A stretch of 64,000 nt of DNA from Deltaproteobacteria bacterium (GTDB lineage: Bacteria > Myxococcota_A > Polyangia > Fen-1088): the NCBI GenBank assembly GCA_033763315.1, contig JANRKS010000032.1, positions 591,589-655,588 on the forward strand. The letters are read 5' to 3'. The notes beneath the pieces were generated by a model that ran no database searches, was not told where the DNA came from, and saw only the letters and a list, made by a program, of their open reading frames with translations. The position numbers and the translations under genes are program-made. This document shows positions 1 to 64,000 of the stretch, in pieces (the first letter of the stretch is position 1; every line of letters starts with the position of its first letter).

Positions 1-548
1 AACGATTGGCCGTGGCACACGCCCGCAAACGGGCACGCTGTGACGTTGCGTACGCTGTTGCCGCACGCTTCACGGGTTGTGATGCCCACCGCAGCCAAGC
101 GGCGCATCAGGTCAGGTGTGTCTTCGATGTGCACGAAGTGCAGCTGAATGTCTTGGCGGGTTGTGACGTGCAGGATTTGGTCTGAATATTCCTCGGCCAG
201 TTCGGCCAGCACTTCCAATTGACGCACGCTGATCTTCCCGAAGGGGATCTTGATGCGCATCATGCCAGGGGCGTCCCACACGGTCACAGGGCCCTTGGTC
301 AACGTGCCGCACGGGAAGTTCAGCTCTTGCGACTTTTCGCCGTCATGGCGTTGGCCGTTGTCGTACCGCTGCCCGTAAACCCCGCGCCGCAGACGCGTTT
401 CGGCGAACAGCTTCTCTTCAATCTTGCCTTGCTTGCGCAAGTTGATCTGGGTTTCAAAAACATCAATCTCACGAGCCAGGGGCTCGGCGATTTGGCCAGC
501 CAGCTTTTCTTTCCAGGTCGGGAGGGAGGGGGACGACGGTGATGACAT
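1..548 (-). CDS. Nitrite/sulfite reductase (siroheme, 4Fe-4S), N-terminal part; runs off the window edge
   Basis: Manual translation from ATG at 548: MSSPSSPSLPTWKEKL...RLRRGVYGQRY...MMRIKIPFG...LHVTTRQDIQLH...TTREACGNSVRNVTACP, all NirA/CysI/Sir motifs. Absent from the ORF track because it is truncated. Confidence 0.9.
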   Translation of the reverse strand, partial: MSSPSSPSLPTWKEKLAGQIAEPLAREIDVFETQINLRKQGKIEEKLFAETRLRRGVYGQRYDNGQRHDGEKSQELNFPCGTLTKGPVTVWDAPGMMRIKIPFGKISVRQLEVLAELAEEYSDQILHVTTRQDIQLHFVHIEDTPDLMRRLAAVGITTREACGNSVRNVTACPFAGVCHGQS

Positions 549-702
549 AGTGCGTTGCTTCCGAGAGGGGTCCAAGTGGACGGGAAGGCGGCATCCTACA
601 AGGTTTGATTGCGAAATCCACGCGCCCCCCGTCACCGATAAGTCCAGGTTTCGCGCCAACAAAGGTGACGAGGGCCGGGGAATGCCAGTATCTTTACAGG
701 CC

Positions 703-1317
703 ATGCGCCGGCCGCCCTTCCAGATGATCCGCTCCTTCCACTTGGCGGACCTATTTACCTTGGCCAACGCATTTTGTGGCATGGGCGCGGTCTTTGCGGC
801 GATGTCGGCCATGGAGGCCCAATCGGCGCGGGGCTTGGTGGCCTCGGCGGCGTTCATTCCCTTGGCCCTGTTCTTCGATGTGTTAGACGGCAACATCGCG
901 CGCTGGCGGAGGGCGCACTCGGCCATGGGGCGTGAGTTGGATTCGCTGGCGGATGTGATTTCGTTCGGCGTGGCGCCCGCGGCTTTGGCTTATGCGGCCG
1001 GCATGCGCGGGTTGTGGGATTGCTTCATTCTCACGTACTTTGTGGCCTGCGGTGTGAGCCGTTTGGCGCGCTTCAACGTAACTGCCGAGGCGCTTTCCGA
1101 AGGCAGCGGCAAGGTGAAATTCTTCGAAGGCACCCCCATCCCCACCAGCATCGCGTTGGTGGGCGTGGTGGCGTGGGCCGCACATGCAGAGCGCGTGAAT
1201 GAGGCGCTCTACTTCGGCTCGATGAAGCTTGGCCCGGGCGTGTTTCATCCGTTGGTGGTGCTGTTTGCGATTTCGGGATCGCTGATGATCAGCACCATCC
1301 GCATTCCGAAGTTCTAA
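703..1317 (+). CDS. pssA: CDP-diacylglycerol--serine O-phosphatidyltransferase
   Basis: CDP-alcohol phosphotransferase motif DVLDGNIAR...GRELDSLADVISFGVAP; RLARFN; FEGTPIP. Start at 682 or 703 is uncertain. Confidence 0.88.
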   Translation: MRRPPFQMIRSFHLADLFTLANAFCGMGAVFAAMSAMEAQSARGLVASAAFIPLALFFDVLDGNIARWRRAHSAMGRELDSLADVISFGVAPAALAYAAGMRGLWDCFILTYFVACGVSRLARFNVTAEALSEGSGKVKFFEGTPIPTSIALVGVVAWAAHAERVNEALYFGSMKLGPGVFHPLVVLFAISGSLMISTIRIPKF

Positions 1318-1880
1318 AGCTGTGATTTTTCGGCTTCGCTGCGCGCCGGCACACATGTTAAGAAGGCTTGCACGTCCGCCAGTTGCAGCTCGTGCAGAGT
1401 GTCGGCTTCCTGCACGAGCAAGCTGGCTTGGTTTTCGCGGCGGGGGGCGATGCCGATCAAGTGCACACGCACGCCAAACGCCTGTGCTTGTTCCACACCT
1501 GGGCGCAGATCTTCATCGCCTGTCAACACCAGCGCATCCGCGATCGCTTTGTTTTGCGCCAGAGCGACAAGATCACTGATCAGCAATTCGTCCACACCGC
1601 GTTGGCCACCTTCGGGTGTCATGGCACCGATGCGCACTTTGACGTTGTGGCAATAAGCCATGGCCACCTGTTGAGGCGTGGGGGCGGCCGTGGCGCCGTC
1701 GTACCAATAGATCCTCAAGAGTGGCAAGCCGGACAGCGCCGCCGTCAGCTCGTGCAATGTTGCAATGATGCGTTCGTGGTTAAGCTGCAACTGCCGGCGA
1801 GGCAGGCGCTCGTTGGCCACAAGCTTAGAGCCCGAGGCAAATAAATAGCCCGCATCTACGAAAACGGCCGCACGATCCAT
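1314..1880 (-). CDS. NYN (LabA/DUF88, PIN-like) domain protein
   Basis: FVDAGYL, RIYWYDG, QRGVD, LTGDEDLRP acidic motifs. Confidence 0.88.
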   Translation of the reverse strand: MDRAAVFVDAGYLFASGSKLVANERLPRRQLQLNHERIIATLHELTAALSGLPLLRIYWYDGATAAPTPQQVAMAYCHNVKVRIGAMTPEGGQRGVDELLISDLVALAQNKAIADALVLTGDEDLRPGVEQAQAFGVRVHLIGIAPRRENQASLLVQEADTLHELQLADVQAFLTCVPARSEAEKSQL

Positions 1881-2001
1881 AAGGGACCCTACCAGGATTG
1901 TGAACGCAACCGCGCCGGCGCAGTAAGAAAAGCGCGCCGCCGGGCGGCCAACCGTTATTCTGCAAAGCGAACCACCACCTTTCGTTCACCAAAGGAAGCC
2001 T

Positions 2002-2418
2002 GTGCGACCAGAACTTGTGTTCGTGCCAGCGGCTGCGCTGGCCCTATGGACCTGTTTGATCTTGTTCTTCTTGGGCGCCAAGCGGGTGGGGGCTGTGCGG
2101 GCGCGGCGCGTGCGCGCAGGCGACTTTCGCACGGGCGATAGCGCGGCGGTGCCGGCAGACTTGGTGCTCATCAACCGTAACTTGATGAATCTGCTCGAGA
2201 TGCCGGTGCTGTTCTATGCGGTTTGCACGGCGTTCTATGTCACGCACCTTGTTGTGCCTGCCATCGTGTGGTTGGCGGCGTTGTTCACGTTGCTGCGGGT
2301 GGTGCATAGCTTCGTTCAAATCGGCACCGCGTGGATTGGGCGGCGGCTGATGGTTTTCGCCCTCAGCAACCTACTGTTGGTGGCGCTGTGGCTTTGGTTC
2401 CTGGCTCGGTTGCTTTAG
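2002..2418 (+). CDS. MAPEG family membrane protein
   Basis: NRNLMNLLEMPVLFY and LRVVHSFV motifs; four hydrophobic helices. Confidence 0.8.
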   Translation: MRPELVFVPAAALALWTCLILFFLGAKRVGAVRARRVRAGDFRTGDSAAVPADLVLINRNLMNLLEMPVLFYAVCTAFYVTHLVVPAIVWLAALFTLLRVVHSFVQIGTAWIGRRLMVFALSNLLLVALWLWFLARLL

Positions 2419-2622
2419 CCACTTTGTTGCCGTTCATCTGCGCGTTCTGCAGCCGCCTCGGAATCGAACACGTATGGCTGCCCCTCTCTGCGCGGGCGGA
2501 CGAAGATCACTGAAGGAGGCCCCTTTTTGTGCAACCCCTTGACGCCGTTTTTGCCGTGATTCCGAAAAAAGGCCGTCGGAAAACGACTGCAAAGGACAGC
2601 GAAAAGACAGGAGGACAACCCC

Positions 2623-2910
2623 ATGAAAGTTAGGCCCATTCATGATCGCATCCTGATCAAACGTACAGAGGAAGAACAGAAGACCCAAGGTGGCTTGTTT
2701 ATCCCGGATACAGCCAAAGAGAAGCCCCAGCAGGGCGTGGTGGTGGCGGTAGGCAATGGCAAGGCGTTGGACGATGGGCAGGTGCGCGGGTTGCAAGTGA
2801 AAGCGGGCGATAAGGTTCTGTTCGCCAAGTACACGGGCACCGATGTGAAGGTGAACAACGAAGAGCATCTGATCTTGAAGGAAGACGAAGTCCTTGCCGT
2901 GATCGAATAA
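2623..2910 (+). CDS. groES: Co-chaperonin GroES
   Basis: [14 protein letters not shown]...[16 protein letters not shown]; RBS GGAGG upstream. Confidence 0.98.
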
Positions 2911-2945
2911 CGCACCTTTTAAGGAGACAACGAGGAGACAGACAC

Positions 2946-4580
<1,635 letters not shown>

Positions 4581-4605
4581 CCCAGGGACGCTAAGTCCAC
4601 GCAAC

Positions 4606-4655
4606 GCGGCCGTGGGAATGCTGAAATGGCGTTTCTCCACGGCCGCTTTTTATTT
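4606..4655 (+). terminator. Intrinsic terminator of groES-groEL
   Basis: Stem GCGGCCGTGG...CCACGGCCGC followed by TTTTTATTT. Confidence 0.85.
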
Positions 4656-4690
4656 GCCACGGGCTGCTCGTTAGTTCAGTATGTTTGCCC

Positions 4691-4927
4691 ATGGGGTCGG
4701 TGATTGGGGTGGCGATTTTTCCTTGTGCCCACTGCAGCAAAAACTGCGATGGAACAGTGGTTTTCACGCGCGCAGGCTTTGTTCACATCACGTGCTTGGG
4801 CGCCTTTAAACGGTCCGAGAAGTTCAAACGATTGTTGGCGGAAGATCCGCACGTGATGATGGCCGAAGATCGCTGCACCAACTGCGGCGGTGGCTGCCGA
4901 TCTACTTGTTGGATGCAAGACCGTTGA
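4691..4927 (+). CDS. Small Cys-rich putative metal-binding protein
   Basis: CAHC, HITC and CTNCGGGCRSTC motifs; fills the gap between the terminator and a convergent gene. Confidence 0.45.
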   Translation: MGSVIGVAIFPCAHCSKNCDGTVVFTRAGFVHITCLGAFKRSEKFKRLLAEDPHVMMAEDRCTNCGGGCRSTCWMQDR

Positions 4928-4929
4928 GG

Positions 4930-6309
4930 CTAATTGGGCTCTTGTATCTGCACACCTTGCAAGGGTCCGCACATGGCAAGGCCGCCAAAACCTGCGGCGC
5001 GCACGCCCATGATGTTTAGGAGCGTGCAGCCCAAGCGGTGATGGGGTTGAGGTCCGGCGTCAATCAGCTGTCCGCGTGTTTTCATCCGTCCACGTGCGCC
5101 GCCCAACATCACCACAGGGATGTCGCTCATCCCGTGGGGCCCGGTGGCAAGCTCATTGCCCCAGACGATCAGCGAATTGTCCAAGGCCGTGCGTCCGTCT
5201 GTGGAAGGAAACGCCAATAGGCGTTCACCAAGGTCGGCAATCAAGCTGGTGTACCACTTCTTGATTTCGGTGTTGATGCGTTCGATCTCCGGATCGCCTT
5301 GGTCTTGGTGGGCCACGAAGTCATGCGCATCTGATGGCATGCCGGGGATCTTCAACCAATCGTAGTGAAAGTGCTCACCGCCGCGACCGAACTGAAACGA
5401 CAACACGCCCACCATATTGCAGGCAACCGTGTTGGCGATGAATTCGATGAACAGGCGGCACAGAATTTCGGCGTTGGCTTCGTTGCCTTGGCCAAAACTT
5501 GGCACGCCCCGTTGCGCAGGTTGCGCCTTGGCACACGCAGCTGCTCGTGGCGGCAAGGCGGACGTCAGCCGGCGCTCGAAGTCGCGCACGGCCGTGGCGT
5601 GGAGCTGCACCTTCGCGCGCTCTTGGGGGCCCAGCCGGTTTTCAAGCAGCCTCAGATCATCAGCCACGCTGTCGAGGATCGAACGCTTCTGTGCCAGGCG
5701 ACGCTTGGCACTTTCAGGATCGGGCGGCGCGGCCTTAGACGCACCAAACACTGTTTCATACAGCCTGTAGATGTCGAGCTCACACGGTGCCTGTTGCATG
5801 CGTCCCGTGGCGGAAAACGAAATGCGCCCGGCGTTGATCGCTTTGTAATTCACAGCATGCACGCCGCAGTGAATGTGGCGAAGGCTGCCGGCACCGGAAG
5901 GCACTTCATTGGCGATGCGTTGATCCAACGAGATGCCGCCGCCGAACGAGCCGCCCGGGCCCAACACGCTGTCAAAGCCCGAGTAAAGGCCATGAAAGCC
6001 GCGGTCGTGTTCATTGCCACTGGGCGATTTGATCGCTTGATAGTTGATGCCTTTGATCAACGTGGTCTGCGCCGCCAAGCGCGGGTCGTTGAGCAACGCG
6101 CGCAGGATCGGTGAATCAAACGTTCCTGGGGCGGGCCAGAAATTCTTTTGGTTGGTGCCATTGGTTTGCATCAACAACACCAAAGCCGGTGGTCCTTGCG
6201 CTTCCGCTTCGCTAGCGAACGCGCGGCGCAGAAACATGGGAGTGGTCAAAGTGAGACCTGCGGCCTTCAGCAGGTGGCGCCGAGTGAAAAGCCGCGAGGA
6301 CGGAGTCAT
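4930..6309 (-). CDS. DUF1552 family protein, Tat-exported
   Basis: TRRHLLKAAG Tat signal; SLDQRIA, SILDSV, LDNSLIVWGNE, H...IPVVMLGGA; coupled to the DUF1592-family gene. Confidence 0.85.
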   Translation of the reverse strand: MTPSSRLFTRRHLLKAAGLTLTTPMFLRRAFASEAEAQGPPALVLLMQTNGTNQKNFWPAPGTFDSPILRALLNDPRLAAQTTLIKGINYQAIKSPSGNEHDRGFHGLYSGFDSVLGPGGSFGGGISLDQRIANEVPSGAGSLRHIHCGVHAVNYKAINAGRISFSATGRMQQAPCELDIYRLYETVFGASKAAPPDPESAKRRLAQKRSILDSVADDLRLLENRLGPQERAKVQLHATAVRDFERRLTSALPPRAAACAKAQPAQRGVPSFGQGNEANAEILCRLFIEFIANTVACNMVGVLSFQFGRGGEHFHYDWLKIPGMPSDAHDFVAHQDQGDPEIERINTEIKKWYTSLIADLGERLLAFPSTDGRTALDNSLIVWGNELATGPHGMSDIPVVMLGGARGRMKTRGQLIDAGPQPHHRLGCTLLNIMGVRAAGFGGLAMCGPLQGVQIQEPN

Positions 6310-7955
6310 GGTCTTACTCGCCTCTCGAAGCTGGCGTGGCCCACGAAGGCCAAGAACAGTGAATCTATGCGATTGCCATGTTGTTCGAACGCTTGCTGTA
6401 GATCAGCGATCACGCATTGATCGGCATCTGTTGCCGGACGGCCAGCCGCAAAACGGAAGAACTGTTGCACGAAGCAGTCGCTCACGGCACGGCTGTGCGC
6501 CAGCTTCTCGGACAGCTGCGCCACGCCCACAAACGCGCCATCCACGTCCGTATCCAGCAACATGCCTTGTGCATCCACCGGCAGCTCATTTTCGGTTGTT
6601 CGGTGGCGCCCAAGGCCATCCATGTCTTCGAGTCCAAAGCCGATCGCATCAAACGCCGTGTGGCAGCCGGCACACCGTGGCTCTGAACGATGTTGTTCGT
6701 ATTTTTGCCGTGTCGTCCTTGCCTTGTCGGTGGCATCGATTGTTTGAGCGGCGATTTGCACGGCCAAGTCCGGCGGCGGGGAAGGCACCTGTTGGCACAG
6801 CAACTGGCGGCGCACCAGCAGGCCCCTTTCGATCGGTCCCGAGTGTTGATCCGCCGCGTGGTACGTGAGCCACGCGGGCAGTGACAAAACGCCGCGGCGA
6901 AACACGGGGGAAAGCACAGACCCATGTTCCGTCATTTGCAATTCATCGCCGTAGATGGAAAACAGAGCGGCGGGGATATGCTGGCTTGTGTCCGTGAACA
7001 GCGCCTGCAGTGTGGCGTCGGGTCCAAAACTGTGAGCTCGCACAAAAGCGTCTATCTCCGCTTGCATGGCTGTCGCCACTTCAGCTGAATACGCGGCGAA
7101 CGCGTCGCCGTTCTTGGGCGCCGTTGCCACATCGTCCATGTCCAACCAACCCAGGATCAGCCGCTGCGCCTGCGCGCGGCCGCGCGGCGTTTGCAGCAAT
7201 CGTTCAACTTGCATTTGCCTATGCTCGGGCAGGGCCAAGAGTCCCAAGGAGGCAACCGTGGTGAGCGTCTCGTCGGGTCGCGCGGCCGTGGTGAGCAACG
7301 CAATCTGGTTTGCCAGCTCGTTGTCCGTGAGCAAGGATGGATCCAGCGTTGGCGTTACGTGGCCAAGTTCAGTGCTGTAGAGCGTGCCCGGCGCTTGCAG
7401 AACGTATTCGATCACCAGCCGAAGCGCGGTGGGTGTGTCGTCGGCCTGGTCCGAGAGCGTGGTCAGCGCAGCGCGCTCTGCGGCCGTGGGCGCGCGCCCG
7501 AAGGCGCGGTGGGCGAAGGCCATAGCAAAGCGATCCACGCACGCTTGGCGTGCTTCACCCAGCTCGCACACGGCATTCGGCAAGGCTTCGCGGCTCAACG
7601 TTTCGGCCACCACGGCAAATGCACCTTGCATCAGCGAGCCCACGCGCAACGCATCGTCTTGGTTATCAAAGCCGGCGATGTTGGGCTCCGCAGGCAGCAA
7701 GGTGGCCGCGCGTTGCCGCGCTTGGGTGCCCAACAAATCCTCAACCACGTTAAGATATTCGCGCTGCGACAACCGACGAACGCGCGGCGCCGGTGCTTGT
7801 GCGCATGTGAAGGATGGCGTCACCACAGCGTCAGCGGTCCCTGCGTCAACCACGGGCGGTGCAACCACTTTCGGCATGTGAGGGTGCTCGCAAGCGCCAA
7901 ACGCGAGCGCCGCCACGAGGAGCAGCGCTTGGCGATGCGCCCTCACGCTACACAT
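6306..7955 (-). CDS. DUF1587/1595/1592/1588/1585-type lipoprotein with a CxxCH motif
   Basis: Lipobox AFGAC; RRLSQREYLNVVEDLLG; RRGVLS; PIERGLLVRRQLLC; CAGCH; start overlaps murI stop (TGATG). Confidence 0.85.
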   Translation of the reverse strand: MCSVRAHRQALLLVAALAFGACEHPHMPKVVAPPVVDAGTADAVVTPSFTCAQAPAPRVRRLSQREYLNVVEDLLGTQARQRAATLLPAEPNIAGFDNQDDALRVGSLMQGAFAVVAETLSREALPNAVCELGEARQACVDRFAMAFAHRAFGRAPTAAERAALTTLSDQADDTPTALRLVIEYVLQAPGTLYSTELGHVTPTLDPSLLTDNELANQIALLTTAARPDETLTTVASLGLLALPEHRQMQVERLLQTPRGRAQAQRLILGWLDMDDVATAPKNGDAFAAYSAEVATAMQAEIDAFVRAHSFGPDATLQALFTDTSQHIPAALFSIYGDELQMTEHGSVLSPVFRRGVLSLPAWLTYHAADQHSGPIERGLLVRRQLLCQQVPSPPPDLAVQIAAQTIDATDKARTTRQKYEQHRSEPRCAGCHTAFDAIGFGLEDMDGLGRHRTTENELPVDAQGMLLDTDVDGAFVGVAQLSEKLAHSRAVSDCFVQQFFRFAAGRPATDADQCVIADLQQAFEQHGNRIDSLFLAFVGHASFERRVRP

Positions 7956-8806
7956 CAGCCAATCTCCACCTTTTGCACTTGAACCGGCTGATCCAAAATC
8001 CACGTGGCGTGTTCAGCGAACCATTCCGGATCGTCCGTTGTCACGAATTCACGGCGGCCCTGTCGGGTGAGGCGGCTTGTCATGTCCGGGTGACGCCGCA
8101 ACCAATCCGCAAGCCGGTCTGCCACAAGCGGTCCCTGCGCCAGCACTTCAACCGCTGGAGGCACAATCTGCCGGATGCCCGCGTAAAGCAGCGGGTAATG
8201 CGTACAACCCAACAGCACCCGGCTGGGCGCGGTGCTGGGATCAACGAACAGCGGGTCGAGGTATTGATGCAAGAAGTGTTGCGTGCCCGGGCTGTGCAGT
8301 TCACCTGCTTCCACCAGTGGCACCCACATCGGGCACGCTTGTTGAATCAAGCGCAGCCGCGGCGCCAGCTTCGCCAATTCCAGGCGATAAGAATCCGAAG
8401 CGATTGTGCCCTTCGTTCCCAGCACAGCCACCGTGCCTTCGGCAAGGGCAGGCGGCGTCACGCCGGGCACCGCTCCAGGCGGCAACCCCGCCAACGCTTC
8501 CGCCGAAGGGCGCACCACACCCAGCAAACGTTTGTCGGGATGATGCGTTGGCAAATAGCGCTGCTGCAAAGTGCGAAGCGCACGGGCCGAGGCTGTGTTG
8601 CATGCCAACACCACCAGGGGGCAGCCTGCAGCGAACATGTATTCCACCGCCTGCCGCGTGAACGCCGTCACCGTCTCGTGGCTGCGGATGCCATACGGCG
8701 AGCGCGCGCTATCACCCAGGTAAAGGTAGTCGTATTCCGGCAGACGCTGCAGCAATGCTTGCAACACCGTCAGCCCACCGAAGCCAGAGTCGAAAACGCC
8801 GATCAA
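7955..8806 (-). CDS. murI: Glutamate racemase
   Basis: IGVFDSGFGGLTV, ACNTAS, LGCTHYP. Confidence 0.96.
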   Translation of the reverse strand: MIGVFDSGFGGLTVLQALLQRLPEYDYLYLGDSARSPYGIRSHETVTAFTRQAVEYMFAAGCPLVVLACNTASARALRTLQQRYLPTHHPDKRLLGVVRPSAEALAGLPPGAVPGVTPPALAEGTVAVLGTKGTIASDSYRLELAKLAPRLRLIQQACPMWVPLVEAGELHSPGTQHFLHQYLDPLFVDPSTAPSRVLLGCTHYPLLYAGIRQIVPPAVEVLAQGPLVADRLADWLRRHPDMTSRLTRQGRREFVTTDDPEWFAEHATWILDQPVQVQKVEIG

Positions 8807-8964
8807 AACACCCCACTTTACACAGAGGCTGAGAAAAAAGGCTGACTGGGCTGCCGCTTCTCAACGCCAAGCCGCGCAGATGGTGCATCGCGGCTTGCGG
8901 CAGCTGCCCGAGCTTGTGGAAGGCCCGCCTGCTACAGTCGGCCCCCTCACTCCCCAAGATGAAT

Positions 8965-9282
8965 ATGCCCGCCGCCAACCCGAAGAAGCAGTCGTTAATG
9001 CCCGCTGGTCCTTTGCGCCGCAAACTGCGCGCCGCAGGTCACAACTTGCGCCCGATCGTTCACATCGGCAAAGACGGCACAAGCGCCGCCGTGCTCAAAC
9101 AGTTGGATCAGGCGTTGCTGGATCATGAACTTGTGAAGATCAAAATTGCCGGCGAGTGCCCGCAAGATCGCGGCGAGGTTGCTGCCACGCTGGCGGCCGA
9201 GCCCAATCTCGCTGTGGCGCAAGTGTTGGGTCGGACCATTCTTGCCTACCGCAAGCATCCCGAAAAACCTTCGTTCGAGTAG
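8965..9282 (+). CDS. yhbY: YhbY/CRM RNA-binding protein
   Basis: LRAAGHNLRPIVHIGKDG...HELVKIK...QVLGRTILAYR. Confidence 0.9.
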   Translation: MPAANPKKQSLMPAGPLRRKLRAAGHNLRPIVHIGKDGTSAAVLKQLDQALLDHELVKIKIAGECPQDRGEVAATLAAEPNLAVAQVLGRTILAYRKHPEKPSFE

Positions 9283-9290
9283 CCGCGGCC

Positions 9291-10505
9291 ATGACCAAAT
9301 CGCCCGAAGAGATGTTGCGCCGCAAGCGCAGCCTTCGCTCGTTGATGTTGATTCTGTTTCTGGGCGGCGTTGCGGTGCTCATCTTGTTGGTGCGCGCGCG
9401 CGTCCGTGGCCCCACCGACGCCGATGAATTTTTGGAAACCATCGCAGCATCGCGAGCCGACGTGGCGCTTGTGGCGTACACGGTAGGGGCCGACGGTTTG
9501 CCTGACGCATCCGATCCAATTGTGCAGCAAAACGCCGGCGAGAAATTTCCGTTGGCCGCTGTGGCGCGCATCCCTTTGTTGTTGGCTTACGCGGACGCCG
9601 TGGTGCAGGGGCGCGCGAAAGTGGATGAGCCTGTCTCTCTTGATGCGTGGGAACGCCATCACCTCAACGGTACGGACGGCGGCGCGCACGCCACGGCCTT
9701 GCGCGCGCTTGGTTTGCATGTAGATGCCGAAGGCTTCTCAGTGGCGCCCAAGCGTGACGTGTTGCTTGACGATGTTGTGGCGGCGATGATCCAGCACAAC
9801 GATAACTCGGCGGCGGATTTTGTTTTGGCCCGCTTGGGTGCGGTGGCGGCGGCGCAAGCGCTCTTAGATGCAGGCTTGACGAATCATGATCCCATCTTGC
9901 CCACCGCCGGCTTTTATTTGGCCGCCGCTGATGCCGATACGGAAGCGGGTGCCAAACGCGTGCTGGCACAGGGGCCGCAAGCCTTGTGGCAAACCGTGCA
10001 AGCTGCCGCGGATCGTTTTGCGAAAACCGAAGCGGGAACGCCCGCGCAACGGCAATGGTTAGACAAACACCCAACGCCTGGCACAGGCGTGCAAGCGCTG
10101 TGGGCCGATCAAGCGTTGACCCAAGGCGTGGCTTCACAATACGCCACGCTTATGGCGAAGATCGCCACGGGTCACTACGGCAGCGCCGCTGTCTTGCCGA
10201 TCGTGCAACGTCACTTGGCGTGGGCGATGAAGCTCGAAGGCAACGAGAAGTTGTTCAAAACATTCGGCAGCAAAGGTGGCACCTCCGTGAGCATCATGAC
10301 CGAAGCGATGTTCGCGGTGCCCAACCAAGGTGATTACGCGGGCAAAACGCGCGTGGTTGTGTTCTTAAACCGCCGGATGCCATCACTGCGTTGGTTCGCG
10401 CTCGTGCGCAGCTATGTGCACCAGCAATTCATCATGAAGCTGGCGCTCGAACGTGCCTTTGCCACGAAGGTGGCCGCGACGTTTGCCGCTCCTGCCGCGC
10501 CCTAA
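9291..10505 (+). CDS. Membrane-anchored class A beta-lactamase-like protein, apparently lacking the catalytic Ser
   Basis: N-terminal TM; FPLAAVARI at the SxxK position, HNDNSAAD at the SDN loop, GSKGGT at the KTG triad. Confidence 0.75.
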   Translation: MTKSPEEMLRRKRSLRSLMLILFLGGVAVLILLVRARVRGPTDADEFLETIAASRADVALVAYTVGADGLPDASDPIVQQNAGEKFPLAAVARIPLLLAYADAVVQGRAKVDEPVSLDAWERHHLNGTDGGAHATALRALGLHVDAEGFSVAPKRDVLLDDVVAAMIQHNDNSAADFVLARLGAVAAAQALLDAGLTNHDPILPTAGFYLAAADADTEAGAKRVLAQGPQALWQTVQAAADRFAKTEAGTPAQRQWLDKHPTPGTGVQALWADQALTQGVASQYATLMAKIATGHYGSAAVLPIVQRHLAWAMKLEGNEKLFKTFGSKGGTSVSIMTEAMFAVPNQGDYAGKTRVVVFLNRRMPSLRWFALVRSYVHQQFIMKLALERAFATKVAATFAAPAAP

Positions 10506-10897
10506 AGGCCCTTTTCGTCTGTTACGCCGAGTTTGCGTTGCTGCCACAACCCCGAAACGAACTTTGAGGCACACTAAGCCCGGGTCAAGGTTGGGGTGTT
10601 CGTGGCGGCGGCGTTGTGTGATGGCAGGGGCGCGGGCGAGGGCAGGTGAGGGGCGGCAGTGGCGGCGGGCGGGGGTTCGTCAGCGGGTATGGGCAGGGGG
10701 GCCAAGGGCGGGTGGCTGGGCGGGCAGGGGCAGGGGGCGGAACGACAAAGCGAATCGGGGGCGGCGGTCGTCGTCGAGGTTTCTTCGGAAACTGCGACGG
10801 CGGCTTCCGCGTTTGTGCCGTTTGCAAAGCAAATCGATGACTTGGCGGCAAAAACAGCAGCCGCCCGTGGTTTTGATACGCTTAGAGACAGCCGCGC

Positions 10898-11533
10898 ATG
10901 AGCCAGAACGTGGCACCTGCACGTCTTCTTTACTGGCACATGAAAACTGGCGGCACACTGCGTCTGGTCAAGCCCGAGCCTCTCGAGGGCGCGGTAGGCG
11001 TGCCTTCGGTGCCGGCTCTGTACCAGCTCTACAGTCGCTACGTGGCCAGCATCGCCGCCAAACTGCTGGGCCGCGAAGATGAAGTGAAGGACGTTGTCCA
11101 GGACGTGTTCGTGGCGGCCATGGAACACTTGGACGAACTTCACAAGGCGGAGTCCGTCAAAGGTTGGCTCGCAGCCATCGCCGTCAACAAGGCCACCAGC
11201 CGGCTCCGGCGGCGCAAAGTGCGGGCCATGTTTGGCCTCGACAGCGGTGTTCACACACCGCCCGCGCATCCTGCCAGCCCGGAGCAGGCCGCCTATCTTG
11301 CGCAGCTCTATAAAGAGCTGGATCAGCTGCCCGTCAGCCACCGTGTGGCTTGGACACTGAGGTATGTGCAAGAAGAGCCGCTTGAAGAGGTGGCAAAGCT
11401 TTGTGCGTGTTCGTTGGCCACAGCCAAGCGTTGGATCGCTTCGGCGCAAGAGGCAATCGTGGCGCTTGAAGCCAAAGCGGGCGCTTCAGGAGGCGGTCCG
11501 CAAGCAAGACGACCAGGGGAGGGGAAGGCGTGA
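10898..11533 (+). CDS. ECF RNA polymerase sigma factor
   Basis: DVVQDVFV, GWLAAIAVN (region 2); LDQLP...LEEVAKLCACSLATAKRWI (region 4). Start at 10898 or 10940. Confidence 0.9.
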   Translation: MSQNVAPARLLYWHMKTGGTLRLVKPEPLEGAVGVPSVPALYQLYSRYVASIAAKLLGREDEVKDVVQDVFVAAMEHLDELHKAESVKGWLAAIAVNKATSRLRRRKVRAMFGLDSGVHTPPAHPASPEQAAYLAQLYKELDQLPVSHRVAWTLRYVQEEPLEEVAKLCACSLATAKRWIASAQEAIVALEAKAGASGGGPQARRPGEGKA

Positions 11534-12615
11534 TGAACGATATGATCAAGGCACTAAAAGATGTGGAACCAGCGTGGACGGGCGCTGAATATGATCGCTT
11601 GTTCGCGGACGCAAAGTCTCGCGTTTCGCAACGGCGGGCGCTTCGACGCCGCCTTCGCGTGGCCGGTGGTGCTTTGGGTGCTGTGGCGTTGGCGGTGAGT
11701 GTTTTGTCGCTGGTCAGGCGGCCCGCGCCAACCACCGTGGCCCAGATTGAGACGAACCAGATGGCAGCAAGCTCGCGCTTGTTGCGCTTCCCTGACGGGT
11801 CCACCGTTGAGTTGCTCAAGCCGCAAACCACACTCACGCCGCACGAAGTGAGCCTCACGCAAACGCATCTTGAATTGGCTTCGGGGTCGGCCCGCTTCGC
11901 CGTCACATCGCAATCCGTTCCGCACTTTCGCGTGGATGTGGGCACCGTTTCGGTGGAGGTGCTGGGCACCAAATTCGATCTCGAGCGGCAAGACGCGCGC
12001 ACACTTGTGACGGTTCAAGAAGGCCTCGTGTGGGTGACGTGGCCTGGCGGCGGGGCTGAAGTGCAGGCCGGCCAATCGGGGGTGTTCCCTCCCGTCACCG
12101 GGCGGCCTTCCGCGGCGGCAAGCGCGCCACCGGCCGCCCGCGTGAGCTCAAGTGATTGGCGGCGCCTGGCCCGCCGGCAAGACTTTCGTGCAGCCTTGAA
12201 CGTGCTCGAGCGCGAACAGCCGGTGGTGCGCGATGAGCCGGGCGATCTCTTGCTGGCCGCGGACGCCGCGCGCTTGGGTGGCAAACCCGCCAAAGCCGTG
12301 CCGTACCTGCAGGCGGTTGTAAAGCGGCACCCCGCGGACGCGCGCGCCTCTGCAGCGGCGTTCACGTTAGGGCGGCTCTACCTCGACGCACTCGGTGAGC
12401 CCCGCAAAGCGGCTGACTGCTTCGCCGACGCCCGCCGGTTGTCGCCGCACGGTCCTTTGGCCGAAGACGCTTTGTTTAGGCACGCGGAGGCTTTGGCGCG
12501 CGCGCAAGCATGGCCACAAGCCAACGCCGCGCTTGCCGATTTCGAGCGTCTGTTCCCGAACCCGCGCCGGGCTGAGGCGTTGCGCGCGCTCCTACGAAAC
12601 CAACACCGGCCTTAG
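11530..12615 (+). CDS. FecR-domain anti-sigma factor with C-terminal TPR-like repeats
   Basis: Single TM; FPDGSTVEL...LASGSARF...VEVLGTKF...VTVQEGLVWV; helical repeats AAFTLGRL, LAEDALFR; overlaps the sigma stop. Confidence 0.85.
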   Translation: MMNDMIKALKDVEPAWTGAEYDRLFADAKSRVSQRRALRRRLRVAGGALGAVALAVSVLSLVRRPAPTTVAQIETNQMAASSRLLRFPDGSTVELLKPQTTLTPHEVSLTQTHLELASGSARFAVTSQSVPHFRVDVGTVSVEVLGTKFDLERQDARTLVTVQEGLVWVTWPGGGAEVQAGQSGVFPPVTGRPSAAASAPPAARVSSSDWRRLARRQDFRAALNVLEREQPVVRDEPGDLLLAADAARLGGKPAKAVPYLQAVVKRHPADARASAAAFTLGRLYLDALGEPRKAADCFADARRLSPHGPLAEDALFRHAEALARAQAWPQANAALADFERLFPNPRRAEALRALLRNQHRP

Positions 12616-12619
12616 CTGT

Positions 12620-13576
12620 ATGTGGCATGGGCGGTTGGCTTGGACGTGCGCGCTGCTGGCGGTGCTTGCTGCCCCCGTGCATGCGGCACCGCCGGCGACC
12701 AAACCCGTGATCCGCATCGAGGCGTGCGCGGACCTCAACGACGCGGCTACGCGCAAGTTGCTTGCGCTTGAGTTGGGCAGCCTGGCCGAACGCTCCACCG
12801 TCAGCATTCATTGTGATGGCACCACGGTTGTTTTGAATGTGACGGCGGGCGAGCGGCAAGGCAGCCGTTCGATGAACTTGGCGGGAACAGACGCGCGCGC
12901 TTGGCCCCGCATTCTCGCGCTGTCCGCTGTGGAGCTGTTAACTGAGCCCATCATCACGCCAGAGGTGGCCGAGGTGGCGAAACCGAGCGCCTCGCAACCA
13001 GCCACAACCATTGCCGCGGTGGCACCCGCTCCTGTGCGCTCTTCGCCCGTGGGTGTGCAGATCGCGCTGTTTGCCGGCGCGTTGATTCGTGCGGTGCCTC
13101 GGCTGCAGACAAGCACGACGGGGCTACAACTTGGCGGCATTGGTGTGTGGCCTCAGCCGCTTGGGCCATGGCGCTTGGGTGCGCGCGTGGCGGGCGGTTT
13201 CGAGCATGGCCAGCGTTCACTGGATGCCGGCGATGGTGTGGCCAACGCGGTGTCGGCGCTTGTCGCGATGATGGCGTTGCGTCCTGGCCGATGGGCGCCT
13301 TGGGGCAGCGTTGGGCTGCGCGCCGGTCGCGCTTGGTTGCAAGGCGTGCCCACCGACATCGCCACGGGCTCTTCTTTTTCCGCGCCATGGCTTGGGCCTG
13401 AAGCGAGTCTCGGGCTGCAATGGCGCGGCGTGCATGGCCTTGGGGCCGGTGCGCATGTCGACGCGGGGTATGCCGCCGTCGCCGCCGTGGCGCGCGGCAT
13501 AGCGCCCACTTCGTCACGCTTTGGCTACGACGGCGCTTGGTTCGCGCTGAACATTTCGCTAGCCTTGCAGCTGTGA
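12620..13576 (+). CDS. Exported protein with putative C-terminal outer-membrane beta-barrel
   Basis: Signal peptide ending VHA; P/A-rich linker; alternating Gly/aromatic strands; ends WFALNISLALQL. Confidence 0.6.
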   Translation: MWHGRLAWTCALLAVLAAPVHAAPPATKPVIRIEACADLNDAATRKLLALELGSLAERSTVSIHCDGTTVVLNVTAGERQGSRSMNLAGTDARAWPRILALSAVELLTEPIITPEVAEVAKPSASQPATTIAAVAPAPVRSSPVGVQIALFAGALIRAVPRLQTSTTGLQLGGIGVWPQPLGPWRLGARVAGGFEHGQRSLDAGDGVANAVSALVAMMALRPGRWAPWGSVGLRAGRAWLQGVPTDIATGSSFSAPWLGPEASLGLQWRGVHGLGAGAHVDAGYAAVAAVARGIAPTSSRFGYDGAWFALNISLALQL

Positions 13577-15219
13577 CTCGCCCGCCTCAGACGTTCGTTG
13601 CGGTGATTGTGGCGGGCTTGTGCCTTGGGAGCGCCACCGGGTTTATTGGCTGTCGCGATGAACGACCGGTGCTGTCACTGCGCGACAGTGACGCGGGCGT
13701 GTTGGATGGATCTGCGAGCGGCGAACTCAGCGTCACCGTCGATGTGACTAAAGTTGTGGGCGAGATCAGTCCGTTGATCTACGGCTTTCACTTCCCCGAC
13801 AGCGCGCCATCAGACCTCGACTACGATGCCATTCGCCCCGCGTTGTTGCGCGTGCCGGGGTTTCGCCCCACCACCTACAACTGGGAAATCAACGCCAACA
13901 ACGGCGGCATCTCGTGGTGCAATGAAAACGGCGGTGCGATGTCTTTGGACGACACCTCGGCGGGCTTGATCGATGTGGGGGCCGCTGTTGCGACCAAGCT
14001 CGGCGCCACCTTGGTGATCACGGTGCCGATTGGAGATCATGTGGCGGCTGACACGAAAGGTGGCAGTGGTCCGCCCGGCTGCACGGGGGATGTGCGCAAG
14101 TCGCCAAACTACCTCACCACCCGTTTCATCGCGAATTTGCCCGCGGCCCCTTCACCCCTGGGGGCAGCGCCCAATTTGACTGACGCTCAGGTGTACCAAG
14201 ATCAGATGGTGGCGTGGATTAAGCGCAAGCATCCGGGGTTGCCCGTGGTGTTTAGTTTGGACCGCTATCCGGATCGCTGGTCTAGCTTTCATCCAGCCGT
14301 TTTCGCGCAGCCGCCGAGCTACGACGAGATCTGCCAACGCGGGATCAAGTTTGCGGCCGCGATCAAAAGCATCGCGAGCGATGCTGTGGTGACGGGACCC
14401 GATGTCTCTGGCTGGAGCGGCCTCGTCGCGGGGGGGGCCCTCACAGAGCGTGGCACCAAGGGGGATTTCTTTGAGCACTACTTGCGTTGCATGTGGGCAG
14501 CGCAGCCTGCGGCGCCTTTGCTTGATGTGTTCGAGTTTGCGTGGGTCAGCGAGGCCGTGGCGGGCAACGAGGCCGTCAGTGGCACGGGCACTTCTGTCGA
14601 TGTGATTGCCGCGCGCGTTCAGGCGCCCCGCTCGCTTTGGGATCCCACATACGTCGAAGACAGCGCGCCGGCGCAGAGTGAGGGTGCTTTGCGCCTGCTG
14701 CCTCGGTTGCAGGAGATCATCAAGAAGGTCGATCCGCAGGTTGGCATCTTTATTTCGGAGTGGAGTTTTGGCGGTACCGATCATGCCAGTGGCGCCGTGG
14801 CCGTGGCAGACGCGCTGGGCGTGATGGGCAAGTGGGGCGTGCGGATGGCTGCGTTGCGCTGGCATCAAGAGCCGCAGCGGTATTCGCTGGGGGCATTGCG
14901 CCTTTTCCGAAACTTCGACGGCAAAGGCGCTGCGTTCGGGTCCACGGCCGTGCTGGCGGATGCCACGCAGATTGCCACCGTCGGTGCCTACGCCAGCAAA
15001 GATAACCGGGGCTCGTACATCCTGCTCATCAACAAAACTCTCGAAGAACAAAACCTGGCGCTGACTGTGAGAGGTCTTGCCCAAAGCACGGTTTGGCAGG
15101 TGTTCCGGGTGGGAGCCGATTCAGCGAACCCGCGACGCGAGGCTGACTTTGATGGCAGCGCGAGGCGAATCGTTCTGCCTGCGCTGTCCGTCAGCTTGCT
15201 GTACGCCCCCCGCCCCTAG
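13573..15219 (+). CDS. Glycoside hydrolase family 44-like lipoprotein with degenerate active site
   Basis: GTG start overlapping upstream TGA; lipobox FIGC; ISPLIYG, TTYNWEINANN, APRSLWDPTYVEDS, ISEWSFGG, ADALG, FRNFDGKG. Confidence 0.85.
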   Translation: MTRPPQTFVAVIVAGLCLGSATGFIGCRDERPVLSLRDSDAGVLDGSASGELSVTVDVTKVVGEISPLIYGFHFPDSAPSDLDYDAIRPALLRVPGFRPTTYNWEINANNGGISWCNENGGAMSLDDTSAGLIDVGAAVATKLGATLVITVPIGDHVAADTKGGSGPPGCTGDVRKSPNYLTTRFIANLPAAPSPLGAAPNLTDAQVYQDQMVAWIKRKHPGLPVVFSLDRYPDRWSSFHPAVFAQPPSYDEICQRGIKFAAAIKSIASDAVVTGPDVSGWSGLVAGGALTERGTKGDFFEHYLRCMWAAQPAAPLLDVFEFAWVSEAVAGNEAVSGTGTSVDVIAARVQAPRSLWDPTYVEDSAPAQSEGALRLLPRLQEIIKKVDPQVGIFISEWSFGGTDHASGAVAVADALGVMGKWGVRMAALRWHQEPQRYSLGALRLFRNFDGKGAAFGSTAVLADATQIATVGAYASKDNRGSYILLINKTLEEQNLALTVRGLAQSTVWQVFRVGADSANPRREADFDGSARRIVLPALSVSLLYAPRP

Positions 15220-15365
15220 GTAAGCGGTTTTGGTTACCGTCACTACACCGTCCTGGCGCATTTTCACGGCGCCGTGACGACCCTCCGTCAATCTGACGTC
15301 TTCGGCGTGTCACCCCGCTGGGCGCGATCGTCTGGTTACGTTCAGTTACGCACGTGCGCCTTGTC

Positions 15366-15381
15366 AGGCATGGCCCTTGCA
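15366..15381 (+). promoter_or_regulatory. Putative sigma54 -24/-12 promoter
   Basis: AGGCATGGCCCTTGCA matches GG-N10-GC with TTGC; ATG at 15394 implies a near-leaderless mRNA. Confidence 0.6.
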
Positions 15382-15393
15382 GCTGCCAAGCTC

Positions 15394-15612
15394 ATGAAAA
15401 AGCGAAGCACCGTTAGCAAAGGAAAGCACACCCGGTCGCCTACAGAGCAACCCGCCTTGTCTTTGGGCGACGTTGTTTCGGCCGCCTTCGACCAAGCCTA
15501 CGAAGTCACCAAAAACCAACAGCAAGCCGCGGCGTTAGCCTCCGTGGTGGTGCAGCGTTTGTTGGGTCGTCAGGCGCGCGGTCTTTACATGAAGCGGTTT
15601 GCCGTCGCCTGA
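15394..15612 (+). CDS. Small hypothetical protein (72 aa)
   Basis: ORF directly after the sigma54 motif; amphipathic helical core LSLGDVVSAAFDQAY...ASVVVQRLL. Confidence 0.55.
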   Translation: MKKRSTVSKGKHTRSPTEQPALSLGDVVSAAFDQAYEVTKNQQQAAALASVVVQRLLGRQARGLYMKRFAVA

Positions 15613-15653
15613 GCGCGTTCGACGCTTTTAGGACCAAAGAATCAACTCGCGAA

Positions 15654-16601
15654 CTATCGCTTTCGCTTTTTCGTTGGCCTCGGCTCTTTCGTTTTCGCTT
15701 TGCGGCGCTTCGCCGTTTTGCCCGTCTTGGCTTTTGTCTGTGCCGCGGCAAGACTTTGATTGTGTCGGCGCGCCTGGGCAATCGCGGCTTTGGCGTGAAC
15801 GCCCATCTTTTGTAGCTCTTCCATCCAGACCTCTTTGTAAGGCCTGAGGATCGACACCAGCGTCTTCAGCACAGCGATGTCGCGGAACCACTTTTTGTTG
15901 GCGGGAACGATGTGCCAGGGCCGTTCGGGGCTGCTGCACTTGTTGAAGACGTCTTCGTAAGCTTCGGTGGTTTTGTCCCAAGCGTCCCGTTCAAGCCAAT
16001 CCGACGGGTTCAGTTTCCAGAACTTACGAGGATCCTTTTCGCGTTCGAGCAGCCGCTGCTCTTGTTCGTCGGCGCTGATGTGCAAAAAGAATTTCACAAC
16101 GATCGTTTTTGCGTCGCTCAGCACTTCTTCGAACGAATTAATCTGGGCGTAGCGCTTCTGCCAAATGCTTTTGGGCGCCAGCTCATGAACGCGCACCGCA
16201 ACCACGTCTTCGTAGTGTGAGCGATTGAAGATCGCTAGATCGCCTTTTTGCGGTGCTTCTTTGTGAATGCGCCACAAATAGTCGTGCGCGAGCTCTGCGG
16301 CCGAAGGCACTTTGAAAGCTGTGACGCGGACCGTTTGAACGTTGGCCACTGATAAAATCTTGCGAACGCATCCATCTTTGCCGGCGGCGTCGCGGCCTTG
16401 GATGATCACCAGCAAAGAGTGTGACGCGGCGTAGGCCAGCAGATCGGCCAACTCGCGGAATTCTTCTTCAACGGGCTCCGCGTGCGCGCGTGCGGCTTCT
16501 TTATCTAAACCCCAGGTTTCGCTTGGATCGAGTTCGGTGAGGTGGAATTTTCGGCGGCCATTGACTGGGATGACATAACGCTGCGACCGTAAGGGAGCCA
16601 T
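15654..16601 (-). CDS. ppk2: Polyphosphate kinase 2 family protein
   Basis: Walker A QGRDAAGKDG; FKVPS; HDYLWR; FNRSHYEDV; PWHIVPANKKWFR. Confidence 0.93.
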   Translation of the reverse strand: MAPLRSQRYVIPVNGRRKFHLTELDPSETWGLDKEAARAHAEPVEEEFRELADLLAYAASHSLLVIIQGRDAAGKDGCVRKILSVANVQTVRVTAFKVPSAAELAHDYLWRIHKEAPQKGDLAIFNRSHYEDVVAVRVHELAPKSIWQKRYAQINSFEEVLSDAKTIVVKFFLHISADEQEQRLLEREKDPRKFWKLNPSDWLERDAWDKTTEAYEDVFNKCSSPERPWHIVPANKKWFRDIAVLKTLVSILRPYKEVWMEELQKMGVHAKAAIAQARRHNQSLAAAQTKAKTGKTAKRRKAKTKEPRPTKKRKR

Positions 16602-16851
16602 CGGTGCCGGCAGTGTGGCCTACTGGTGCCAACGCCGTCAACGCCTGCGTGGCAAATGACAAGGAAGCGGCACGTACGCTGCAGATCGTGGCCTGCTGGT
16701 TGTGGACAAGTGTCCGGACACGCGGCGGACACGGACAGGTTTTTCGCGCTTCGGGGCGGACAAACACGGCTCGTTCGCGCATTGTATTCGTCCGGTTCAA
16801 TGCTGGACCCGAAGGACCCACGTCCTTGCTTACTACCCTTGGGGCGCCAAC

Positions 16852-17322
16852 ATGACATTTTATGATCTAGAAGCAGAGTCCATCGACGGAAACGTTGTGC
16901 CGTTGGAGGTTTACCGCGGCAAAGTGGTTTTGGTCGTTAACACGGCCTCTCAATGTGGCTTTACCCCACAGTACGAGGGCCTTGAACAGCTGTGGAAGGA
17001 CTACAAAGAAAAAGACTTTGTGGTGTTGGCCTTTCCTTCTAACGATTTTGGCGCGCAGGAGCCAGGCACAGCGGAAGAGATCGAAGCCTTTTGCAAATCA
17101 CGCTACGGCGTCACTTTCCCTCTGTTCGCGAAGGTGAAGACGAAAGGCCAGGGGCAGTCGCCGATCTACAAGTTTCTCAACGCCAAGTACGGCGAGCCAC
17201 AGTGGAACTTTCACAAGTACCTCGTGGGCAAAGACGGTCAAGTCAAGCGGGCCTTTCCCGCAAAACTCGGTCCCGAGTCAATGCCGTTGCGGGCCGCTAT
17301 CGACGCCGCGTTGAAGGAGTAG
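16852..17322 (+). CDS. Glutathione peroxidase-family protein (Cys-type, cytoplasmic)
   Basis: VNTASQCGFTPQY, FPSNDFGAQEPG, WNFHKYLV. Confidence 0.93.
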   Translation: MTFYDLEAESIDGNVVPLEVYRGKVVLVVNTASQCGFTPQYEGLEQLWKDYKEKDFVVLAFPSNDFGAQEPGTAEEIEAFCKSRYGVTFPLFAKVKTKGQGQSPIYKFLNAKYGEPQWNFHKYLVGKDGQVKRAFPAKLGPESMPLRAAIDAALKE

Positions 17323-19519
17323 AGTGTTTGGGCGCGGCGACGGAGCGATCGATGCGCACCCAGTTGTGCCCGAGCGGCAGATAGCCAGCGGCCCTGCGCA
17401 GCGCTGGCGCCGCACAAATGCCTTCGGACAACACGTCGGGCGCATCGGCGCGCCGGCGTTCCGGCCAATGCACGCTCGCCAATGCCCAGCGCAACCGCAG
17501 CGGCGCCGTTTGTGTCAGTGGCCGTAGGTAGCCGAAGCGCCGCCACACGGAAAACCGCATGCGGCGCAGAACCTGCTGATCATCCGCGGCCAAATCTTCG
17601 AACACAAACTCGTCGAGTTCATCCAGGCTCACCGTGCCTAAGCCTTTTTGTAATCCATAGAGGATGGCGCGCAGCCCGCGCGAACCAGCGTTTTCCCAAG
17701 CCGTTTGCAGCGGCGCAAAGTGTTCGTCGATTGTGTGGCGCACAAACGTCGCCAAGCGCGCGCGAACGGCTTGTTGCAAGCTCGCAGGGAACGCAGGCAA
17801 AACCAGCAGCTCGGGTCGCAGAAGCTCGGTGCCGGCGGTGAGCCGGCCGAGCGCCTGCGCGCCATCGTAGATGCAGCCATCTTGGCCCAATCGAAATTGC
17901 GACTCGTCGGCCGCCGTCCACGCCCGCGCGGCGGCTTGCTCTTCTTCGCTGGCAGACACGGGCGTTACGAACGCCGCCAGATCCGCCAAGGCGTGCGCCG
18001 TTTGATCTGGCCTTACGCGCGCCGGGACACTTTGCGGCCTGGCTTTGGCCGCGGGCGCCGTGCGTGTGGATTTGCGCGCCCGCTTGCCGTGTCGATCAAC
18101 GAAGCGGCTGAGCAGTTGCTCGTGTAAGGCGTCGCTGAGGCGATCTTCAATGGCGAGCGTGCGCTCTTGCCAGCCGGCCGCATCCGCCAACCAATCGCTG
18201 CGGTGGCAAATGAATGTCCAGGTGCGAATGGCCGCCATGCGCACCAACAAGGTGTCCAACTCACCAGCCACATCGTCAAGCCGTTGCACTTGGGTGCGCA
18301 CCCAATCGGTTGACAGCTGCCCCTTTTGCGCCAGCTGCAAGAATACGGCGGCCAGGAGCTCGAAGTGATCGTCCAGCAGCAGTTTGCGGAAATCGGGTAT
18401 CTGGCACACCTGCCACAACAAGCGAACCCGCTCGGGCCCCACAGCCAACGCTTGCACGTCGCCTCGGCGGACGAGCCGGGCCAACGCCTGCTGATCTTCA
18501 GCGTTGTCAGTGAGGATGAGCCCCGGCGCGAAGGGCCGCGCCGACAGTGACTGCACCAAAGCATCCATTGATGAATGGTCGAGCTCGGCGTTGCGCCAGA
18601 ACAGCCGCAACACCGGCGCGAAGCGATGCTCTTCGATTGCGTTTTGCACAGCAAACGGCAACGGTGGCAACGGCGCCAGCGTGCAAAACTGCCCATCGTT
18701 GCGGTTGCGGCCGGCGCGGCCCGCGATTTGGGCCATTTCAGCGTCATCTAAGCCGCGGCTTTGACGGCCATCGTACTTCTTGAGATCCGCGAACGCCACG
18801 CAATCGACGTTCATGTTCAAGCCCATGCCGATGGCGTCGGTGGCCACCAAGAAGTCCACCTCGCCCGCTTGATACATCTGCACCTGCGCGTTGCGTGTGC
18901 GCGGCGACAGCGCGCCCAACACCACGGCCGCACCACCGCGTTTAAGCTTGAGCCGCTCTGCCAATTCGTATACGCGCGCTGCAGAGAACGCGACCACGGC
19001 GGTGCGAGGCGGCAGCTGGCCGAGCGTGGCGTTGCCGGTGCCGCGCAACACCGAGAGCCGCGGTTTCTTCTCGACGCGCGCCGTGGGCAACAGCGCTTGC
19101 AACATGGGGCGAATCGTTTCTGCGCCAAGAAACCAAGTTTCAAGGGTGCCGCGCCACTGCAAAAGGCGCTCTGTGAAGATGTGGCCGCGTTCGTGGTGGG
19201 CCGCCAACTGAATTTCATCCACCGCCAAGAATTCAACCGCCAACGCGGGCATCGCTTCGACGGTGCAGATCCAAAACCGGGGGTGCGCCGGCACGCGCCG
19301 CTCTTCGCCTGTGACCAACGCCACCGCCTCGGGCCCCACCTGAGCGCGTACGCGATCGTAAACTTCGCGCGCCAGGAGCCGCAGCGGCAACCCCATCATG
19401 CCGCTGCGAAACTCAAGCATGCGTTGGGTTGCCTGGTGTGTTTTCCCCGTGTTTGTGGGCCCCAATATGGCCGTGACGGCCGAGGGTGCGCTGACGGGTG
19501 AGCGGAGTTCAGGTCGCAT
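17297..19519 (-). CDS. SUV3/MgpS-like SF2 helicase
   Basis: LGPTNTGKT, VDEIQL, ATDAIGMGLN, QIAGRAGR. Confidence 0.9.
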   Translation of the reverse strand: MRPELRSPVSAPSAVTAILGPTNTGKTHQATQRMLEFRSGMMGLPLRLLAREVYDRVRAQVGPEAVALVTGEERRVPAHPRFWICTVEAMPALAVEFLAVDEIQLAAHHERGHIFTERLLQWRGTLETWFLGAETIRPMLQALLPTARVEKKPRLSVLRGTGNATLGQLPPRTAVVAFSAARVYELAERLKLKRGGAAVVLGALSPRTRNAQVQMYQAGEVDFLVATDAIGMGLNMNVDCVAFADLKKYDGRQSRGLDDAEMAQIAGRAGRNRNDGQFCTLAPLPPLPFAVQNAIEEHRFAPVLRLFWRNAELDHSSMDALVQSLSARPFAPGLILTDNAEDQQALARLVRRGDVQALAVGPERVRLLWQVCQIPDFRKLLLDDHFELLAAVFLQLAQKGQLSTDWVRTQVQRLDDVAGELDTLLVRMAAIRTWTFICHRSDWLADAAGWQERTLAIEDRLSDALHEQLLSRFVDRHGKRARKSTRTAPAAKARPQSVPARVRPDQTAHALADLAAFVTPVSASEEEQAAARAWTAADESQFRLGQDGCIYDGAQALGRLTAGTELLRPELLVLPAFPASLQQAVRARLATFVRHTIDEHFAPLQTAWENAGSRGLRAILYGLQKGLGTVSLDELDEFVFEDLAADDQQVLRRMRFSVWRRFGYLRPLTQTAPLRLRWALASVHWPERRRADAPDVLSEGICAAPALRRAAGYLPLGHNWVRIDRSVAAPKHSTPSTRRR

Positions 19520-19619
19520 GACCTAACCACAATCCTAGTGCACAATGGCCGGCACCGCACCCATCGCGCACGCACTTCCATGGCGGCGCTGGTTCTTGCT
19601 ATAGACGTTTGCGTCGGCC

Positions 19620-20090
19620 ATGAAGACCAACGCTGCACGCATTCTTGATCGCCTCGGCATCGCCTACGAGTTGCGCACCTATGAGGTGGATCCTGAAGAT
19701 TTGTCCGCGGAAACGGTTGCCCTGAAGGTGGGGCTGCCCCTTGGGCAGGTGTGGAAGACGCTGGTGGCGCGCGGCGATCGCCACGGCGTGTGCTTGGCCG
19801 TGATCGCGGGCAGCGCGCGTCTTGATTGCAAAGGCCTCGCGAAGTTGGCCGGCGATCGCAGCACGGATACGGTGCCACTCAAGGAAGTGCAGCCTCTTAC
19901 GGGCTACATTCGTGGCGGCGTGACGGCGCTGGCGTGCAAGAAGGATTATCCCGTTTACGTGGACGAGACCGTCGAACTGTTCGACACCATCTCTGTCTCG
20001 GCGGGCGTGCGCGGCACACAGATCGTTTTATCGCCGGCCGATTACCTCCGCGCCACCCAGGCCACCTTGGGGGCGATCGCCATTTACTAA
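19620..20090 (+). CDS. ybaK: Cys-tRNA(Pro) deacylase YbaK
   Basis: [32 protein letters not shown]. Confidence 0.92.
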
Positions 20091-22063
20091 GCGACGGCGG
20101 CTTGGTGCAAAGCCGCCGTCAGTTCGTGGCGGCGGTAAGGTTTCTTTAGGAAGCCCTTCGCGCCTTGAGCCATCACGTCGTCGATGACACTTTCGTGCAC
20201 GAATCCTGACACCATGATCACCCGCACGTCGTGGCGAAGTTGCTTAAGCCTTAAGAAGCACTCGCGCCCGTCCATGCGTGGCATGATCACATCCAAAAGC
20301 ACCAGCGCAATCTCGTCTCTATTTTGTCGAAAAACTTCTACGGCTTGTTCGCCATCCCCGGCCGTCAGCACGGTGTAGCCCGCGCTTTGCAACAGCATCG
20401 CGCAAGTGTCCCGGATGACGTCTTCATCATCAACCACCAAAACCGTGCCATGTCCTGGCGGGATCTGTGAGCGCTTCTCTGGCCGCGCGGCGCGCGCGGC
20501 GGATAGGGGCAACCATAATGTGAAGGTTGTGCCCGCCGCCGCTTCGCTTTGCAGTTCGATGGCGCCTCCATGGGTGGTGACGGCGCCATACACGGCCGCC
20601 AACCCCAGCCCCGTGCCTTGCCCGATTGGTTTGGTCGTAAAGAACGGCTCGAACACCCGTGCGCGAATGGCCTGGGGAATGCCAAGCCCCGTGTCTTGGA
20701 CGGCCACCTCCAGATAATCGCCCGGCGTTACAGCGAACGTGCTCAATCGACATTTTTCTTCGCTGAAGAACACGTTGCGGGTGGCGATTTTGATCTCGCC
20801 CTCTTCCGGAATGGCGTCGCGGGCGTTGATGCACAGATTGAGCAGTGCGTTTTGCAGTTCCGAAGGATCGCCGGACACTGTGGCGTGTGTCGCGCCAAGG
20901 TCGGTTGTCAAAACGATCCTTCGGTCTACGGATCGTTGCAGAATGGCAACCACATCCGCGATCGTTGCATGCAAATCCACGGGCGTGTTCTGCATGCGCC
21001 CGCGCCGCGAAAACGTCAGCAGTTTTGCCGTTAGCTCTGCCGCGCGGTGGGACGTGCGCGACATCAGATCCACCAAATCGATCGCACGTTGCCCGAGGTC
21101 TGGCTCCATACGCAACAACTCGGCGGCGCCAAGAATGCCGCTTAACATGTTGTTGAAGTCATGGGCGATGCCGCCCGCCAGCTGACCCACCGATTCCATC
21201 TTCTGCGAATGCAGCAGCTGTTCTTCAAGGTGCCGTTGCGTGGTGATGTCGCGCACCACCACTACAATGCCCATGAACGCGCCCTGCGGATCCACAATCG
21301 GTGAAGCCGTCTCCGCCAACTCACGCGTGATTCCATCTTTGAGCGTGAGCCGGACGCCCGCCGCTGACGAGGTCGTCAATGTCTTTTGCAACTGCGCAAA
21401 CAACAGGCGCGGCGTTGTCTGCGGTGAGAACGTGCGATAAATGCTGTCGAATGGCTTGCCGAAGCTTTCGGCCTGTGTGCATCCCAGCAGGGTTTCTGCC
21501 ACAGGGTTCATGGCCGTCACGCGACCCTGCGCGTCCGTGGCGATCACTCCCTCGGCGATCGCGTTCAAGGTCGTCGACAGGCGCGCCTCACGTTCGCGCA
21601 CGGCTTCTTCCGCCAGCTTCCGTTCAGTGATGTCTTCGTAGGTGCCGAGGATCCCAACGACCTTACGCTGCACATCGAACAGCGGGATCTTGCTTGTGTC
21701 GAGCCACGCGTTTTTGCCGTTGGCCTGCAGCTGAGGTTCGATGATGTGATACCGCGGTTGCCCCGAATCCATCACCTCGCGATCCACGGCGCGAAAAAAC
21801 TCGGCTTGCTCACGCGTCCACGCCAAGTCAAAGTCGGTCTTGCCTTCGATGTCTTTGGGCGTGCTGACGCCGGCGGCCGCAGCAAAGTTGCGGTTGCAGC
21901 CGAGGTAAACCGAATCCCGATCCTTCCAAAAAATGAACTGCGGGATGTTGTCGATCACCAACTGAAACAGCCGTACGCTGTCTTCCACCAGGCCAGGCCG
22001 CCGCTCACGAGACACAGTCTCTAGTAAGCGGCCTTCCCCGTGAGCCGTCAAGTTGAGGTGCAA
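20087..22063 (-). CDS. Hybrid histidine kinase (2 PAS, HisKA, HATPase, receiver)
   Basis: [17 protein letters not shown]; H-box AHDFNNML; NLCINARDA; FFTTK, GTGLGL; receiver VLLDVIMP...KP. Confidence 0.93.
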
Positions 22064-22086
22064 CGCACCTCACAAACCAGTCACAC

Positions 22087-22626
22087 CTACATTCCGCCCA
22101 AAGCGGCGTTGATCGCGCCTCGCAATTCGTCGGATTCAGGGGTCACCTTGGATGGGAAGGCGTTGATTACTTGGCCGTCCTTGCCCACGAGGTACTTGTG
22201 AAAGTTCCACTTGGGCTCGCCATGTTTTGCGGCCAGGAACTTGTAAACGTCCGACTGCCCTTCGCCCTTGGTCTTCACTTTCGCGAACAACGGGAAGGTG
22301 ACGCCAAATTTGACGCTGCAGAATTTCTTAATCTCCGCCGCCGTGCCCGGCTCTTGCCCGCCAAAGTCGTTCGATGGGAAGCCCAGCAGAACAAAGTCTT
22401 TGCCTTTGTAGTCTTTCCACAGCTTTTCGAGTCCTGCGTACTGCGGCGTGAAGCCACACTCGGACGCGGTGTTGACCACCAAAACAACCTTGCCTTTGTA
22501 AGCCGATAGAGGCTGCTCGGCTCCGTCGATCGTTTCGGCCTTAAGAGAGAAAAAGTTCATGGGCTTTTCCTTTACCGGTTTTGCGGTTGACACCGCGAGT
22601 GACGCCACCATTGCTAAAATCAACAT
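22087..22626 (-). CDS. Glutathione peroxidase-family protein with probable signal peptide
   Basis: VNTASECGFTPQY, FPSNDFGGQEPG, WNFHKYLV; hydrophobic N-terminus MLILAMVASLAVSTA. Start uncertain. Confidence 0.9.
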   Translation of the reverse strand: MLILAMVASLAVSTAKPVKEKPMNFFSLKAETIDGAEQPLSAYKGKVVLVVNTASECGFTPQYAGLEKLWKDYKGKDFVLLGFPSNDFGGQEPGTAAEIKKFCSVKFGVTFPLFAKVKTKGEGQSDVYKFLAAKHGEPKWNFHKYLVGKDGQVINAFPSKVTPESDELRGAINAALGGM

Positions 22627-22760
22627 GTTCGTAAGATGCCGCAGGGCGGGCGTCTTGTCGCCGTTTCCGGCCAAGGTTGAGAGCTTTGTCACTACCCTAC
22701 GCCTACAACGCCCGTGTGCAGAGTTTTGCCTCGGTGCGGGATGAGTGATTCAATGCCGCC

Positions 22761-25016
22761 ATGCAGGGGGGCCCGGCGACAACAGTGTTCAGCGAGCCGT
22801 TGTCGCGGCGAACATGGCTGGGGATCGGCCTAGCCTCGTTGGTGTTGTTTTGTGTCGTCTATCTGTCGCCCCCCAACATCTTTGGCACCATCGATTGGGT
22901 CCGCATCCATGTGTTCTACAAGGACTACGCCCGTGCGGCCTTGTGGCAGGGCCGCTTGCCGTTGTGGAACCCACATATCTTCTTGGGCCGCCCGTTCTTG
23001 GCCGATGTGGACGCGGCCACCTTGTTTTACCCGCTTGGTCTGCCGTATTTGCTTCTGCCCGCGGAAGTGGCGTGTGTGCTTGTGGGCGCCATCCACGTAT
23101 TGCTGGCCGTCTACGGCTCGCTGCGCTTGGCGGAGCGGTTAGGTGCCCGCCGCGCGCTGGGCATCGGCGTTGGGTTCGTCTTTGCCTTTTCCGCACCGAT
23201 CGTCGGATCCTTTCACAGCGGCCTCGTTCACTATGGTCCGGCCCTGTGTTACGTGCCGTTGGTGTTTGCCCTGGTGATGCGGTTGCAAGATCGTGTTGCC
23301 ACGGATCGGTTGAACCGCTTGCTTGCGATTTTGTCGCTGGTGCTGGGTTTGCAATTGTTGGCGGGGCACCCGCAAGCGGCTTGGTTGACCTGGCTAGGCG
23401 CGGCGAGCTTTCTGTTTGCACGCCGGTGGCAACGACCGTGGCCTCTGCGCCCCTTGTGCGTTGACGTGGGCTGCTTCGCGGTGGCCGTGTGTTTGGCATT
23501 GGGTTTGGCCAGCGTCACGTTGCTGCCGCTCGCTGAACTAAGTGCACAAAGCAACCGCGGCGAAGCGTCGCTCGATTTCTCCGCCGCTTTCGCCATGCCG
23601 CCTTATGCGTGGGCGTCTGCGTTGGTGCCGAGCGATCCCGCATTTTCATTCTTGGCGAACGCACAGCTTTACATCGGTCTTGCGCCCGCGATGGCCGCCG
23701 CGCTTGGCGCTTGCCTATGGAAGAATCGCAACGCGCGTGCATTGTTATTCGTTGCGGTCGTGGCGGCGCTGTTGGCCGCCGGGAACGCCACACCCTTGTT
23801 TCGCCTGTTCTACTGGACCATTCCGGGCGTCAGCTCACTGCGCTTGCATTCGCGCGCGAGCGTGTTGGTGGCGTTCGCGCTTTTGTTCTTGGCGGTTGTG
23901 GCCGTGGGACAATGGCAGGGGGGCCGCAACTCATCGACGGTTCGTCGCCCGCCCTCTTTGCTCATCGCGATGGCGCTGGTCCTCGTTGTGCAAACCGCAT
24001 TTGTGTTGTGGTGGCCTGGTTTTGAGGGTCACCGCACCTGCCGTGTTGTGGTGCGCGTTGCATTGACGTTGGCGGCGGGCGGCACGCTGCTGTGGGCGTG
24101 GCCTTCCTTATCTCACCAAGGTATCAAGCGTCGATCACAATGGGCTTTGGTTGGGGTGATGGTGCTTGATTTGTCGTGGGCGGCGTGGGGACTCAAGCCG
24201 CAAAACCGCGATGACGGCGATCGACCCAGCGAAGCCGCCCTCGCGCAAGCGGTGGCCACGGCGGCAAACGACGTGGCACCGGCGCGCGTCTCAATGCCAC
24301 GGCCATACGCACGCGAGAACGCTGGCATGAAGTACGGTTGGAGCAGCTTTACAGGTTACGCGGCCCTGTGTCTCGATCGTGTCTGGCACCACGCGCACGC
24401 GGTGTTGGGCCTACCCGTGCCGCGGCAGCAGAATACGTACGTGGCAAAGCAGATCTTCTGGCAGGGGCCTTTTCCTTTCGACTCGATGAATCTGGCGCTG
24501 GGATTGGATCCGCAAACGCGCCAGCTTGTGGCAAAACGGGTGCCCGATCCGCGCGCTTATCTCGTCGGCGCCGCCGTGGTTGTCGCAGATCACCGCGAGG
24601 CCACGCGACGCATGCAGGCAGGTCACAACATCCACGACGTGGCCCTTGTTGAATCCCCGGTGCGCTTGCCATCGCAGCGCCCAGGTGGCGTGGGTTCTGC
24701 GCGCCTGGCCGCGTTTGCGGCGGAGCGCATCGCTGTGGATGTGAACGCGAAAGCACCCGCGCTGATGGTTCTTGCCGAGGCGTGGTATCCGGGCTGGCAA
24801 GCGAAGGTCAATGGCATGGATGCCCCCGTGATTCCCGTCAACGCTTGGATGCGGGGCGTGGTGGTGCCGCAGGGGTCATCTTCAGTGGTTTTCACTTACA
24901 GCTGCCGTCCCCTCGTGTGGGGCGCCTGCGCCACCCTCATAACCGCCGCCTGGGTCGCCGTTTTGTTTTTGCGTCGCCCTCGCTGTGGAGCCAAGTACCG
25001 TGTGGCAGAGGCATAA
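22761..25016 (+). CDS. YfhO-like polytopic membrane protein (putative GT-C glycosyltransferase)
   Basis: GRLPLWNPHIFLGRPFLAD, LLAGHPQ, C-terminal LAEAWYPGWQAKVNG. Confidence 0.8.
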   Translation: MQGGPATTVFSEPLSRRTWLGIGLASLVLFCVVYLSPPNIFGTIDWVRIHVFYKDYARAALWQGRLPLWNPHIFLGRPFLADVDAATLFYPLGLPYLLLPAEVACVLVGAIHVLLAVYGSLRLAERLGARRALGIGVGFVFAFSAPIVGSFHSGLVHYGPALCYVPLVFALVMRLQDRVATDRLNRLLAILSLVLGLQLLAGHPQAAWLTWLGAASFLFARRWQRPWPLRPLCVDVGCFAVAVCLALGLASVTLLPLAELSAQSNRGEASLDFSAAFAMPPYAWASALVPSDPAFSFLANAQLYIGLAPAMAAALGACLWKNRNARALLFVAVVAALLAAGNATPLFRLFYWTIPGVSSLRLHSRASVLVAFALLFLAVVAVGQWQGGRNSSTVRRPPSLLIAMALVLVVQTAFVLWWPGFEGHRTCRVVVRVALTLAAGGTLLWAWPSLSHQGIKRRSQWALVGVMVLDLSWAAWGLKPQNRDDGDRPSEAALAQAVATAANDVAPARVSMPRPYARENAGMKYGWSSFTGYAALCLDRVWHHAHAVLGLPVPRQQNTYVAKQIFWQGPFPFDSMNLALGLDPQTRQLVAKRVPDPRAYLVGAAVVVADHREATRRMQAGHNIHDVALVESPVRLPSQRPGGVGSARLAAFAAERIAVDVNAKAPALMVLAEAWYPGWQAKVNGMDAPVIPVNAWMRGVVVPQGSSSVVFTYSCRPLVWGACATLITAAWVAVLFLRRPRCGAKYRVAEA

Positions 25017-25159
25017 TGCCCCACGGGGCATAAACGGACGAACTTCGGTCGTTTTTGGATGGGCGCACTCGAGCGCATGCCCACTGGCCGCGAAACTGCC
25101 TCTCCTCACTCGCGAAACGTCCCCGACACAAAGGCTGAAACCGTCTGTTTACGATAGTT

Positions 25160-25176
25160 TTGGCACCGGTTTCGCT
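25160..25176 (+). promoter_or_regulatory. Putative sigma54 promoter of amtB
   Basis: TTGGCACCGGTTTCGCT has TGGCAC and GG-N10-GC spacing; RBS GGAGG precedes ATG 25201. Confidence 0.65.
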
Positions 25177-25200
25177 ACCTTCGCCCGCGGAGGAAAATGA

Positions 25201-26655
25201 ATGGCGGACCCAACCTTAGGCGATCTTGCGAAGCAGATTACGGACACCCAGACGGCTTTGAACATCGTATGGACGATGGTCGCGGCGTTTCTCGTCATGT
25301 TCATGCAGGCAGGCTTCGCGCTCGTAGAAACCGGCCTCACCCGGGCCAAAAACGTGGCCCACACGATGGCCATGAACTTCCTCATCTATTCGATCGGCAT
25401 CCTTGGCTTCTGGGCGATCGGCTTCGGGCTGCAAATGGGCGGCGTTGGTGCGCTGGCAACGCTGGGTGGCGACGCAACTCTGTCGAATGAATTCGCGGTG
25501 TCGTTGGGCGGCAAGGACTTCGGTCTGTTCGGCATGACCGGCTTCTTCTTGTCGCCCGCGGTGTTCACGCCGGCGGTCGCCGCGATGTTCATTTTCCAGA
25601 TGATGTTTATGGACACGACGTGCACGGTGCCTACGGGCGCGATGGCTGAACGCTGGCGCTTCTCAGGGTTCGTGATGTTCAGCTTCGCCATTGCCACTGT
25701 CATTTATCCCATCTACGCCAACTGGGTGTGGGGCGGCGGTTGGCTGTCATTGCTTGGTAAGAATTTTGGTTTGGGGCACGGCCACGTCGATTTTGCTGGC
25801 AGCTCCGTGGTTCACATGACGGGCGGCGTGATGGCGCTTGTGTTGGCCAAGCTCTTGGGCCCTCGCATCGGCAAGTACGGCAAGGACGGGCGCCCGCGCG
25901 CCATTCCAGGCCACAACGTTCCCATGGTTATTACAGGCACGTTTATCCTCGCCTTCGGCTGGTTCGGCTTCAACGCAGGCTCAACCCTCGCTGGCATGGA
26001 CACGCGCCTCACGGTGGTGGCCGTCAACACGATGCTGGCCTCGGCTGGCGGCGCCTTCACCTCTTACCTCTACATGAAGGTCCGCTTCGGCAAGCCGGAT
26101 CCCACAATGATGTGCAACGGTATGCTCGCTGGTCTTGTGGCGATCACGGCTCCTTGTGCGTTCGTCACCGCGCCCGTCGCGGTTTTGATCGGTAGCTTGT
26201 CGGGCGTGCTGGTGATCGTCGCGGCGATGTTCATCGAGAACACATTGAAGATTGACGATCCCGTCGGCGCTGGCGCTGTTCACGGCGTCAACGGCGCCTG
26301 GGGCATCGTGGCCTTGGGCTTGTTCGCCGATGGTCGGTATGGCGATGGGCTCAACGGCGTGGCTGGCGGCGTGCGAGGGTTGTTCTATGGCGATGCTGGA
26401 CAATTTATGGCCGAGCTGATCGGCATCTGCGCGAACGTTATGTGGGTGGGCGTCACGGCGGTGGTGGCCTATAAGGTGGTCAATGTCTTTTCGCCCCACC
26501 GGTCTTTGGCCGAGGACGAATTGTCAGGCCTCGACATTCCTGAAATGGGCATCGAAGGGTATCCGGTGGAACAGTCCCTGGCTGGCGCTCCCGCCAGCGC
26601 CACGGTAACCGCCCCCAAGACAGCGGCGGCTCCGGTTTTGGCCGACGCTCGTTAG
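25201..26655 (+). CDS. amtB: Ammonium transporter
   Basis: FMQAGFALVE, GAMAER, DFAGSSVVHMTGG, GWFGFNAGS, IDDPVGAGAVHG. Confidence 0.96.
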   Translation: MADPTLGDLAKQITDTQTALNIVWTMVAAFLVMFMQAGFALVETGLTRAKNVAHTMAMNFLIYSIGILGFWAIGFGLQMGGVGALATLGGDATLSNEFAVSLGGKDFGLFGMTGFFLSPAVFTPAVAAMFIFQMMFMDTTCTVPTGAMAERWRFSGFVMFSFAIATVIYPIYANWVWGGGWLSLLGKNFGLGHGHVDFAGSSVVHMTGGVMALVLAKLLGPRIGKYGKDGRPRAIPGHNVPMVITGTFILAFGWFGFNAGSTLAGMDTRLTVVAVNTMLASAGGAFTSYLYMKVRFGKPDPTMMCNGMLAGLVAITAPCAFVTAPVAVLIGSLSGVLVIVAAMFIENTLKIDDPVGAGAVHGVNGAWGIVALGLFADGRYGDGLNGVAGGVRGLFYGDAGQFMAELIGICANVMWVGVTAVVAYKVVNVFSPHRSLAEDELSGLDIPEMGIEGYPVEQSLAGAPASATVTAPKTAAAPVLADAR

Positions 26656-26677
26656 GGTCAAGTGGGGCTTGGCCCGG

Positions 26678-26715
26678 AAGCGCCTCGGGGCTCACGCCTC
26701 TGAGGCGCTTTTTTA
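26678..26715 (+). terminator. Intrinsic terminator after amtB
   Basis: AAGCGCCTC...GAGGCGCTT followed by a T-tract. Confidence 0.8.
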
Positions 26716-26758
26716 TGCGCCGAAACCGTCGTCACGTGAGATATCGTTTTGTAACAAA

Positions 26759-28129
26759 ATGAACCACGGAGCGCTTGGTTTGCCAGTCGGTGGCGCGTCT
26801 TCCCCTTTGGATCGCGCCCGTGCGAAGGCCTACCTCCGCTTGCTGCCGTTGCTGTTTGTTAGCTTTGTGGTGGCCTACATTGATCGGGCCAACCTCGCGA
26901 TTGCGAAGCTGTCGATGGTCAAAGACCTGCCCACCTTCGACAACGCGGTGTTTGGCTTGGGGGGCGGCTTGTTCTTCCTGGGTTACGTGTTGCTGGAGGT
27001 GCCGGGCACTTTGATTGTCGAGCGCTGGAGCGCGCGCCGTTGGCTGGGACGAATCATGGTGTCTTGGGGCGTGGTGGCCGCGCTGCAGGCGTTCGTAAAG
27101 GAGCCATGGCAGTTCTATACCGTTCGCTTCTTGCTTGGGCTGTCGGAAGCGGGATTCATGCCCGGCGTGATTGTGTATTTGTCGCACTGGTTCCCGCCGC
27201 GGGATCGTGCACGTGCCACGGCCTTGTTCTTGATGGGTACGCCAGTGGCGCAGTTGATCAACCCCAAGGTTTCAGGGTGGTTGTTGACGTTGAGCGATCA
27301 CGGCGCGGGGCCGCTGGGTTTGCTTGGGTGGCAATGGGTTTACGTGGGGTGGGCGATCCCAGCCGTGATTTTGGGCGTGTTGGTTTATCGAACGCTGCCA
27401 GATTGGCCGCACCAAGCGCCGTGGTTGCCGTCTGATGAACTTCACGCGCTGACCGCGGCCTTGGACGCAGGCCGTGCCGCTCAGCTTGAGCGTGCGGGCC
27501 ACATGACGGTCGGCGCCGCGTTCCGGAACCTGCGGGTGCTCGGCACGTCGCTCGCCTACTTCTTTGCCATCACCGCGTTCTATGGCATCGATCTGTTCGT
27601 GCCCAGCATTTTGGCCCGCTGGTACCATCTGCCGTTGTCGTCCTTGACGTGGTTGTTGGTGATCCCGGCGGCCACGTCGTTGCTGGCGCAGGTGCTGGCT
27701 GGGTGGAGTTCGGATCGTTTTGCCGAACGTAAGTGGCATGCGGTGGTGCCACTTGCGTGCGCGGGCGTCGCTTTGGCGTTCGTGCCATTGTCGCATGGCA
27801 ATTTGGTCGCCACGCTCGTGTTGTTTTCGGTTGCGACCGCAGGCATGAAAGCTTATCTGCCCGCCTTTTGGTGTTTGCCCAGTTTGTTCGTTTCGGGCTT
27901 GGCGGCGGCGGCCAGCGCGGGGTTCATCAACTCATTTGGCAACCTCGGCGGTTTTGTGGGCTCTTATGTTTTGGGTGGATGGGAAGCGCGCACGGGACGT
28001 TTTGAGGGCGGCGTGTACTTCATTGCTGTGTGCGCGGCGCTGGCGGCTGCCGGCGTGCTTTGGGTGGCGGCCTATCCTCGGCCGCAGGCCCAACGGGCAA
28101 GCGATCTGCGGCACCGTCAGGTCAGTTAA
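26759..28129 (+). CDS. MFS transporter (anion:cation symporter / TtuB-like)
   Basis: AYIDRANL, FFLGYVLLEVP, RFLLGLSEAG, INSFGNLGGFVG. Confidence 0.9.
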   Translation: MNHGALGLPVGGASSPLDRARAKAYLRLLPLLFVSFVVAYIDRANLAIAKLSMVKDLPTFDNAVFGLGGGLFFLGYVLLEVPGTLIVERWSARRWLGRIMVSWGVVAALQAFVKEPWQFYTVRFLLGLSEAGFMPGVIVYLSHWFPPRDRARATALFLMGTPVAQLINPKVSGWLLTLSDHGAGPLGLLGWQWVYVGWAIPAVILGVLVYRTLPDWPHQAPWLPSDELHALTAALDAGRAAQLERAGHMTVGAAFRNLRVLGTSLAYFFAITAFYGIDLFVPSILARWYHLPLSSLTWLLVIPAATSLLAQVLAGWSSDRFAERKWHAVVPLACAGVALAFVPLSHGNLVATLVLFSVATAGMKAYLPAFWCLPSLFVSGLAAAASAGFINSFGNLGGFVGSYVLGGWEARTGRFEGGVYFIAVCAALAAAGVLWVAAYPRPQAQRASDLRHRQVS

Positions 28130-28192
28130 ATGCACGGTCTTGGGCCGCTTCGAGTTGATCTGTCCGAAGCTGCGTGGTCAAACCTCACGCAT

Positions 28193-29668
28193 ATGTGTCG
28201 AGCGTGTCTTGTCGTGCTGGCGTGGGCGATGATGGCCGTGGGGGCGGCCCACGCGGCAGAGCCTGATCCCAATAAAGCTGCGGCTGACTTCGGCATGTTT
28301 CGGCAACCCTTGCCGGATCCGGACGGGCGCGTGCAAGGCAAGTGGGATTTCCCTCCCCTTCGGCCCTTGGCCGACAAGCGCGCCGGCGAAAACGTGCGCC
28401 GCACAATGACGCTGTTGACCGGCAGCACGCCGCAAAAACGCAACAAGCTGCGCGTGCTCATCTATGGCCAGTCGCTGTCAAAGCAAAGCTGGGCGGGGCG
28501 CGTGCGCGATGAACTCATGCGGCGCTATCCAAGTGTGGACCTTGAATTTTATAACCGATCGATCGGAGGGTTCATCTCATCCATGCTCGTGCGCACACTT
28601 GAGCAAGATGTGATCCCGCTTTATCCCGATCTGGTCGTCTTGCACGACTACGGCAGCGAGGACCTGTACGAAGACATCATTCGGCAGATCCGAACGCGCA
28701 CCACCGCGGAAGTGATGGTGCAAACCGATCCGATCACGCCTGGCCAGAAGTTGTCGTGGCACGATGCGCACGCCAAATGGATGCGTGGCTTGGCAGAGCG
28801 TTGGCACCTTGAACTTGTTGATATTCGGCAGGCTTGGGTCGACTACATCCAGCAACAAAAGATTTCGGTTGAGAAACTGTTGCTGGAAGACAAAGGTCAC
28901 CTGAACGATTGGGGCAACTTCACTTGGGCCGAAGCAACCTTACAGCACTTTGTTCCGGCAAGTGGCGTTGGTGATCAAAGCCAAGGGAACACGGTCAACC
29001 CGGTTTCGGATGTTGTGGTGGGCGCCAATGTTAAGTGGATCGACAACGTGCTGCGTGTGCCATTCATCGGCAACCGCATCGATCTGATATCTCCCTTCGA
29101 CGCCAAAGGGGCGGCGGCCCAGGTTTTGATCGATGGCAAAGCGCCTTCGCAATTCCCTCAGCTTTACACGTTCACGCGTCCGAACGCCGATGCGAACCGC
29201 GATTGGCCATGGGCCACGGGCGCCGTGATCCGCGTGGATTCGCGCGCGCCACTTGTCCTAGAAGACTGGACCGTAACGTTTAACTCAGTCGATAAAACGG
29301 GGAAGATCTTCGGCTTTGATGTGCAAGGATCGGTCACGGGTTACGACGGCAGCGGTGACACGGTGTCGCCCTTCGTGTCAAGGTCGGGCCGCGTGGCATT
29401 GTCGCCCGGTGATTGGTTTTTGGAGCGTGTGCACGGGCGCAACGCGAACCGCATTGGCCCAGGCTACAACGTGACCTTCTCGGTGGTGTTACAGGGAAAG
29501 GATACGTTCATCGAAGCCGGCTGCGTGGATGCCGAGCGGCTTTGCTCAACCACCATCGCTGCTGGTTTGCCCAGCGGCCCCCACACGCTCGAATTGGTTC
29601 AAACAACAGCCGCGCGGCCCGCTCTTAACATGGTGCGCGTTTACAAACCGATGCAAGACGTGCGCTGA
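28193..29668 (+). CDS. Secreted SGNH/GDSL-like hydrolase
   Basis: Signal peptide (AHA-A); YGQSLS (block I), NRSIGG (block II), DKGHLN (DxxH). Confidence 0.65.
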   Translation: MCRACLVVLAWAMMAVGAAHAAEPDPNKAAADFGMFRQPLPDPDGRVQGKWDFPPLRPLADKRAGENVRRTMTLLTGSTPQKRNKLRVLIYGQSLSKQSWAGRVRDELMRRYPSVDLEFYNRSIGGFISSMLVRTLEQDVIPLYPDLVVLHDYGSEDLYEDIIRQIRTRTTAEVMVQTDPITPGQKLSWHDAHAKWMRGLAERWHLELVDIRQAWVDYIQQQKISVEKLLLEDKGHLNDWGNFTWAEATLQHFVPASGVGDQSQGNTVNPVSDVVVGANVKWIDNVLRVPFIGNRIDLISPFDAKGAAAQVLIDGKAPSQFPQLYTFTRPNADANRDWPWATGAVIRVDSRAPLVLEDWTVTFNSVDKTGKIFGFDVQGSVTGYDGSGDTVSPFVSRSGRVALSPGDWFLERVHGRNANRIGPGYNVTFSVVLQGKDTFIEAGCVDAERLCSTTIAAGLPSGPHTLELVQTTAARPALNMVRVYKPMQDVR

Positions 29669-29675
29669 GCCGGCG

Positions 29676-30047
29676 TTAGCGCAGCTCGAAGTCGACGTGA
29701 ATGTGGTTGCCGTCGGGATCGATCACATTCACTTGCACAAGCTTGAAGTCTTCCAATGTGCCGATGCGGTAGGCCACCCCGCAGGTTTCAAGATGCGCCA
29801 AGAACGCGGTTTGGTTTTGGGCGGCGAAGGCAAAGTGTTGCAGCCGCAAAGAATCACCGGGCGTGGGCGCCACATCGACGCCCACCAGATGCACCACGGG
29901 CTGCGTGCCTACGTACATCCAGGCGCCCGGAAACGAGAAGGCCGGCCGTGGTCCCTGCGACATCCCCAAGACGTCGCGGTAGAACGCAATCATCTCCGCA
30001 AGCCGGTGGGTGCGCACATTGACGTGATTCAAACCCGTGAGAAACAC
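29676..30047 (-). CDS. VOC/glyoxalase family protein
   Basis: LNHVNVR, FYRDVLG, HFAF, DPDGNHIHV. Confidence 0.85.
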   Translation of the reverse strand: MFLTGLNHVNVRTHRLAEMIAFYRDVLGMSQGPRPAFSFPGAWMYVGTQPVVHLVGVDVAPTPGDSLRLQHFAFAAQNQTAFLAHLETCGVAYRIGTLEDFKLVQVNVIDPDGNHIHVDFELR

Positions 30048-30145
30048 GCCGCCATCTTGCCAAAGGATCGCCCAAAAGAAAACGCGACCTACCATCGTAG
30101 ATCGCGTTTGCTTGTGTTTGACGGCGCACACGAGTGCGCGCGGCT

Positions 30146-30904
30146 TTACATCTTGCAGCCGGTGAAGGTGTGCGTGCCTTGAGCGCCTTGTGTTTGGCTC
30201 TGGCTGCCGGCCTTCACCACCGCCCACCACTTCGCCGTGATTGTGCCGCCCGTGACGCACGAATTTGTCAACACGACGCTCTCAAACTTGATCAAGCTGC
30301 CGTAGTCGAACGAGAAGGATTGACCTTGCGCTGAGCCGCTGCCCTTCCAGGTGCCGCCCGCGGCGCCTTGGATGCTGGTGGCCGAAACGGTGATGTCGCC
30401 CTTCCAATTGTAAGTGAAATCGATGTCGGTCACGCCGCTGGTGCCCGCGCTTGTGGCGGAACCGTCGAGGGTTCCTTCCAGGCTCCACACAACTTTCTTG
30501 CCGCCGCCAGCCACGTCGGTCGCGGTGACCGAGCCCGTCATGGTGAAGCCACCCGCGCCATACTTATCGAACACGCAGCCTGTGGCCGTGCAGCTCTTGG
30601 TGCCCGTGGTGCCTGCCTCTGCGTTCACCGCCGTCAACGCTTGGGTCAGCGCTTGGCCTCCGCCTTTGACCGCCGTCATGCCGGCAGAGCTCAATTGCAA
30701 AGCGCTGCCCGCAACCGTCTCGCCGCTGCCTGACGCCAACGCTTTGTTCAACATATCCGCCTGGCCTGCACTGGAATTCATGGCCTGTACGTCCGCGGTG
30801 CCTGTGGCCACCGAGGGGCCTTCGCTGATCCCGCCACCATCGTCGCCGCCACAGCCCATGCCCAAAACCGCCACCAACGAAGCCAAACAGGTCATCTTTT
30901 TCAT
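30146..30904 (-). CDS. Gly/Ser/Thr-rich lipoprotein
   Basis: RBS AAGGAG; lipobox LGMGC; beta-rich body with four Cys. Confidence 0.75.
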   Translation of the reverse strand: MKKMTCLASLVAVLGMGCGGDDGGGISEGPSVATGTADVQAMNSSAGQADMLNKALASGSGETVAGSALQLSSAGMTAVKGGGQALTQALTAVNAEAGTTGTKSCTATGCVFDKYGAGGFTMTGSVTATDVAGGGKKVVWSLEGTLDGSATSAGTSGVTDIDFTYNWKGDITVSATSIQGAAGGTWKGSGSAQGQSFSFDYGSLIKFESVVLTNSCVTGGTITAKWWAVVKAGSQSQTQGAQGTHTFTGCKM

Positions 30905-31108
30905 CAATAGGTCTCCTTGAAGTGAATCTGCGCACCCACCGCGCGTGCAGGTCATCGACAAAAACGACCAAGGCTTTAGTCACCCGGGCGCAACAAGGTG
31001 ATTTGGGGATCACATGTCGCAGGGGCGCGCCGGCCCCAGCCGGCACACACCGCGGCTCTCGGCGCGCGGTCGGAACCATCTTCTGATGGTCGCTTCTTCT
31101 AATGATGG

Positions 31109-32044
<936 letters not shown>

Positions 32045-32097
32045 GCCTCGGACCCTACCGAAACACGTCGCCGACCGCTATGGTGAACGAGCTTGTC

Positions 32098-32880
32098 ATG
32101 ACCAAGAAACCGCGCATGCGTGCTGATGACGCTTTGGTGGAGCAAGGGCTCGCCGCGCGTGAGAAGGCACACGCCCTCATTTTGGCGGGTGAAGTGTTGT
32201 GGGACGACAAGCCCATTCACAAGCCTGGTGAACTGTTGCCCACGTCTGCCGTATTGCGTCTGCGCAGCGAGCCGCAACCTTACGTGTCGCGTGGCGGTCT
32301 TAAACTGGCGCACGCGCTCGACACATTTGCCATCGACGTGCGCGGCCTTGTGGCCGTTGACATCGGGGCCTCGACGGGGGGCTTTACTGATTGTTTGCTG
32401 CAAAGGGGCGCGGCGCGGGTTTATTGCGTGGATGTGGGCCATGGCCAACTTGCACATAAGGTGGCCATCGACCCGCGGGTGGTGGTGATCGATAAAACCA
32501 ACATCCGCCACATGCCGCCCGAGCGGCTGCCGGAGCGGCCCGCGCTGTGTGTGATCGATGTGTCGTTCATTTCTTTGCGCCTCGTTTTGCCCGCGCTGCC
32601 GCCGCTGCTTTTGCCAGGTGCGGCCGTGGTGGCTTTGGTAAAGCCACAGTTTGAGGTGAGCCGTGACAACATCGGCAAGGGGGGCATCGTGAGGGACGAT
32701 GTGGCGAGGCAGGGTGCGCTCACGGGCGTGGCCGAGGCCGCGCGCGCACACGGCTTCGTTGTGCTTGGTGACACGGTTTCGCCCATCACGGGTGGCAAAG
32801 GCAACGTGGAGTTTTTGCTTGGGCTAACAACACCTGGCCCCCAACCGCCAAACTTCGGGTTATCTTCGGCAACGTCATGA
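32098..32880 (+). CDS. tlyA: TlyA rRNA 2'-O-methyltransferase
   Basis: S4 domain; YVSRGGLKL; DIGASTGGFTD; DVSFISL; LVKPQFE; GGKGNVEF. Confidence 0.95.
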   Translation: MTKKPRMRADDALVEQGLAAREKAHALILAGEVLWDDKPIHKPGELLPTSAVLRLRSEPQPYVSRGGLKLAHALDTFAIDVRGLVAVDIGASTGGFTDCLLQRGAARVYCVDVGHGQLAHKVAIDPRVVVIDKTNIRHMPPERLPERPALCVIDVSFISLRLVLPALPPLLLPGAAVVALVKPQFEVSRDNIGKGGIVRDDVARQGALTGVAEAARAHGFVVLGDTVSPITGGKGNVEFLLGLTTPGPQPPNFGLSSATS

Positions 32881-33920
32881 AGATCTTGTTAACGGGGGCG
32901 GCCGGATTCATCGGCTCACATCTGGCAGAACGCCTATGCGCCCGCGGCGATCAGGTGGTTGGCTTCGACAACTTCGATGCGTTTTACCCGCGCGCCAACA
33001 AAGAGCGAAATCTGACCAAGCTGCGCAAAGACAGTCGGTTTGCGTTGGTCGAAGGCGATCTGACGGTTCCCGGCGATCTTGATCGTGCCTTCACAGCCGC
33101 TGGCGGCCTGGTGGATGTTGTTGTGCACTTAGCCGCCTTGGCCGGCGTGCGGCCGTCGCTGAGCCAACCGGCGCGTTACGCCGAAGTCAACGTCACCGGC
33201 ACGGTCAACGTGTTCGAGGCGGCGCGCAAACGCGACGTAAAGAAGGTTGTGTTCGCTTCGTCGTCCTCGGTCTACGGGGCAGGCAGCGTGGTGCCGTTTA
33301 CGGAAACGGATGTTTGTGCCCAGCCGTTGTCGCCCTATGCGGCCACCAAGCGCGCTGGTGAATTGATGGCGTTCACAGAAAACCACGTGCATGGCACCGG
33401 CGTCACCTGCTTGCGCTTTTTCACCGTGTACGGCCCGCGCCAACGGCCCGATCTGGCGATTGCCAAGTTCACGCGCTTGATTGCGCTAGGGCAACAGATT
33501 GAGCTTTATGGCGATGGTCTCACCTCGCGCGATTACACGTGGGTGGACGACATCATTGATGGCGTGGTCGCGTCCATCGATCAGATGGCACGCGAACCTC
33601 AAGGACGCTTCCGCATCTACAATTTGGGTGGCTCCCAGACCACCACACTCAAAGGTTTGGTGGACATGATCGCCAAGGCGTTGAACAAAACGCCGCTGCT
33701 TGCTTGGAAGGCGGAGCAGCCGGGCGACATGAAACACACGCACGCCGATGTGGCGCTGGCAGGCCGGGAACTTGGTTACGCGCCCAAGGTGCATATCAGC
33801 GCGGGCATCGAACGGTTTGTTGCCTGGTGGTGCACTGAGCACGCGGGCGAAATCAAGGCCGAAAAGCAGCGGATCGGCACGCTGCCGTACGGCGCCGATG
33901 TGAAGCCAGACGTTATTTAG
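32877..33920 (+). CDS. NAD-dependent epimerase (UDP-glucuronate 4-epimerase-like)
   Basis: TGAAGFIG, HLAALAGVRPS, ASSSSVYG, YAATK, RFFTVYGPRQRPD. Confidence 0.92.
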   Translation: MKILLTGAAGFIGSHLAERLCARGDQVVGFDNFDAFYPRANKERNLTKLRKDSRFALVEGDLTVPGDLDRAFTAAGGLVDVVVHLAALAGVRPSLSQPARYAEVNVTGTVNVFEAARKRDVKKVVFASSSSVYGAGSVVPFTETDVCAQPLSPYAATKRAGELMAFTENHVHGTGVTCLRFFTVYGPRQRPDLAIAKFTRLIALGQQIELYGDGLTSRDYTWVDDIIDGVVASIDQMAREPQGRFRIYNLGGSQTTTLKGLVDMIAKALNKTPLLAWKAEQPGDMKHTHADVALAGRELGYAPKVHISAGIERFVAWWCTEHAGEIKAEKQRIGTLPYGADVKPDVI

Positions 33921-34926
33921 CGGCGCCCTTGCGCACGCGCACAAGCTTCGAGACGCGTCCGTGGGCGTTCCAATCCTCAACGTAGAGGTTGCCGTCTTTG
34001 TCCCACGCGGCGCCATGAGGCGCGGTGAATTGGCCATCTTTCCACTTATCGGGCGCCACATCGTACTTGCCACGTAGGTCGGGGTTTTCGTTGTCACCCA
34101 GCTGCGCCACAACCTTGAAGTCTTTGTCGAAGATGGAAACGCGGCCCTCGAGATCGACCACCAGCAATGAATCGCCTTGGGTCACAACCTTAGACGGTCG
34201 CCGCAAATCTTCGGTGACTGCAGAGACAAAGTCGCCGTTCAAGGTGAACAACTGCAAACGATGGTTCTGTCGATCGGCCACCACCACACGTGGCTCGGGG
34301 CCGCGCAGATCCAACCCCACGCCGTGCGGCTCTTTGAACGCGCCGCCTTCCCTGGCGCTGCCATTCCATGACTGCAACCACTGGCCTTTGGCATCGAATC
34401 GATGCAGCCAGAAGCGCCCATAGCCATCCACTACATAGATATCACCATTGGGCGCCACATCGAGAGCGGTGGGCAGATACTCTTCGGCATTCTTATACAT
34501 GCCGTTGGCGGTGGGGTAGGGGATGCTCATCAGCTCACGCCCATCCAACGAGAATTTGATCGCTGCGTGGCGTTTGAGATGCGCCACCCACAACACTTCC
34601 GTGTTGCCTTCCATGGCCAACCGCAAACCATGGCTGCCACCGCCCAAGTTATGGCCCCACACCTTTGAGATGCGGCCGTCCGGCTCGGCCACAACGATCG
34701 CATTGTTGGTGTCGGTGCTGAAGATCACATGGCCTTGACGATCAATCACAACGTCGCCATGCGTTTGACCCACCGTCATGCCGGCCGGCAATTTGAGCCA
34801 ATCCTTTTGCCAACGATACGTATGCCTGCCTTGGCCCACGATCAATGAGGCGTCTTTGGTTTGTGCTTGCGTGACAGCGGGCAAAGCAACAAGGGCGGCG
34901 AACGTGGCAAAGAGGCGCAGTTTCAT
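33913..34926 (-). CDS. Secreted NHL-repeat beta-propeller (peptidylglycine lyase-like)
   Basis: Signal peptide; PTALDVAPNGDIYVVDGYG, PHGVGLD, VADRQNHRLQ, PHGAAWDKDGNLYV. Confidence 0.82.
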   Translation of the reverse strand: MKLRLFATFAALVALPAVTQAQTKDASLIVGQGRHTYRWQKDWLKLPAGMTVGQTHGDVVIDRQGHVIFSTDTNNAIVVAEPDGRISKVWGHNLGGGSHGLRLAMEGNTEVLWVAHLKRHAAIKFSLDGRELMSIPYPTANGMYKNAEEYLPTALDVAPNGDIYVVDGYGRFWLHRFDAKGQWLQSWNGSAREGGAFKEPHGVGLDLRGPEPRVVVADRQNHRLQLFTLNGDFVSAVTEDLRRPSKVVTQGDSLLVVDLEGRVSIFDKDFKVVAQLGDNENPDLRGKYDVAPDKWKDGQFTAPHGAAWDKDGNLYVEDWNAHGRVSKLVRVRKGAAK

Positions 34927-34985
34927 GAGGGCGCATCTTGCAAAGCATCTTTAGCGAAGGGCAAGAGCATTTCGCCCCAGATGCC

Positions 34986-35023
34986 AAGAAAAATGAATGT
35001 GGCACCAGGCGCGTTGGTGCCAC
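34986..35023 (-). terminator. Hairpin, likely terminator of the kinase-to-cytochrome operon
   Basis: GTGGCACCA-7 nt-TGGTGCCAC, then ATTCATTTTTCTT on the minus strand. Confidence 0.55.
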
Positions 35024-35035
35024 GTGGAAATCAAA

Positions 35036-35701
35036 TTAACGCAAGGATTCGGGTCGCCGTGGATACAGGCTTGGCGGGAAACGGCCTTCGATGCCGCCTG
35101 ATTGATATTCCAAGAAGTACAAGATTGCCCAAATCAGCTCTTTGGAAAGCTTGCCTTTCCACACGGGCATCTCTGATTCAACACCGTCTTTATCGGGACC
35201 ACCGTTGTAAATGATATTGAACACTTGCTGGTAAGGACGGCGTGCGCCAAAAAACAAACCTGTTCCCACGCCCCATCCGGGCGCCGGCGGGGGCATGGTG
35301 GACGCGTCTTCAATGTTGCGGCGGCCACCGTGGCACTCGTTGCACAACGACGTCCAAATGGCGACGGCCTCCGTGGATGTTTGGTTGTCCCAGAACACCC
35401 GTGGCGCTTGCCGATCCGAAATCGCTGCGTCGCGATCGCGGGCCTGCGACTCGCTGATGCCCAGTCCTGAAGATCGCAGCGGCCACCACGCCTCCGAAAT
35501 GTGGATGGGCAGCTCTGATTCCTCGTGAGCCACGGCCTTCTTTTTGCTTGGCTTGCGCGACAAAACGAACGCGCTGTCGCTGGCCGCCGCCTTAGACTCG
35601 CCTGGCTCGATCGTTCTGACGGGCGGGGTTTGTACCGGGCTGCAACTGATGGTGGTCAGTGCAGCCGTGAAGGCAAACAGGGATTGTTTTCGCATTTTCA
35701 T
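35036..35701 (-). CDS. Monoheme c-type cytochrome lipoprotein
   Basis: Lipobox TISC; CNECH; MPVWKGKLS (class I Met ligand motif). Confidence 0.82.
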   Translation of the reverse strand: MKMRKQSLFAFTAALTTISCSPVQTPPVRTIEPGESKAAASDSAFVLSRKPSKKKAVAHEESELPIHISEAWWPLRSSGLGISESQARDRDAAISDRQAPRVFWDNQTSTEAVAIWTSLCNECHGGRRNIEDASTMPPPAPGWGVGTGLFFGARRPYQQVFNIIYNGGPDKDGVESEMPVWKGKLSKELIWAILYFLEYQSGGIEGRFPPSLYPRRPESLR

Positions 35702-36675
35702 TCGTAGGATCCGTAGGCGCGGTTTTGTTTGTTTTTGTGCCCGCGGGCTTTGGGCTCAAGCTTCATGTCCACTTCAGCCACACCACCGCCATCCAGTTCA
35801 ACCCATTGCGTGGTCAAGCGCGATCCAGGTGACCACACCACGATCTTGCGTTTGCCGCTGGGAACGTTATTGATCTCGAATGTGCCATCGGCTTTGACCT
35901 TGGCGAAGTGGCGGTTCGGTACAACCAACATGTTTGCCGCCATCTGCGGGTGAATGTTGCAGAACACATCCACGGCGCCCGCTTCATTGAAGGTGTGTGC
36001 CTTGGGTTCGCCTGCGGCGTTATAGAGGCCAAGGTCGAACGAGTTGCCCGAACTCAGCGAAAACACGTTGTGGTAAACCTTATCGAGGTTCGGAAACACT
36101 ATCGTGGTTCCGCGTTGAACCACAGCCCAGGATGGAACGAACTGCTTGTCCCTTTGTTCCACAACCACCTTCTCGTTCTTCACCGGGGATGCAAACACGT
36201 TCTCAACGTAGGCGTAAGCGATGGGTTCGCCTTTAGGCACCTCCACCTTGCCGCGCACAACGCCAACGGCGGGCGCCGCTGCCATGGGCACCTCGCGTCG
36301 CCGCGCAGGCTGACCCTTGCCACCGGCTTTGCCTTCGCCTCGTCGAGGCGCTTCTTCGCGTGCGGCGGGTTCGGGCAAGCTTGGCGCCTCATCAGACGAC
36401 ACCGCTGGGGGCGGCGGCGCACCCTTAAGAGCACGCGCCGTGATGTCGGTGCTTTGCCGATGCAACTCAGCCAGATCCGTCAAGGCCGATTGCAGCGCCT
36501 GCACTTGTGAACGCAGTTGACGAATCTCGCGCTTCATTTCCTCGACGTTTGCTCCATCGCCAGGGGCATCCGCAGCCGACGCTGGGATTGATGCCGCTGA
36601 TGCGATGGCAAGCGCGATCGCGATTATCTTGATGTTCATGGTGTTCTTGATCCTCTCTCTCGTTTGATCGTTCAT
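35698..36675 (-). CDS. Exported coiled-coil + cupredoxin (type-1 Cu) + carboxypeptidase-regulatory-like protein
   Basis: Signal peptide; coiled coil; FPNLDKVYHNVFS and FCNIHPQM (His, Cys, His, Met); DGTFEINNVPSG. Confidence 0.82.
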   Translation of the reverse strand: MNDQTRERIKNTMNIKIIAIALAIASAASIPASAADAPGDGANVEEMKREIRQLRSQVQALQSALTDLAELHRQSTDITARALKGAPPPPAVSSDEAPSLPEPAAREEAPRRGEGKAGGKGQPARRREVPMAAAPAVGVVRGKVEVPKGEPIAYAYVENVFASPVKNEKVVVEQRDKQFVPSWAVVQRGTTIVFPNLDKVYHNVFSLSSGNSFDLGLYNAAGEPKAHTFNEAGAVDVFCNIHPQMAANMLVVPNRHFAKVKADGTFEINNVPSGKRKIVVWSPGSRLTTQWVELDGGGVAEVDMKLEPKARGHKNKQNRAYGSYE

Positions 36676-37616
36676 CACGCTGGCTCCTGGTTTGCCTTGC
36701 GCAAGCCCAGCCAAAGCACCACGGCGAACGTGATGCACATGAATACGGCGGGGGCCCATGTGGCGACTTTTAGAAGTCCAACGCGCTCAACATGTTGGTA
36801 GTGCGGCACGAGCCACACGGTTTTGCCTGCGCTTGCCATGTTGCTCACGGGCGAGGCACTGGCCAGATAGTCCCTGTCGCTGCGAACCAGCCGCTGCTCG
36901 CCCTCGGCAAGGTCTGACGCCAAACGGAAGGCGTTAAGGACAGAGGGGTTATCCGAAATCTTCGATACAACTTTATCGCCCACCACCACCGCACCCTGCG
37001 CGCCCAGTGCCTTTTCGATGCCAGTGAACGATGATTCACCAAGCTCAAAGCCCATCATGAATAGCGCTGCAACCTCATCGCCCGTGCGGATGGGTGCCAC
37101 ACCAAGCACGCGCACCTTGTTGGTGAACGTCCAGATATATGTGGAGGGGTTCTCCAGGGCGGCCTTGACCAGTGAAGATGAACCTAGATCCAGGTTGCGC
37201 ATTTCATCGGCCCCTACGACCGAGCGCACCTTGCCTCTGGTGTCGAGCACCGCCAGCACGCTTGCGTTCGATGATTTTTGCAAGTCCGTGAGCACGTCCG
37301 TGATGGTGGCCTCATCCAACTCAGGGGTGATGACGGTGGAACGGATGCGCGTGTCTTCCGCCAGCACGTTCACCTCTGACAGCAGATGCCGACGCTGTTG
37401 CTCAACAAACTGCGCCAACAGCGCGTTCGATTGCCTCAACGTGTCTGCATCCATTTGGTTGAGCAAAGACGTCACTTGGCGGTCCATCGCCCACGCCGCC
37501 AGACTGGTGAGCACCAATAGCGCCGTGACCGACGCGATGGCGGCCACTGGCTTGGGCCGCTCCACGCGTGTCACCGCTTGTGGCGATGAGTACATCTGAA
37601 ATTTGGCAACCGTCAT
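36675..37616 (-). CDS. Two-TM protein with Cache-like periplasmic domain and no cytoplasmic output domain
   Basis: TM, long helix LAEDTRIRS, AVLDTRGKV, VAPIR...MGFEL, second TM, then a ~8-aa tail. Confidence 0.6.
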   Translation of the reverse strand: MTVAKFQMYSSPQAVTRVERPKPVAAIASVTALLVLTSLAAWAMDRQVTSLLNQMDADTLRQSNALLAQFVEQQRRHLLSEVNVLAEDTRIRSTVITPELDEATITDVLTDLQKSSNASVLAVLDTRGKVRSVVGADEMRNLDLGSSSLVKAALENPSTYIWTFTNKVRVLGVAPIRTGDEVAALFMMGFELGESSFTGIEKALGAQGAVVVGDKVVSKISDNPSVLNAFRLASDLAEGEQRLVRSDRDYLASASPVSNMASAGKTVWLVPHYQHVERVGLLKVATWAPAVFMCITFAVVLWLGLRKANQEPA

Positions 37617-39472
37617 TCGGTCCTCCCGTGTTTGATAGATACGATTTGCTCGCCAGGCTTGATCTGGACTTGCTGTGAAAACACAACTTGATCGGCGCTC
37701 TCGACGCGCAAGCGATGTTCACCCACCGGCACCATGAAGGGCTGTGCGGCGCCCGGCATCTCAACGTCATCAACGTAGACCCGGGCCTCTGCAGGCAAAC
37801 CGCGAAGAACCACACGTCCGTCGGACTCAATCATCTTGAACACCTGCGGTGGCGATTTACCGGCCACCACGGAAAGGCGGCGATCTTCGGTCTTGTAACC
37901 GGCCTTATCGAGGTGAAGCGTGATCTGTCGACCAACCTTGAGGCCACGCAGAACTGCTGGCGTCGTTAGCCCGCTTGGTTCGCCATCCACAAAGATGATT
38001 GCACCCGAGGGATCGCTTTGCACTTCGATGGCGCCCATTGTGGTGGTCTGTTGCGTAGAACCCGCCCAACGAGGAGCTTCCTGTCGCAATGAAAACCCAA
38101 CGACGATGGCCACAACCGCCGCCGTGCCAGCGGCAATCATCCAAACCGGTGTGCGTGAACGTTTGGTGATGTGTGTGGCCCCGTGGCTTGCGGCACGGCT
38201 GACCTCTGTTGCTGGCAATGGTGTCTCCGCGGAGGCCCGCAACCCCGCGCGTGGAACCGCGGCGTCGGCTGCTCCCACTTGACCACCGCTGATTCGCTCA
38301 GTGGCAACATGGTCCGCGCTGGGGCGTTGTGTGGACCACAGAGCGCGCGGTTGTGCTGATAGGCTTCTGCCTGGAGCCGGCATGCCTGCGGCCGTCACCA
38401 GCCTTCGTACCTTTAGCTGCTCAAGCGCCGCTTCCACTTCTGTGCCTTGCGCGATCGCCTTTTTGAGGGCGGCGCGGTTTGGCTCAAACAGCGACTCCAT
38501 CCACAAGCCGATGCTTTTCGAGGTAGGCCGTTGTTGCCTTTGTACCAAGAACGCGTCGAGGGCTTCTGAGAGCTCGTGCGCGCTTTGAAAGCGCGCGCGT
38601 GGATCGCGGCTTAAGGCCCGCATCGTGATCGCGTCAAGATCGCGAGGCACATCGGGCCTCAAAGTGCTGGGGGCCGCGATTGTTTGCGACCGTACGGCGT
38701 CCATGGTTTGTGCGTCGTTTGGTTTCGCGAACAAGCTGCGGTTTGTGAGTGCCTCCCACAGCACGATGCCAAGGCTGAAGATGTCGGTGCGCCGATCGAC
38801 GTCGCCGCCGGTGATTTGCTCTGGCGCGCAATAGGCGTACTTGCCTTTGAACACCCCAGGGCTGGTTTGGGTGCTGCCTGGCGCGTTTTTCACAATGCCA
38901 AAGTCAAGCAGCTTGACCATCCCGTAATAGGTCACGAAGATGTTCGAAGGGTTGACGTCGCGGTGAACCAACCCTACGGGCTTGCCCGAGGGTTCACGGA
39001 TGTCGTGAGCGTAATGAAGGCCATTGGCGCTTTGCTGCGTGAGAGCCACAGCGATCTCCACCGTCATGGGTTCGCTGCGTTGACACGCTAAAAGAATCGC
39101 GGCCAGATCTTCGCCTGGCAAATACTCCATGCTGATGAAGTAAGAGCCATCGGCTTCACCCAACTCGTAAGTTGCGACGATGTTCGGGTGCTCTAAGCGC
39201 GCCGCCATACGTGCTTCATTGAGGAACATGTCTTCAAACTGCGGGCTATTGGCGAGGTGCGGAAGAATTCGCTTAACGGCCACGATCTTGGAGAAGCCCT
39301 GGATGCCTTGTTGTTCTGCAACGAACAACTGTCCCATGCCTCCTTGTCCAAGCAATCCGCGCAGTCGGTAGCGACCAAACGCTTCGCCTTGTCCTTGGCT
39401 CTTGAAAGCTTCCACTTCACAAAGTCGTTTCGGCCAATCGCGAGATGACTTAAGAGAAAAGATCACAAACAC
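37613..39472 (-). CDS. Membrane Ser/Thr protein kinase with PEGA domains
   Basis: GQGGMG, AVKRI, HRDVNPSN, DFG, YCAPE, DIFSLG; TM; SDPSGAIIFVDG. Start may be GTG ~39416. Confidence 0.93.
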   Translation of the reverse strand: MFVIFSLKSSRDWPKRLCEVEAFKSQGQGEAFGRYRLRGLLGQGGMGQLFVAEQQGIQGFSKIVAVKRILPHLANSPQFEDMFLNEARMAARLEHPNIVATYELGEADGSYFISMEYLPGEDLAAILLACQRSEPMTVEIAVALTQQSANGLHYAHDIREPSGKPVGLVHRDVNPSNIFVTYYGMVKLLDFGIVKNAPGSTQTSPGVFKGKYAYCAPEQITGGDVDRRTDIFSLGIVLWEALTNRSLFAKPNDAQTMDAVRSQTIAAPSTLRPDVPRDLDAITMRALSRDPRARFQSAHELSEALDAFLVQRQQRPTSKSIGLWMESLFEPNRAALKKAIAQGTEVEAALEQLKVRRLVTAAGMPAPGRSLSAQPRALWSTQRPSADHVATERISGGQVGAADAAVPRAGLRASAETPLPATEVSRAASHGATHITKRSRTPVWMIAAGTAAVVAIVVGFSLRQEAPRWAGSTQQTTTMGAIEVQSDPSGAIIFVDGEPSGLTTPAVLRGLKVGRQITLHLDKAGYKTEDRRLSVVAGKSPPQVFKMIESDGRVVLRGLPAEARVYVDDVEMPGAAQPFMVPVGEHRLRVESADQVVFSQQVQIKPGEQIVSIKHGRTE

Positions 39473-39728
39473 AGGTCACGCACTGACCTCGATGGCTCAA
39501 GTTTTAAAATTCGCTGACGAGACAACCCGACGTCGCGCTGAGGATCATCTGCAAGCGCGTTAAGTGCGTCGCTTCAATCAACAAAAAGCGACGCTTTTCT
39601 CGGGAATATTGCGTCTGATCGACGTACACGCGTCACCACCATGGTCTGCAATTCGTGCGTGCGACCATGAAGACAACACCATTTGGTAACGCTCGTGTCG
39701 TCGCACATGTCAAAGGTGCCGTCGGATT

Positions 39729-41390
39729 TTGAAAAACGTAACGACAAGGAAACTGCGCGATGTTGTCAAACGCAAACCAGGCGATGCGCGCGCATGGTTT
39801 GCCCTCGGACAAGCCGCGCTGGAGTGCGGCGAGATCGAAGATGGCAGGCACGCGCTTCGGCACGCTGGTGAAGTGTCGCTTTACGATCCTGATCTCTGTA
39901 TCTCTGCCGCAAATCTATTTGTTAAGGCAGGATTCTTAGCTGACGCGGAGGCCGTGCTGCGCCATGTGGTTGAACATCATCCTGTGGAGCTTGAAGGCCG
40001 CGCGGGCCTTGCGCGCCTGTTGTTGGAGACGGGGCGCGCCACCGAAGCCGCACGCGAGGGCGCTGTGGCGCTGCGCATTTCGCCCAACAGCATCGACCTA
40101 CGTCTGTTGGCCGCGGAAATCAACGAACGCACGGGTGCTCTTGCCGCGGCGGCAGATCATCTAGCCGTCGTGTTGACGGCGCAACCCGCGCACGTTGAAG
40201 GAAACCGCAGCCTCGCTCGGATCCTGATGAGCCTTGGCGATGTTCCTGGTTCGATCAGATGTTTGCGTCGCGTGGTTGGCGCCACGCGTGGCGAGGATTT
40301 CGATTTGTTGACGCTGCTGGGACAAGCGCTGTCAAGCAACGGCCAGCATGCAGAAGCGGTGCAGATGTTGAACGACATCGCACACAAGATGCCGAACTTC
40401 AGCCCTGCCTTCGCAAATCTAGGCATGGCGCTTGTGGCTGCCACGCGCCTTGAAGAAGCCGTGGAAGTGCTTCTGCGCGCTCTTGAACTTGATCCTCGCT
40501 CCGCGCAAGCGCATTGCGGCTTGGGAATTGCGTACCAAAAACTTGGTAAGTGGGAGGAGGCCGTCGAAGCCTTTCGGGCCACTGAGCAGCTTGCGCCTGA
40601 CAACGCTGTGGGATCGCTGAACCTCGGCTTGGCGCTTGATGCTGTGGGCGACAAAGACGGAGCGCGGCGCGCTTTGCTGCGTGCCGCCGCCGTGGCGCCC
40701 GAAGATGAAGAGATCAGCCGCGCGTTGGAAGAGTTCTTGTTGAAGACGTCGCCGTCAGTCTCACCGGCCACACAAGCAAGTGCATCGCCCGCACCGGCGC
40801 CGCCCGCGTCACTGTTGTCGACCAGCGAGATCCAGGCCTTGGCGCCGCAGTCGCTGCACTTTGAGGCCTCTATCAAAGGTGATCTAAAGAGTTTTCAGCT
40901 GTTCGACGTGCTTGAGTTCCTGCGGCTGCAAAACAAGACAGGATCGCTTGTTATCTCGGCCCCAAGTGGCGCTGGCATCGTTCGCATGGTTGGCGGCGCG
41001 GTGGCTTGGGCGTCCGCGCCAGGGCTGCGACGGTTGGGCGAAACGCTGGTCGACGCTGGCGTGATCAGCAAGGGCAATCTGGAATTTGCCCTGGGGCGAC
41101 AGCGCGAGGCCGAAGAGCGCGGACCACATCAAGGAGCACACAGCTTCGATCCACTGGGGCTTGTGCTGCTGCGAGAGCGCCTCGTCACACGCGAGCTGCT
41201 CTCGAAATTTGTCTTCAAGCGAATCATGGACGCGCTGGCGCAGATGGTCTCGTGGCCCGCGGGCGCCTTTTCATTTCACGACGCTGATTCAAGTGAATCG
41301 CCACCCATCAGCTTCAATTTGCAGGAAGTGATGCTGGATCTCATGCGTGTCATCGACGAGCAGAACAACCCCAGCGCGCCCACATCGTGA
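39729..41390 (+). CDS. TPR-repeat protein with C-terminal DUF4388 domain
   Basis: Multiple TPRs (AFANLGMAL, AHCGLGIAY); KGDLKSFQLFDVLEFL...KTGSL...LGETLV...WPAGAFSF. Confidence 0.82.
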   Translation: MKNVTTRKLRDVVKRKPGDARAWFALGQAALECGEIEDGRHALRHAGEVSLYDPDLCISAANLFVKAGFLADAEAVLRHVVEHHPVELEGRAGLARLLLETGRATEAAREGAVALRISPNSIDLRLLAAEINERTGALAAAADHLAVVLTAQPAHVEGNRSLARILMSLGDVPGSIRCLRRVVGATRGEDFDLLTLLGQALSSNGQHAEAVQMLNDIAHKMPNFSPAFANLGMALVAATRLEEAVEVLLRALELDPRSAQAHCGLGIAYQKLGKWEEAVEAFRATEQLAPDNAVGSLNLGLALDAVGDKDGARRALLRAAAVAPEDEEISRALEEFLLKTSPSVSPATQASASPAPAPPASLLSTSEIQALAPQSLHFEASIKGDLKSFQLFDVLEFLRLQNKTGSLVISAPSGAGIVRMVGGAVAWASAPGLRRLGETLVDAGVISKGNLEFALGRQREAEERGPHQGAHSFDPLGLVLLRERLVTRELLSKFVFKRIMDALAQMVSWPAGAFSFHDADSSESPPISFNLQEVMLDLMRVIDEQNNPSAPTS

Positions 41391-41494
41391 GGCCGTGAGC
41401 GCAGCATCAACCCACTACGGAACCTCGCTACATGTTTTCACACACAAAGACCAAAAGTCCGTTCGGTATCAACATCCACACACAGGGTCGAATC

Positions 41495-42859
41495 ATGAGA
41501 AACATTTGTTCTTGGCTCGTTAGTCTTTCGCTGGGCTTGGTTTGGATTGCCAACGCGCAGGCGCAAGAAGGGCCAAACCCCGACGCGCCAAGCCTGCCGG
41601 AGCCGGCCGACGAAGAGGCCGTTGAGGGCGATCGCTTCTCGCAGCTTGAGGAACAAATCGCGGAGCTTAAGGAGAGGGTTCGGCAAGGTGAGGCGGAACG
41701 GCAGGTCGCTTCGCCACTTACCATCAACGGCTACGTTGACTTCGGCTTCTTCGCACCCATGGGCAACAACGGCGTGGGCTATACGCGTGATGTGGCGAAT
41801 CGGCAGTTCCCCCAATACCGTCCCTTTGCGTGGACTTTCTTGGGCGACATCCTCGGCAGCACGATCAACTCGCGTGGTGAAGCGGCCGACTTGGGCGACG
41901 CGCCTGGCGTCGATCGCTTTGATAGCGTTAATTCAGACGGCGCTGCGGGCTTCATTGCGAACGAACTCAATATGCGCATTGGATATGCGCTGTCGGAGAA
42001 CGCCATACTGCGCACAAGCGTGAACTTCATCCCGCGCAGTGGGAACCAGGACTTTAGCCTCGGGGATTTTGTGGAAGCGGACATTGCTGAGCTGGAGTAC
42101 GTCCTGACGGAGGATGGCAACACGTCTCTGTTCGTCGGTAAGATGCTTCCTGTTTTCGGGATTGAGTATAAAGATCGAAAGTCTGATCAGCGATTTGGTG
42201 TGACCCCGTCCCTCATATCGCGTTACACGACGGGACCACAGCTCGGCCTGAAGCTGCGCAGTAAGCTGCTGAACGACTGGGTCATCTTGGCGGGGTCCGT
42301 CACAAACAACTCATCCACCACCGAGCAGTTCGACTTTTACCGCGAAATTGATCGCAATAACTCGAAAACCCTCAATGGCCGTGTGGCGTTGAGCGCGCCA
42401 CTTCTGCACAACCGGCTGGAGCTTGGATTTTCAGGTGAGTGGGGCGCGCAAGATAAGGACCGCAGCGGCGGACGTGAGATCTGGTTCTTGGGCGTCGACC
42501 TGCAGTACTTGGGCACCAGCGTGTGGCTTAAAGCGCAGGCCATGCGCGGAGGCGCGCCAGGCACCGCAGATGATCGTGTATGGGGCCTGAAGTTGCGTAA
42601 CTCTGGTTATGTTGAGGTTGATTGGATGTTCTTGCCGCGCGTGGGTACCATACTGCGCGCCGAGCTTCGTGACGCGTTTGTCACGTTGGGAACAGAGCGC
42701 GCCTACTTGACGAAGCAGATGCGCTTTACAGGTGGTGCTCGCGTTGTGCTCAATGAGCATATGTTCGTGAAAGCGGAGTACTACTACAACCGCGAGTATG
42801 GTGGTGTAGAGCAGTTCAGGAACAACATGTTCACGAGTTCGTTGGTGCTCGCGTATTAG
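41495..42859 (+). CDS. Putative outer-membrane porin / beta-barrel
   Basis: Signal peptide; short coiled coil; INGYVDFGFF; alternating strands; C-terminal FTSSLVLAY beta-signal. Confidence 0.75.
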   Translation: MRNICSWLVSLSLGLVWIANAQAQEGPNPDAPSLPEPADEEAVEGDRFSQLEEQIAELKERVRQGEAERQVASPLTINGYVDFGFFAPMGNNGVGYTRDVANRQFPQYRPFAWTFLGDILGSTINSRGEAADLGDAPGVDRFDSVNSDGAAGFIANELNMRIGYALSENAILRTSVNFIPRSGNQDFSLGDFVEADIAELEYVLTEDGNTSLFVGKMLPVFGIEYKDRKSDQRFGVTPSLISRYTTGPQLGLKLRSKLLNDWVILAGSVTNNSSTTEQFDFYREIDRNNSKTLNGRVALSAPLLHNRLELGFSGEWGAQDKDRSGGREIWFLGVDLQYLGTSVWLKAQAMRGGAPGTADDRVWGLKLRNSGYVEVDWMFLPRVGTILRAELRDAFVTLGTERAYLTKQMRFTGGARVVLNEHMFVKAEYYYNREYGGVEQFRNNMFTSSLVLAY

Positions 42860-42878
42860 CACGCTTGTCAGATTTTCT

Positions 42879-42910
42879 GAAAAAACGCCGGGAATACTCG
42901 GCGCTTTTTC
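42879..42910. terminator. Possible bidirectional terminator after the porin
   Basis: AAAAAA-CGCCG...CGGCG-CTTTTT. Confidence 0.55.
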
Positions 42911-43241
42911 GTTCTTGTGTTGGTTCTGCGTGTGTTTGGTTGATCCCGCGGTGCGCGCGTGTGCCGCGGTTGTTGAGATCTGTGCGGCCATCTTACGTGC
43001 GTCGTACATGTCTGAGGTTTTATTGGGTCATTTTTTGTCTGGGCCTGGATTTATGCGTTTTTCGCGGGAAAACTTGAAATCCGTGAGCCGGGCGAATAGC
43101 GATCGCAGTTTTGATCTGCGATCCAAGATCGAAACGGTCACTTTGCTTTTGCAGCTTTTTTGTTCTGTCACTCAATGGCTCTGTGCAATCCGACGACACT
43201 TGCGGGGCACCGAGAATTGGTCACGGTGAATGGAGGAGATC

Positions 43242-44600
43242 ATGTTTTACGAACGACGCTCGCTACGAAGTACGTTGCCTGCCCTTGGATTGGTTGCGAT
43301 TGCGACCGCAGGCGCTTGCGGGCAAGAAGACGGCAAGAATGGGTTAAGCGCGGAAGAATGGGCAATGGTGCAAGAGATTGCACCGTACTCGAAGCCTATG
43401 CCTGCGAATCCCTTTAACCACCGCGATCAGGATGTGGCGGTGGCAAAGCTTGGACAGATGCTGTTCTTTGAGACGGATGTGTCAGAGGCTGAGCCGCTGA
43501 CCGTGGATAGCCCCTTCGGTAAGAAGGGTGACAAGGCCAAGATCGGCTGCGTGACTTGCCACGATCCTGCACGCTACTTCGCGGATGCACGTCCAGGGTC
43601 CTTGTCTTTGGGCCGCAATGGATACCTCAGGCGCAACACGCCCACGATGTTGAACGCCGGCTATTACAACTGGGCCGGGTGGACAGGCCGTCATGATTCT
43701 TTGGTCATGCACGGTGCCGGCGTATGGAGCACGTCTGCCTCTGCCTTGTCTTACGCGCATTACGTGTATCGCAAGTATCGCGATGAATACAACGCGGTTT
43801 TTCCTGCGACGCCGCTCGACCCCGCGCTGGATCCGCTGGCGCCGGACGCCGCTCGCTTTCCGATGTCCGGTGCGCCGAAGGCCAATGCCATGGCGGCGGA
43901 TGGGCCTTGGGAAAAGATGGCGCCTGAAGATCAAAAGATCATTCAACAGATCCAATACAACCTCGGTCGCATTTGGGACACATACCCTCGCAAACTCACA
44001 ACTCCGAACTCACCCTTTGAGCGCTTCACAAAGGGCGATGAGAAGGCTCTCACCCCCGAAGCCAAGCGCGGTCTGCGTCTGTTCATCGGAAAAGCCGCTT
44101 GTTCGGATTGCCACAGTGGACCCACGTTAAGCGACAATCAGTTCCATAACATCGGTGTGGCAACGAACATGCTTGCCACGGCAGCAGACGTGGGGCGGTT
44201 CGCAGATCTTGCGGCTTCGTCGACCAATGTGTTTGGCGGCGCAGGCCAGTTCAGCGACGATCCTGCGGCGGCCGCTGCCAAGAATGCAACCGTCGTTCAA
44301 ATGGATATGACGATGATGGGCGCCTTCCGCACGCCTGGTTTGCTCAGCATTGAGAAGACGGGACCATATTTTCACTCTGGGGAGTTTCCCACGCTGGAAT
44401 CGGTGGTGCGCTTCTACAACGTGGGCGGCGGTGACAAGGCTGGTGATGGCGGACCCGGCACTTACGCGGGAACCAAAGACGTTCGCCTGCGTCCGCTTGG
44501 GTTAACGGAGCCTGAGATCGCCGATCTCGTTGCCTTCTTGAAGAGCCTCACGGGAGATCTTCCTCCGCTTGAGTGGACGCAAGACACCGCGAAGCATTGA
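43242..44600 (+). CDS. Di-heme bCcP/MauG superfamily lipoprotein, atypical
   Basis: RBS GGAGGAG; lipobox AGAC; LGQMLFF; CVTCH; RRNTPT; WTGR; CSDCH; FRTPGL; GPYFHSG; LVAFLKSLTG. Confidence 0.9.
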   Translation: MFYERRSLRSTLPALGLVAIATAGACGQEDGKNGLSAEEWAMVQEIAPYSKPMPANPFNHRDQDVAVAKLGQMLFFETDVSEAEPLTVDSPFGKKGDKAKIGCVTCHDPARYFADARPGSLSLGRNGYLRRNTPTMLNAGYYNWAGWTGRHDSLVMHGAGVWSTSASALSYAHYVYRKYRDEYNAVFPATPLDPALDPLAPDAARFPMSGAPKANAMAADGPWEKMAPEDQKIIQQIQYNLGRIWDTYPRKLTTPNSPFERFTKGDEKALTPEAKRGLRLFIGKAACSDCHSGPTLSDNQFHNIGVATNMLATAADVGRFADLAASSTNVFGGAGQFSDDPAAAAAKNATVVQMDMTMMGAFRTPGLLSIEKTGPYFHSGEFPTLESVVRFYNVGGGDKAGDGGPGTYAGTKDVRLRPLGLTEPEIADLVAFLKSLTGDLPPLEWTQDTAKH

Positions 44601-44707
44601 ACGGTTGCAATGGATGCACCGACCCGTGCATCAAGAAGAAGGGGCGCTGTTCGGCGCCACTTCTTCTCTTTCTAGGTGGGTCATGTCCCAAACAGCAAGG
44701 AGATCAA

Positions 44708-46111
44708 ATGTACAAGCCATCGTGGGTTCTCTCATGCGGCGTCTTTTTGGTGGGCTCTGGTTGCGGTGCCCTCGATCCAAACGCCGGCGATCAAGAGGAA
44801 CCAAAAGCACAGTTGCAAAACTATGCTTTGAGGCAGAACGAAACGTTCAATCTGGCAGGCGCGGCAGAAACAGCGCACACATCCGGTGTGATCGACACAT
44901 CCAATCCCTTCTTCTTGGTCAGGGGCACCAACCCTCGCACCTGCGAGACGTGCCATGCAGCAAGCCAAGGGTGGACCATCTCTGCGATGGGCGCTGCCAC
45001 GAAGTTCTACTTAAGCGATGGCCTCGATCCCCTGTTCAATCTGGTAGACACCGGCAGCCGACCTGACGCCGATGTTTCGACGTCCCAGGCACGTCGTGAT
45101 ACGTTCGATTCAACGATCGACCGAGCCGTCATTCGCTTCACACGCACGATCAACCCAGCCGCCGAGTTCGCGGTGGCGGCGGTGAGCGATCCAAGTGGGT
45201 TTTCCGATACCACCCGCGTGTCGGCCTTCCGCCGTCCTTCGCCAACCGCCAATGAATCCAAGGTGCCCAACACCGGCTGGGCAGGTGGCCCTGCGACCGC
45301 GGGTGTTCCGGCGGCACTTGCGGCGACAGCGGTTGGGGCGACGCGGCTGCATGGGCAGCGGGTTGAGCCGTTGTCTCCTGAGGATGCGGCCGCCGAACGC
45401 GATTTCATGTTCGGCGTAATCTTCGCACAATCATACGATTGGCTGGCAGGTCGCCTTGATGCCGACGGCGCGCGCGGTGGTGCCCAGAACTTGATGGCGC
45501 AACCATTTTACGAAGGCATCAACGACATCACGGGTGGCGATCCGCAAGGGCATCCATTTAACCGAAAGGTCTTCAACATCTTCGATGCCTGGGAAAATGA
45601 ACAACCCAGCCCGACCGTTAGCCCTTGGCAGGCCGCCGCACGCGCCTCGATTTATCGTGGGCAGGAGCTGTTCAATTCTTACGAGTTCACTGTGTCCGAC
45701 GTCAAAGGTCTAAACGACGTTCTTGGGCAACCCGTAGCAGCGGTCACATGCAGCACGTGTCACAACACACCGAACGTCGGCGGCCACTCGGTGTTCCGCC
45801 AGTTTGACATCGGCAGTGCGAACGAAGAAAACTGTGGCGCGGCTTTGCCTATCCTCACGCTGCAAAACAAAACCACCGGAGAAACGCGGAAGGTTTGCGA
45901 CATGGGCCGCGCGACAGGCAGTGGCTCGTGGAATGACATTGGTAAATTCCGCGCTCCACCTTTGCGTGGCCTCGCTGCCCGCGCTCCCTACTTTCACGAC
46001 GGCCAAATGGGCACCATCTGGGACGTGGTGCAATATTATGACAGGCACTTCTCCATGGGGTTGTCGACGCAACAGAAGCTCGACTTAACCGCTTTTCTGC
46101 GCGCCCTTTAG
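44708..46111 (+). CDS. Second di-heme c-type cytochrome lipoprotein with bCcP-like C-terminus
   Basis: RBS AAGGAG; lipobox GSGC; CETCH; CSTCH; GKFRAPPLRGLAARAPYFHDG; DLTAFLRAL. Confidence 0.85.
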   Translation: MYKPSWVLSCGVFLVGSGCGALDPNAGDQEEPKAQLQNYALRQNETFNLAGAAETAHTSGVIDTSNPFFLVRGTNPRTCETCHAASQGWTISAMGAATKFYLSDGLDPLFNLVDTGSRPDADVSTSQARRDTFDSTIDRAVIRFTRTINPAAEFAVAAVSDPSGFSDTTRVSAFRRPSPTANESKVPNTGWAGGPATAGVPAALAATAVGATRLHGQRVEPLSPEDAAAERDFMFGVIFAQSYDWLAGRLDADGARGGAQNLMAQPFYEGINDITGGDPQGHPFNRKVFNIFDAWENEQPSPTVSPWQAAARASIYRGQELFNSYEFTVSDVKGLNDVLGQPVAAVTCSTCHNTPNVGGHSVFRQFDIGSANEENCGAALPILTLQNKTTGETRKVCDMGRATGSGSWNDIGKFRAPPLRGLAARAPYFHDGQMGTIWDVVQYYDRHFSMGLSTQQKLDLTAFLRAL

Positions 46112-46126
46112 TCACACGGCCGAAAA

Positions 46127-46170
46127 CACAAAGACGCCGGGCCATCCAGATGTGGCTCGGCGTCTTTGTG
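46127..46170. terminator. Long hairpin between convergent genes
   Basis: CACAAAGACGCCGGGCCA-8 nt-TGGCTCGGCGTCTTTGTG. Confidence 0.7.
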
Positions 46171-46187
46171 AGCGTTGGTGCTGACGT

Positions 46188-47507
46188 TCAAGCCCGGTCG
46201 GCGGCGGTGCCGCGCCCGATGGCATAGTATGCAAAGCCCGCCGTTTGCAGTTCTTTGGGACTCCAAATGTTGCGGCCATCCACGATGACCGGTGTGCGCA
46301 TCAACGATTTGATGCGCGCAAAATCGGGGCGACGATATTGATGCCACTCGGTGGCCAGCACCAACGCGTCGGCGTCTTGCAAACATTCATAGTTGCCCAC
46401 CTCGAAGCGCACCTTTGTTCCCAACACCTTTTTCGAGGCGTCCATCGCCACGGGATCGGTGACGATCACTTCGGCGCCCGCCGCCAACAACTGATCGATC
46501 AACACAAAGGCCGGCGCTTCACGGATGTCGTCCGTCCCAGGCTTAAAGGCAAGGCCCCACACGGCGACGCGCTTGCCTTTCAAGTTGCCTTTGAAGTGCT
46601 TGAGGACCTTTTCGCCCATGCGCTTTTTCTGTGTGTCGTTGACCTCAACCACGGCTTCCAGAATGCGCAGGTGGTGCCCAGCTTCGCGGCCCGTGCTGAT
46701 ACAGGCACGCAGATCCTTCGGGAAACAACTGCCGCCGAAGCCCGCGCCCGCGTACAGGAACTTTGGACCGATGCGGTCATCAGATCCCATGCCCTTGCGC
46801 ACAAGTTCAATGTCCGCGCCCAGGATGTCGCACAGGGTCGCCAGATCGTTCATGAACGAGATGCGCGTGGCCAACATCGAGTTGGCGGCGTACTTCGCAA
46901 GTTCCGCAGAGCGCCGATCCATTACAAGCATGCGATCACGTGATCGCGTAAACGGCGCATACAAGGCTTCGAGCGAAGCGATCGCTTTGGCGTCATCGCT
47001 GCCGATGATCACGCGGCTTGGCTTCATGAAATCCGAAACGGCGTCGCCTTCCTTCAAGAATTCGGGGTTCGATGCAACCGCAAAGGGCTGCGTTGCCACT
47101 TCGCGCATCAACGCCTCGATCCGATCACCGGTGCCCACCGGCACCGTGGATTTGGTCACCACCACGGCCCAGCCTGTGAGTGACTTCGCTGCCGTTTCGG
47201 CCGCCTTAAAGATGTATTGAAGGTCGGCGGACCCATCGGGGCCGGGCGGCGTGCCCACCGCCAACACGATGACCTCCGCCCCCGCGACGCCCGCAGGTAC
47301 ATCGGTGGTGAACGACAGTCGTCGCTCTTGCACGTTGCGCGCCACCAGATCTTCCAAGCCAGGCTCGTAGATCGGGAGCTGGCCGGCCTTGAGCGTATCG
47401 ATCTTACTTTGGTCGATGTCGCAACAGACCACATCGTTGCCCATGTCGGCAAAGCCCGCCCCTGCGACCAGTCCTACATACCCTGTTCCAATGACACAAA
47501 CTTTCAT
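46188..47507 (-). CDS. ugd: UDP-glucose 6-dehydrogenase
   Basis: IGTGYVG, KSTVPVGT, NPEFLKEG, GFGGSCFPKD, GLAFKPGTDDIREAP. Confidence 0.96.
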   Translation of the reverse strand: MKVCVIGTGYVGLVAGAGFADMGNDVVCCDIDQSKIDTLKAGQLPIYEPGLEDLVARNVQERRLSFTTDVPAGVAGAEVIVLAVGTPPGPDGSADLQYIFKAAETAAKSLTGWAVVVTKSTVPVGTGDRIEALMREVATQPFAVASNPEFLKEGDAVSDFMKPSRVIIGSDDAKAIASLEALYAPFTRSRDRMLVMDRRSAELAKYAANSMLATRISFMNDLATLCDILGADIELVRKGMGSDDRIGPKFLYAGAGFGGSCFPKDLRACISTGREAGHHLRILEAVVEVNDTQKKRMGEKVLKHFKGNLKGKRVAVWGLAFKPGTDDIREAPAFVLIDQLLAAGAEVIVTDPVAMDASKKVLGTKVRFEVGNYECLQDADALVLATEWHQYRRPDFARIKSLMRTPVIVDGRNIWSPKELQTAGFAYYAIGRGTAADRA

Positions 47508-47613
47508 GCGCGGGGGAACATATCATAGGGTCGGCCGCTCGAAAGGGAGGCAGACGCGCCAGCCGGTGGCATTTTCGTGTGAAATCCGTGCCATCTGGTA
47601 CTGTGAAACTGTC

Positions 47614-48621
47614 GTGCAAGTCATGCTGCTTGCGGCCGGGCGCGGAAGCCGTCTGGGGGCTTTGGGGGCCGCCCTCCCTAAGCCTTTGGTGCCAATATGC
47701 GGTTATCCCCCGATCGCGTACGGGTTAAGCCTGTGCCGTGACGCGGGTTTGGCCCACGTTGTCGTCAACGTCCATCATCTGAGCGAGATGATTGAAGACG
47801 CGGTCGGCGATGGCAGTGCCTTCGACGTGCACGTTCGCTTTTCCTTCGAACGCGACTTGTTGGGCACCGGCGGTGGCTTGGTGGCCGCGCGGCGCTTGTT
47901 TCGCAGCGAGCCGGTGTTGGTGATGAACGCGAAGGTGGTGGCGGACGTTGACCTCAAATCCTTCATCAGCGCGCACGCGGCGGGCGGGCCTGACGTTGTG
48001 GCCACGATGGCCTTGCGTCCGGCGCCCGCTGGCAGCGCGTTTGCGCCGGTGGAGGTTGATGAGGCAGGGCGTGTGGTGGCGATACGCAATGCGCGGGGCG
48101 CGTATAAACCCGTGGGCCAAGTGCGCGCGATGATGTTCACGGGCATTCACGTGGTGACCACGCGTTTGTTGGATCGCTTGCCACGCCAGGGCGAATCGGA
48201 TGTGATCGGCGACGCGTATCTGCCGGCGCTGCAGATGGGTGAGGTGGTGCGCTTTGTTGAAGTGCCAGGATACTTCGAAGAGCACTCAACGCCGGAACGT
48301 TATTGGCAAGGCAACATGGCGCTGTTACGGAAGCCAGCGCTGATCTCAAGCGCGCCGGGTCCACTGGTAGGCGCGGACCCGTCGTGCATCATTCACGCAA
48401 CCGCCGATCTGCACCCGCCCTACCGTATATGCGAAGGCGCACTCATTGAAGCAGGCGCCGTTGTGGGGCCGAACGTTGTGGTGGGTGCGGGTGCCACGGT
48501 GCTGCGCAATTCGCACCTCTCGAACACCATCGTGTGGCCAGGCGTGGTGGTGGATGGCGAAGTGACGAACGCCGTGGTCACCAAAGACGACGTGGTGCCG
48601 ATCGCTCTCAACGATGATTGA
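47614..48621 (+). CDS. Sugar-phosphate nucleotidyltransferase with hexapeptide-repeat tail
   Basis: LAAGRGSRL, PKPL, LGTGGG, FTGIH; C-terminal left-handed beta-helix repeats. Confidence 0.88.
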   Translation: MQVMLLAAGRGSRLGALGAALPKPLVPICGYPPIAYGLSLCRDAGLAHVVVNVHHLSEMIEDAVGDGSAFDVHVRFSFERDLLGTGGGLVAARRLFRSEPVLVMNAKVVADVDLKSFISAHAAGGPDVVATMALRPAPAGSAFAPVEVDEAGRVVAIRNARGAYKPVGQVRAMMFTGIHVVTTRLLDRLPRQGESDVIGDAYLPALQMGEVVRFVEVPGYFEEHSTPERYWQGNMALLRKPALISSAPGPLVGADPSCIIHATADLHPPYRICEGALIEAGAVVGPNVVVGAGATVLRNSHLSNTIVWPGVVVDGEVTNAVVTKDDVVPIALNDD

Positions 48622-48769
48622 TTCTGCCCCTAACAGTTGACGATCGTCCAAGCGCGATGAGTCAGATACGGAACTTCGTTTGCGGCACGACGTTCCATCG
48701 GGCGGCGCCCCGAAGCAAATTCAAAAAGAAGCTTCCCATCGCGGTTCTGCTTTCGCACAATGCGATGAC

Positions 48770-50545
48770 ATGGATGGCCCCTTCGATGCTGCTTTTGCTG
48801 CCTTCGACCCGAAACAAAACTACGATGCCATCGTGGTGGGGTCGGGCGCCGCCGGCGGCACCGCCGCATATGTTTTGACCTCGCTGGGGCTTCGCGTGCT
48901 TGTACTCGAGGCGGGCGAGCGAAAGAATGTAGACGAAGAGCTTCGCTCGACACAGTGGCCCTACGAACACCTACGCAGAGGGGCCGCGCCCTATAACGAA
49001 CACGCACTTAACCGCAACGAATATGATCTGCAGCGCCCGCCTTACGCTGCAAGCTTCGCCGAACCTCGTGTCACGTCGTATTTAGGTGGCAGCGACTACC
49101 GCACGCGGTTGTTGGTGAACGAGCGTGACAATCCCTATACCGGGACCCCTTTTGCTTGGGTGCGCGCGCGCCTTTTGGGAGGCAAAACGAACATCTGGGG
49201 GCGCTTGGCCTTGCGGCTTTCGGATCTAGATTTCAAGGCGGCCAGCCGTGATGGCTACGGACAAGATTGGCCGCTCTCTTACAAAGACATCGCGCCTTAC
49301 TACGACAGGGTGGATCGGTTTTTGGGCGTGGCTGGCTATGCGGAGTTACTGCCGCACATGCCCGATGGGCAGTTTCAGACAACGCCGCGCCTCACCAAAG
49401 CAGAGTTGCATCTGCGGGCTACTTTGGCGCGGCTGGGTCGAGTGGTCACCCCTTACCGCGCCGGTGTTACGACCGACGGTCTCGCTCACAATAAGTACCG
49501 CAGCCGGTGTTTGCGCCGCGGGGCCTGCCATCGCAAAGGCGGATGTGACATTCATGCCGCGTTCGATTCCACCACGGGCTATTTGTTCCCCGCCCTGGAA
49601 ACGGGAAAGCTGACGATTCGTTGCAACGCAACCGCTTACGAAGTCACGGTGGATCCACACACGGGCAAAGCGCGTGGCGTGGCGTTTGTGGATTCGCAAA
49701 CGAAAAAAACATACGAGGCGCGAGGACAGACGGTGGTGCTGGCTGCCTCAACGCTTGAGTCCACGCGGTTGCTCCTGTTGTCGCGATCACGACAGCATCC
49801 CAATGGCATCGGCAATTCCAGCGGGCACGTGGGCCACAACTTTTGTGAGCACTTGATGGGACCGAAAATCGTGGGAGTGATGCGAAGCCAAGCAGGTGCT
49901 CCACGCACGCGTGATGATGGACGGCCTGGCGGGTTTTATATCCCTCGGTTCCAGAATGTGGATTCCAAGCATCATGGATTCCTGCGTGGTTACGGTTTCG
50001 AGGGCGACAGCGGCAGCGCCATGCTGCCCCGCTCAATGTCGTGGGCAAAAGGCTTTGGGAAGGCTTACAAGAAAGATGTGCGGGATTACGCAGGTGCGTT
50101 CGTCTCTATGGGTGGGTTCGGTGAAGTGTTGCCACAGTTTGAAAACGGCGTCAGCCTGGATCCTGCTTTGAAGGACAAATGGGGTATCCCCGTGCTCCGT
50201 TTCAGGGTCAAGTTCGGGGATAACGAGCGCGCCATGGCGAAGGATATGGAGGCGCAAGCGCGCACTATGTTGGAGGCGGCCGGCATTGAGGTTCACGAAA
50301 GCAGCAGCAGCCTTTTGCCAGCGGGTTGGTCAATTCATGAGCTTGGAACAGCACGGATGGGCAATGACCCTCGCACTTCGGTGCTCAACCCATTTTGTCA
50401 AAGTCACGACGTTAAGAATCTATTCGTGATGGATGGCGCAGGGTTTGTGAGCGCTGGTTCACAGAACCCCACGTGGACCATTATGGCCTTGGCGTGGCGC
50501 TCAAGCGAGCGCTTGGCCGAGGAACTTAGGAAAGGCAACCTATGA
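48770..50545 (+). CDS. GMC family flavoprotein (glycoside 3-dehydrogenase-like)
   Basis: VVGSGAAGG, LGGKTNIWGR, DWPLSY, IHELGTARMG, QNPTWTIMALA. Confidence 0.92.
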   Translation: MDGPFDAAFAAFDPKQNYDAIVVGSGAAGGTAAYVLTSLGLRVLVLEAGERKNVDEELRSTQWPYEHLRRGAAPYNEHALNRNEYDLQRPPYAASFAEPRVTSYLGGSDYRTRLLVNERDNPYTGTPFAWVRARLLGGKTNIWGRLALRLSDLDFKAASRDGYGQDWPLSYKDIAPYYDRVDRFLGVAGYAELLPHMPDGQFQTTPRLTKAELHLRATLARLGRVVTPYRAGVTTDGLAHNKYRSRCLRRGACHRKGGCDIHAAFDSTTGYLFPALETGKLTIRCNATAYEVTVDPHTGKARGVAFVDSQTKKTYEARGQTVVLAASTLESTRLLLLSRSRQHPNGIGNSSGHVGHNFCEHLMGPKIVGVMRSQAGAPRTRDDGRPGGFYIPRFQNVDSKHHGFLRGYGFEGDSGSAMLPRSMSWAKGFGKAYKKDVRDYAGAFVSMGGFGEVLPQFENGVSLDPALKDKWGIPVLRFRVKFGDNERAMAKDMEAQARTMLEAAGIEVHESSSSLLPAGWSIHELGTARMGNDPRTSVLNPFCQSHDVKNLFVMDGAGFVSAGSQNPTWTIMALAWRSSERLAEELRKGNL

Positions 50546-51153
50546 GTTCGAAATCGATTCGCCCGCTTCGTCGCGATCTAGGCGCCGTGGCCTTGGTGGC
50601 GGCTGGCCTTCCCCTGGTGCGGATTCGTAAGCTCCACGCAGCGGAAGCTCCCACCGCTGGTGCCAGAGCAGGTTTTTTCTCACCACACCAATTGTTAACG
50701 GTTGAACACCTGGCGGAGCAGATCATTCCGCAGGATGAACATTCGCCCGGTGCGCGTGAAGCCGAAGCCGCGCAAACGATTGATCTCTATTTGTTGGATC
50801 TAAACCCACGCAACTCCGATCACGTCAAAAGACGTGCTTTGTGGAAGCGAGGACTCGTCCACATTGATAAAGATGCCAACGCGCGCTTTGCCAAGCCGTT
50901 TGTAAAGCTGAAAGCAGACGATCAGTATGCGTTGCTAAGCACGTGGGCTGACACGCCAACCACTGATCCCTTGCGCTCGGCTTTCTTCGCGGAACTCAAA
51001 GCGCGCGTGGCTTGGGCCTACTACACATCTGCCGTGGGAATTCACCAAGACATGGGATATCTGGGAAACACGTACTCCTCCGACTTTGAGGGTGAGGCAT
51101 TGGGCCCACCCCTTGGGATCTTGTTCAAACAGATGAAGGACGAAGCGCCCTGA
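50542..51153 (+). CDS. Gluconate-2-dehydrogenase subunit 3-like Tat protein
   Basis: LRRDL Tat-like signal; QIIPQDEHSPGA; YYTSAVG. Confidence 0.82.
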   Translation: MSSKSIRPLRRDLGAVALVAAGLPLVRIRKLHAAEAPTAGARAGFFSPHQLLTVEHLAEQIIPQDEHSPGAREAEAAQTIDLYLLDLNPRNSDHVKRRALWKRGLVHIDKDANARFAKPFVKLKADDQYALLSTWADTPTTDPLRSAFFAELKARVAWAYYTSAVGIHQDMGYLGNTYSSDFEGEALGPPLGILFKQMKDEAP

Positions 51154-51905
51154 TGGCAAAGTCATTTTCTGTTTGCACAGGCGCGGCTGTGGCGATCCTA
51201 TGGCTGGTCTTGGGTTGTGGCCACAAGTCGCCAAGTGGCGCGCCCCAGGCGCCATCGGATGTGGATCGTAGGCCAGCAACACCCCCAAGCATCGAGTTGT
51301 TCAACGGCAAAGATCTTTCGGGATGGATCGTCGACGTGCCGGCCAAGGACGCAGGCGGCGACGTTCAAGATAGTTTCATCGTCCGCGATGGCATGCTTGT
51401 GAGCCGGGGCGAGCCTCGGGGACACCTCCTCACCGAGCGCCGGTTCAAAGATTACCAACTGACGGTTGAGTACCGCTTTGTGGGCGCCGGTGGCAATGGT
51501 GGTGTACTTGTCCACGCGTCCACCCCACGCGTTCTGTACAAGATGTTTCCCCGTTCGATCGAAGTGCAGCTGCAAAGCGGAGACGCCGGTGACTTTTGGT
51601 GCATTGGTGAGGACATCGCGGTCGACAACATGGAGACAAGACGCCCTCGCACGAAGGGCAACTCTTGGGGGGGCAAGGAAGGCGACGCCCGGCGCATCCT
51701 AAATTTGACGGATGGATCCGAACGTCCCCTGGGTCAATGGAACGTTATGGTTGTGCAAGCCCATGCCGATACGATTTCGGTTTGGGTCAACGGCGAATTG
51801 GTCAACCGTGGGTTTGGCGCCACGGCGCGTGAAGGGCAGATCGCCATTCAAGCCGAAGGCACAGAAATGGAGTTTCGAAAGTTGCAGCTAAGGCCACAGC
51901 TTTGA
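51153..51905 (+). CDS. DUF1080 (3-keto-glycoside lyase-like) lipoprotein
   Basis: Lipobox VLGC; LFNGKDLSGW; GNGGVLVH; SIEVQL; GQWN; IAIQAEG. Confidence 0.87.
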   Translation: MAKSFSVCTGAAVAILWLVLGCGHKSPSGAPQAPSDVDRRPATPPSIELFNGKDLSGWIVDVPAKDAGGDVQDSFIVRDGMLVSRGEPRGHLLTERRFKDYQLTVEYRFVGAGGNGGVLVHASTPRVLYKMFPRSIEVQLQSGDAGDFWCIGEDIAVDNMETRRPRTKGNSWGGKEGDARRILNLTDGSERPLGQWNVMVVQAHADTISVWVNGELVNRGFGATAREGQIAIQAEGTEMEFRKLQLRPQL

Positions 51906-51968
51906 CGGCCATCTACCTGCCATCAAACCTATTGGCTCTGTGCACTTCTTGCTGTGGCCGGCTGGGCG

Positions 51969-52415
51969 CTAATCATGCAGCTTGACGGCAATCGTCAACG
52001 GTTTTCCTTCGGACAATACCACAACGCTTTCTTCGAAGGTCGGGGCCGATAGTTTGTGAGTCACGTTGTTGCTGGTTCCCCACCATTCCTTGGGTATGCC
52101 AAACATGTTCGTATCGAGTTTTCCGTTGTTGTTCTCGTCGTGAACAACGGCCACCGCGTAACGGCCCGGGCCTAAGTTGGCAAAGCTACAAACCACGCGA
52201 TCCTGCGTTTTGTGCCTTTGTATTTTTGCGCGTTCGATCTGCGTTGGGAAACCCACGTTGCTTGAAAAAAGGGCGCACCCTACGTGGCCCTGACTGTTCC
52301 TGGGCGTGGTCACAACCACCTCCAGCGTTCCGGGTGTTTGTGCGAAAGCGACATTGCCTCCCGTTGCAGAAAAGGCCAACGCCATCACTGCGTTGCGAAT
52401 CGTTGTGCGTGTCAT
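51969..52415 (-). CDS. DUF2141 family exported protein
   Basis: Signal peptide; YAVAVVHDENNNGKLD...GIPKEWWGTSNN...PTFEE. Confidence 0.85.
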   Translation of the reverse strand: MTRTTIRNAVMALAFSATGGNVAFAQTPGTLEVVVTTPRNSQGHVGCALFSSNVGFPTQIERAKIQRHKTQDRVVCSFANLGPGRYAVAVVHDENNNGKLDTNMFGIPKEWWGTSNNVTHKLSAPTFEESVVVLSEGKPLTIAVKLHD

Positions 52416-52462
52416 CTTGTTCTCCTGTCTTCTCGGAAAATTCTCTAGATGTGTGACGTGGG

Positions 52463-53290
52463 CTACGCGGCCTTCAGCTGTGGCTTGGAAGCAGGGGCGA
52501 ACATCAAAGCCGAAACTTTCACCCCTTGCTTTCGCGACAAGAACCTGCCGCCTTGTGCCAGAATCAAGTTGCGACCACCGACGATGCGAGAGGGCCGATC
52601 ACATTGCATCGCCTGCAATACGGCTTTGACGACGGCGTGGATTGGCAGGGGCTTGCCCAGGATTCGCGCCGAGGGGGCGTGCGCCAGATCGCCCATGTTT
52701 TCGAGAAACGGAGTCTGCACGGGACCTGGGCAGATGGTTGTGACCCGCACCCCGTGCGGGCGGGCCTCGGCCCACAGGGCCTCACTCAAATGAACGAGAT
52801 ACGCCTTCGAGGCCGCGTATGCGGCCATGAAGGGTACGGCCTGCAGTCCGGCGCTTGAAGCGATGTTTACGATGGTTCCGGCCCTGCGCTTGATCATGTC
52901 TGGCAGCACCGCGCGGCTGAGCAGCGTGGGCGCGATGGCGTTCACCGTGAGCATCTGCGCCAGCAAGTCAGACGACGCGCTGGTGAATTCACCATAAGTA
53001 CCGAAACCCGCATTGTTAACCAGGAGGTCGATCGGGCGCGCCAGCTTTTGCAAGACTTCGCCCAGTGCCTGCGCGCCGCGCGTGGTGGCCAAATCCGCAG
53101 GCAGCACTTGAACCGAAATGCCATAGGCGGTGCCGATCTCATTGGCCAAATCTGCAAGTTTGGCTTGCGACCGCGCCGTGAGTACCAGGTCGAACCCCTG
53201 TTGTCCGAGCTCCCATGCCAAGGCTTTGCCGATGCCAGAGGAGGCCCCGGTGATGACCGCCAGTTTTTTCGCGAGAACATCGCTCTTCAT
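52463..53290 (-). CDS. Short-chain dehydrogenase/reductase
   Basis: ITGASSGIG, LVNNAGFG, YAASK, CPGPVQT. Confidence 0.93.
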   Translation of the reverse strand: MKSDVLAKKLAVITGASSGIGKALAWELGQQGFDLVLTARSQAKLADLANEIGTAYGISVQVLPADLATTRGAQALGEVLQKLARPIDLLVNNAGFGTYGEFTSASSDLLAQMLTVNAIAPTLLSRAVLPDMIKRRAGTIVNIASSAGLQAVPFMAAYAASKAYLVHLSEALWAEARPHGVRVTTICPGPVQTPFLENMGDLAHAPSARILGKPLPIHAVVKAVLQAMQCDRPSRIVGGRNLILAQGGRFLSRKQGVKVSALMFAPASKPQLKAA

Positions 53291-53318
53291 GTTGCGCGCC
53301 TTTCTGTCTGAGTTTGAA

Positions 53319-53381
53319 AAAGTAGACACTGTCTGAATCAACTAGACAGTGTCTACTTTGAAAACTTGACGGCGTCAAGTT
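53319..53381. promoter_or_regulatory. Three palindromic operator-like sites, likely TetR-bound
   Basis: TAGACACTGTCT, TAGACAGTGTCTA and AACTTGACGGCGTCAAGTT; the first two also form a perfect 16-bp inverted repeat. Confidence 0.75.
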
Positions 53382-53577
53382 GGTCGGGCGACCTTCGTTT
53401 CATGGTCCCTCCCGACATCAATGCCGTGCCAAAGGCGCACTCGACGACTGAAGTGCGCCATCGATCCTCGCGTTACGTATCGGCCTCTGTAGCTTGCTTC
53501 GAGTAACGTTCAGCGGACAATTCAGCGTTTTCGCTTCGTCATCACTCGTAACTCCGTAGGCCGGTGGGGCCCAGGGG

Positions 53578-53594
53578 TTGGCCTGTTTCTTGCG
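53578..53594 (+). promoter_or_regulatory. Putative sigma54 promoter
   Basis: TTGGCCTGTTTCTTGCG matches GG-N10-GC with TTGC. Confidence 0.5.
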
Positions 53595-53660
53595 TGATGT
53601 CGTCTATGCATGCGACCCACGTCCTTGGGTTGACGGCTTCAAAACACGGAGGAGATACGA

Positions 53661-54047
53661 ATGAATTTCAAACACACTTGCTGTCGGTTGTTGCTTGGTT
53701 TCGCGGTCATTGGTTGCACCACGCTCTCGCTTGACAATGTGGTTCATGCCGACGATTTAACGGCCGGGGCCTCGGCCGAGGATCACCATGCGAAGGCACG
53801 CATCTATCGGGATCGCGCAAAAGCCTACCGGGAAGAGGCCGCGCAGAGCCGGGCCGAAGCAAAGAACAACCGTGAGGCGACCAACCAAAAAGGCCGCCGC
53901 GTTGTGACTCCCGAAAATCTCGAACTGGCAGCCGACCTGGAACAGATGGCCAAAGACGACGAAGTGTTGGCAAAAGATGCCGATAGGATCGCCGCGTATC
54001 ACGAACGGGTGGCGCAGAAGCTCAACCAACAGGCAAGCAAACGCTGA
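53661..54047 (+). CDS. Small exported alpha-helical protein
   Basis: RBS GGAGGAG; signal peptide ending VHA; DHHAKARIY...AAYHE helical hairpin. Confidence 0.75.
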   Translation: MNFKHTCCRLLLGFAVIGCTTLSLDNVVHADDLTAGASAEDHHAKARIYRDRAKAYREEAAQSRAEAKNNREATNQKGRRVVTPENLELAADLEQMAKDDEVLAKDADRIAAYHERVAQKLNQQASKR

Positions 54048-54233
54048 GTCTAAAGCGGAGCAATCGACGAGTTCCGGTGGGCGGTAAGCCAGGCACGTGA
54101 TTGGCCTTTTCCTGGCGCCCACGACAGCGACGTTGATTTCGCGCGCCCTCGTGTCACACCCGTCTGCGTCGTCTAGACAGTGTCTACTTTGGCGGGCTTG
54201 ACAGCGTCAAGCCGGTCGGGCGAAGTTCGTCTC

Positions 54234-54848
54234 ATGCCCCGCACCGCAGCAGCTTCAAAACCCGAAGATCTTCGCCAGGCCGTCCTCGACGCGAGCGTTA
54301 AACTCATAGAGTCTGAAGGCCTGGCGGCATTGAGCTTAAGGAGGGTGGCCAAGGAGGCGGGGGTGAGCCACCAGGCGCCCTACCATCACTTTGCGAACCG
54401 AGAGGCGATCTTCGCGGCGATCGCGCATGAGGGATTCGCGGGTTTGGCCCACGCCACGCGAGAGGCGACGCGGGTAAAGTCTGCGCGTGCGCGCGTGCGT
54501 GCGGCGGTGCGTGCCTACGTCCGGATCGCCATGGAACGACCAGCGCATTTTCGCATCATGTTTCGCCCCGAGCTCGTCAACCTGATGAACCACAGTGATG
54601 CCAAGGATGCCGCTCACGATGCGTACGCCGCGCTCGTTGCTTTGGGACAAAGCCTCAAGGACGATCGGGTGGCAGCAGGCCTATCAACCCAAGCGATTGT
54701 CGACACCTTGTGGTCCGCCTGTCACGGCGCCGCCAGCTTGGTGCTGGACGGACTCTATTCGGGGGCAAAGGAAGCGGACCCAGATGCCGTTGCGTTTGGA
54801 GATCGCGTGGCGGACTCGATGGCAAGATTGATGTCCATCGACGGCTAA
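54234..54848 (+). CDS. TetR family regulator (WHG-type C-terminus)
   Basis: LSLRRVAKEAGVSHQAPYHHF; PAHFRIMF; WSACHG. Confidence 0.93.
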   Translation: MPRTAAASKPEDLRQAVLDASVKLIESEGLAALSLRRVAKEAGVSHQAPYHHFANREAIFAAIAHEGFAGLAHATREATRVKSARARVRAAVRAYVRIAMERPAHFRIMFRPELVNLMNHSDAKDAAHDAYAALVALGQSLKDDRVAAGLSTQAIVDTLWSACHGAASLVLDGLYSGAKEADPDAVAFGDRVADSMARLMSIDG

Positions 54849-54952
54849 GGTTTGCCCCCGACAAGGGGGGCTATACGGGGGCGTCTCACAAAGTTTACAG
54901 TCCGCCACTTGTAACAGGCAGTGACTTTGGGCAAGCTGCGCGGCGAACATCA

Positions 54953-57900
54953 ATGCATCGCCACAATAACCCCATCTTAGTCACTCTGTTTGTCGTCCTC
55001 GCCGGCTGTGGCGGCGGCAACAAGGAACCCGGGGGCGCGGGCCTCCAGCTGACCCTACTGTCACCTGGGCCGAACGAAACGGTGGCGCCACTGTTCAACG
55101 CGCAGGCGAAAGTCGCTGGGGGAAAGCCGCCCTACAAAGTCGAATTCCTGATTGGCGAGGGACCCATGGGGGTCGTGGTGGAAGCTGAGCCCTACGTGGC
55201 CCTCCTTGACGCGGAGGAGGTGGGCGTCAGTCCTTTGCGGCTACGCGCCAAGGTCACGGATGCCGCTGGCGCAACCGCCACAACCGACGTGCTGGTTAAG
55301 GTAGGCTGGGGGCTTCAAGTGGGGAACGCGCCGCCGAAGGTGAACCTTGTTTACCCCGCGAACGCCTCGGAAGTTTGCGGCACGGTGCAAGTCTTGGCGG
55401 TTGCCCAGGACGATGGTGAAAAGGCTGCCAAGGTGCAGTTCCATCTAGACGGAAACGCCGTCTTCGAATCAACCCAAGCGCCTCACAAATGGGACTGGCC
55501 AACCCAGGACGGTGCAAAAGGGACGCACGTTCTCAAAGTTACGGCGACCGATGAACAAGGCCTATTGAGTGCCGCATCTGTCACTGTGACGGTGAAGAGT
55601 GGCAAGGCCTGTGACCTTGCGCCTTCCGTGCTCGTGACCTCGCCGAAAGCGCAAGCGGCTGTACGCGGCTCATCGGATGTCAAAACGCTGGCGACTGACG
55701 ATGTAGGCGTGCAGGAGGTCCAATTCTTTATAGACGGTTCGATGATTGGCCGCGACGACAAGACCCCGTTTGAGATGACGTGGAACACGGATGAGTTCGT
55801 GGAGGGGCCCCACACATTGCGGGCGCTCGCAACAGACACAACTTCGCAGCAGACTCGTGACGATGTGACGGTCATCGTAGATCGAACACCGCCCACCGTT
55901 GAGATTGTGTCGCCCGACGAATCAACAGTTCATGATGGGGTGTTCCAAGTTGAGGTAAAGGCCTCCGACAAAGGCGGGATCTTCGGCGTTCGCCTAAGCC
56001 TGGCGAAAGACGGAGTGGTGGTACACAAAGTCGGCGCTTTGGGCCGGGGGCCGTATCGCTTCGAGGTAGACGGCAAAGCAGTCGTCGGCGGTGAGTACGA
56101 GTTGCTGGCCGAGGCTCGCGACACTGTGGGGCTTACCGCGCAAGCCTCGCGCAGGATAGCCGTTGGTGGCATGAACGCGAAGGCGTGCGTTACAAACAGT
56201 GAATGCGCCTCCGGATTCTGCACGGATGGCGTTTGTTGCAACGCCGAGTGTGGTGGCAAATGCACAGCCTGCAATTTGCCCAGCAGCGTTGGACAATGTG
56301 CGGCGATCAAATCCGCCGAAGACGTGGGCACTTGCGAAGGAAGAAACTCTTGCGACTCGCAAGGAAGCTGCCGCCTGAAGCAGGGCGAAGGCTGCAAGTT
56401 CGACGCCGACTGTGCTTCGGGATTCTGCACTGACGGCTTTTGTTGCGAATCAAAGTGCGCTGACGCCTGCGTTGTCTGTTCCAATCCCGAGAAGCGCGGG
56501 CAGTGTGTGCCGCTCCCCGCATTGGCCAAGGATGGGCCTATGTGCATCGCGGAGGGCTCGGCCTGTGATGGTGCAGGCGTCTGCAAAACGCTTAAGGGGG
56601 CGTGTGCGGCGAATGCAGAATGCGCTTCGGGCCAATGTCGCGAAGGTTCTTGCTGCTCTGATTTATCCTGCGCGCCTGTCTTGTCCTGGGTGGGCGTGTA
56701 CACCAGCTCTGCGATGACATGGGTCAACGGTGTGGCCGCCATCGCTTCCACCGACGTGGTTGTGGCAGGTACCGCCAGCGCGTACAGCTTCGACTTCGAC
56801 CCGACACCAGGCACGGTGGCAACCCGATTTCCCAACTTCAACAACGCTGCGTTTGTTCAAAGGCTGAGCGCGAACGGTTCCCTCGTCTGGGGGCACCTCA
56901 TAGGAAGTTCGAATTCCTTCGGACAAGCTCAGGCGGCATCCGTGGTTGTCAAAGGCGATGACGTCTATGTGGCTGGGACGTTTGCGGGCCTTGTTGATTT
57001 CGATCCGGGATTGCTCACCGCCAGCTTGAGTTCCGTTGGGGGGCTCAACTCCTGGGATGCATTCCTGCTCAAACTGGATGGGGCGGGCGCGTTCAAGTGG
57101 GTTATCCCGATTCTCGCGGGGTCCGCCAGCACTCCCTTGATCCATGACGTTGCCATCGGACCTGACGGTGAGCCGGTCGTCCTGGGGCAGATTCCTTCGA
57201 CCGTCGACATAGATCCCTCACCTCAGCAGACGCTGCTCTCATCCGCGCAGGGAAACACCTTCGTCGCAAAGTACAGTGCCGAGGGCGTATTGAGATGGGG
57301 CCGCGCATTCACGCAAGCCACACAGCCACGCTCCCGGTTGGCTGTTGGGCCCGCTGGCGAAATCATCCTCGCTGGCGCATTCGCAGCGACGGTTGATCTT
57401 GATCCAGGGGAGGGTGTGGAGTCTCGCACCAGCGTGGGCGCCAAAGACGCTTTCGTAACGAAGCTTTCTGCAGTTGGAGGTTACGTCTGGTCTCGATCGT
57501 TTGGTGGCGCAGGCGATGAATTCGCGGCCGCTACAGTTGATGGCACGGGAAACGTGTACGTCACCGGCGGATTCACAGGGTTGGTTAAACTGGATCCCTC
57601 CGAGGCGAATGCTTCCGGTACGCCGCTGCCGAGTTACTCGGCCTACGTGTTGAAATACGATCCTGCCGGCAACTACCTTTGGTCCAAAACGCTCTCAGCC
57701 GAAAGTTTGGTTAGTGGCCGGAATCTTGTTCCAAATGCCGCCGGAGACGGGGTTGTGGTTGCGGGCATCTTTGGGGGAGAGCTTGATTTCGATCCGGGGG
57801 CAGGCTCCCTGCGGATCCGGGCCGCGGCCGGAATTGACAACTTCGCTCTGCGTTTAACGGCTGACGGCACATTTGTGTGGGCACGCGCGTGGGGAGCCGC

Positions 57901-58069
57901 TGAAAGTTCCACCTCCGTTTCGATGGGGCCTGGCCCGGGAAGCACCTTGTACTTTGCCGGTTCCTTTCGAGGTCTCAGTTTCCCGATCGATTTCGATCCC
58001 TCGAACAACATTCGGATCGCGTCCTCGAACAGTTCGGCAAATGGATACGTGGTTCGTTGGGATCCCTAA
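54953..58069 (+). CDS. Large lipoprotein: four Ig-like (Big) domains, Cys-rich repeats, SBBP-like beta-propeller
   Basis: Lipobox LAGC; repeated P-x-V-x(3)-P...V-x-F-x-DG...ATD; three C(x5)CASGxCxxGxCC repeats; DFDPG and G-x-x-x-W repeats. Confidence 0.82.
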   Translation: MHRHNNPILVTLFVVLAGCGGGNKEPGGAGLQLTLLSPGPNETVAPLFNAQAKVAGGKPPYKVEFLIGEGPMGVVVEAEPYVALLDAEEVGVSPLRLRAKVTDAAGATATTDVLVKVGWGLQVGNAPPKVNLVYPANASEVCGTVQVLAVAQDDGEKAAKVQFHLDGNAVFESTQAPHKWDWPTQDGAKGTHVLKVTATDEQGLLSAASVTVTVKSGKACDLAPSVLVTSPKAQAAVRGSSDVKTLATDDVGVQEVQFFIDGSMIGRDDKTPFEMTWNTDEFVEGPHTLRALATDTTSQQTRDDVTVIVDRTPPTVEIVSPDESTVHDGVFQVEVKASDKGGIFGVRLSLAKDGVVVHKVGALGRGPYRFEVDGKAVVGGEYELLAEARDTVGLTAQASRRIAVGGMNAKACVTNSECASGFCTDGVCCNAECGGKCTACNLPSSVGQCAAIKSAEDVGTCEGRNSCDSQGSCRLKQGEGCKFDADCASGFCTDGFCCESKCADACVVCSNPEKRGQCVPLPALAKDGPMCIAEGSACDGAGVCKTLKGACAANAECASGQCREGSCCSDLSCAPVLSWVGVYTSSAMTWVNGVAAIASTDVVVAGTASAYSFDFDPTPGTVATRFPNFNNAAFVQRLSANGSLVWGHLIGSSNSFGQAQAASVVVKGDDVYVAGTFAGLVDFDPGLLTASLSSVGGLNSWDAFLLKLDGAGAFKWVIPILAGSASTPLIHDVAIGPDGEPVVLGQIPSTVDIDPSPQQTLLSSAQGNTFVAKYSAEGVLRWGRAFTQATQPRSRLAVGPAGEIILAGAFAATVDLDPGEGVESRTSVGAKDAFVTKLSAVGGYVWSRSFGGAGDEFAAATVDGTGNVYVTGGFTGLVKLDPSEANASGTPLPSYSAYVLKYDPAGNYLWSKTLSAESLVSGRNLVPNAAGDGVVVAGIFGGELDFDPGAGSLRIRAAAGIDNFALRLTADGTFVWARAWGAAESSTSVSMGPGPGSTLYFAGSFRGLSFPIDFDPSNNIRIASSNSSANGYVVRWDP

Positions 58070-58098
58070 CCTCGCAGCACATACGAATTGGCTCAGTC

Positions 58099-59157
58099 AT
58101 GAAATCGCAGATACTCAAAGCAAGCTTTCTTCTTCTCCTAGGCTGTGGGGGTGACGATGGAATGTCCCCAATGTCGAATCTTGGCGATGGCGGCGCGCCA
58201 ATAGATGACACAGGGGCTGCCGCGGAGCCTGTGGCACATCAAGACAAGATCCCTTGGGACTGGCCCAATGAAGGTTCCGTTACGGGCGGCACAGGAGGAA
58301 CCACGAGCCCGCTCGGGGGCCAGGGCGGAACCGCAGTCGTATCCTTGGTATCGAACACGCCGGGCGCAGTGTTTGAAAACGCGAGTGTAGGCCAAGGCCA
58401 GAGCATTCGCCTGTTGAGCTCGAACCTGTTGATCGACGCTCCACCGCGCGCCTTGTTCTCGCGTTGGTTCGCGGAGGTTCGCAACGAATCTGGCGCACCG
58501 CTTTGTCTCATCAAATTCGTTGTTCGGTTCGAGGATGGCAACAAGGTGCAGCTGCTGGCCCTTGACGGCTTCCTTGATGGCGCCGGTTACAAAACGTCCG
58601 CGTCCTCCTCGCTGACCACAAAGTGCATTGGAGCGGCCATGCCATCAGCGGGGTGGACCATCAAGCAAGGTGGGACGTATTTCGAGGCGAGCCGAGTCAA
58701 GCGGGTCGTGTATAGCTTCACGCCTTTCGATTACGCCGGATTGACGGTGATCCCCCACCCGAACCACCCTATCGTAGAGGCGAAGGCCAAAGGCAAAGCC
58801 ATCGAAGGCCAACTCAAGGCCAAAGGCACGATCTACAACATCGGGCTGACTTTTTATCCCGTAATGGCGAACGGTTTGATCGAGGAGTACCTGTCAGACA
58901 CTCACCTTGACACCCTGTTCGCAGGATCTACGTGGTTGTTCGAGACACTCGAAGCGCCCTCGCCCTTCGTAAGGTACTTGAGCCTCACGAGCTGGATTGA
59001 AGGCGCCAAGTCTGCCTTCTCCGTTCCAACCACGCCTGAAGGAAGTCGTTGGCTTGATGCGATGACATGGCATCAAGCGCGCCAAAACCTTTGGGCGAAG
59101 CGCAAACAAGGTGCCGCGCAAACGTTTGCTCCGAACCGGCTGAACTTGACTCAATAA
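58099..59157 (+). CDS. Hypothetical lipoprotein
   Basis: Lipobox LLGC; G/T-rich linker; two beta-rich domains. Confidence 0.7.
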   Translation: MKSQILKASFLLLLGCGGDDGMSPMSNLGDGGAPIDDTGAAAEPVAHQDKIPWDWPNEGSVTGGTGGTTSPLGGQGGTAVVSLVSNTPGAVFENASVGQGQSIRLLSSNLLIDAPPRALFSRWFAEVRNESGAPLCLIKFVVRFEDGNKVQLLALDGFLDGAGYKTSASSSLTTKCIGAAMPSAGWTIKQGGTYFEASRVKRVVYSFTPFDYAGLTVIPHPNHPIVEAKAKGKAIEGQLKAKGTIYNIGLTFYPVMANGLIEEYLSDTHLDTLFAGSTWLFETLEAPSPFVRYLSLTSWIEGAKSAFSVPTTPEGSRWLDAMTWHQARQNLWAKRKQGAAQTFAPNRLNLTQ

Positions 59158-59358
59158 CCAAAGCGCTGAATTCGACTCTGCTTCAAGGTCTGGTGTCTAG
59201 CCTGCGCATTGTCGAAGCTGCTCACCATAGCCGCAGCCCCGATACTGTATGGGATGAGGCCTTCGAAAGCTGAGATGCGCCAAAGGGTGCGCATATCGTT
59301 CACGCTGCGAAAACAATTTGGCCGGATTTGCGTTGCGGTGACGTCATGACCTTGTCAT

Positions 59359-61167
59359 ATGCAGGCCTTCTCGCACACAGCCAGTCTTCCGTTCCTCATC
59401 CTGTCCGCGCTTGTGGGCGCGTGCGATCCGTCTGTGTCGGTAGGCAGTCCTGACGGAGGAGGTCCCACGGATGGCGCCCCCGTTGCGCTCTACCCGGTAC
59501 AGACAGGTTTTTTGGCCGGTGGGCCCGTTCAATATCACAACCTTGGCGCATCCAGCTTCACCCGCGGGGGGGCCCCGCAAGCACACCTTGCACTCACAGG
59601 GACGGCGACCGGCAGTGCGCCCGTACATCCTATGTATTTCTTCTTTGACGAAGACGGCGCTCCGCTCCTCGCGCCGCTTTGGAAGCAAGAATCCACGGGC
59701 CAATTTTTTGTACGGCCTCGGGACGCCAAGCACGACTTCCATAAGCCCATCATCGATCTGACGACCGCCGACGTCGCCCCGGAATCGTATTCGGGGTTGT
59801 GGCAAGTCGTGAAAGTCGTCGTTCCCAAAGGTCATAAACCCAACGCAATCACGAGCGCCGCGGACCTTCATGCCGCCAGCAAACGCAATCGCGCAAACGT
59901 GAAAATTGTTCCGACGGCCTTTGCGATCAACTGTCCCCTGGTTGCGCCGCGAGCCCATGTGGTCCCCAACGTCACGGCGTACGAGGGGGACAGCGTTCGA
60001 ATCCCTCAGCCACAGATGCAGCTTTGGTACCGCGGCAATTCGGTGGAATGCTTTTTGGCGAATGGCTGGGAGACCCTGGGGCGTGCCGTGTGGGATGACA
60101 CTGGCACCTCGCATCTTTATCAGTGGCTTTCGTTTGATGAAGACGAAGCGCGAGTGCAGACCTTTGACGTTCAACAGGTGGCGAGCACCCCAGACAGTCC
60201 GATCCAGTTGGTGGCGCCGGTGGGTCTTCTCTTCGTGCCTCACACCCGCGTTTTAGGACAGGATATTTTCTTCGAAGATGTGGCCGTGTTCGCAGGGCCG
60301 CCTCCAAAGCGCCGCCGCGAAGATCCTTCGGGTTATCGACCGATTCGTTGGATCTGGAATCTGGAGGTCAAAGCCAGTGAAGATGAGCCTTTGAACGCGA
60401 CAACTTTTCGGTGGTCGGGCTTAGCAGATGCCTCTCACCTAGAGCCAAACAAACTTTCGCCCCGCCAGCCCATATCCGTTGTTAACGCGCCTCTTTCAGG
60501 CGGCGAGGTTACGTGCGAAGGCGACCAAGATGGTGCCGATCCGTGTGCGTCGTTGGGCTTGGTATGTGACCCGCGCCAAGGTGGCCATCGCGCTGTTTGC
60601 GCGCCACCAAAAGTCAGATACGGCGCGCCTTGTGGCCCCAGCTTGGGCCAATGCCGCAAAACCGTTGAACACAACGACAAGATCGAATCCTGGTTTGTGC
60701 AGGGACGACGGACGCCAGAGGCCATCGAAATGGTTCCCCCGGAAGCCATTGAAGCAAGAAGCAACGCGCCCATCGTGAACGTAGATCAGCACGAGATCTA
60801 TCGCTGCGTGGCGCAAGCCAGCGGGGTAGGGCGCTGCCTTTTGTCCTGCGATCCGAACCAGCGCAATGTTCTGCGCGGCCAAACGCTCACTACGTTTCGT
60901 GATGAGAAGCGCGACGCCCTTTTGGAGTTTGCTCTTGATTCTCGCTGCGGTGGTGCCCTCATGCCGGGATTTGCCTGCGAGCCACAGATGAAAGTCTGCG
61001 TTCGTTCATGCACCGTGGAGGTTCCTGACAACAACGTTTGTGCCTTGCCCACGCCTATGTGGCTTTCGGAAGATTTGATGGGCGTCGATCTCGCCGAACA
61101 CACCACGTGTCGCAAGTTCGGCGAGATCTCCGCATGCCTTCACGCTTCGCCATCCTCTGATTTCTAA
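59359..61167 (+). CDS. Hypothetical lipoprotein with repeated beta module and Cys-rich C-terminus
   Basis: Lipobox VGAC; SYSGLWQVVKV...ITS...INCPLV and a second copy GYRPIRWIWNL...VNAPL; many Cys after residue ~385. Confidence 0.72.
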   Translation: MQAFSHTASLPFLILSALVGACDPSVSVGSPDGGGPTDGAPVALYPVQTGFLAGGPVQYHNLGASSFTRGGAPQAHLALTGTATGSAPVHPMYFFFDEDGAPLLAPLWKQESTGQFFVRPRDAKHDFHKPIIDLTTADVAPESYSGLWQVVKVVVPKGHKPNAITSAADLHAASKRNRANVKIVPTAFAINCPLVAPRAHVVPNVTAYEGDSVRIPQPQMQLWYRGNSVECFLANGWETLGRAVWDDTGTSHLYQWLSFDEDEARVQTFDVQQVASTPDSPIQLVAPVGLLFVPHTRVLGQDIFFEDVAVFAGPPPKRRREDPSGYRPIRWIWNLEVKASEDEPLNATTFRWSGLADASHLEPNKLSPRQPISVVNAPLSGGEVTCEGDQDGADPCASLGLVCDPRQGGHRAVCAPPKVRYGAPCGPSLGQCRKTVEHNDKIESWFVQGRRTPEAIEMVPPEAIEARSNAPIVNVDQHEIYRCVAQASGVGRCLLSCDPNQRNVLRGQTLTTFRDEKRDALLEFALDSRCGGALMPGFACEPQMKVCVRSCTVEVPDNNVCALPTPMWLSEDLMGVDLAEHTTCRKFGEISACLHASPSSDF

Positions 61168-61179
61168 GGAGTCGCCACG

Positions 61180-63756
61180 ATGCCTACGCAAAGAAGAAAC
61201 ACGATCGCGCTGGTGGTCGTCACCGTGCTGGGGTGGACCTTGAGCGCCCATGCCGCGCCCTTGGACATCCCAGCTGCCTTGGTCTGCCACAACTCGGGAC
61301 AGGCAAACTGCTTTGATCAGGGCGTCTTTATCTTGAAGGGTAGCTCAGACCTCTTGACCATGCCCTGTCGCGCAAGACCGCTGTCAGCGAAGGATCGCAC
61401 GCACACCGACTGCAACTTCGATGTTCATTTGGTGGCGCAACGGTTCGTGCAAACCCTTGAGGACGCGGGTTTGCAGCCGGGGGCTTTGGCATGGGATCAA
61501 GTGGCCTTCTTCTTCGTGGACTCGGAAGATCCCGAGGCCGCGTCCGGTTCACCGGGGATGACGTTCTTTCGGGCGCCGGTCCGTGGGAAGGAGTTTGGTA
61601 AGCCGTTGGGGGCGGCTTTGTCAGCGGGTGCGAACGAGGTGGAAGGCATAGGGCAAGCGGTCACAGGTTTGAACCCAGCGCTTCCATTTGTTGGGTACGT
61701 CGACGCCGGAAGCACGAGTGTTTTTGGCAATGTGAGAGCAAGCCTTGGCTTCGATGAGGCCGATCCAAAATTGCGATATGAACGATGTGGTCATGTCAGC
61801 GCCTGTTTGCGCGGCATGAATGGCTTTCAGGCTCTTGCGCAAGCAACCTCGCATATGTTCGGCCCCTTCTTGTCTCCAGAGCCTGGGCTGGACGACGACG
61901 CGTGGTACGCGATGCCCCAGGACCAACGCAGTCGCTGCGTGCCTTCGACTGGATCCGGGATCGATTATCCCGTGCCAGCGTCGTTGCTCCGTGAAGGCGC
62001 GGCGTGCTCGGACGATGTTGAACCCGCGCCACCCCTATCAAACGCAGACGTCAAAGCGTTTCCGAATTTGACTCAGATTGCAGGGCTCAACCTCGGTTCC
62101 TCCTTCCCTAAGCCGCTGTCACGGGTTCTGACCGTCTGCCCCGACAACAAAGAGGCTCTTGCACACCGCATGCAACCCGAAGCCTTGGTGTTCGCGGCAG
62201 ACACGCATCGACAACGGTGCTTGGGTGGCGTCCCGCAACGCAGGGGCGCCGGGGCACTGCATGGGCTCACCCGCTTTCGGCAGTGGAACGCGTTTATTGA
62301 TATGGACACTTCGCTGATGGGCAACGGCGCCAACTGGGTAGAAAATGGCAACGGCACAGCCACCACGACGGGGCCCGCAGCCAACATGCAAGCGTCAGCG
62401 CCACATTTTGGCCAAGCTCTACAGGTGTTCCATCCGCTTGAGCTGTGGCTGATGGGGCTCGTTCCAGACATCGGAGACATCTCCGTTTACGATGCAACAC
62501 CTTCGCATCTCATCGGCCGCGCCGGAAACGATGGCAGGTTCTTTGTGAGCGCTGGGCCTCGCATGAGCGCCTCCAACGTCGTGTCCGTGGCGTCGAATGC
62601 CACAAGGCTCACCGTCTCTCCGGAAGCTCTCTTTGGGCACGCTCCTGCTCGTCGCCCGTCTTACGAGCAGGCGTCGCATCTATTGCGACAACTATGGGTT
62701 GTGGTGACGAAACCAGCTGAGCTGGGTGCCGCACACGATGGCGATCGTCTACAGAAAATCAATTCACTGCACGTAAGGCACATGCAGCGCTGGCGCAAAG
62801 AATGGCAGCAATACTGGCACATGCTCACCAGCTACCGCGGCAAAACGGTGTCGGCCTTTGGCGAAGAAGCGGATGAAACGCCCGAGTGGGAATTCATGCA
62901 GCCGCTCGATGACCGGAAGAGCTTTGTGCCGTCGCAGGGCATACGTTTCGCGGTTTCCGGGCCACAACGCGATTCGTATTCGCCCCGGGTGCTCAGCTTT
63001 ATGAATGTAAGCACGGAAGGCCAATCTGGAGAGCTCACGTTGCAGCCGCACAGAAATCAGCCACCGTTGCGACTCGATGGGCGTTCCGACACGCCATGGC
63101 CCATCAACAGTCTAGAGTTTCGCGTGTCGGTACCAGCGCAAGGGCCCAGCCATTCATTCGCGACTGTATATCTTGACGATGTGGCCGTGCGGGTGCCCAA
63201 CGATCCCTCGCTGTTCTTGCGCGCCGACGGCGCATTTCACACATACGTCGTTGATCTCGGCGGCGTGCCGGGGCTCTGGGACAAGGCGCATACGTCACTA
63301 AAAGTGGTTCCATCGAGCGAGCCGATTCAAGGGTGCCCGGATGAAACCAATTTCAATGATCCGACATGCTTGCGCATCGACTTCCTACGGTTCACGAACC
63401 GCCCGGCCGCTGACCTTCAAGATGAGGACACAGACTGTCTGGGACGCGTGCGCCCCGATGGCTTGCTTGCCCTCGTGGACAATTGCCCAGGTTCCTATAA
63501 CCCCGATCAACGAGATGAGGACCACAACGGCGTCGGCGACGCGTGCCAAGATGACGACCATGATGGCACGATTGGCCTGTGCGAATCGCCCGTTGAAGAT
63601 AAGACCGTAGCGACGGCCTCTGGCTGTAGCGTCGCGACGCACGCAAAACCCAGCGGCTGGTGTCTAGTGGTTCTCTGCATCCTCATCGTCGCGTTGTGGC
63701 GCCTGCGGGTGCGGGCCAACGGAGCACACGATCTTTTGACCCAATCAAAAGTCTAA
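61180..63756 (+). CDS. Secreted surface protein with degenerate metallopeptidase-like domain, thrombospondin type-3 repeat and MYXO-CTERM sorting signal
   Basis: RBS AAGGAG; signal peptide (AHA-A); DNCPGSYNPDQRDEDHNGVGDAC; SGCSVA-TM-RLRVR. Confidence 0.8.
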   Translation: MPTQRRNTIALVVVTVLGWTLSAHAAPLDIPAALVCHNSGQANCFDQGVFILKGSSDLLTMPCRARPLSAKDRTHTDCNFDVHLVAQRFVQTLEDAGLQPGALAWDQVAFFFVDSEDPEAASGSPGMTFFRAPVRGKEFGKPLGAALSAGANEVEGIGQAVTGLNPALPFVGYVDAGSTSVFGNVRASLGFDEADPKLRYERCGHVSACLRGMNGFQALAQATSHMFGPFLSPEPGLDDDAWYAMPQDQRSRCVPSTGSGIDYPVPASLLREGAACSDDVEPAPPLSNADVKAFPNLTQIAGLNLGSSFPKPLSRVLTVCPDNKEALAHRMQPEALVFAADTHRQRCLGGVPQRRGAGALHGLTRFRQWNAFIDMDTSLMGNGANWVENGNGTATTTGPAANMQASAPHFGQALQVFHPLELWLMGLVPDIGDISVYDATPSHLIGRAGNDGRFFVSAGPRMSASNVVSVASNATRLTVSPEALFGHAPARRPSYEQASHLLRQLWVVVTKPAELGAAHDGDRLQKINSLHVRHMQRWRKEWQQYWHMLTSYRGKTVSAFGEEADETPEWEFMQPLDDRKSFVPSQGIRFAVSGPQRDSYSPRVLSFMNVSTEGQSGELTLQPHRNQPPLRLDGRSDTPWPINSLEFRVSVPAQGPSHSFATVYLDDVAVRVPNDPSLFLRADGAFHTYVVDLGGVPGLWDKAHTSLKVVPSSEPIQGCPDETNFNDPTCLRIDFLRFTNRPAADLQDEDTDCLGRVRPDGLLALVDNCPGSYNPDQRDEDHNGVGDACQDDDHDGTIGLCESPVEDKTVATASGCSVATHAKPSGWCLVVLCILIVALWRLRVRANGAHDLLTQSKV

Positions 63757-64000
63757 TGAAATGCCCAGCAGATAGGTTTCTTCAACGGACGCTGTGCGAT
63801 AGACGTAGGCGATCGTCACGTGGCCTTCCAACGCCCAAGATTCACCAAGATAGACGCGCACCAAAGGCAGCGGACGTAAGGCCCGCCTTTGTACCGACCC
63901 GACGGCCACCACAAGCCCCTCTTGTGACAGCAGCTCACCCGCAGGCTGCCACAGCCCCGCTTGCATGACCGTCTTGGCCACGCCGCCGCCCAGGTTGAAC
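63745..64000 (-). CDS. 3' end of a probable outer-membrane beta-barrel protein (partial)
   Basis: Frame open from the window edge; ends YLLGISLDF with terminal Phe beta-signal. Confidence 0.5.
   Translation of the reverse strand, partial: FNLGGGVAKTVMQAGLWQPAGELLSQEGLVVAVGSVQRRALRPLPLVRVYLGESWALEGHVTIAYVYRTASVEETYLLGISLDF

Follow-up and report, generated by a model that had tools for sequence, protein, structure and literature searches.

A conserved four-gene operon encoding an ECF sigma factor and a GH44-fold lipoprotein without its acid/base: a putative envelope-signalling module in Polyangia (Myxococcota)

Background

Several described systems resemble parts of the operon analysed here. 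One is the ECF267 group, described as sigma factors whose +1 neighbour has a single TM segment and a FecR domain joined to TPRs, with no FecA-like or other TonB-dependent receptor, and found in Polyangia such as Sorangium and Chondromyces (Casas-Pastor et al. 2021, PMC7826278). In FecI/FecR/FecA-type signalling, self-cleavage at a Gly-Thr dipeptide is reported for both FecR (G181-T182) and FoxR (G191-T192) (PMC9249621). Glycoside hydrolase folds can also serve sigma/anti-sigma pairs: the sensing module of Clostridium thermocellum RsgI6, which accompanies SigI6, is a GH10 domain of very low activity, fused to the anti-sigma factor of this Gram-positive host, with its binding specificity kept (PMC4711584). 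Among the Myxococcota, the GH44 family protein EpsB of Myxococcus xanthus (MXAN_7450) is tied to production of the cell's own exopolysaccharide, not to plant biomass.

Outer-membrane components inform the inner membrane in the enterobacterial Rcs system, in which the lipoprotein RcsF, threading 16-stranded porins or contacting OmpA, acts with OmpA, OmpC and OmpF to report envelope state to inner-membrane IgaA, and which feeds a phosphorelay.

Results and discussion

A tightly coupled operon conserved in a second genome

The operon lies on the + strand at positions 10898-15219 of the window, the whole 64-kb stretch of DNA that was analysed, and its genes follow in this order:

10898..11533, + strand: ECF sigma factor of 211 aa if begun at ATG 10898 (Pfam, NCBIfam, orthologue at locus L001)
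11530..12615, + strand: single-pass anti-sigma factor, FecR domain and C-terminal CpoB/YbgF-like TPR (Pfam, NCBIfam, PDB profile search)
12620..13576, + strand: ORF3, 318-aa outer-membrane protein with signal peptide, periplasmic N-domain, Pro/Ala-rich linker and 8-stranded beta-barrel
13573..15219, + strand: GH44-fold lipoprotein without acid/base, 548 aa (Pfam PF12891, PDB 3ik2)

The ORF coordinates bear out the coupling described in the first-pass annotation, the genes being linked by two 4-nt GTGA overlaps and one 4-nt gap. The anti-sigma start (GTG 11530 or ATG 11533) overlaps the TGA stop of the sigma gene, its own TAG stop (12613-12615) is separated by CTGT from the ORF3 ATG at 12620, and the GTG start of the GH44-like gene (13573) overlaps the ORF3 stop.

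This context was read at the DNA level in one other genome, at locus L001 of a Polyangia MAG, where the four genes keep their order among different flanking genes and are joined by the same junction types (a TAATG overlap, a 3-nt gap and a GTGA overlap). Identity between the two loci is 70% for the sigma factor (L001 5297-5866), 57% for the anti-sigma factor, 37% for ORF3 (L001 6991-7941) and 54% for the GH44-like protein. When ten sequences were searched, the ORF3 and FecR-TPR HMMs each matched only the window and L001; the two genes thus occur together in both loci having either (2/2) and in none of the other eight sequences (0/8). The four-gene operon is conserved, real and tightly coupled. 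The first-pass annotation had noted that the operon lacks a TonB-dependent receptor; a gene for one is absent both from the 50 ORFs scanned in the window and from the nine scanned in the 12-kb L001 locus.

Operon membership is no proof of a sensor role, because output genes are frequently co-transcribed in ECF operons. The sigma/anti-sigma pair might sense, for example, envelope stress through FecR/TPR. ORF3 and the lipoprotein would then be co-transcribed regulon members that an active sigma factor switches on, for instance envelope proteins that have a structural function or bind polysaccharide. We consider this less likely than not, albeit the most serious of the alternatives; the stop/start overlaps are conserved across two genomes just 37-70% identical, which suggests stoichiometric co-production, a pattern expected of the subunits of a complex more than of output genes.

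The sigma factor and its FecR-TPR partner

The sigma factor matches Pfam Sigma70_r2 (4e-14) and Sigma70_r4_2 (4e-6), as well as NCBIfam sigma70-ECF (67.7 bits, cutoff 42.9). As the L001 orthologue aligns only from M15, the true start is probably ATG 10940 (197 aa). The anti-sigma factor has a cytoplasmic N-terminus of about 42 aa and a TM helix, placed by inspection at residues 43-61, followed by periplasmic FecR (1e-15, residues 79-167) and TPR (TPR_6, 2e-8) domains. Matches to NCBIfam tol_pal_ybgF (1e-7) and BamD (1e-5) both fall below cutoff, and a PDB profile search retrieved the 'putative anti-sigma factor' structures 4m0n/4m0h (6e-16) and the CpoB TPR 6g5s (0.013). One further site lies within it:

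11965..11970, + strand: Gly145-Thr146 (VLGTKF) of the anti-sigma factor, at the predicted position of the FecR/FoxR self-cleavage dipeptide

Across 67 FecR-TPR homologues each of the two residues shows conservation of 90% or more; the FecR-TPR family has at least 138 clusters. The profile 'VlGTaF' aligns to VLGASF/VLGGSF of 4m0n/4m0h.

The periplasmic FecR domain, the Gly-Thr at the candidate cleavage position and the inner-membrane-spanning anti-sigma factor all recall FecI/FecR/FecA signalling, from which the operon differs in having no TonB-dependent transducer and in the TPR nature of the anti-sigma C-terminal domain (PMC9249621). With about half the length normal for FecR-type anti-sigma factors, the cytoplasmic part is atypically short, and binding of the sigma factor by the anti-sigma factor is an assumption.

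By comparison with the published description, the sigma plus FecR-TPR architecture and the lack of a TonB-dependent receptor agree with ECF267, as does the Polyangia label of the L001 relative. Of the TonB-independent route proposed in the first-pass annotation, the absence of the receptor stands, but not the novelty, as the FecR-TPR type is already catalogued (PMC7826278). The available part of the ECF267 description differs in mentioning no conserved outer-membrane protein or GH44-like gene, and in proposing nearby Ser/Thr kinases, whereas the nearest Pkinase gene in the window lies about 22 kb away (37613-39472). That ECF267-type pairs are described, in the available supplementary text, without a conserved third or fourth partner favours the reading of ORF3 and the lipoprotein as outputs (PMC7826278).

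ORF3, an unannotated outer-membrane protein family

ORF3 has no match in Pfam or NCBIfam, and its full-length AF2 model has a pLDDT of 67. Two domains are predicted:

12686..12955, + strand: ORF3 N-terminal domain, residues 23-112, beta-alpha-beta-beta-beta-alpha fold (AF2)
13058..13573, + strand: ORF3 C-terminal 8-stranded beta-barrel, residues 147-318 (AF2 model, DSSP, Foldseek)

Modelled separately from a 79-row alignment, the N-domain reaches a pLDDT of 93.2 and a pTM of 0.83, and the cysteine pair C36 and C65, together with E105, is invariant in 79/79 family sequences. Its best Foldseek matches are HPF/YfiA-type proteins (TM ~0.5), then PelC, the TolB N-domain and LptE, with neither an STN nor a TonB-box signalling domain among them. 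DSSP strands in the model span residues 147-317, and Foldseek groups the barrel with the 8-strand proteins OmpA, OprF, Ail, OmpX, PagL and OmpW (E from 6e-4); 2/79 family members, the window's ORF3 not among them, match PF13505 (OMP_b-brl). In the model, a flexible linker of about 35 residues tethers the alpha/beta domain beneath the barrel, on the periplasmic side. An exhaustive profile search (E<=1e-3) found 533 representatives, and the nearest clusters in the Atlas are labelled 'hypothetical', with Myxococcota the commonest phylum. An unannotated, Myxococcota-dominated family whose members are predicted to join a periplasmic domain with a disulfide to a barrel of 8 strands is a new point.

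The tethered domain may be a functional analogue of the N-terminal signalling domain of Fec-type transducers (PMC9249621), from which ORF3 differs in the N-domain fold, with no STN-like match, and in a barrel of 8 rather than 22 strands. An outer-membrane lipoprotein and beta-barrel informing a periplasmic sensor of the inner membrane would also resemble Rcs, although the families are unrelated and the output of Rcs is a phosphorelay, not an ECF sigma factor.

A GH44 fold without its acid/base

The lipoprotein matches Pfam PF12891 (Glyco_hydro_44; 9e-22) and, by phmmer, the structures of the characterised enzymes CaXG44 (3ik2, E=3e-55), PpXG44 (2ykk, 8e-53) and CtCel44A (2e0p/2eex, 8e-52 for 2eex) over their full-length fold (PMC3190823), the 3ik2 match covering residues 104-578 of its long ORF. 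Its GH44 fold is complete, with the (beta/alpha)8 part as well as the beta-sandwich. EpsB shares the GH44 fold and the phylum; orthology to EpsB is ruled out by a score of 132 bits against NCBIfam NF041873 ('GH44 family glycoside hydrolase EpsB', cutoff 1250). Three sites are of particular relevance:

13651..13653, + strand: Cys27 (FIGC), a putative lipidation site, with the clade-invariant CRDE
14263..14268, + strand: Arg231-Tyr232 at the acid/base position, where the NEP motif of clan GH-A has Asn-Glu
14758..14760, + strand: Glu396 (ISEW), the kept catalytic-nucleophile position, which lines up with the nucleophile Glu in both 3ik2 and 2ykk

Downstream of a hydrophobic signal sequence, C27, R28, D29 and E30 are invariant in the five sequences of the clade described below, 4/5 of which match the lipobox regular expression.

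The motifs reported in the first-pass annotation were recovered at exact coordinates: SLDRYPDRW (14254-14280), PGFR (13855-13866), AWVS (14539-14550) and ISEWSFGG (14752-14775). In the alignment with 3ik2, 2ykk and 2eex, 'fsldrypdrws' lies opposite 'ysldnepslwps' and 'yaldnepalws', so that LDRYPDRW stands where the family has LDNEPxLW, with Asn replaced by Arg and the acid/base Glu by Tyr, and 'isewsfgg' lies opposite 'fseynygg', which keeps the nucleophile Glu.

Among the 120 best GH44 homologues, the acid/base column reads E in 102, Q in 12, Y in four, M in one and I in one, and the nucleophile column E in 118. The Y and M sequences are exactly the five closest homologues (53-100% identity), which form one clade (support 1.0) on a long branch (0.52; median of the internal branches 0.074), with DR[Y/M]P, PGFR, a degraded HWY and the nucleophile Glu in 5/5. 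The preceding Asn is R throughout the clade and N in 114/115 others. The sister sequence P0027 also lacks the acid/base, having lost the nucleophile as well (Asp). The loss of the acid/base is thus clade-wide and ancient, systematic loss being a question that the first-pass annotation had raised, and canonical NEP-bearing GH44 genes were found beside ECF/FecR genes in 0/5 loci scanned.

The missing catalytic residue might, taken by itself, point to a decaying pseudogene or sequencing artefact; nothing further does, and we regard this as effectively refuted by the clade alignment and tree. The same substitutions recur in five independent, full-length open frames with 72% mean column identity, 77 of 134 canonical-GH44 columns at least 90% conserved are kept in all five, 42 new residues are clade-invariant, all of which argues for a constrained protein, and the operon is conserved in L001.

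Changes to the cleft extend further. Besides Glu-187, replaced by Tyr or Met, the equivalents of PpXG44 Asn-48, Asp-65, Asn-186 (to Arg), Tyr-286 and Trp-391, which hold the -1 sugar (PMC3190823), are replaced, as are those of Gln-243, Arg-295, Trp-326 and Trp-330, and the Asp-71/Tyr-73 segment is deleted. Retained are the nucleophile Glu, Arg-49, Trp115 (Pp Trp-66), YNWE and RSLWD. The glucan cleft has been remodelled, beyond mere disarming.

The first-pass annotation had proposed a surface-exposed, non-hydrolytic beta-glucan or xyloglucan receptor signalling through the barrel protein to the TPR. The fold, the retained Trp115, YNWE and nucleophile, the lipoprotein signal and the position of the barrel gene between those for anti-sigma factor and lipoprotein are consistent with it, exposure and relay being conjectural. 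A beta-glucan receptor is nevertheless unsupported, since most glucan-binding residues of solved GH44 enzymes are replaced, including those of the PpXG44 +2 to +5 and -1 subsites in 5/5, with the -4 segment deleted. The barrel, moreover, is modelled with 8 strands, as in OmpA, OmpX and Ail, and barrels of this kind are not known to have a lumen that would admit a polypeptide or a ligand relay; we find this proposal very doubtful.

It is improbable, though less so, that the protein is still an enzyme. As such it would pair its nucleophile with a non-canonical acid/base, supplied by a different residue, by a carboxylate of the substrate or by an exogenous group, or might transglycosylate a substrate that is anionic or activated, and the operon would be a sigma-controlled glycan-processing unit. 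Glu396, YNWE and RSLWD are kept in 5/5, and the residues that have newly become invariant, namely two arginines at -1 subsite positions (Arg231, Arg429) and the glutamates Glu118, Glu333, Glu370 and Glu433, resemble re-tooling more than simple loss. A separate, independent GH44 clade (12/120) carries E to Q at the acid/base position, the substitution of plant myrosinases (clan GH-A). Nonetheless, the acid/base position, occupied four times by Tyr and once by Met, is without conserved chemistry, the -1-sugar residues are all replaced, and P0027 has lost its nucleophile.

The sizes of the families involved lend weight to the view of lipoprotein and ORF3 as outputs: the FecR-TPR and ORF3 families dwarf the GH44-like clade (five members plus P0027), so the lipoprotein is no general part of the signalling core, and EpsB illustrates that an envelope effector can have the GH44 fold. 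Conversely, a pseudoenzyme whose cleft is remodelled yet under constraint is in keeping with a role in binding or regulation.

A possible input module

In the reading preferred here, the lipoprotein would no longer perform classical retaining hydrolysis and would instead be a binding protein, for a ligand not necessarily glucan and possibly anionic. Together with ORF3 it would form the periplasmic input module of the anti-sigma factor, whose TPR domain might be contacted by the tethered N-domain of ORF3, by the lipoprotein or by both; a change in ligand or envelope state may then lead to regulated proteolysis of the anti-sigma factor and release of the sigma factor. RsgI6, whose nearly inactive GH10 domain is the polysaccharide sensor of an anti-sigma factor, supports a GH fold reused as carbohydrate-binding input, the differences being a separate lipoprotein, a diderm host, another sigma family and a remodelled cleft (PMC4711584). 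It counts against this reading that one of the new glutamates (E118, E333, E370, E433) could in principle supply a replacement acid/base.

Conclusions

FecR-TPR anti-sigma factors without a TonB-dependent receptor were already known; new are the ORF3 family and a second acid/base-less GH44 clade. The association of sigma factor, anti-sigma factor, small outer-membrane protein and acid/base-less GH44-fold lipoprotein suggests an unstudied envelope-signalling module of putative function. Tentatively, and at a little short of an even chance for the reading as a whole, it may be an operon of four genes that serves envelope signalling and is conserved in a small Polyangia clade.

Organisation of the operon

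Four ORFs occupy positions 10898-15219 on the + strand of the window, encoding, in order, an ECF sigma factor (Sigma70_r2/r4_2), an anti-sigma factor with FecR and TPR domains, a predicted outer-membrane protein of 318 aa with no Pfam match (ORF3), and a 548 aa lipoprotein matching Glyco_hydro_44; the NCBIfam assignments of the four genes agree with those of Pfam. The four-gene layout and tight junctions described in the first-pass annotation are borne out by the exact coordinates:

11531-11533, +, sigma stop codon TGA inside GTGATG, the anti-sigma start being GTG 11530 or ATG 11533
12613-12615, +, anti-sigma stop codon TAG, followed by the four bases CTGT and the ORF3 start codon ATG at 12620
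13574-13576, +, ORF3 stop codon TGA, overlapping the start codon GTG 13573 of the GH44-like gene
13855-13866, +, PGFR motif of the GH44-like gene
14254-14280, +, SLDRYPDRW motif of the GH44-like gene
14539-14550, +, AWVS motif of the GH44-like gene
from 14752, +, ISEW motif of the GH44-like gene

No sigma-70-like promoters were found by consensus scan, and eight terminator-like sites were found by the same approach against 7.6 expected, hence no terminator signal. The upstream regions of the two sigma genes, that of the window and that of L001, a locus on contig JBBSJE010000058.1 of a Polyangia MAG, contained no match of the GGAAC-N-CGT type; a shared promoter was rejected, as the sole word in common was a single 9-mer and the alignment was unconvincing. 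Among the 2 kb bins of the window, G+C content peaks at 0.665 (0.555-0.632 in the rest) in 12001-14000, a bin that runs from the last part of the anti-sigma gene through ORF3 into the first part of the GH44-like gene; the Ala/Gly/Pro-rich ORF3 alone may account for this.

A GH44 clade lacking the acid/base residue

The lipoprotein belongs to GH44 (CAZy GH44/PF12891, clan GH-A), with homology extending over both the (beta/alpha)8 barrel and the beta-sandwich (Pfam, 9e-22) and full-length matches to the solved enzymes 3ik2 (E = 3e-55), 2ykk (PpXG44; 8e-53) and 2eex (8e-52) across residues 96-578 of the long ORF. Against EpsB, the sole named GH44 model in NCBIfam, it scores 132 bits vs a cutoff of 1250. 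When aligned with the solved enzymes, LDRYP lies opposite LDNEP, PGFR opposite GGNR and AWVS opposite HWYP, while ISEW lies opposite the nucleophile segment, confirming the motif changes first noticed by reading the sequence. In PpXG44, Glu-187 of the NEP motif has been described as the proton donor and Glu-358 as the nucleophile (Ariza et al. 2011, PMC3190823). The former is replaced by Tyr232 in the window protein and by Met in that of L001, and the preceding Asn is Arg in 5/5 members of the clade described below. The latter is kept as Glu396 in ISEW, as it is in all five clade members and in 118 of the 120 sequences aligned overall.

A word-indexed protein search recovered 825 relatives at E <= 1e-5, of which the best 120 were aligned. 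Within this set, four sequences are 53-73% identical to the window protein and all others 42% or less. These four and the window protein, all full-length with a mean column identity of 72%, share DR[Y/M]P, PGFR and [A/S/H]W[V/G/S]S and retain the nucleophile Glu; the CRDE motif that immediately follows their putative lipid-modified Cys is invariant. In a FastTree tree of the 120 they form one clade, supported at 1.0, whose branch measures 0.52 vs a median internal branch of 0.074. The sister of this clade (support 1.0), the homologue P0027, reads LDRIPQ and FSDW, with Asp at the nucleophile, such that both catalytic positions are changed. The N-terminus of P0027 is lipoprotein-like (...APACETARDVLV) and resembles the clade motif CRDExxVL.

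Across the best 120 of the 825 relatives, the acid/base column contains Glu in 102 cases, Gln in 12, Tyr in four, and Met and Ile in one each. The Gln-bearing sequences (12/120; P0034, P0049, P0057, P0072, P0082-P0084, P0087, P0094, P0100, P0115 and P0117) form a separate LDNQP clade with a support of 1.0, which keeps GGN(R), HWY and the nucleophile and may represent a further naturally occurring GH44 group that is inactive or works by an altered mechanism. In several of its members, a lipoprotein-like N-terminus leads into a Gly/Ser-rich linker. As the DR[Y/M]P clade with P0027 and the LDNQP clade are separate in the tree, the acid/base residue has been lost at least twice among these relatives. 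One-off decay, raised in the first-pass annotation as an objection to its own claim, is countered by the occurrence of the loss in 5/5 clade members and the sister P0027; gene decay or an artefact is scarcely credible.

Remodelling of the cleft

Reference columns were defined as those at least 90% conserved among the 115 non-clade sequences (n = 134). The five clade members all keep 77 of these and all change 22, the other 35 being mixed. The changes were mapped onto residues named in PMC3190823, as tabulated below.

PpXG44 residues and their counterparts in the GH44-like clade
PpXG44 residue: clade
Asn-48: Phe
Asp-65: Ser
Asn-186: Arg
Glu-187: Tyr or Met
Gln-243: Gly
Tyr-286: Val, Gly or Ser
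Arg-295: Ala, Ser, Pro or Val
Trp-326: Ala, Pro or Ser
Trp-330: Ser in the window protein
Trp-391: Arg, with Trp one residue later
Asp-71/Tyr-73 segment: absent
Arg-49, Trp-66, YNWE, RSLWD and Glu-358: kept

Among the residues not conserved are Asn-48, Asp-65, Asn-186, Tyr-286 and Trp-391 of the -1 subsite, which correspond to F97, S114, R231, V/G/S325 and R429 in the clade. In all, 42 residues occur in every clade member and in <10% of the sequences elsewhere, including Arg231, Arg424, Arg429, Glu118, Glu333, Glu370 and Glu433.

These substitutions are read as a remodelling of the cleft that goes beyond disarming, and thus as neofunctionalisation; classical retaining hydrolysis by the lipoprotein appears very unlikely. 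One of the new Glu residues could serve as a substitute acid/base, and the protein might still be an enzyme acting by a non-canonical mechanism, which we consider quite improbable. The two new arginines at the -1 subsite hint at an anionic ligand. The first-pass annotation had proposed a catalytically dead surface receptor for beta-glucan, signalling through the barrel protein and the TPR region of the anti-sigma factor. Retention of glucan or xyloglucan specificity is not borne out, most PpXG44 cleft residues being replaced and the Asp-71/Tyr-73 segment absent, so that the evidence weakens the narrower proposal that glucan is sensed at the surface, and the model as a whole is very improbable.

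Conservation of the four-gene unit

A genome scan identified nine loci, and only L001 encodes a member of the clade. It has the same four genes in the same order:

5297-5869, L001 sigma factor, 70% identical to the window protein
5869-6987, L001 FecR-TPR anti-sigma factor, 57% identical
6991-7944, L001 ORF3-like protein, 37% identical
7941-9548, L001 GH44-like protein, 54% identical

The junctions match those of the window (a TAATG overlap, a 3-nt gap and a GTGA overlap), while the flanks differ: a beta-lactamase-like gene lies upstream and PPK2 downstream in the window, vs DUF1552 upstream and a PCMT methyltransferase downstream at L001. Profiles of ORF3 and of the FecR-TPR protein, run on ten sequences, matched only the window and L001. 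No ECF or FecR gene was found at the other GH44 loci scanned as a control (0/5; L002-L005 and L007, with L006, L008 and L009 outside the scan), and GH3, GH43 and GH30 genes neighbour two Polyangiaceae GH44 loci of this control. The GH44 proteins of the window and L001 both lack the NEP Glu. The identity tiers of homologues agree across three proteins (73-76%, then approximately 59-60%, or 43-44% for ORF3, then L001), which is consistent with, though not proof of, the same genomes carrying all components.

A pair of DUF1592/DUF1588-type and DUF1552 genes is found near the operon in both genomes (4930-8003, -, in the window; 2197-5285, +, at L001, where it ends 12 nt before the sigma gene). Synteny was rejected: at 30% identity between the window and L001, the DUF1592 proteins point to paralogous pairs that probably came to lie near the operon by chance.

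The sigma/anti-sigma pair

Myxobacteria encode dozens of ECF sigma factors, and the signals for most are not known. To our knowledge, no input mechanism has so far been proposed for FecR-TPR anti-sigma factors lacking a TonB-dependent receptor. The anti-sigma factor encoded here comprises approximately 42 cytoplasmic residues, one hydrophobic helix (residues 43-61, by inspection), a periplasmic FecR domain (PF04773; Pfam 1e-15, residues 79-167) and a C-terminal TPR region most like the TPRs of CpoB/YbgF and BamD. The segment preceding the helix is short relative to the usual N-terminal anti-sigma domain (approximately 42 vs 80-85 residues) and contains a conserved VxPxW motif.

Gly145-Thr146, within VLGTKF, shows conservation of at least 90% across 67 homologues and aligns, at the level of the motif only, with the corresponding site of 4m0n and 4m0h, two solved FecR-like periplasmic domains. 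In FecR and FoxR, the Gly-Thr bond has been reported to self-cleave ahead of Prc/RseP processing (PMC9249621). The 4m0n and 4m0h entries, deposited as 'putative anti-sigma factor', differ only at the residue aligned to the Thr of VLGT (VLGASF vs VLGGSF), a difference that suggests engineering of the self-cleavage site.

In Myxococcota, the FecR-TPR architecture is frequent: at least 138 clusters have it, and their source names include Polyangiaceae, Vitiosangium and Archangium. Compared by description, the pair has the architecture of group ECF267 of ECF classification 2.0, in which the +1 gene encodes an anti-sigma factor that is FecR-like and fused to TPRs and there is no TonB-dependent receptor. 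The ECF267 neighbourhood is described as having one to three kinases; the sole Pkinase gene in the window (37613-39472, -) lies approximately 22 kb from the operon, and L001 has none. TonB_dep_Rec, Plug or STN matches were absent from the 50 ORFs of the window and the nine of L001. The TonB-independence proposed in the first-pass annotation is not a novelty: FecR-TPR anti-sigma factors without such a receptor are already catalogued (Casas-Pastor et al., PMC7826278), making this a known, though uncharacterised, feature. The literature search returned ECF267 in that classification paper alone.

ORF3 as a predicted barrel with a tethered domain

No sequence relatives of ORF3 were found in Pfam, NCBIfam or the PDB. 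An exhaustive profile search recovered 533 representatives at E <= 1e-3, 96 of them at E <= 1e-10, of 245-480 residues (mostly 290-360); the nearest Atlas clusters are labelled hypothetical, with Myxococcota the commonest phylum. A signal peptide and eight antiparallel transmembrane strands are predicted. The full-length model (pLDDT 67) consists of an N-domain, a disordered linker (110-143) and the eight strands (147-317; block pLDDT 65-92), which Foldseek places with OmpA-TM, OprF, Ail, OmpX, PagL and OmpW (E 6e-4 to 6e-3). Membership of a curated OMP family is not evident, the window protein having no Pfam matches and PF13505 being found in 2/79 family members.

Modelled alone from 79 sequences, the N-domain adopts a confident beta-alpha-beta-beta-beta-alpha fold (pLDDT 93, pTM 0.83) in which Cys36, Cys65 and Glu105 are invariant. 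The nearest structures are HPF/YfiA, PelC, the TolB N-domain and LptE (TM approximately 0.5); an STN-like identity was rejected, as the model matches only generic proteins of this fold, none of them STN. Both ends of an even-stranded outer-membrane barrel are in the periplasm, and the predicted N-domain would therefore be periplasmic, tethered beneath the outer membrane.

Other genes in the window

Adjacent genes at 48680-51905 (+) encode a GMC oxidoreductase, a gluconate 2-dehydrogenase subunit-3-like protein and a 3-keto-disaccharide hydrolase-family protein, a set that resembles a 3-keto-glycoside route of sugar oxidation. At 54710-63756 (+), a 1119 aa protein carrying Big_7 Ig-like repeats in three copies precedes ORFs of 366, 602 and 858 aa that match nothing in Pfam at E <= 1e-5; the block comprises large uncharacterised proteins that are probably secreted. 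Two glutathione-peroxidase paralogues (16702-17322, +; 22087-22692, -) lie approximately 5 kb apart, separated by a Suv3-like helicase, a tRNA-editing-domain protein and a PAS/histidine-kinase/receiver hybrid. At 43230-46111 (+), a gene with a RoxA-like cytochrome c motif comes after one for a di-haem cytochrome c peroxidase (CCP_MauG).

Possible mechanisms and known systems

The anatomy of the operon and the pseudoenzyme status of its last product are solid, and a signalling role is plausible. In the reading we prefer, the lipoprotein would be a non-hydrolytic binding protein that, together with the tethered ORF3 domain, would provide periplasmic input to the TPR/FecR part of the anti-sigma factor, whose FecR-type proteolysis would then release the sigma factor; taken jointly, these three steps are held tentatively, at a little below an even chance. 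Prediction of a complex between the periplasmic part of the anti-sigma factor (62-360) and ORF3 (23-146) with the GH44-like protein (27-548) as partner scored 0.00, which, being a run without controls, is neutral on binding. That ORF3 and the GH44-like protein are instead co-transcribed outputs of the sigma factor is possible, if rather unlikely.

The sigma/anti-sigma architecture is the same as that of ECF267. Fec-type cell-surface signalling has the FecR domain and Gly-Thr site in common with this operon, but employs a TonB-dependent transducer. Rcs of enterobacteria, a lipoprotein/OMP sensor, is a loose analogy. Among the closest known systems is SigI6/RsgI6 of clostridia, in which the sensing module is a GH10 domain that has very little activity but retains binding to xylan and cellulose (PMC4711584). 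No link between GH44 and an anti-sigma factor, nor any such arrangement, was found in the literature searched, in which the papers were, by their titles and the starts of their abstracts, cellulosome or genome surveys.

Implications

The operon supplies testable candidates for the input to such anti-sigma factors: a periplasmic domain tethered to a small outer-membrane barrel, and a glycanase-derived lipoprotein. Natural GH44 pseudoenzymes, putative in the case of the LDNQP group, are documented in two independent clades, and in CAZyme annotation they would be scored as cellulases or xyloglucanases. Should the input role prove true, the principle of a 'disabled glycosidase as sensor', known in the RsgI proteins of clostridia, would extend to diderm bacteria.

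More speculatively, the ORF3 family, with its predicted disulfide-bonded periplasmic domain, could be the general outer-membrane partner of FecR-TPR anti-sigma factors, its tethered domain replacing the signalling domain of the transducer and an interchangeable lipoprotein conferring ligand specificity; here, this would be a GH44 pseudoenzyme whose cleft, rebuilt with two new arginines, might accommodate an anionic glycan, for example an exopolysaccharide of the organism itself or of its prey. We regard this as unlikely; were it true, it would constitute a TonB-independent route of signalling across the envelope.

Follow-up and report, generated by a model that had tools for sequence, protein, structure and literature searches.

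We find that eight genes encoding a Ser/Thr kinase, a membrane sensor, a blue-copper protein (cupredoxin), a cytochrome c, a TPR-DUF4388 protein, an outer-membrane beta-barrel and two dihaem proteins make up a genuine unit whose conservation is seen repeatedly among uncultured soil myxobacteria. We tentatively read the locus, at somewhat less than even chance, as an elaborated version of an envelope-sensing cassette that is conserved, and present in several copies, in an uncultured Polyangia (Myxococcota) lineage. All eight open reading frames were located by ORF calls and translations in the window, the 64,000-nucleotide stretch of DNA analyzed here, much as a preliminary description had listed them, and they recur together in other genomes. 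A literature search returned no description of this cassette, which appears to be undescribed.

Eight genes in two divergent transcription units

The exported cupredoxin (35,698–36,678, minus strand) begins with a signal peptide, an Lpp-like coiled coil and a Pro/Ala linker, followed by the type-1 cupredoxin domain and a C-terminal part made of a CarboxypepD_reg Ig-like domain and a conserved tail, H-x-NK-x-G-x-x-YGSY. Pfam matches are Copper-bind (22.8 bits, cut-off 21.2) and CarboxypepD_reg (31.5 bits, slightly below the cut-off of 32.3), and no NCBIfam model matched, MbnP included. The type-1 Cu ligand set proposed earlier is borne out, in that the HNVFS...CNIHPQM motif is found in the translation, H203, C240, H243 and M246 are invariant in a 16-sequence alignment, as are W282, Y322 and Y325, and the His, Cys, His and Met ligands are each at least 90% conserved among 73 cupredoxin sequences. 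The AF2 model (mean pLDDT 79.8) matches amicyanin, plastocyanin and pseudoazurin in Foldseek (TMt 0.5–0.77), and the profile finds amicyanin in the PDB (E 3.5e-5); model confidence is low in the tail, where the final two blocks average pLDDT 65 and 51. Type-1 sites with His/Cys/His/Met ligands serve electron transfer, not metal transfer or chaperoning.

The stand-alone, two-TM periplasmic sensor (36,675–37,616, minus strand) is almost devoid of a cytoplasmic part, and the earlier label "Cache-like" is now sharpened to a predicted dCache (tandem PDC) fold: its AF2 model (pLDDT 85.7) has DctB, KinD, Tlp3, LuxQ and vpHK1S-Z8 as best Foldseek matches. The N-terminal periplasmic domain of kinases from paralogous (type-B) cassettes is a homologue of the sensor, as hhalign comparison with 30 of these N-termini shows (probability 97.4%, E 1.1e-11). 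The window's own Hanks-type kinase (37,613–39,472, minus strand) consists of an N-terminal cytoplasmic kinase domain, one TM helix and periplasmic PEGA domain(s), a layout found in 11 of 11 tested kinases that adjoin a stand-alone sensor; the Myxococcota kinase is either fused to a dCache domain or, as in the window, split off as kinase-TM-PEGA. Pfam matches to Pkinase (132 bits) and PEGA (40 bits), together with HRD, DFG and VAVK motifs readable in the translation, support the earlier proposal of coupling to Ser/Thr phosphorylation rather than to a histidine kinase.

The minus-strand unit ends with a monohaem, class-I-like cytochrome c, probably a lipoprotein (35,036–35,701), with a CNECH motif and a Cytochrome_CBB3 match of 23.4 bits, under the cut-off of 27. 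Overlaps had been claimed at all three junctions of this unit. The kinase/sensor and cupredoxin/cytochrome c junctions are true ATGA overlaps; the third depends on an ambiguous cupredoxin start (36,678, 36,675 or 36,639), with an overlap only if GTG 36,678 or ATG 36,675 is used and a gap of ~35 nt if the gene starts 13 codons later, as in database and Atlas models. The sensor and cupredoxin genes are operon-tight whichever start is used. The divergent intergenic region (39,473–39,728) holds one weak sigma-70-like site (39,483–39,510, plus strand), and promoter-like sites there are not above chance (1 vs 3.8 ± 1.9 in shuffles).

On the plus strand, a cytoplasmic TPR-DUF4388 protein (39,729–41,390; DUF4388, 73 bits, plus TPR families) precedes the outer-membrane beta-barrel (41,432–42,859), identified as an OprO/P- or BBP2-like porin from structure and feature matches to Porin_O_P, BBP2 and Porin_4 clusters of the ESM Atlas (TM by query 0.59–0.80). 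The barrel has a short N-terminal coiled coil, no match in Pfam and no sequence match in the PDB; its translation contains no haem motif (CXXCH), and its mature part no Cys. A terminator-like hairpin follows (42,886–42,903, plus strand) and had been taken to separate the dihaem genes from the rest; the hairpin exists, but its class is not above chance in this region (19 matches vs 16.1 ± 4.1 in shuffles). In type-A (window-type) genome loci with dihaem 1 after the barrel, the spacing is roughly 20–480 nt by HSP coordinates.

Dihaem 1 (43,230–44,600, plus strand) is a lipoprotein with a CCP_MauG match of 68 bits and the haem motifs CVTCH and CSDCH. Searched over its full length against PDB sequences, it comes closest to canonical bacterial CCPs (E 1e-18 to 1e-17), its C-terminal half aligns best to MbnH (6e1c, E 7.7e-12), and the leading NCBIfam models are TTQ_mauG (115.5 bits vs a cut-off of 444) and, second, MbnH (112 bits vs a cut-off of 363). 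Tyr396 lies opposite MauG chain position 294 in ungapped HMMER stretches; among 72 homologues, 70 have two CXXCH motifs and 69 a Tyr aligned with the MauG axial ligand Tyr294. From these alignments, dihaem 1 is predicted to belong to the MauG/MbnH/BthA branch of the CCP_MauG superfamily and to have a Tyr-ligated six-coordinate haem; the excerpted text of PMC6405878 assigns MauG Tyr294 and BthA Tyr463 a role in bis-Fe(IV) formation. Dihaem 2 (44,573–46,111, plus strand) is a divergent lipoprotein with a RoxA-like cytochrome c module (RoxA-like_Cyt-c, 28 bits; CETCH and CSTCH) and weak matches to MbnH (E 1.1e-6) and bacterial CCPs; its start is probably 44,708 rather than 44,573, since the signal peptide and lipobox begin there.

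Conservation of the cassette and of its core pair

Two independent anchor sets, barrel and sensor, show the genes together, and this co-occurrence, on which the preliminary description had staked its reading, is far above chance. Among 80 barrel-anchored loci (~55 Myxococcota assemblies, counted by hand), the cupredoxin is present in 73 and absent from none (7 run into a contig end), the MauG-like dihaem 1 is present in 72, absent from 1 and undecidable in 7, and the kinase is present in 62, absent from none and undecidable in 18. Sensor-anchored metagenome loci (n = 56) have the cupredoxin immediately downstream in 47 and absent from none (9 contig ends), with the kinase upstream in 39, absent from none and undecidable in 17. 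Many of these loci come from related genomes and are therefore not independent. The core four genes also recur in paralogous cassettes: all three barrel homologues of the window's own genome adjoin a cupredoxin homologue, with a kinase within 8 kb, and relatives carry several full-length copies per genome, each copy with its own kinase. For the four core genes, matrices of pairwise identity correlate with one another (r 0.56–0.83, 53 loci), with nearest-neighbor agreement in 25–32 of the 53 loci. Gene order varies: of the 73 cupredoxin-bearing loci, 55 are type B, 16 type A and 2 neither, and 5 of the type-B loci follow the variant order STK, sensor, dihaem, barrel, cupredoxin; the linkage has thus outlasted rearrangement. 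The barrel family (mean column identity 52% over 16 homologues) turned up in just 4 of 200 further genomes drawn evenly from the phylum (E ≤ 1e-30), which makes it lineage-specific and not part of a universal core.

Both dihaem genes, the cytochrome c and the TPR-DUF4388 gene recur in window-like loci. The cytochrome c is an accessory gene of the type-A cassette: a homologue lies behind the cupredoxin in 14 of the 16 genome loci of this type and in 33 of 47 metagenome loci (of the rest, 13 end at a contig edge and one, L123, lacks it). The TPR-DUF4388 gene, likewise accessory, immediately precedes the barrel in 13 of the 16 type-A genome loci and, by our own tally of the metagenome locus table, in 24 of the 56 sensor-anchored loci, wherever the contig extends that far. 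Whether the dihaem genes belong had been doubted, and the counts favor membership: dihaem 1 adjoins the barrel in 72 of 73 decidable loci, and dihaem 2, an accessory of type-A cassettes, has homologues in 11 of the 16 genome loci of this type. These mostly follow the cytochrome c gene instead of dihaem 1, and 19 metagenome loci likewise have dihaem 2 behind the cytochrome c. Not every cassette has a haem partner: in one from the window's own genome its place is taken by a 416-aa lipoprotein with no haem motif, and neither locus L024 nor a Comamonas plasmid has a haem gene at the corresponding position.

The invariant core, judged from sequence comparison, is a secreted type-1 cupredoxin encoded beside a membrane-anchored dCache sensor, a pair that Myxococcota accompany with a Ser/Thr kinase, an OprO/P-like porin and a MauG-type dihaem lipoprotein. 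L024, from another family of the class, has a stand-alone sensor followed by the cupredoxin, with no barrel, dihaem or kinase gene. On plasmids of Burkholderia, Caballeronia, Comamonas and Novosphingobium, a cupredoxin homologue is followed after 4–10 nt by a dCache_3-HAMP-GGDEF-EAL gene, and 5 of 6 annotated proteobacterial loci examined have a Cache or EAL protein directly after the cupredoxin homologue. The window sensor is homologous to the dCache_3 domain of these proteins (hhalign against dCache_3-GGDEF-EAL N-termini, probability 97.7%, E 1.4e-12). The Burkholderia cupredoxin homologue also has the Cu ligands, and it lacks both the C-terminal tail and a MauG-like neighbor.

Competing explanations

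The explanation we consider unlikely, yet the strongest of the rivals, is a periplasmic peroxide-reduction chain: cupredoxin and cytochrome c, as ordinary donors, would feed electrons to a pair of dihaem peroxidases detoxifying H2O2, with kinase and sensor serving just to control the operon and the porin acting as a general channel. Bacterial CCPs, the closest full-length PDB matches of dihaem 1, are known to take their electrons from cupredoxins and c-type cytochromes. The Tyr-ligated relative BthA turns over H2O2 when given a donor (excerpted text of PMC6405878). Against such a chain, a MauG-type Tyr replaces the CCP Met-ligand region in the 69 homologues noted above, genomes hold several copies with a kinase each, the cupredoxin–dCache pair persists without a peroxidase gene or with a globin instead, and a dedicated porin and tethering coiled coil per copy are needless for a detoxification operon. 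MauG-type enzymes usually modify a protein substrate and are not simple peroxidases, so dihaem 1 could serve maturation rather than signaling, a point that counts against our preferred sensing explanation. The enzyme would then post-translationally oxidize conserved aromatics in the cupredoxin (W282 or the terminal YGSY tail) or in the porin, the modified protein alone being the functional sensor or ligand. This proposal, which we regard as distinctly improbable, fits the protein substrates of the MauG/MbnH branch (excerpted text of PMC6405878), the conserved axial Tyr, the invariant W282, Y322 and Y325, the low-confidence tail and the joint absence of tail and MauG-like neighbor in Burkholderia; it is drawn from sequence, and one cassette of the window's own genome keeps the cupredoxin without a dihaem gene.

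A touch less probable again is copper acquisition or handling of the MbnT-MbnP-MbnH kind, with a porin that imports copper, a dihaem protein that matures a copper-binding periplasmic protein and a kinase that reports copper. The adjacency of a copper-binding protein and an outer-membrane channel and the MbnH matches of dihaem 1 speak for it, but the MbnH score is far under its cut-off, the cupredoxin matches no MbnP model and has an electron-transfer rather than a chaperone site, the window locus and the scanned paralogue ORFs of its genome contain no CopA, CopC, CopD or TonB-type gene, and the proteobacterial cassette has a globin, not an MbnH-like enzyme. The preliminary description had allowed for either electron transfer or redox, metal or NO sensing; of these, sensing is favored over a trans-outer-membrane conduit. 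Porin, cupredoxin and c-type cytochromes do resemble building blocks of porin-cytochrome or Cyc2-rusticyanin pathways of electron conduction or metal oxidation, but we hold such a pathway to be very improbable here: the locus has no multihaem cytochrome and no link to a terminal oxidase or reductase. The evidence favors a sensing device because the barrel has neither CXXCH nor, once mature, Cys, every copy has a kinase, and the cupredoxin–dCache core has an alternative, c-di-GMP output (GGDEF-EAL) on the proteobacterial plasmids. That the genes are mere neighbors through shared descent, with no common function, we find barely credible; the compared genomes are mostly relatives and synteny could be inherited, but linkage persists at 44–63% barrel identity over the ~55 assemblies, through three or more gene orders and after duplication into paralogues, and on proteobacterial plasmids the core pair is found again, joined to another output domain.

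A proposed model for envelope sensing and its relation to known systems

The most likely role of the cassette is to monitor oxidants or the redox state of the cell envelope by means of the blue-copper protein and the membrane sensor. The cupredoxin would act as a periplasmic redox co-sensor, together with a haem protein and the outer-membrane porin. Through the porin, an oxidant or a redox-active compound would enter and be turned over by the putative Tyr-ligated dihaem enzyme, which would be reduced by the Cu(I) cupredoxin; window-type cassettes may have extra routes of electron entry or exit in their monohaem cytochrome c and dihaem 2. The dCache domain would then read the redox state or conformation of the cupredoxin through a putative contact and switch the kinase. 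Downstream, the cytoplasmic TPR-DUF4388 protein may be a partner of the kinase, as its target or as a scaffold.

The proposed reading of a cupredoxin by a dCache sensor resembles that of LuxP by LuxQ. Compared with the proteobacterial plasmid cassettes, which combine the core pair with a periplasmic truncated haemoglobin that carries a signal peptide and a DUF3034 putative outer-membrane barrel, the Myxococcota cassettes have a dihaem protein and an OprO/P-like porin, and the predicted output is Ser/Thr phosphorylation in the window cassette versus HAMP-GGDEF-EAL (c-di-GMP) on the plasmids.

Gene content and conservation of the locus

We find by ORF calling and translation that all eight genes attributed to 35036-46111 in the preliminary description are present. 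The minus strand carries genes for a Ser/Thr kinase with a C-terminal transmembrane (TM) helix and a PEGA domain (37613-39472; Pkinase 132 bits, PEGA 40 bits), a 313-residue protein with two TM helices, hereafter the sensor (36675-37616), an exported protein with cupredoxin and CarboxypepD_reg domains, hereafter the cupredoxin (35698-36678), and a monohaem cytochrome c with a CNECH motif and a Pfam score below cut-off (35036-35701). On the plus strand lie genes for a TPR-DUF4388 protein (39729-41390), a 475-residue barrel without a Pfam match (41432-42859), a dihaem lipoprotein of the CCP_MauG family (dihaem 1; 43230-44600) and a divergent second dihaem protein (dihaem 2; 44573-46111, with a more likely start at 44708). 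The proposed coupling to a kinase is supported: the Pkinase domain is of the Hanks type, and the motifs VAVKR, HRDVNPSN and DFG, with the catalytic Lys, HRD and DFG elements, are readable in the translation. Stop/start overlaps had been described at all three minus-strand junctions; two are confirmed as ATGA, and the third, between sensor and cupredoxin, depends on the start codon, as the genes overlap only if the cupredoxin begins at an upstream GTG or ATG, and the database and Atlas gene models place its start 13 codons further downstream. The hairpin 3′ of the barrel gene likewise exists, but terminator-like matches in the region are no more frequent than chance predicts (19 versus 16.1 ± 4.1 in shuffles). 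For 35036-44600, a sequencing-run search listed a single DNA match, in a metagenome of freshwater sediment (share 0.25), and no RNA run.

Two features flank these genes. Directly downstream of the cytochrome c gene, beyond a strong hairpin (35023-34999), is a gene for a secreted NHL-repeat protein (33913-34926, minus strand) with weak similarity to ScyF-type NHL proteins; no such gene was seen at the matching position of the compared related loci. At 48680-51153 (plus strand), an ORF for a GMC-family-like flavoprotein (621 residues) precedes a small Tat-signal-like subunit ORF, the two reading, in translation, like a gluconate 2-dehydrogenase-type pair. A gene for a GMC oxidoreductase likewise adjoins the sensor-cupredoxin pair of locus L024, from another family of the window's class, where a stand-alone sensor-like gene is followed by a cupredoxin gene with no adjoining barrel, dihaem or kinase gene.

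A cupredoxin match is found in 37 of the 41 genomes searched (40 related genomes and the window's own), many with several full-length copies, and tblastn comparison of 20 cupredoxin flanks resolves two kinds of locus. Type A, seen in two flanks, has the window's order, cytochrome c←cupredoxin←sensor←kinase and, divergently, (TPR-DUF4388)→barrel→dihaem 1; most others are type B, co-directional as dihaem 1→barrel→cupredoxin→kinase, with the dCache (tandem PDC) sensor domain fused to the kinase. The window's own genome carries one type B copy on contig C40, and all three of its barrel homologues lie beside a cupredoxin homologue with a kinase less than 8 kb away. We then anchored on the barrel, for which a 16-sequence profile retrieves 80 loci in genome contigs of about 55 assemblies (a hand count of accession prefixes; the titles read are Myxococcota or delta-proteobacterial MAGs). 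The cupredoxin is present in 73 of these and dihaem 1 in 72, each with seven loci cut by a contig end, and the kinase in 62, with 18 cut; absence despite adequate flanks occurs once for dihaem 1 and never for the other two. By architecture, 55 loci are type B, 16 type A and two other, and the remaining seven, without a visible cupredoxin, are all contig ends. Five type B loci (L059, L062, L071, L076 and L097) have the variant order STK→sensor→dihaem→barrel→cupredoxin. Among the 16 type A loci, cytochrome c is found in 14, TPR-DUF4388 in 13 and dihaem 2 in 11, the last mostly 3′ of cytochrome c rather than of dihaem 1.

A reciprocal, sensor-anchored scan of metagenome contigs (9-row sensor alignment; 56 loci) gives a concordant picture. 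The sensor is followed by the cupredoxin in 47 loci, with nine cut by a contig end and none lacking it, and preceded by the kinase in 39, with 17 undecidable and none lacking it; of the 47, 33 continue from the cupredoxin to cytochrome c (13 at a contig edge, and one, L123, without it), dihaem 2 follows cytochrome c in 19, and all eight genes occur together on five long contigs (L125, L130, L139, L145 and L171). Conserved co-occurrence, whose absence was to count against a functional unit, is thus found from both anchors, and the dihaem genes, the least certain members in the preliminary description, belong to the unit. Over 53 loci, the barrel, cupredoxin, dihaem 1 and kinase have correlated matrices of pairwise identity (r 0.56-0.83), and nearest neighbours agree for 25-32 of the 53, which indicates that the cassettes are inherited and duplicated as units; the linkage has outlasted three gene orders and paralogous duplication, though the genomes are related and the loci non-independent.

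Several loci depart from the common pattern. A third cassette of the window's genome (L020:9917-15625; contig C19, about 296.5-302.2 kb) reads sensor-kinase→416-residue lipoprotein→divergent barrel (26% identity)→cupredoxin, and the lipoprotein, which has no Pfam match and no haem motif, is unrelated to the MauG-like dihaem protein whose position it occupies. The orthologous type A kinases at L031:6768-8651 and L032:6483-8297 score 59 and 40 bits against Pkinase with partial coverage (others, 99-128 bits) and may be degenerate or pseudokinases. In most type A loci, a second Ser/Thr kinase gene lies 3′ of dihaem 2 on the cupredoxin strand, and in several metagenome loci the dihaem 2 match is ~3.1 kb long, suggestive of a larger protein or of copies in tandem (the two observations together draw on L096, L098, L101, L104, L105, L125, L129-L131, L135, L139, L142, L145, L146, L153-L155, L159 and L171); the window has neither because dihaem 2 has moved behind dihaem 1.

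A predicted blue-copper protein and its dCache partner

The cupredoxin comprises a signal peptide, a ~43-residue helix, a disordered Pro/Ala linker, a cupredoxin domain, an Ig-like domain and a conserved tail; several homologues carry the JGI label 'Lpp'. It passes the Copper-bind (PF00127) threshold by a small margin (22.8 versus 21.2 bits), and the complete type-1 ligand set recognised initially, an upstream His followed by Cys-x2-His-x2-Met, holds up in alignment: H203, C240, H243 and M246 do not vary among 16 sequences, and in a set of 73 each reaches at least 90% conservation. An AlphaFold2 model has a block of pLDDT 90-97 over roughly residues 141-310, which Foldseek matches to amicyanin, plastocyanin and pseudoazurin (E about 1e-5, TMt 0.5-0.77), and profile searches find amicyanin (E 3.5e-5) and the cupredoxin module of a nitrite reductase (E 1.3e-8); no NCBIfam model, MbnP included, matches at E ≤ 0.01. 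Threshold, ligand set and modelled Greek-key β-sandwich together predict a type-1 blue-copper protein. Also invariant or nearly so are FDLG, W282 and the tail H-x-NK-x-G-x-x-Y-G-S-Y-(E/D) (35698-35740, minus strand), the last nearly invariant in Myxococcota and absent from a Burkholderia homologue; the low model confidence of this conserved tail makes it a candidate docking or modification site.

The sensor, described earlier as "Cache-like", is modelled with a dCache fold: its AlphaFold2 model (mean pLDDT 85.7) has a long stalk helix, two PAS-like α/β modules and a second TM helix, with helices at 23-86 and 276-310, and Foldseek matches it to the tandem-PDC sensors DctB, KinD, Tlp3 and LuxQ (E 1e-10 to 1e-7) and to vpHK1S-Z8. 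No Pfam Cache model matches the window sensor at E ≤ 0.01, and a plain hmmsearch with the sensor profile finds only 3 of 78 kinase ORFs, so that profile-profile comparison is needed; this aligns the profile with the N-terminal periplasmic region of 30 type B kinases (probability 97.4%, E 1.1e-11), from which we infer that the sensor was split from the kinase in type A. Kinase layouts agree with such a split, being kinase-TM-PEGA in 11 of 11 tested kinases beside a stand-alone sensor and having the kinase domain C-terminal in two of two tested type B kinases. Complex prediction for sensor residues 45-280 and cupredoxin residues 138-326, with a 16-row alignment per partner, scores 0.19 against a mark of 0.32 and counts neither way.

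The pair recurs outside the Myxococcota. A tblastn search of plasmids with the C-terminal half of the cupredoxin returns 24 records, mostly from Caballeronia, Burkholderia, Paraburkholderia, Comamonas and Novosphingobium, where RefSeq names the homologues 'methylamine utilization protein'; the Burkholderia protein keeps all four ligands, His, Cys, His and Met. Seven loci were opened, six of them annotated. In five of these six the next gene, 4-10 nt downstream or overlapping, encodes a Cache or EAL protein, so that with the 47 of 56 sensor-anchored loci, and none non-adjacent, a LuxPQ-like adjacency of soluble protein and sensor is observed in both settings. Both plasmid transducers scanned have the domain order dCache_3-HAMP-GGDEF-EAL, and hhalign aligns the window sensor profile with the dCache_3-bearing N-termini of the plasmid EAL proteins at 97.7% probability (E 1.4e-12); hmmsearch finds the match too, at E 7e-9 to 3e-5 against a database of three sequences. 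Just upstream of the cupredoxin, four of the six annotated loci encode DUF3034 and a group-1 truncated haemoglobin with a signal peptide, giving the order barrel, haem protein, cupredoxin, transducer (L111:5583-9796, L114:3535-7854, L115:3515-5907 and L113:5258-9755); DUF3034, with a signal peptide and an outer-membrane-barrel-like C-terminus, is a putative outer-membrane barrel. A truncated haemoglobin in the periplasm is in itself out of the ordinary. In L112:5835-9789, from a plasmid of Comamonas aquatica, DUF4394 replaces DUF3034 and the globin upstream of the cupredoxin and an EAL protein, and a weaker Phyllobacterium homologue stands in a cbb3/SCO context with no sensor gene. Leads from the Atlas suggest further members of the cupredoxin plus Ig-like family in Acidobacteriota, Planctomycetota and Nitrospinota. 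No functional description of the DUF3034, globin, cupredoxin and GGDEF-EAL cassette was found in the literature searched, and for dCache_3 in P. aeruginosa PMC8694187 yielded a domain table only.

The MauG-like enzyme and a putative outer-membrane barrel

Dihaem 1 belongs to the CCP_MauG family (PF03150; 68.4 bits versus a cut-off of 25.6), and two CXXCH motifs are found in 70 of 72 homologues. Its best full-length matches are canonical CCPs, the alignments breaking at the CCP Met-ligand region; its C-terminal half aligns best to MbnH (6e1c, E 7.7e-12). In ungapped HMMER stretches, Tyr396 stands opposite MauG chain position 294, and the residues aligned with it in MbnH and BthA are the Tyr of the IYS and FYN motifs, respectively; a Tyr is aligned with the MauG axial ligand in 69 of 72 homologues. 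These alignments predict an axial Tyr at a six-coordinate haem in place of the CCP Met. Dihaem 1 misses the equivalog cut-offs of both MauG (TIGR03791; 115.5 versus 443.85 bits) and MbnH (TIGR04039; 112.3 versus 362.85 bits).

The barrel has no Pfam or NCBIfam match and, with the 16-sequence profile, no PDB sequence match. Its Atlas model (pTM 0.72) resembles clusters of Porin_O_P, BBP2 and Porin_4 (TM by query 0.59-0.80, both sides predicted). It contains no CXXCH motif and no Cys in the mature part, and its N-terminus forms a short coiled coil like that of the cupredoxin, which suggests that the two may be tethered. The family occurs in only four of 200 other genomes sampled across the phylum (E ≤ 1e-30) and is thus lineage-restricted.

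A proposed redox co-sensor, its rivals and known systems

By comparison across these loci, the invariant core is a predicted type-1 cupredoxin with a dCache transducer whose output, Ser/Thr kinase or GGDEF-EAL, is interchangeable; its usual companions are a haem protein of the periplasm and a putative outer-membrane barrel, in families that differ between phyla. We favour, tentatively and at a little under an even chance, a reading in which the cupredoxin serves the dCache domain as a co-sensor, as LuxP does for LuxQ. The haem partner would react with an oxidant, be it H2O2, O2, NO or some redox-active compound admitted by the porin, and so set the redox state of the cupredoxin copper, on which cytochrome c and dihaem 2 would have a further influence in type A; the dCache domain would read that state and control the kinase. 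Against this reading, the haem partner is not universal, as the haem-less lipoprotein of the L020 cassette shows.

The same genes could encode a plain peroxide-reducing chain under kinase control, to which the full-length similarity of dihaem 1 to CCPs would correspond and the predicted Tyr in place of the CCP Met would not; we regard this as unlikely, though the foremost of the alternatives. Maturation, in which the MauG-type enzyme would modify the cupredoxin tail or the porin, could draw on the conserved YGSY tail and is a distinctly unlikely account. MbnPH-like copper handling has the MbnH-like C-terminal half of dihaem 1 in its favour, and we judge it improbable; membership of the MbnP-MbnH system proper was rejected because there is no MbnP-family partner and the MbnH score falls far below cut-off. 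An outer-membrane electron conduit, which co-encoded barrel, cupredoxin and cytochrome c might suggest, is very unlikely, and conduits of the porin-cytochrome or Cyc2 type were rejected because the barrel is haem-less and its partners carry at most two haems. Hardest to credit is a chance neighbourhood, rejected because linkage persists through rearrangement and duplication. The earlier redox interpretation thus survives in part: we favour functional linkage and a sensory role of a redox type, and disfavour electron transfer across the outer membrane, where the barrel is haem-less and no partner is multihaem.

The co-sensor reading can be extended to a joint proposal that we consider doubtful: that the cassette represents an unrecognised class of envelope signalling device with a blue-copper protein as primary sensor. 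Matching coiled coils would tether the cupredoxin beneath an outer-membrane porin dedicated to it; oxidation of the cupredoxin, or modification of its YGSY tail, would fall to a bis-Fe(IV) enzyme of the MauG type, and the resulting state would pass to the dCache transducer; the core would be common to Myxococcota and Pseudomonadota, with eukaryote-like kinases or c-di-GMP enzymes as outputs; and each paralogous cassette of a genome would signal an extracellular oxidant or redox-active compound of its own. The usual picture of an extracytoplasmic Cache sensor is of a protein that binds small ligands or solute-binding proteins, and an accessory periplasmic protein acting with a dCache transducer is a known signalling principle; a blue-copper protein in the accessory role, accompanied by a MauG-type enzyme and by a porin dedicated to it, is new relative to the open-access literature searched, in which we found neither the cassette described, nor a function for DUF3034, nor any cupredoxin-Cache sensor pairing. 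If true, a copper electron-transfer protein as obligate dCache partner would add a route for reading periplasmic or extracellular redox state, peroxide, O2 or NO, and would give a role to the widespread, unstudied 'methylamine utilization protein' (cupredoxin plus Ig-like) family, to many orphan MauG-like dihaem enzymes and to some of the many Ser/Thr kinases of myxobacteria. Cultivable bacteria carry the homologous proteobacterial cassette, which makes the idea directly testable.

Among known systems, LuxP-LuxQ is alike in that a soluble periplasmic protein, presumed here to be a co-sensor, is encoded beside a tandem-PDC sensor, and the LuxQ periplasmic domain with LuxP (1zhh) ranks 37th among Foldseek matches of the window sensor; the accessory here is a type-1 cupredoxin with an Ig-like domain rather than a solute-binding protein, and the window cassette adds a haem enzyme and an outer-membrane porin. 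The MauG/amicyanin (mau) and MbnH-MbnP systems share with dihaem 1 the CCP_MauG fold family, two c-haems and an axial Tyr (predicted for dihaem 1), and amicyanin is among the nearest solved relatives of the cupredoxin; however, dihaem 1 lies far below their NCBIfam cut-offs (115.5 against 444, and 112 against 363), no methylamine dehydrogenase or MbnP gene is present, and the window cassette has a kinase and a porin coupled to it. BthA of Burkholderia has a Tyr/His-ligated six-coordinate haem, its FYN motif being aligned in the 6nx0 alignment, but its sequence similarity to dihaem 1 is weak (E 1.5e-8); PMC6405878 describes both peroxidase activity, given a donor, and bis-Fe(IV) chemistry, calls the physiological substrate unknown, and places bthA beside a putative phosphatase gene rather than a cupredoxin, porin or kinase gene.

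The uncharacterised proteobacterial cassette likewise combines a cupredoxin and a dCache sensor, both homologous to those of the window and the former bearing the same four ligands, with a haem protein of the periplasm and a putative outer-membrane barrel; it differs in that its output is c-di-GMP turnover, not Ser/Thr phosphorylation, its haem protein a globin rather than a MauG-like enzyme, its barrel of another family, and its cupredoxin without the coiled coil and the YGSY tail. YfiBNR-type tripartite signalling combines an outer-membrane component, a redox-sensitive periplasmic accessory protein and an inner-membrane signalling enzyme, a likeness of layout only between unrelated protein families. 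Cyc2-rusticyanin-Cyc1 and porin-cytochrome conduits encode an outer-membrane barrel, a cupredoxin and c-type cytochromes together; unlike these, the window locus has a haem-less barrel and no multihaem cytochrome or oxidase genes, and the unit is sensor-coupled and multi-copy.
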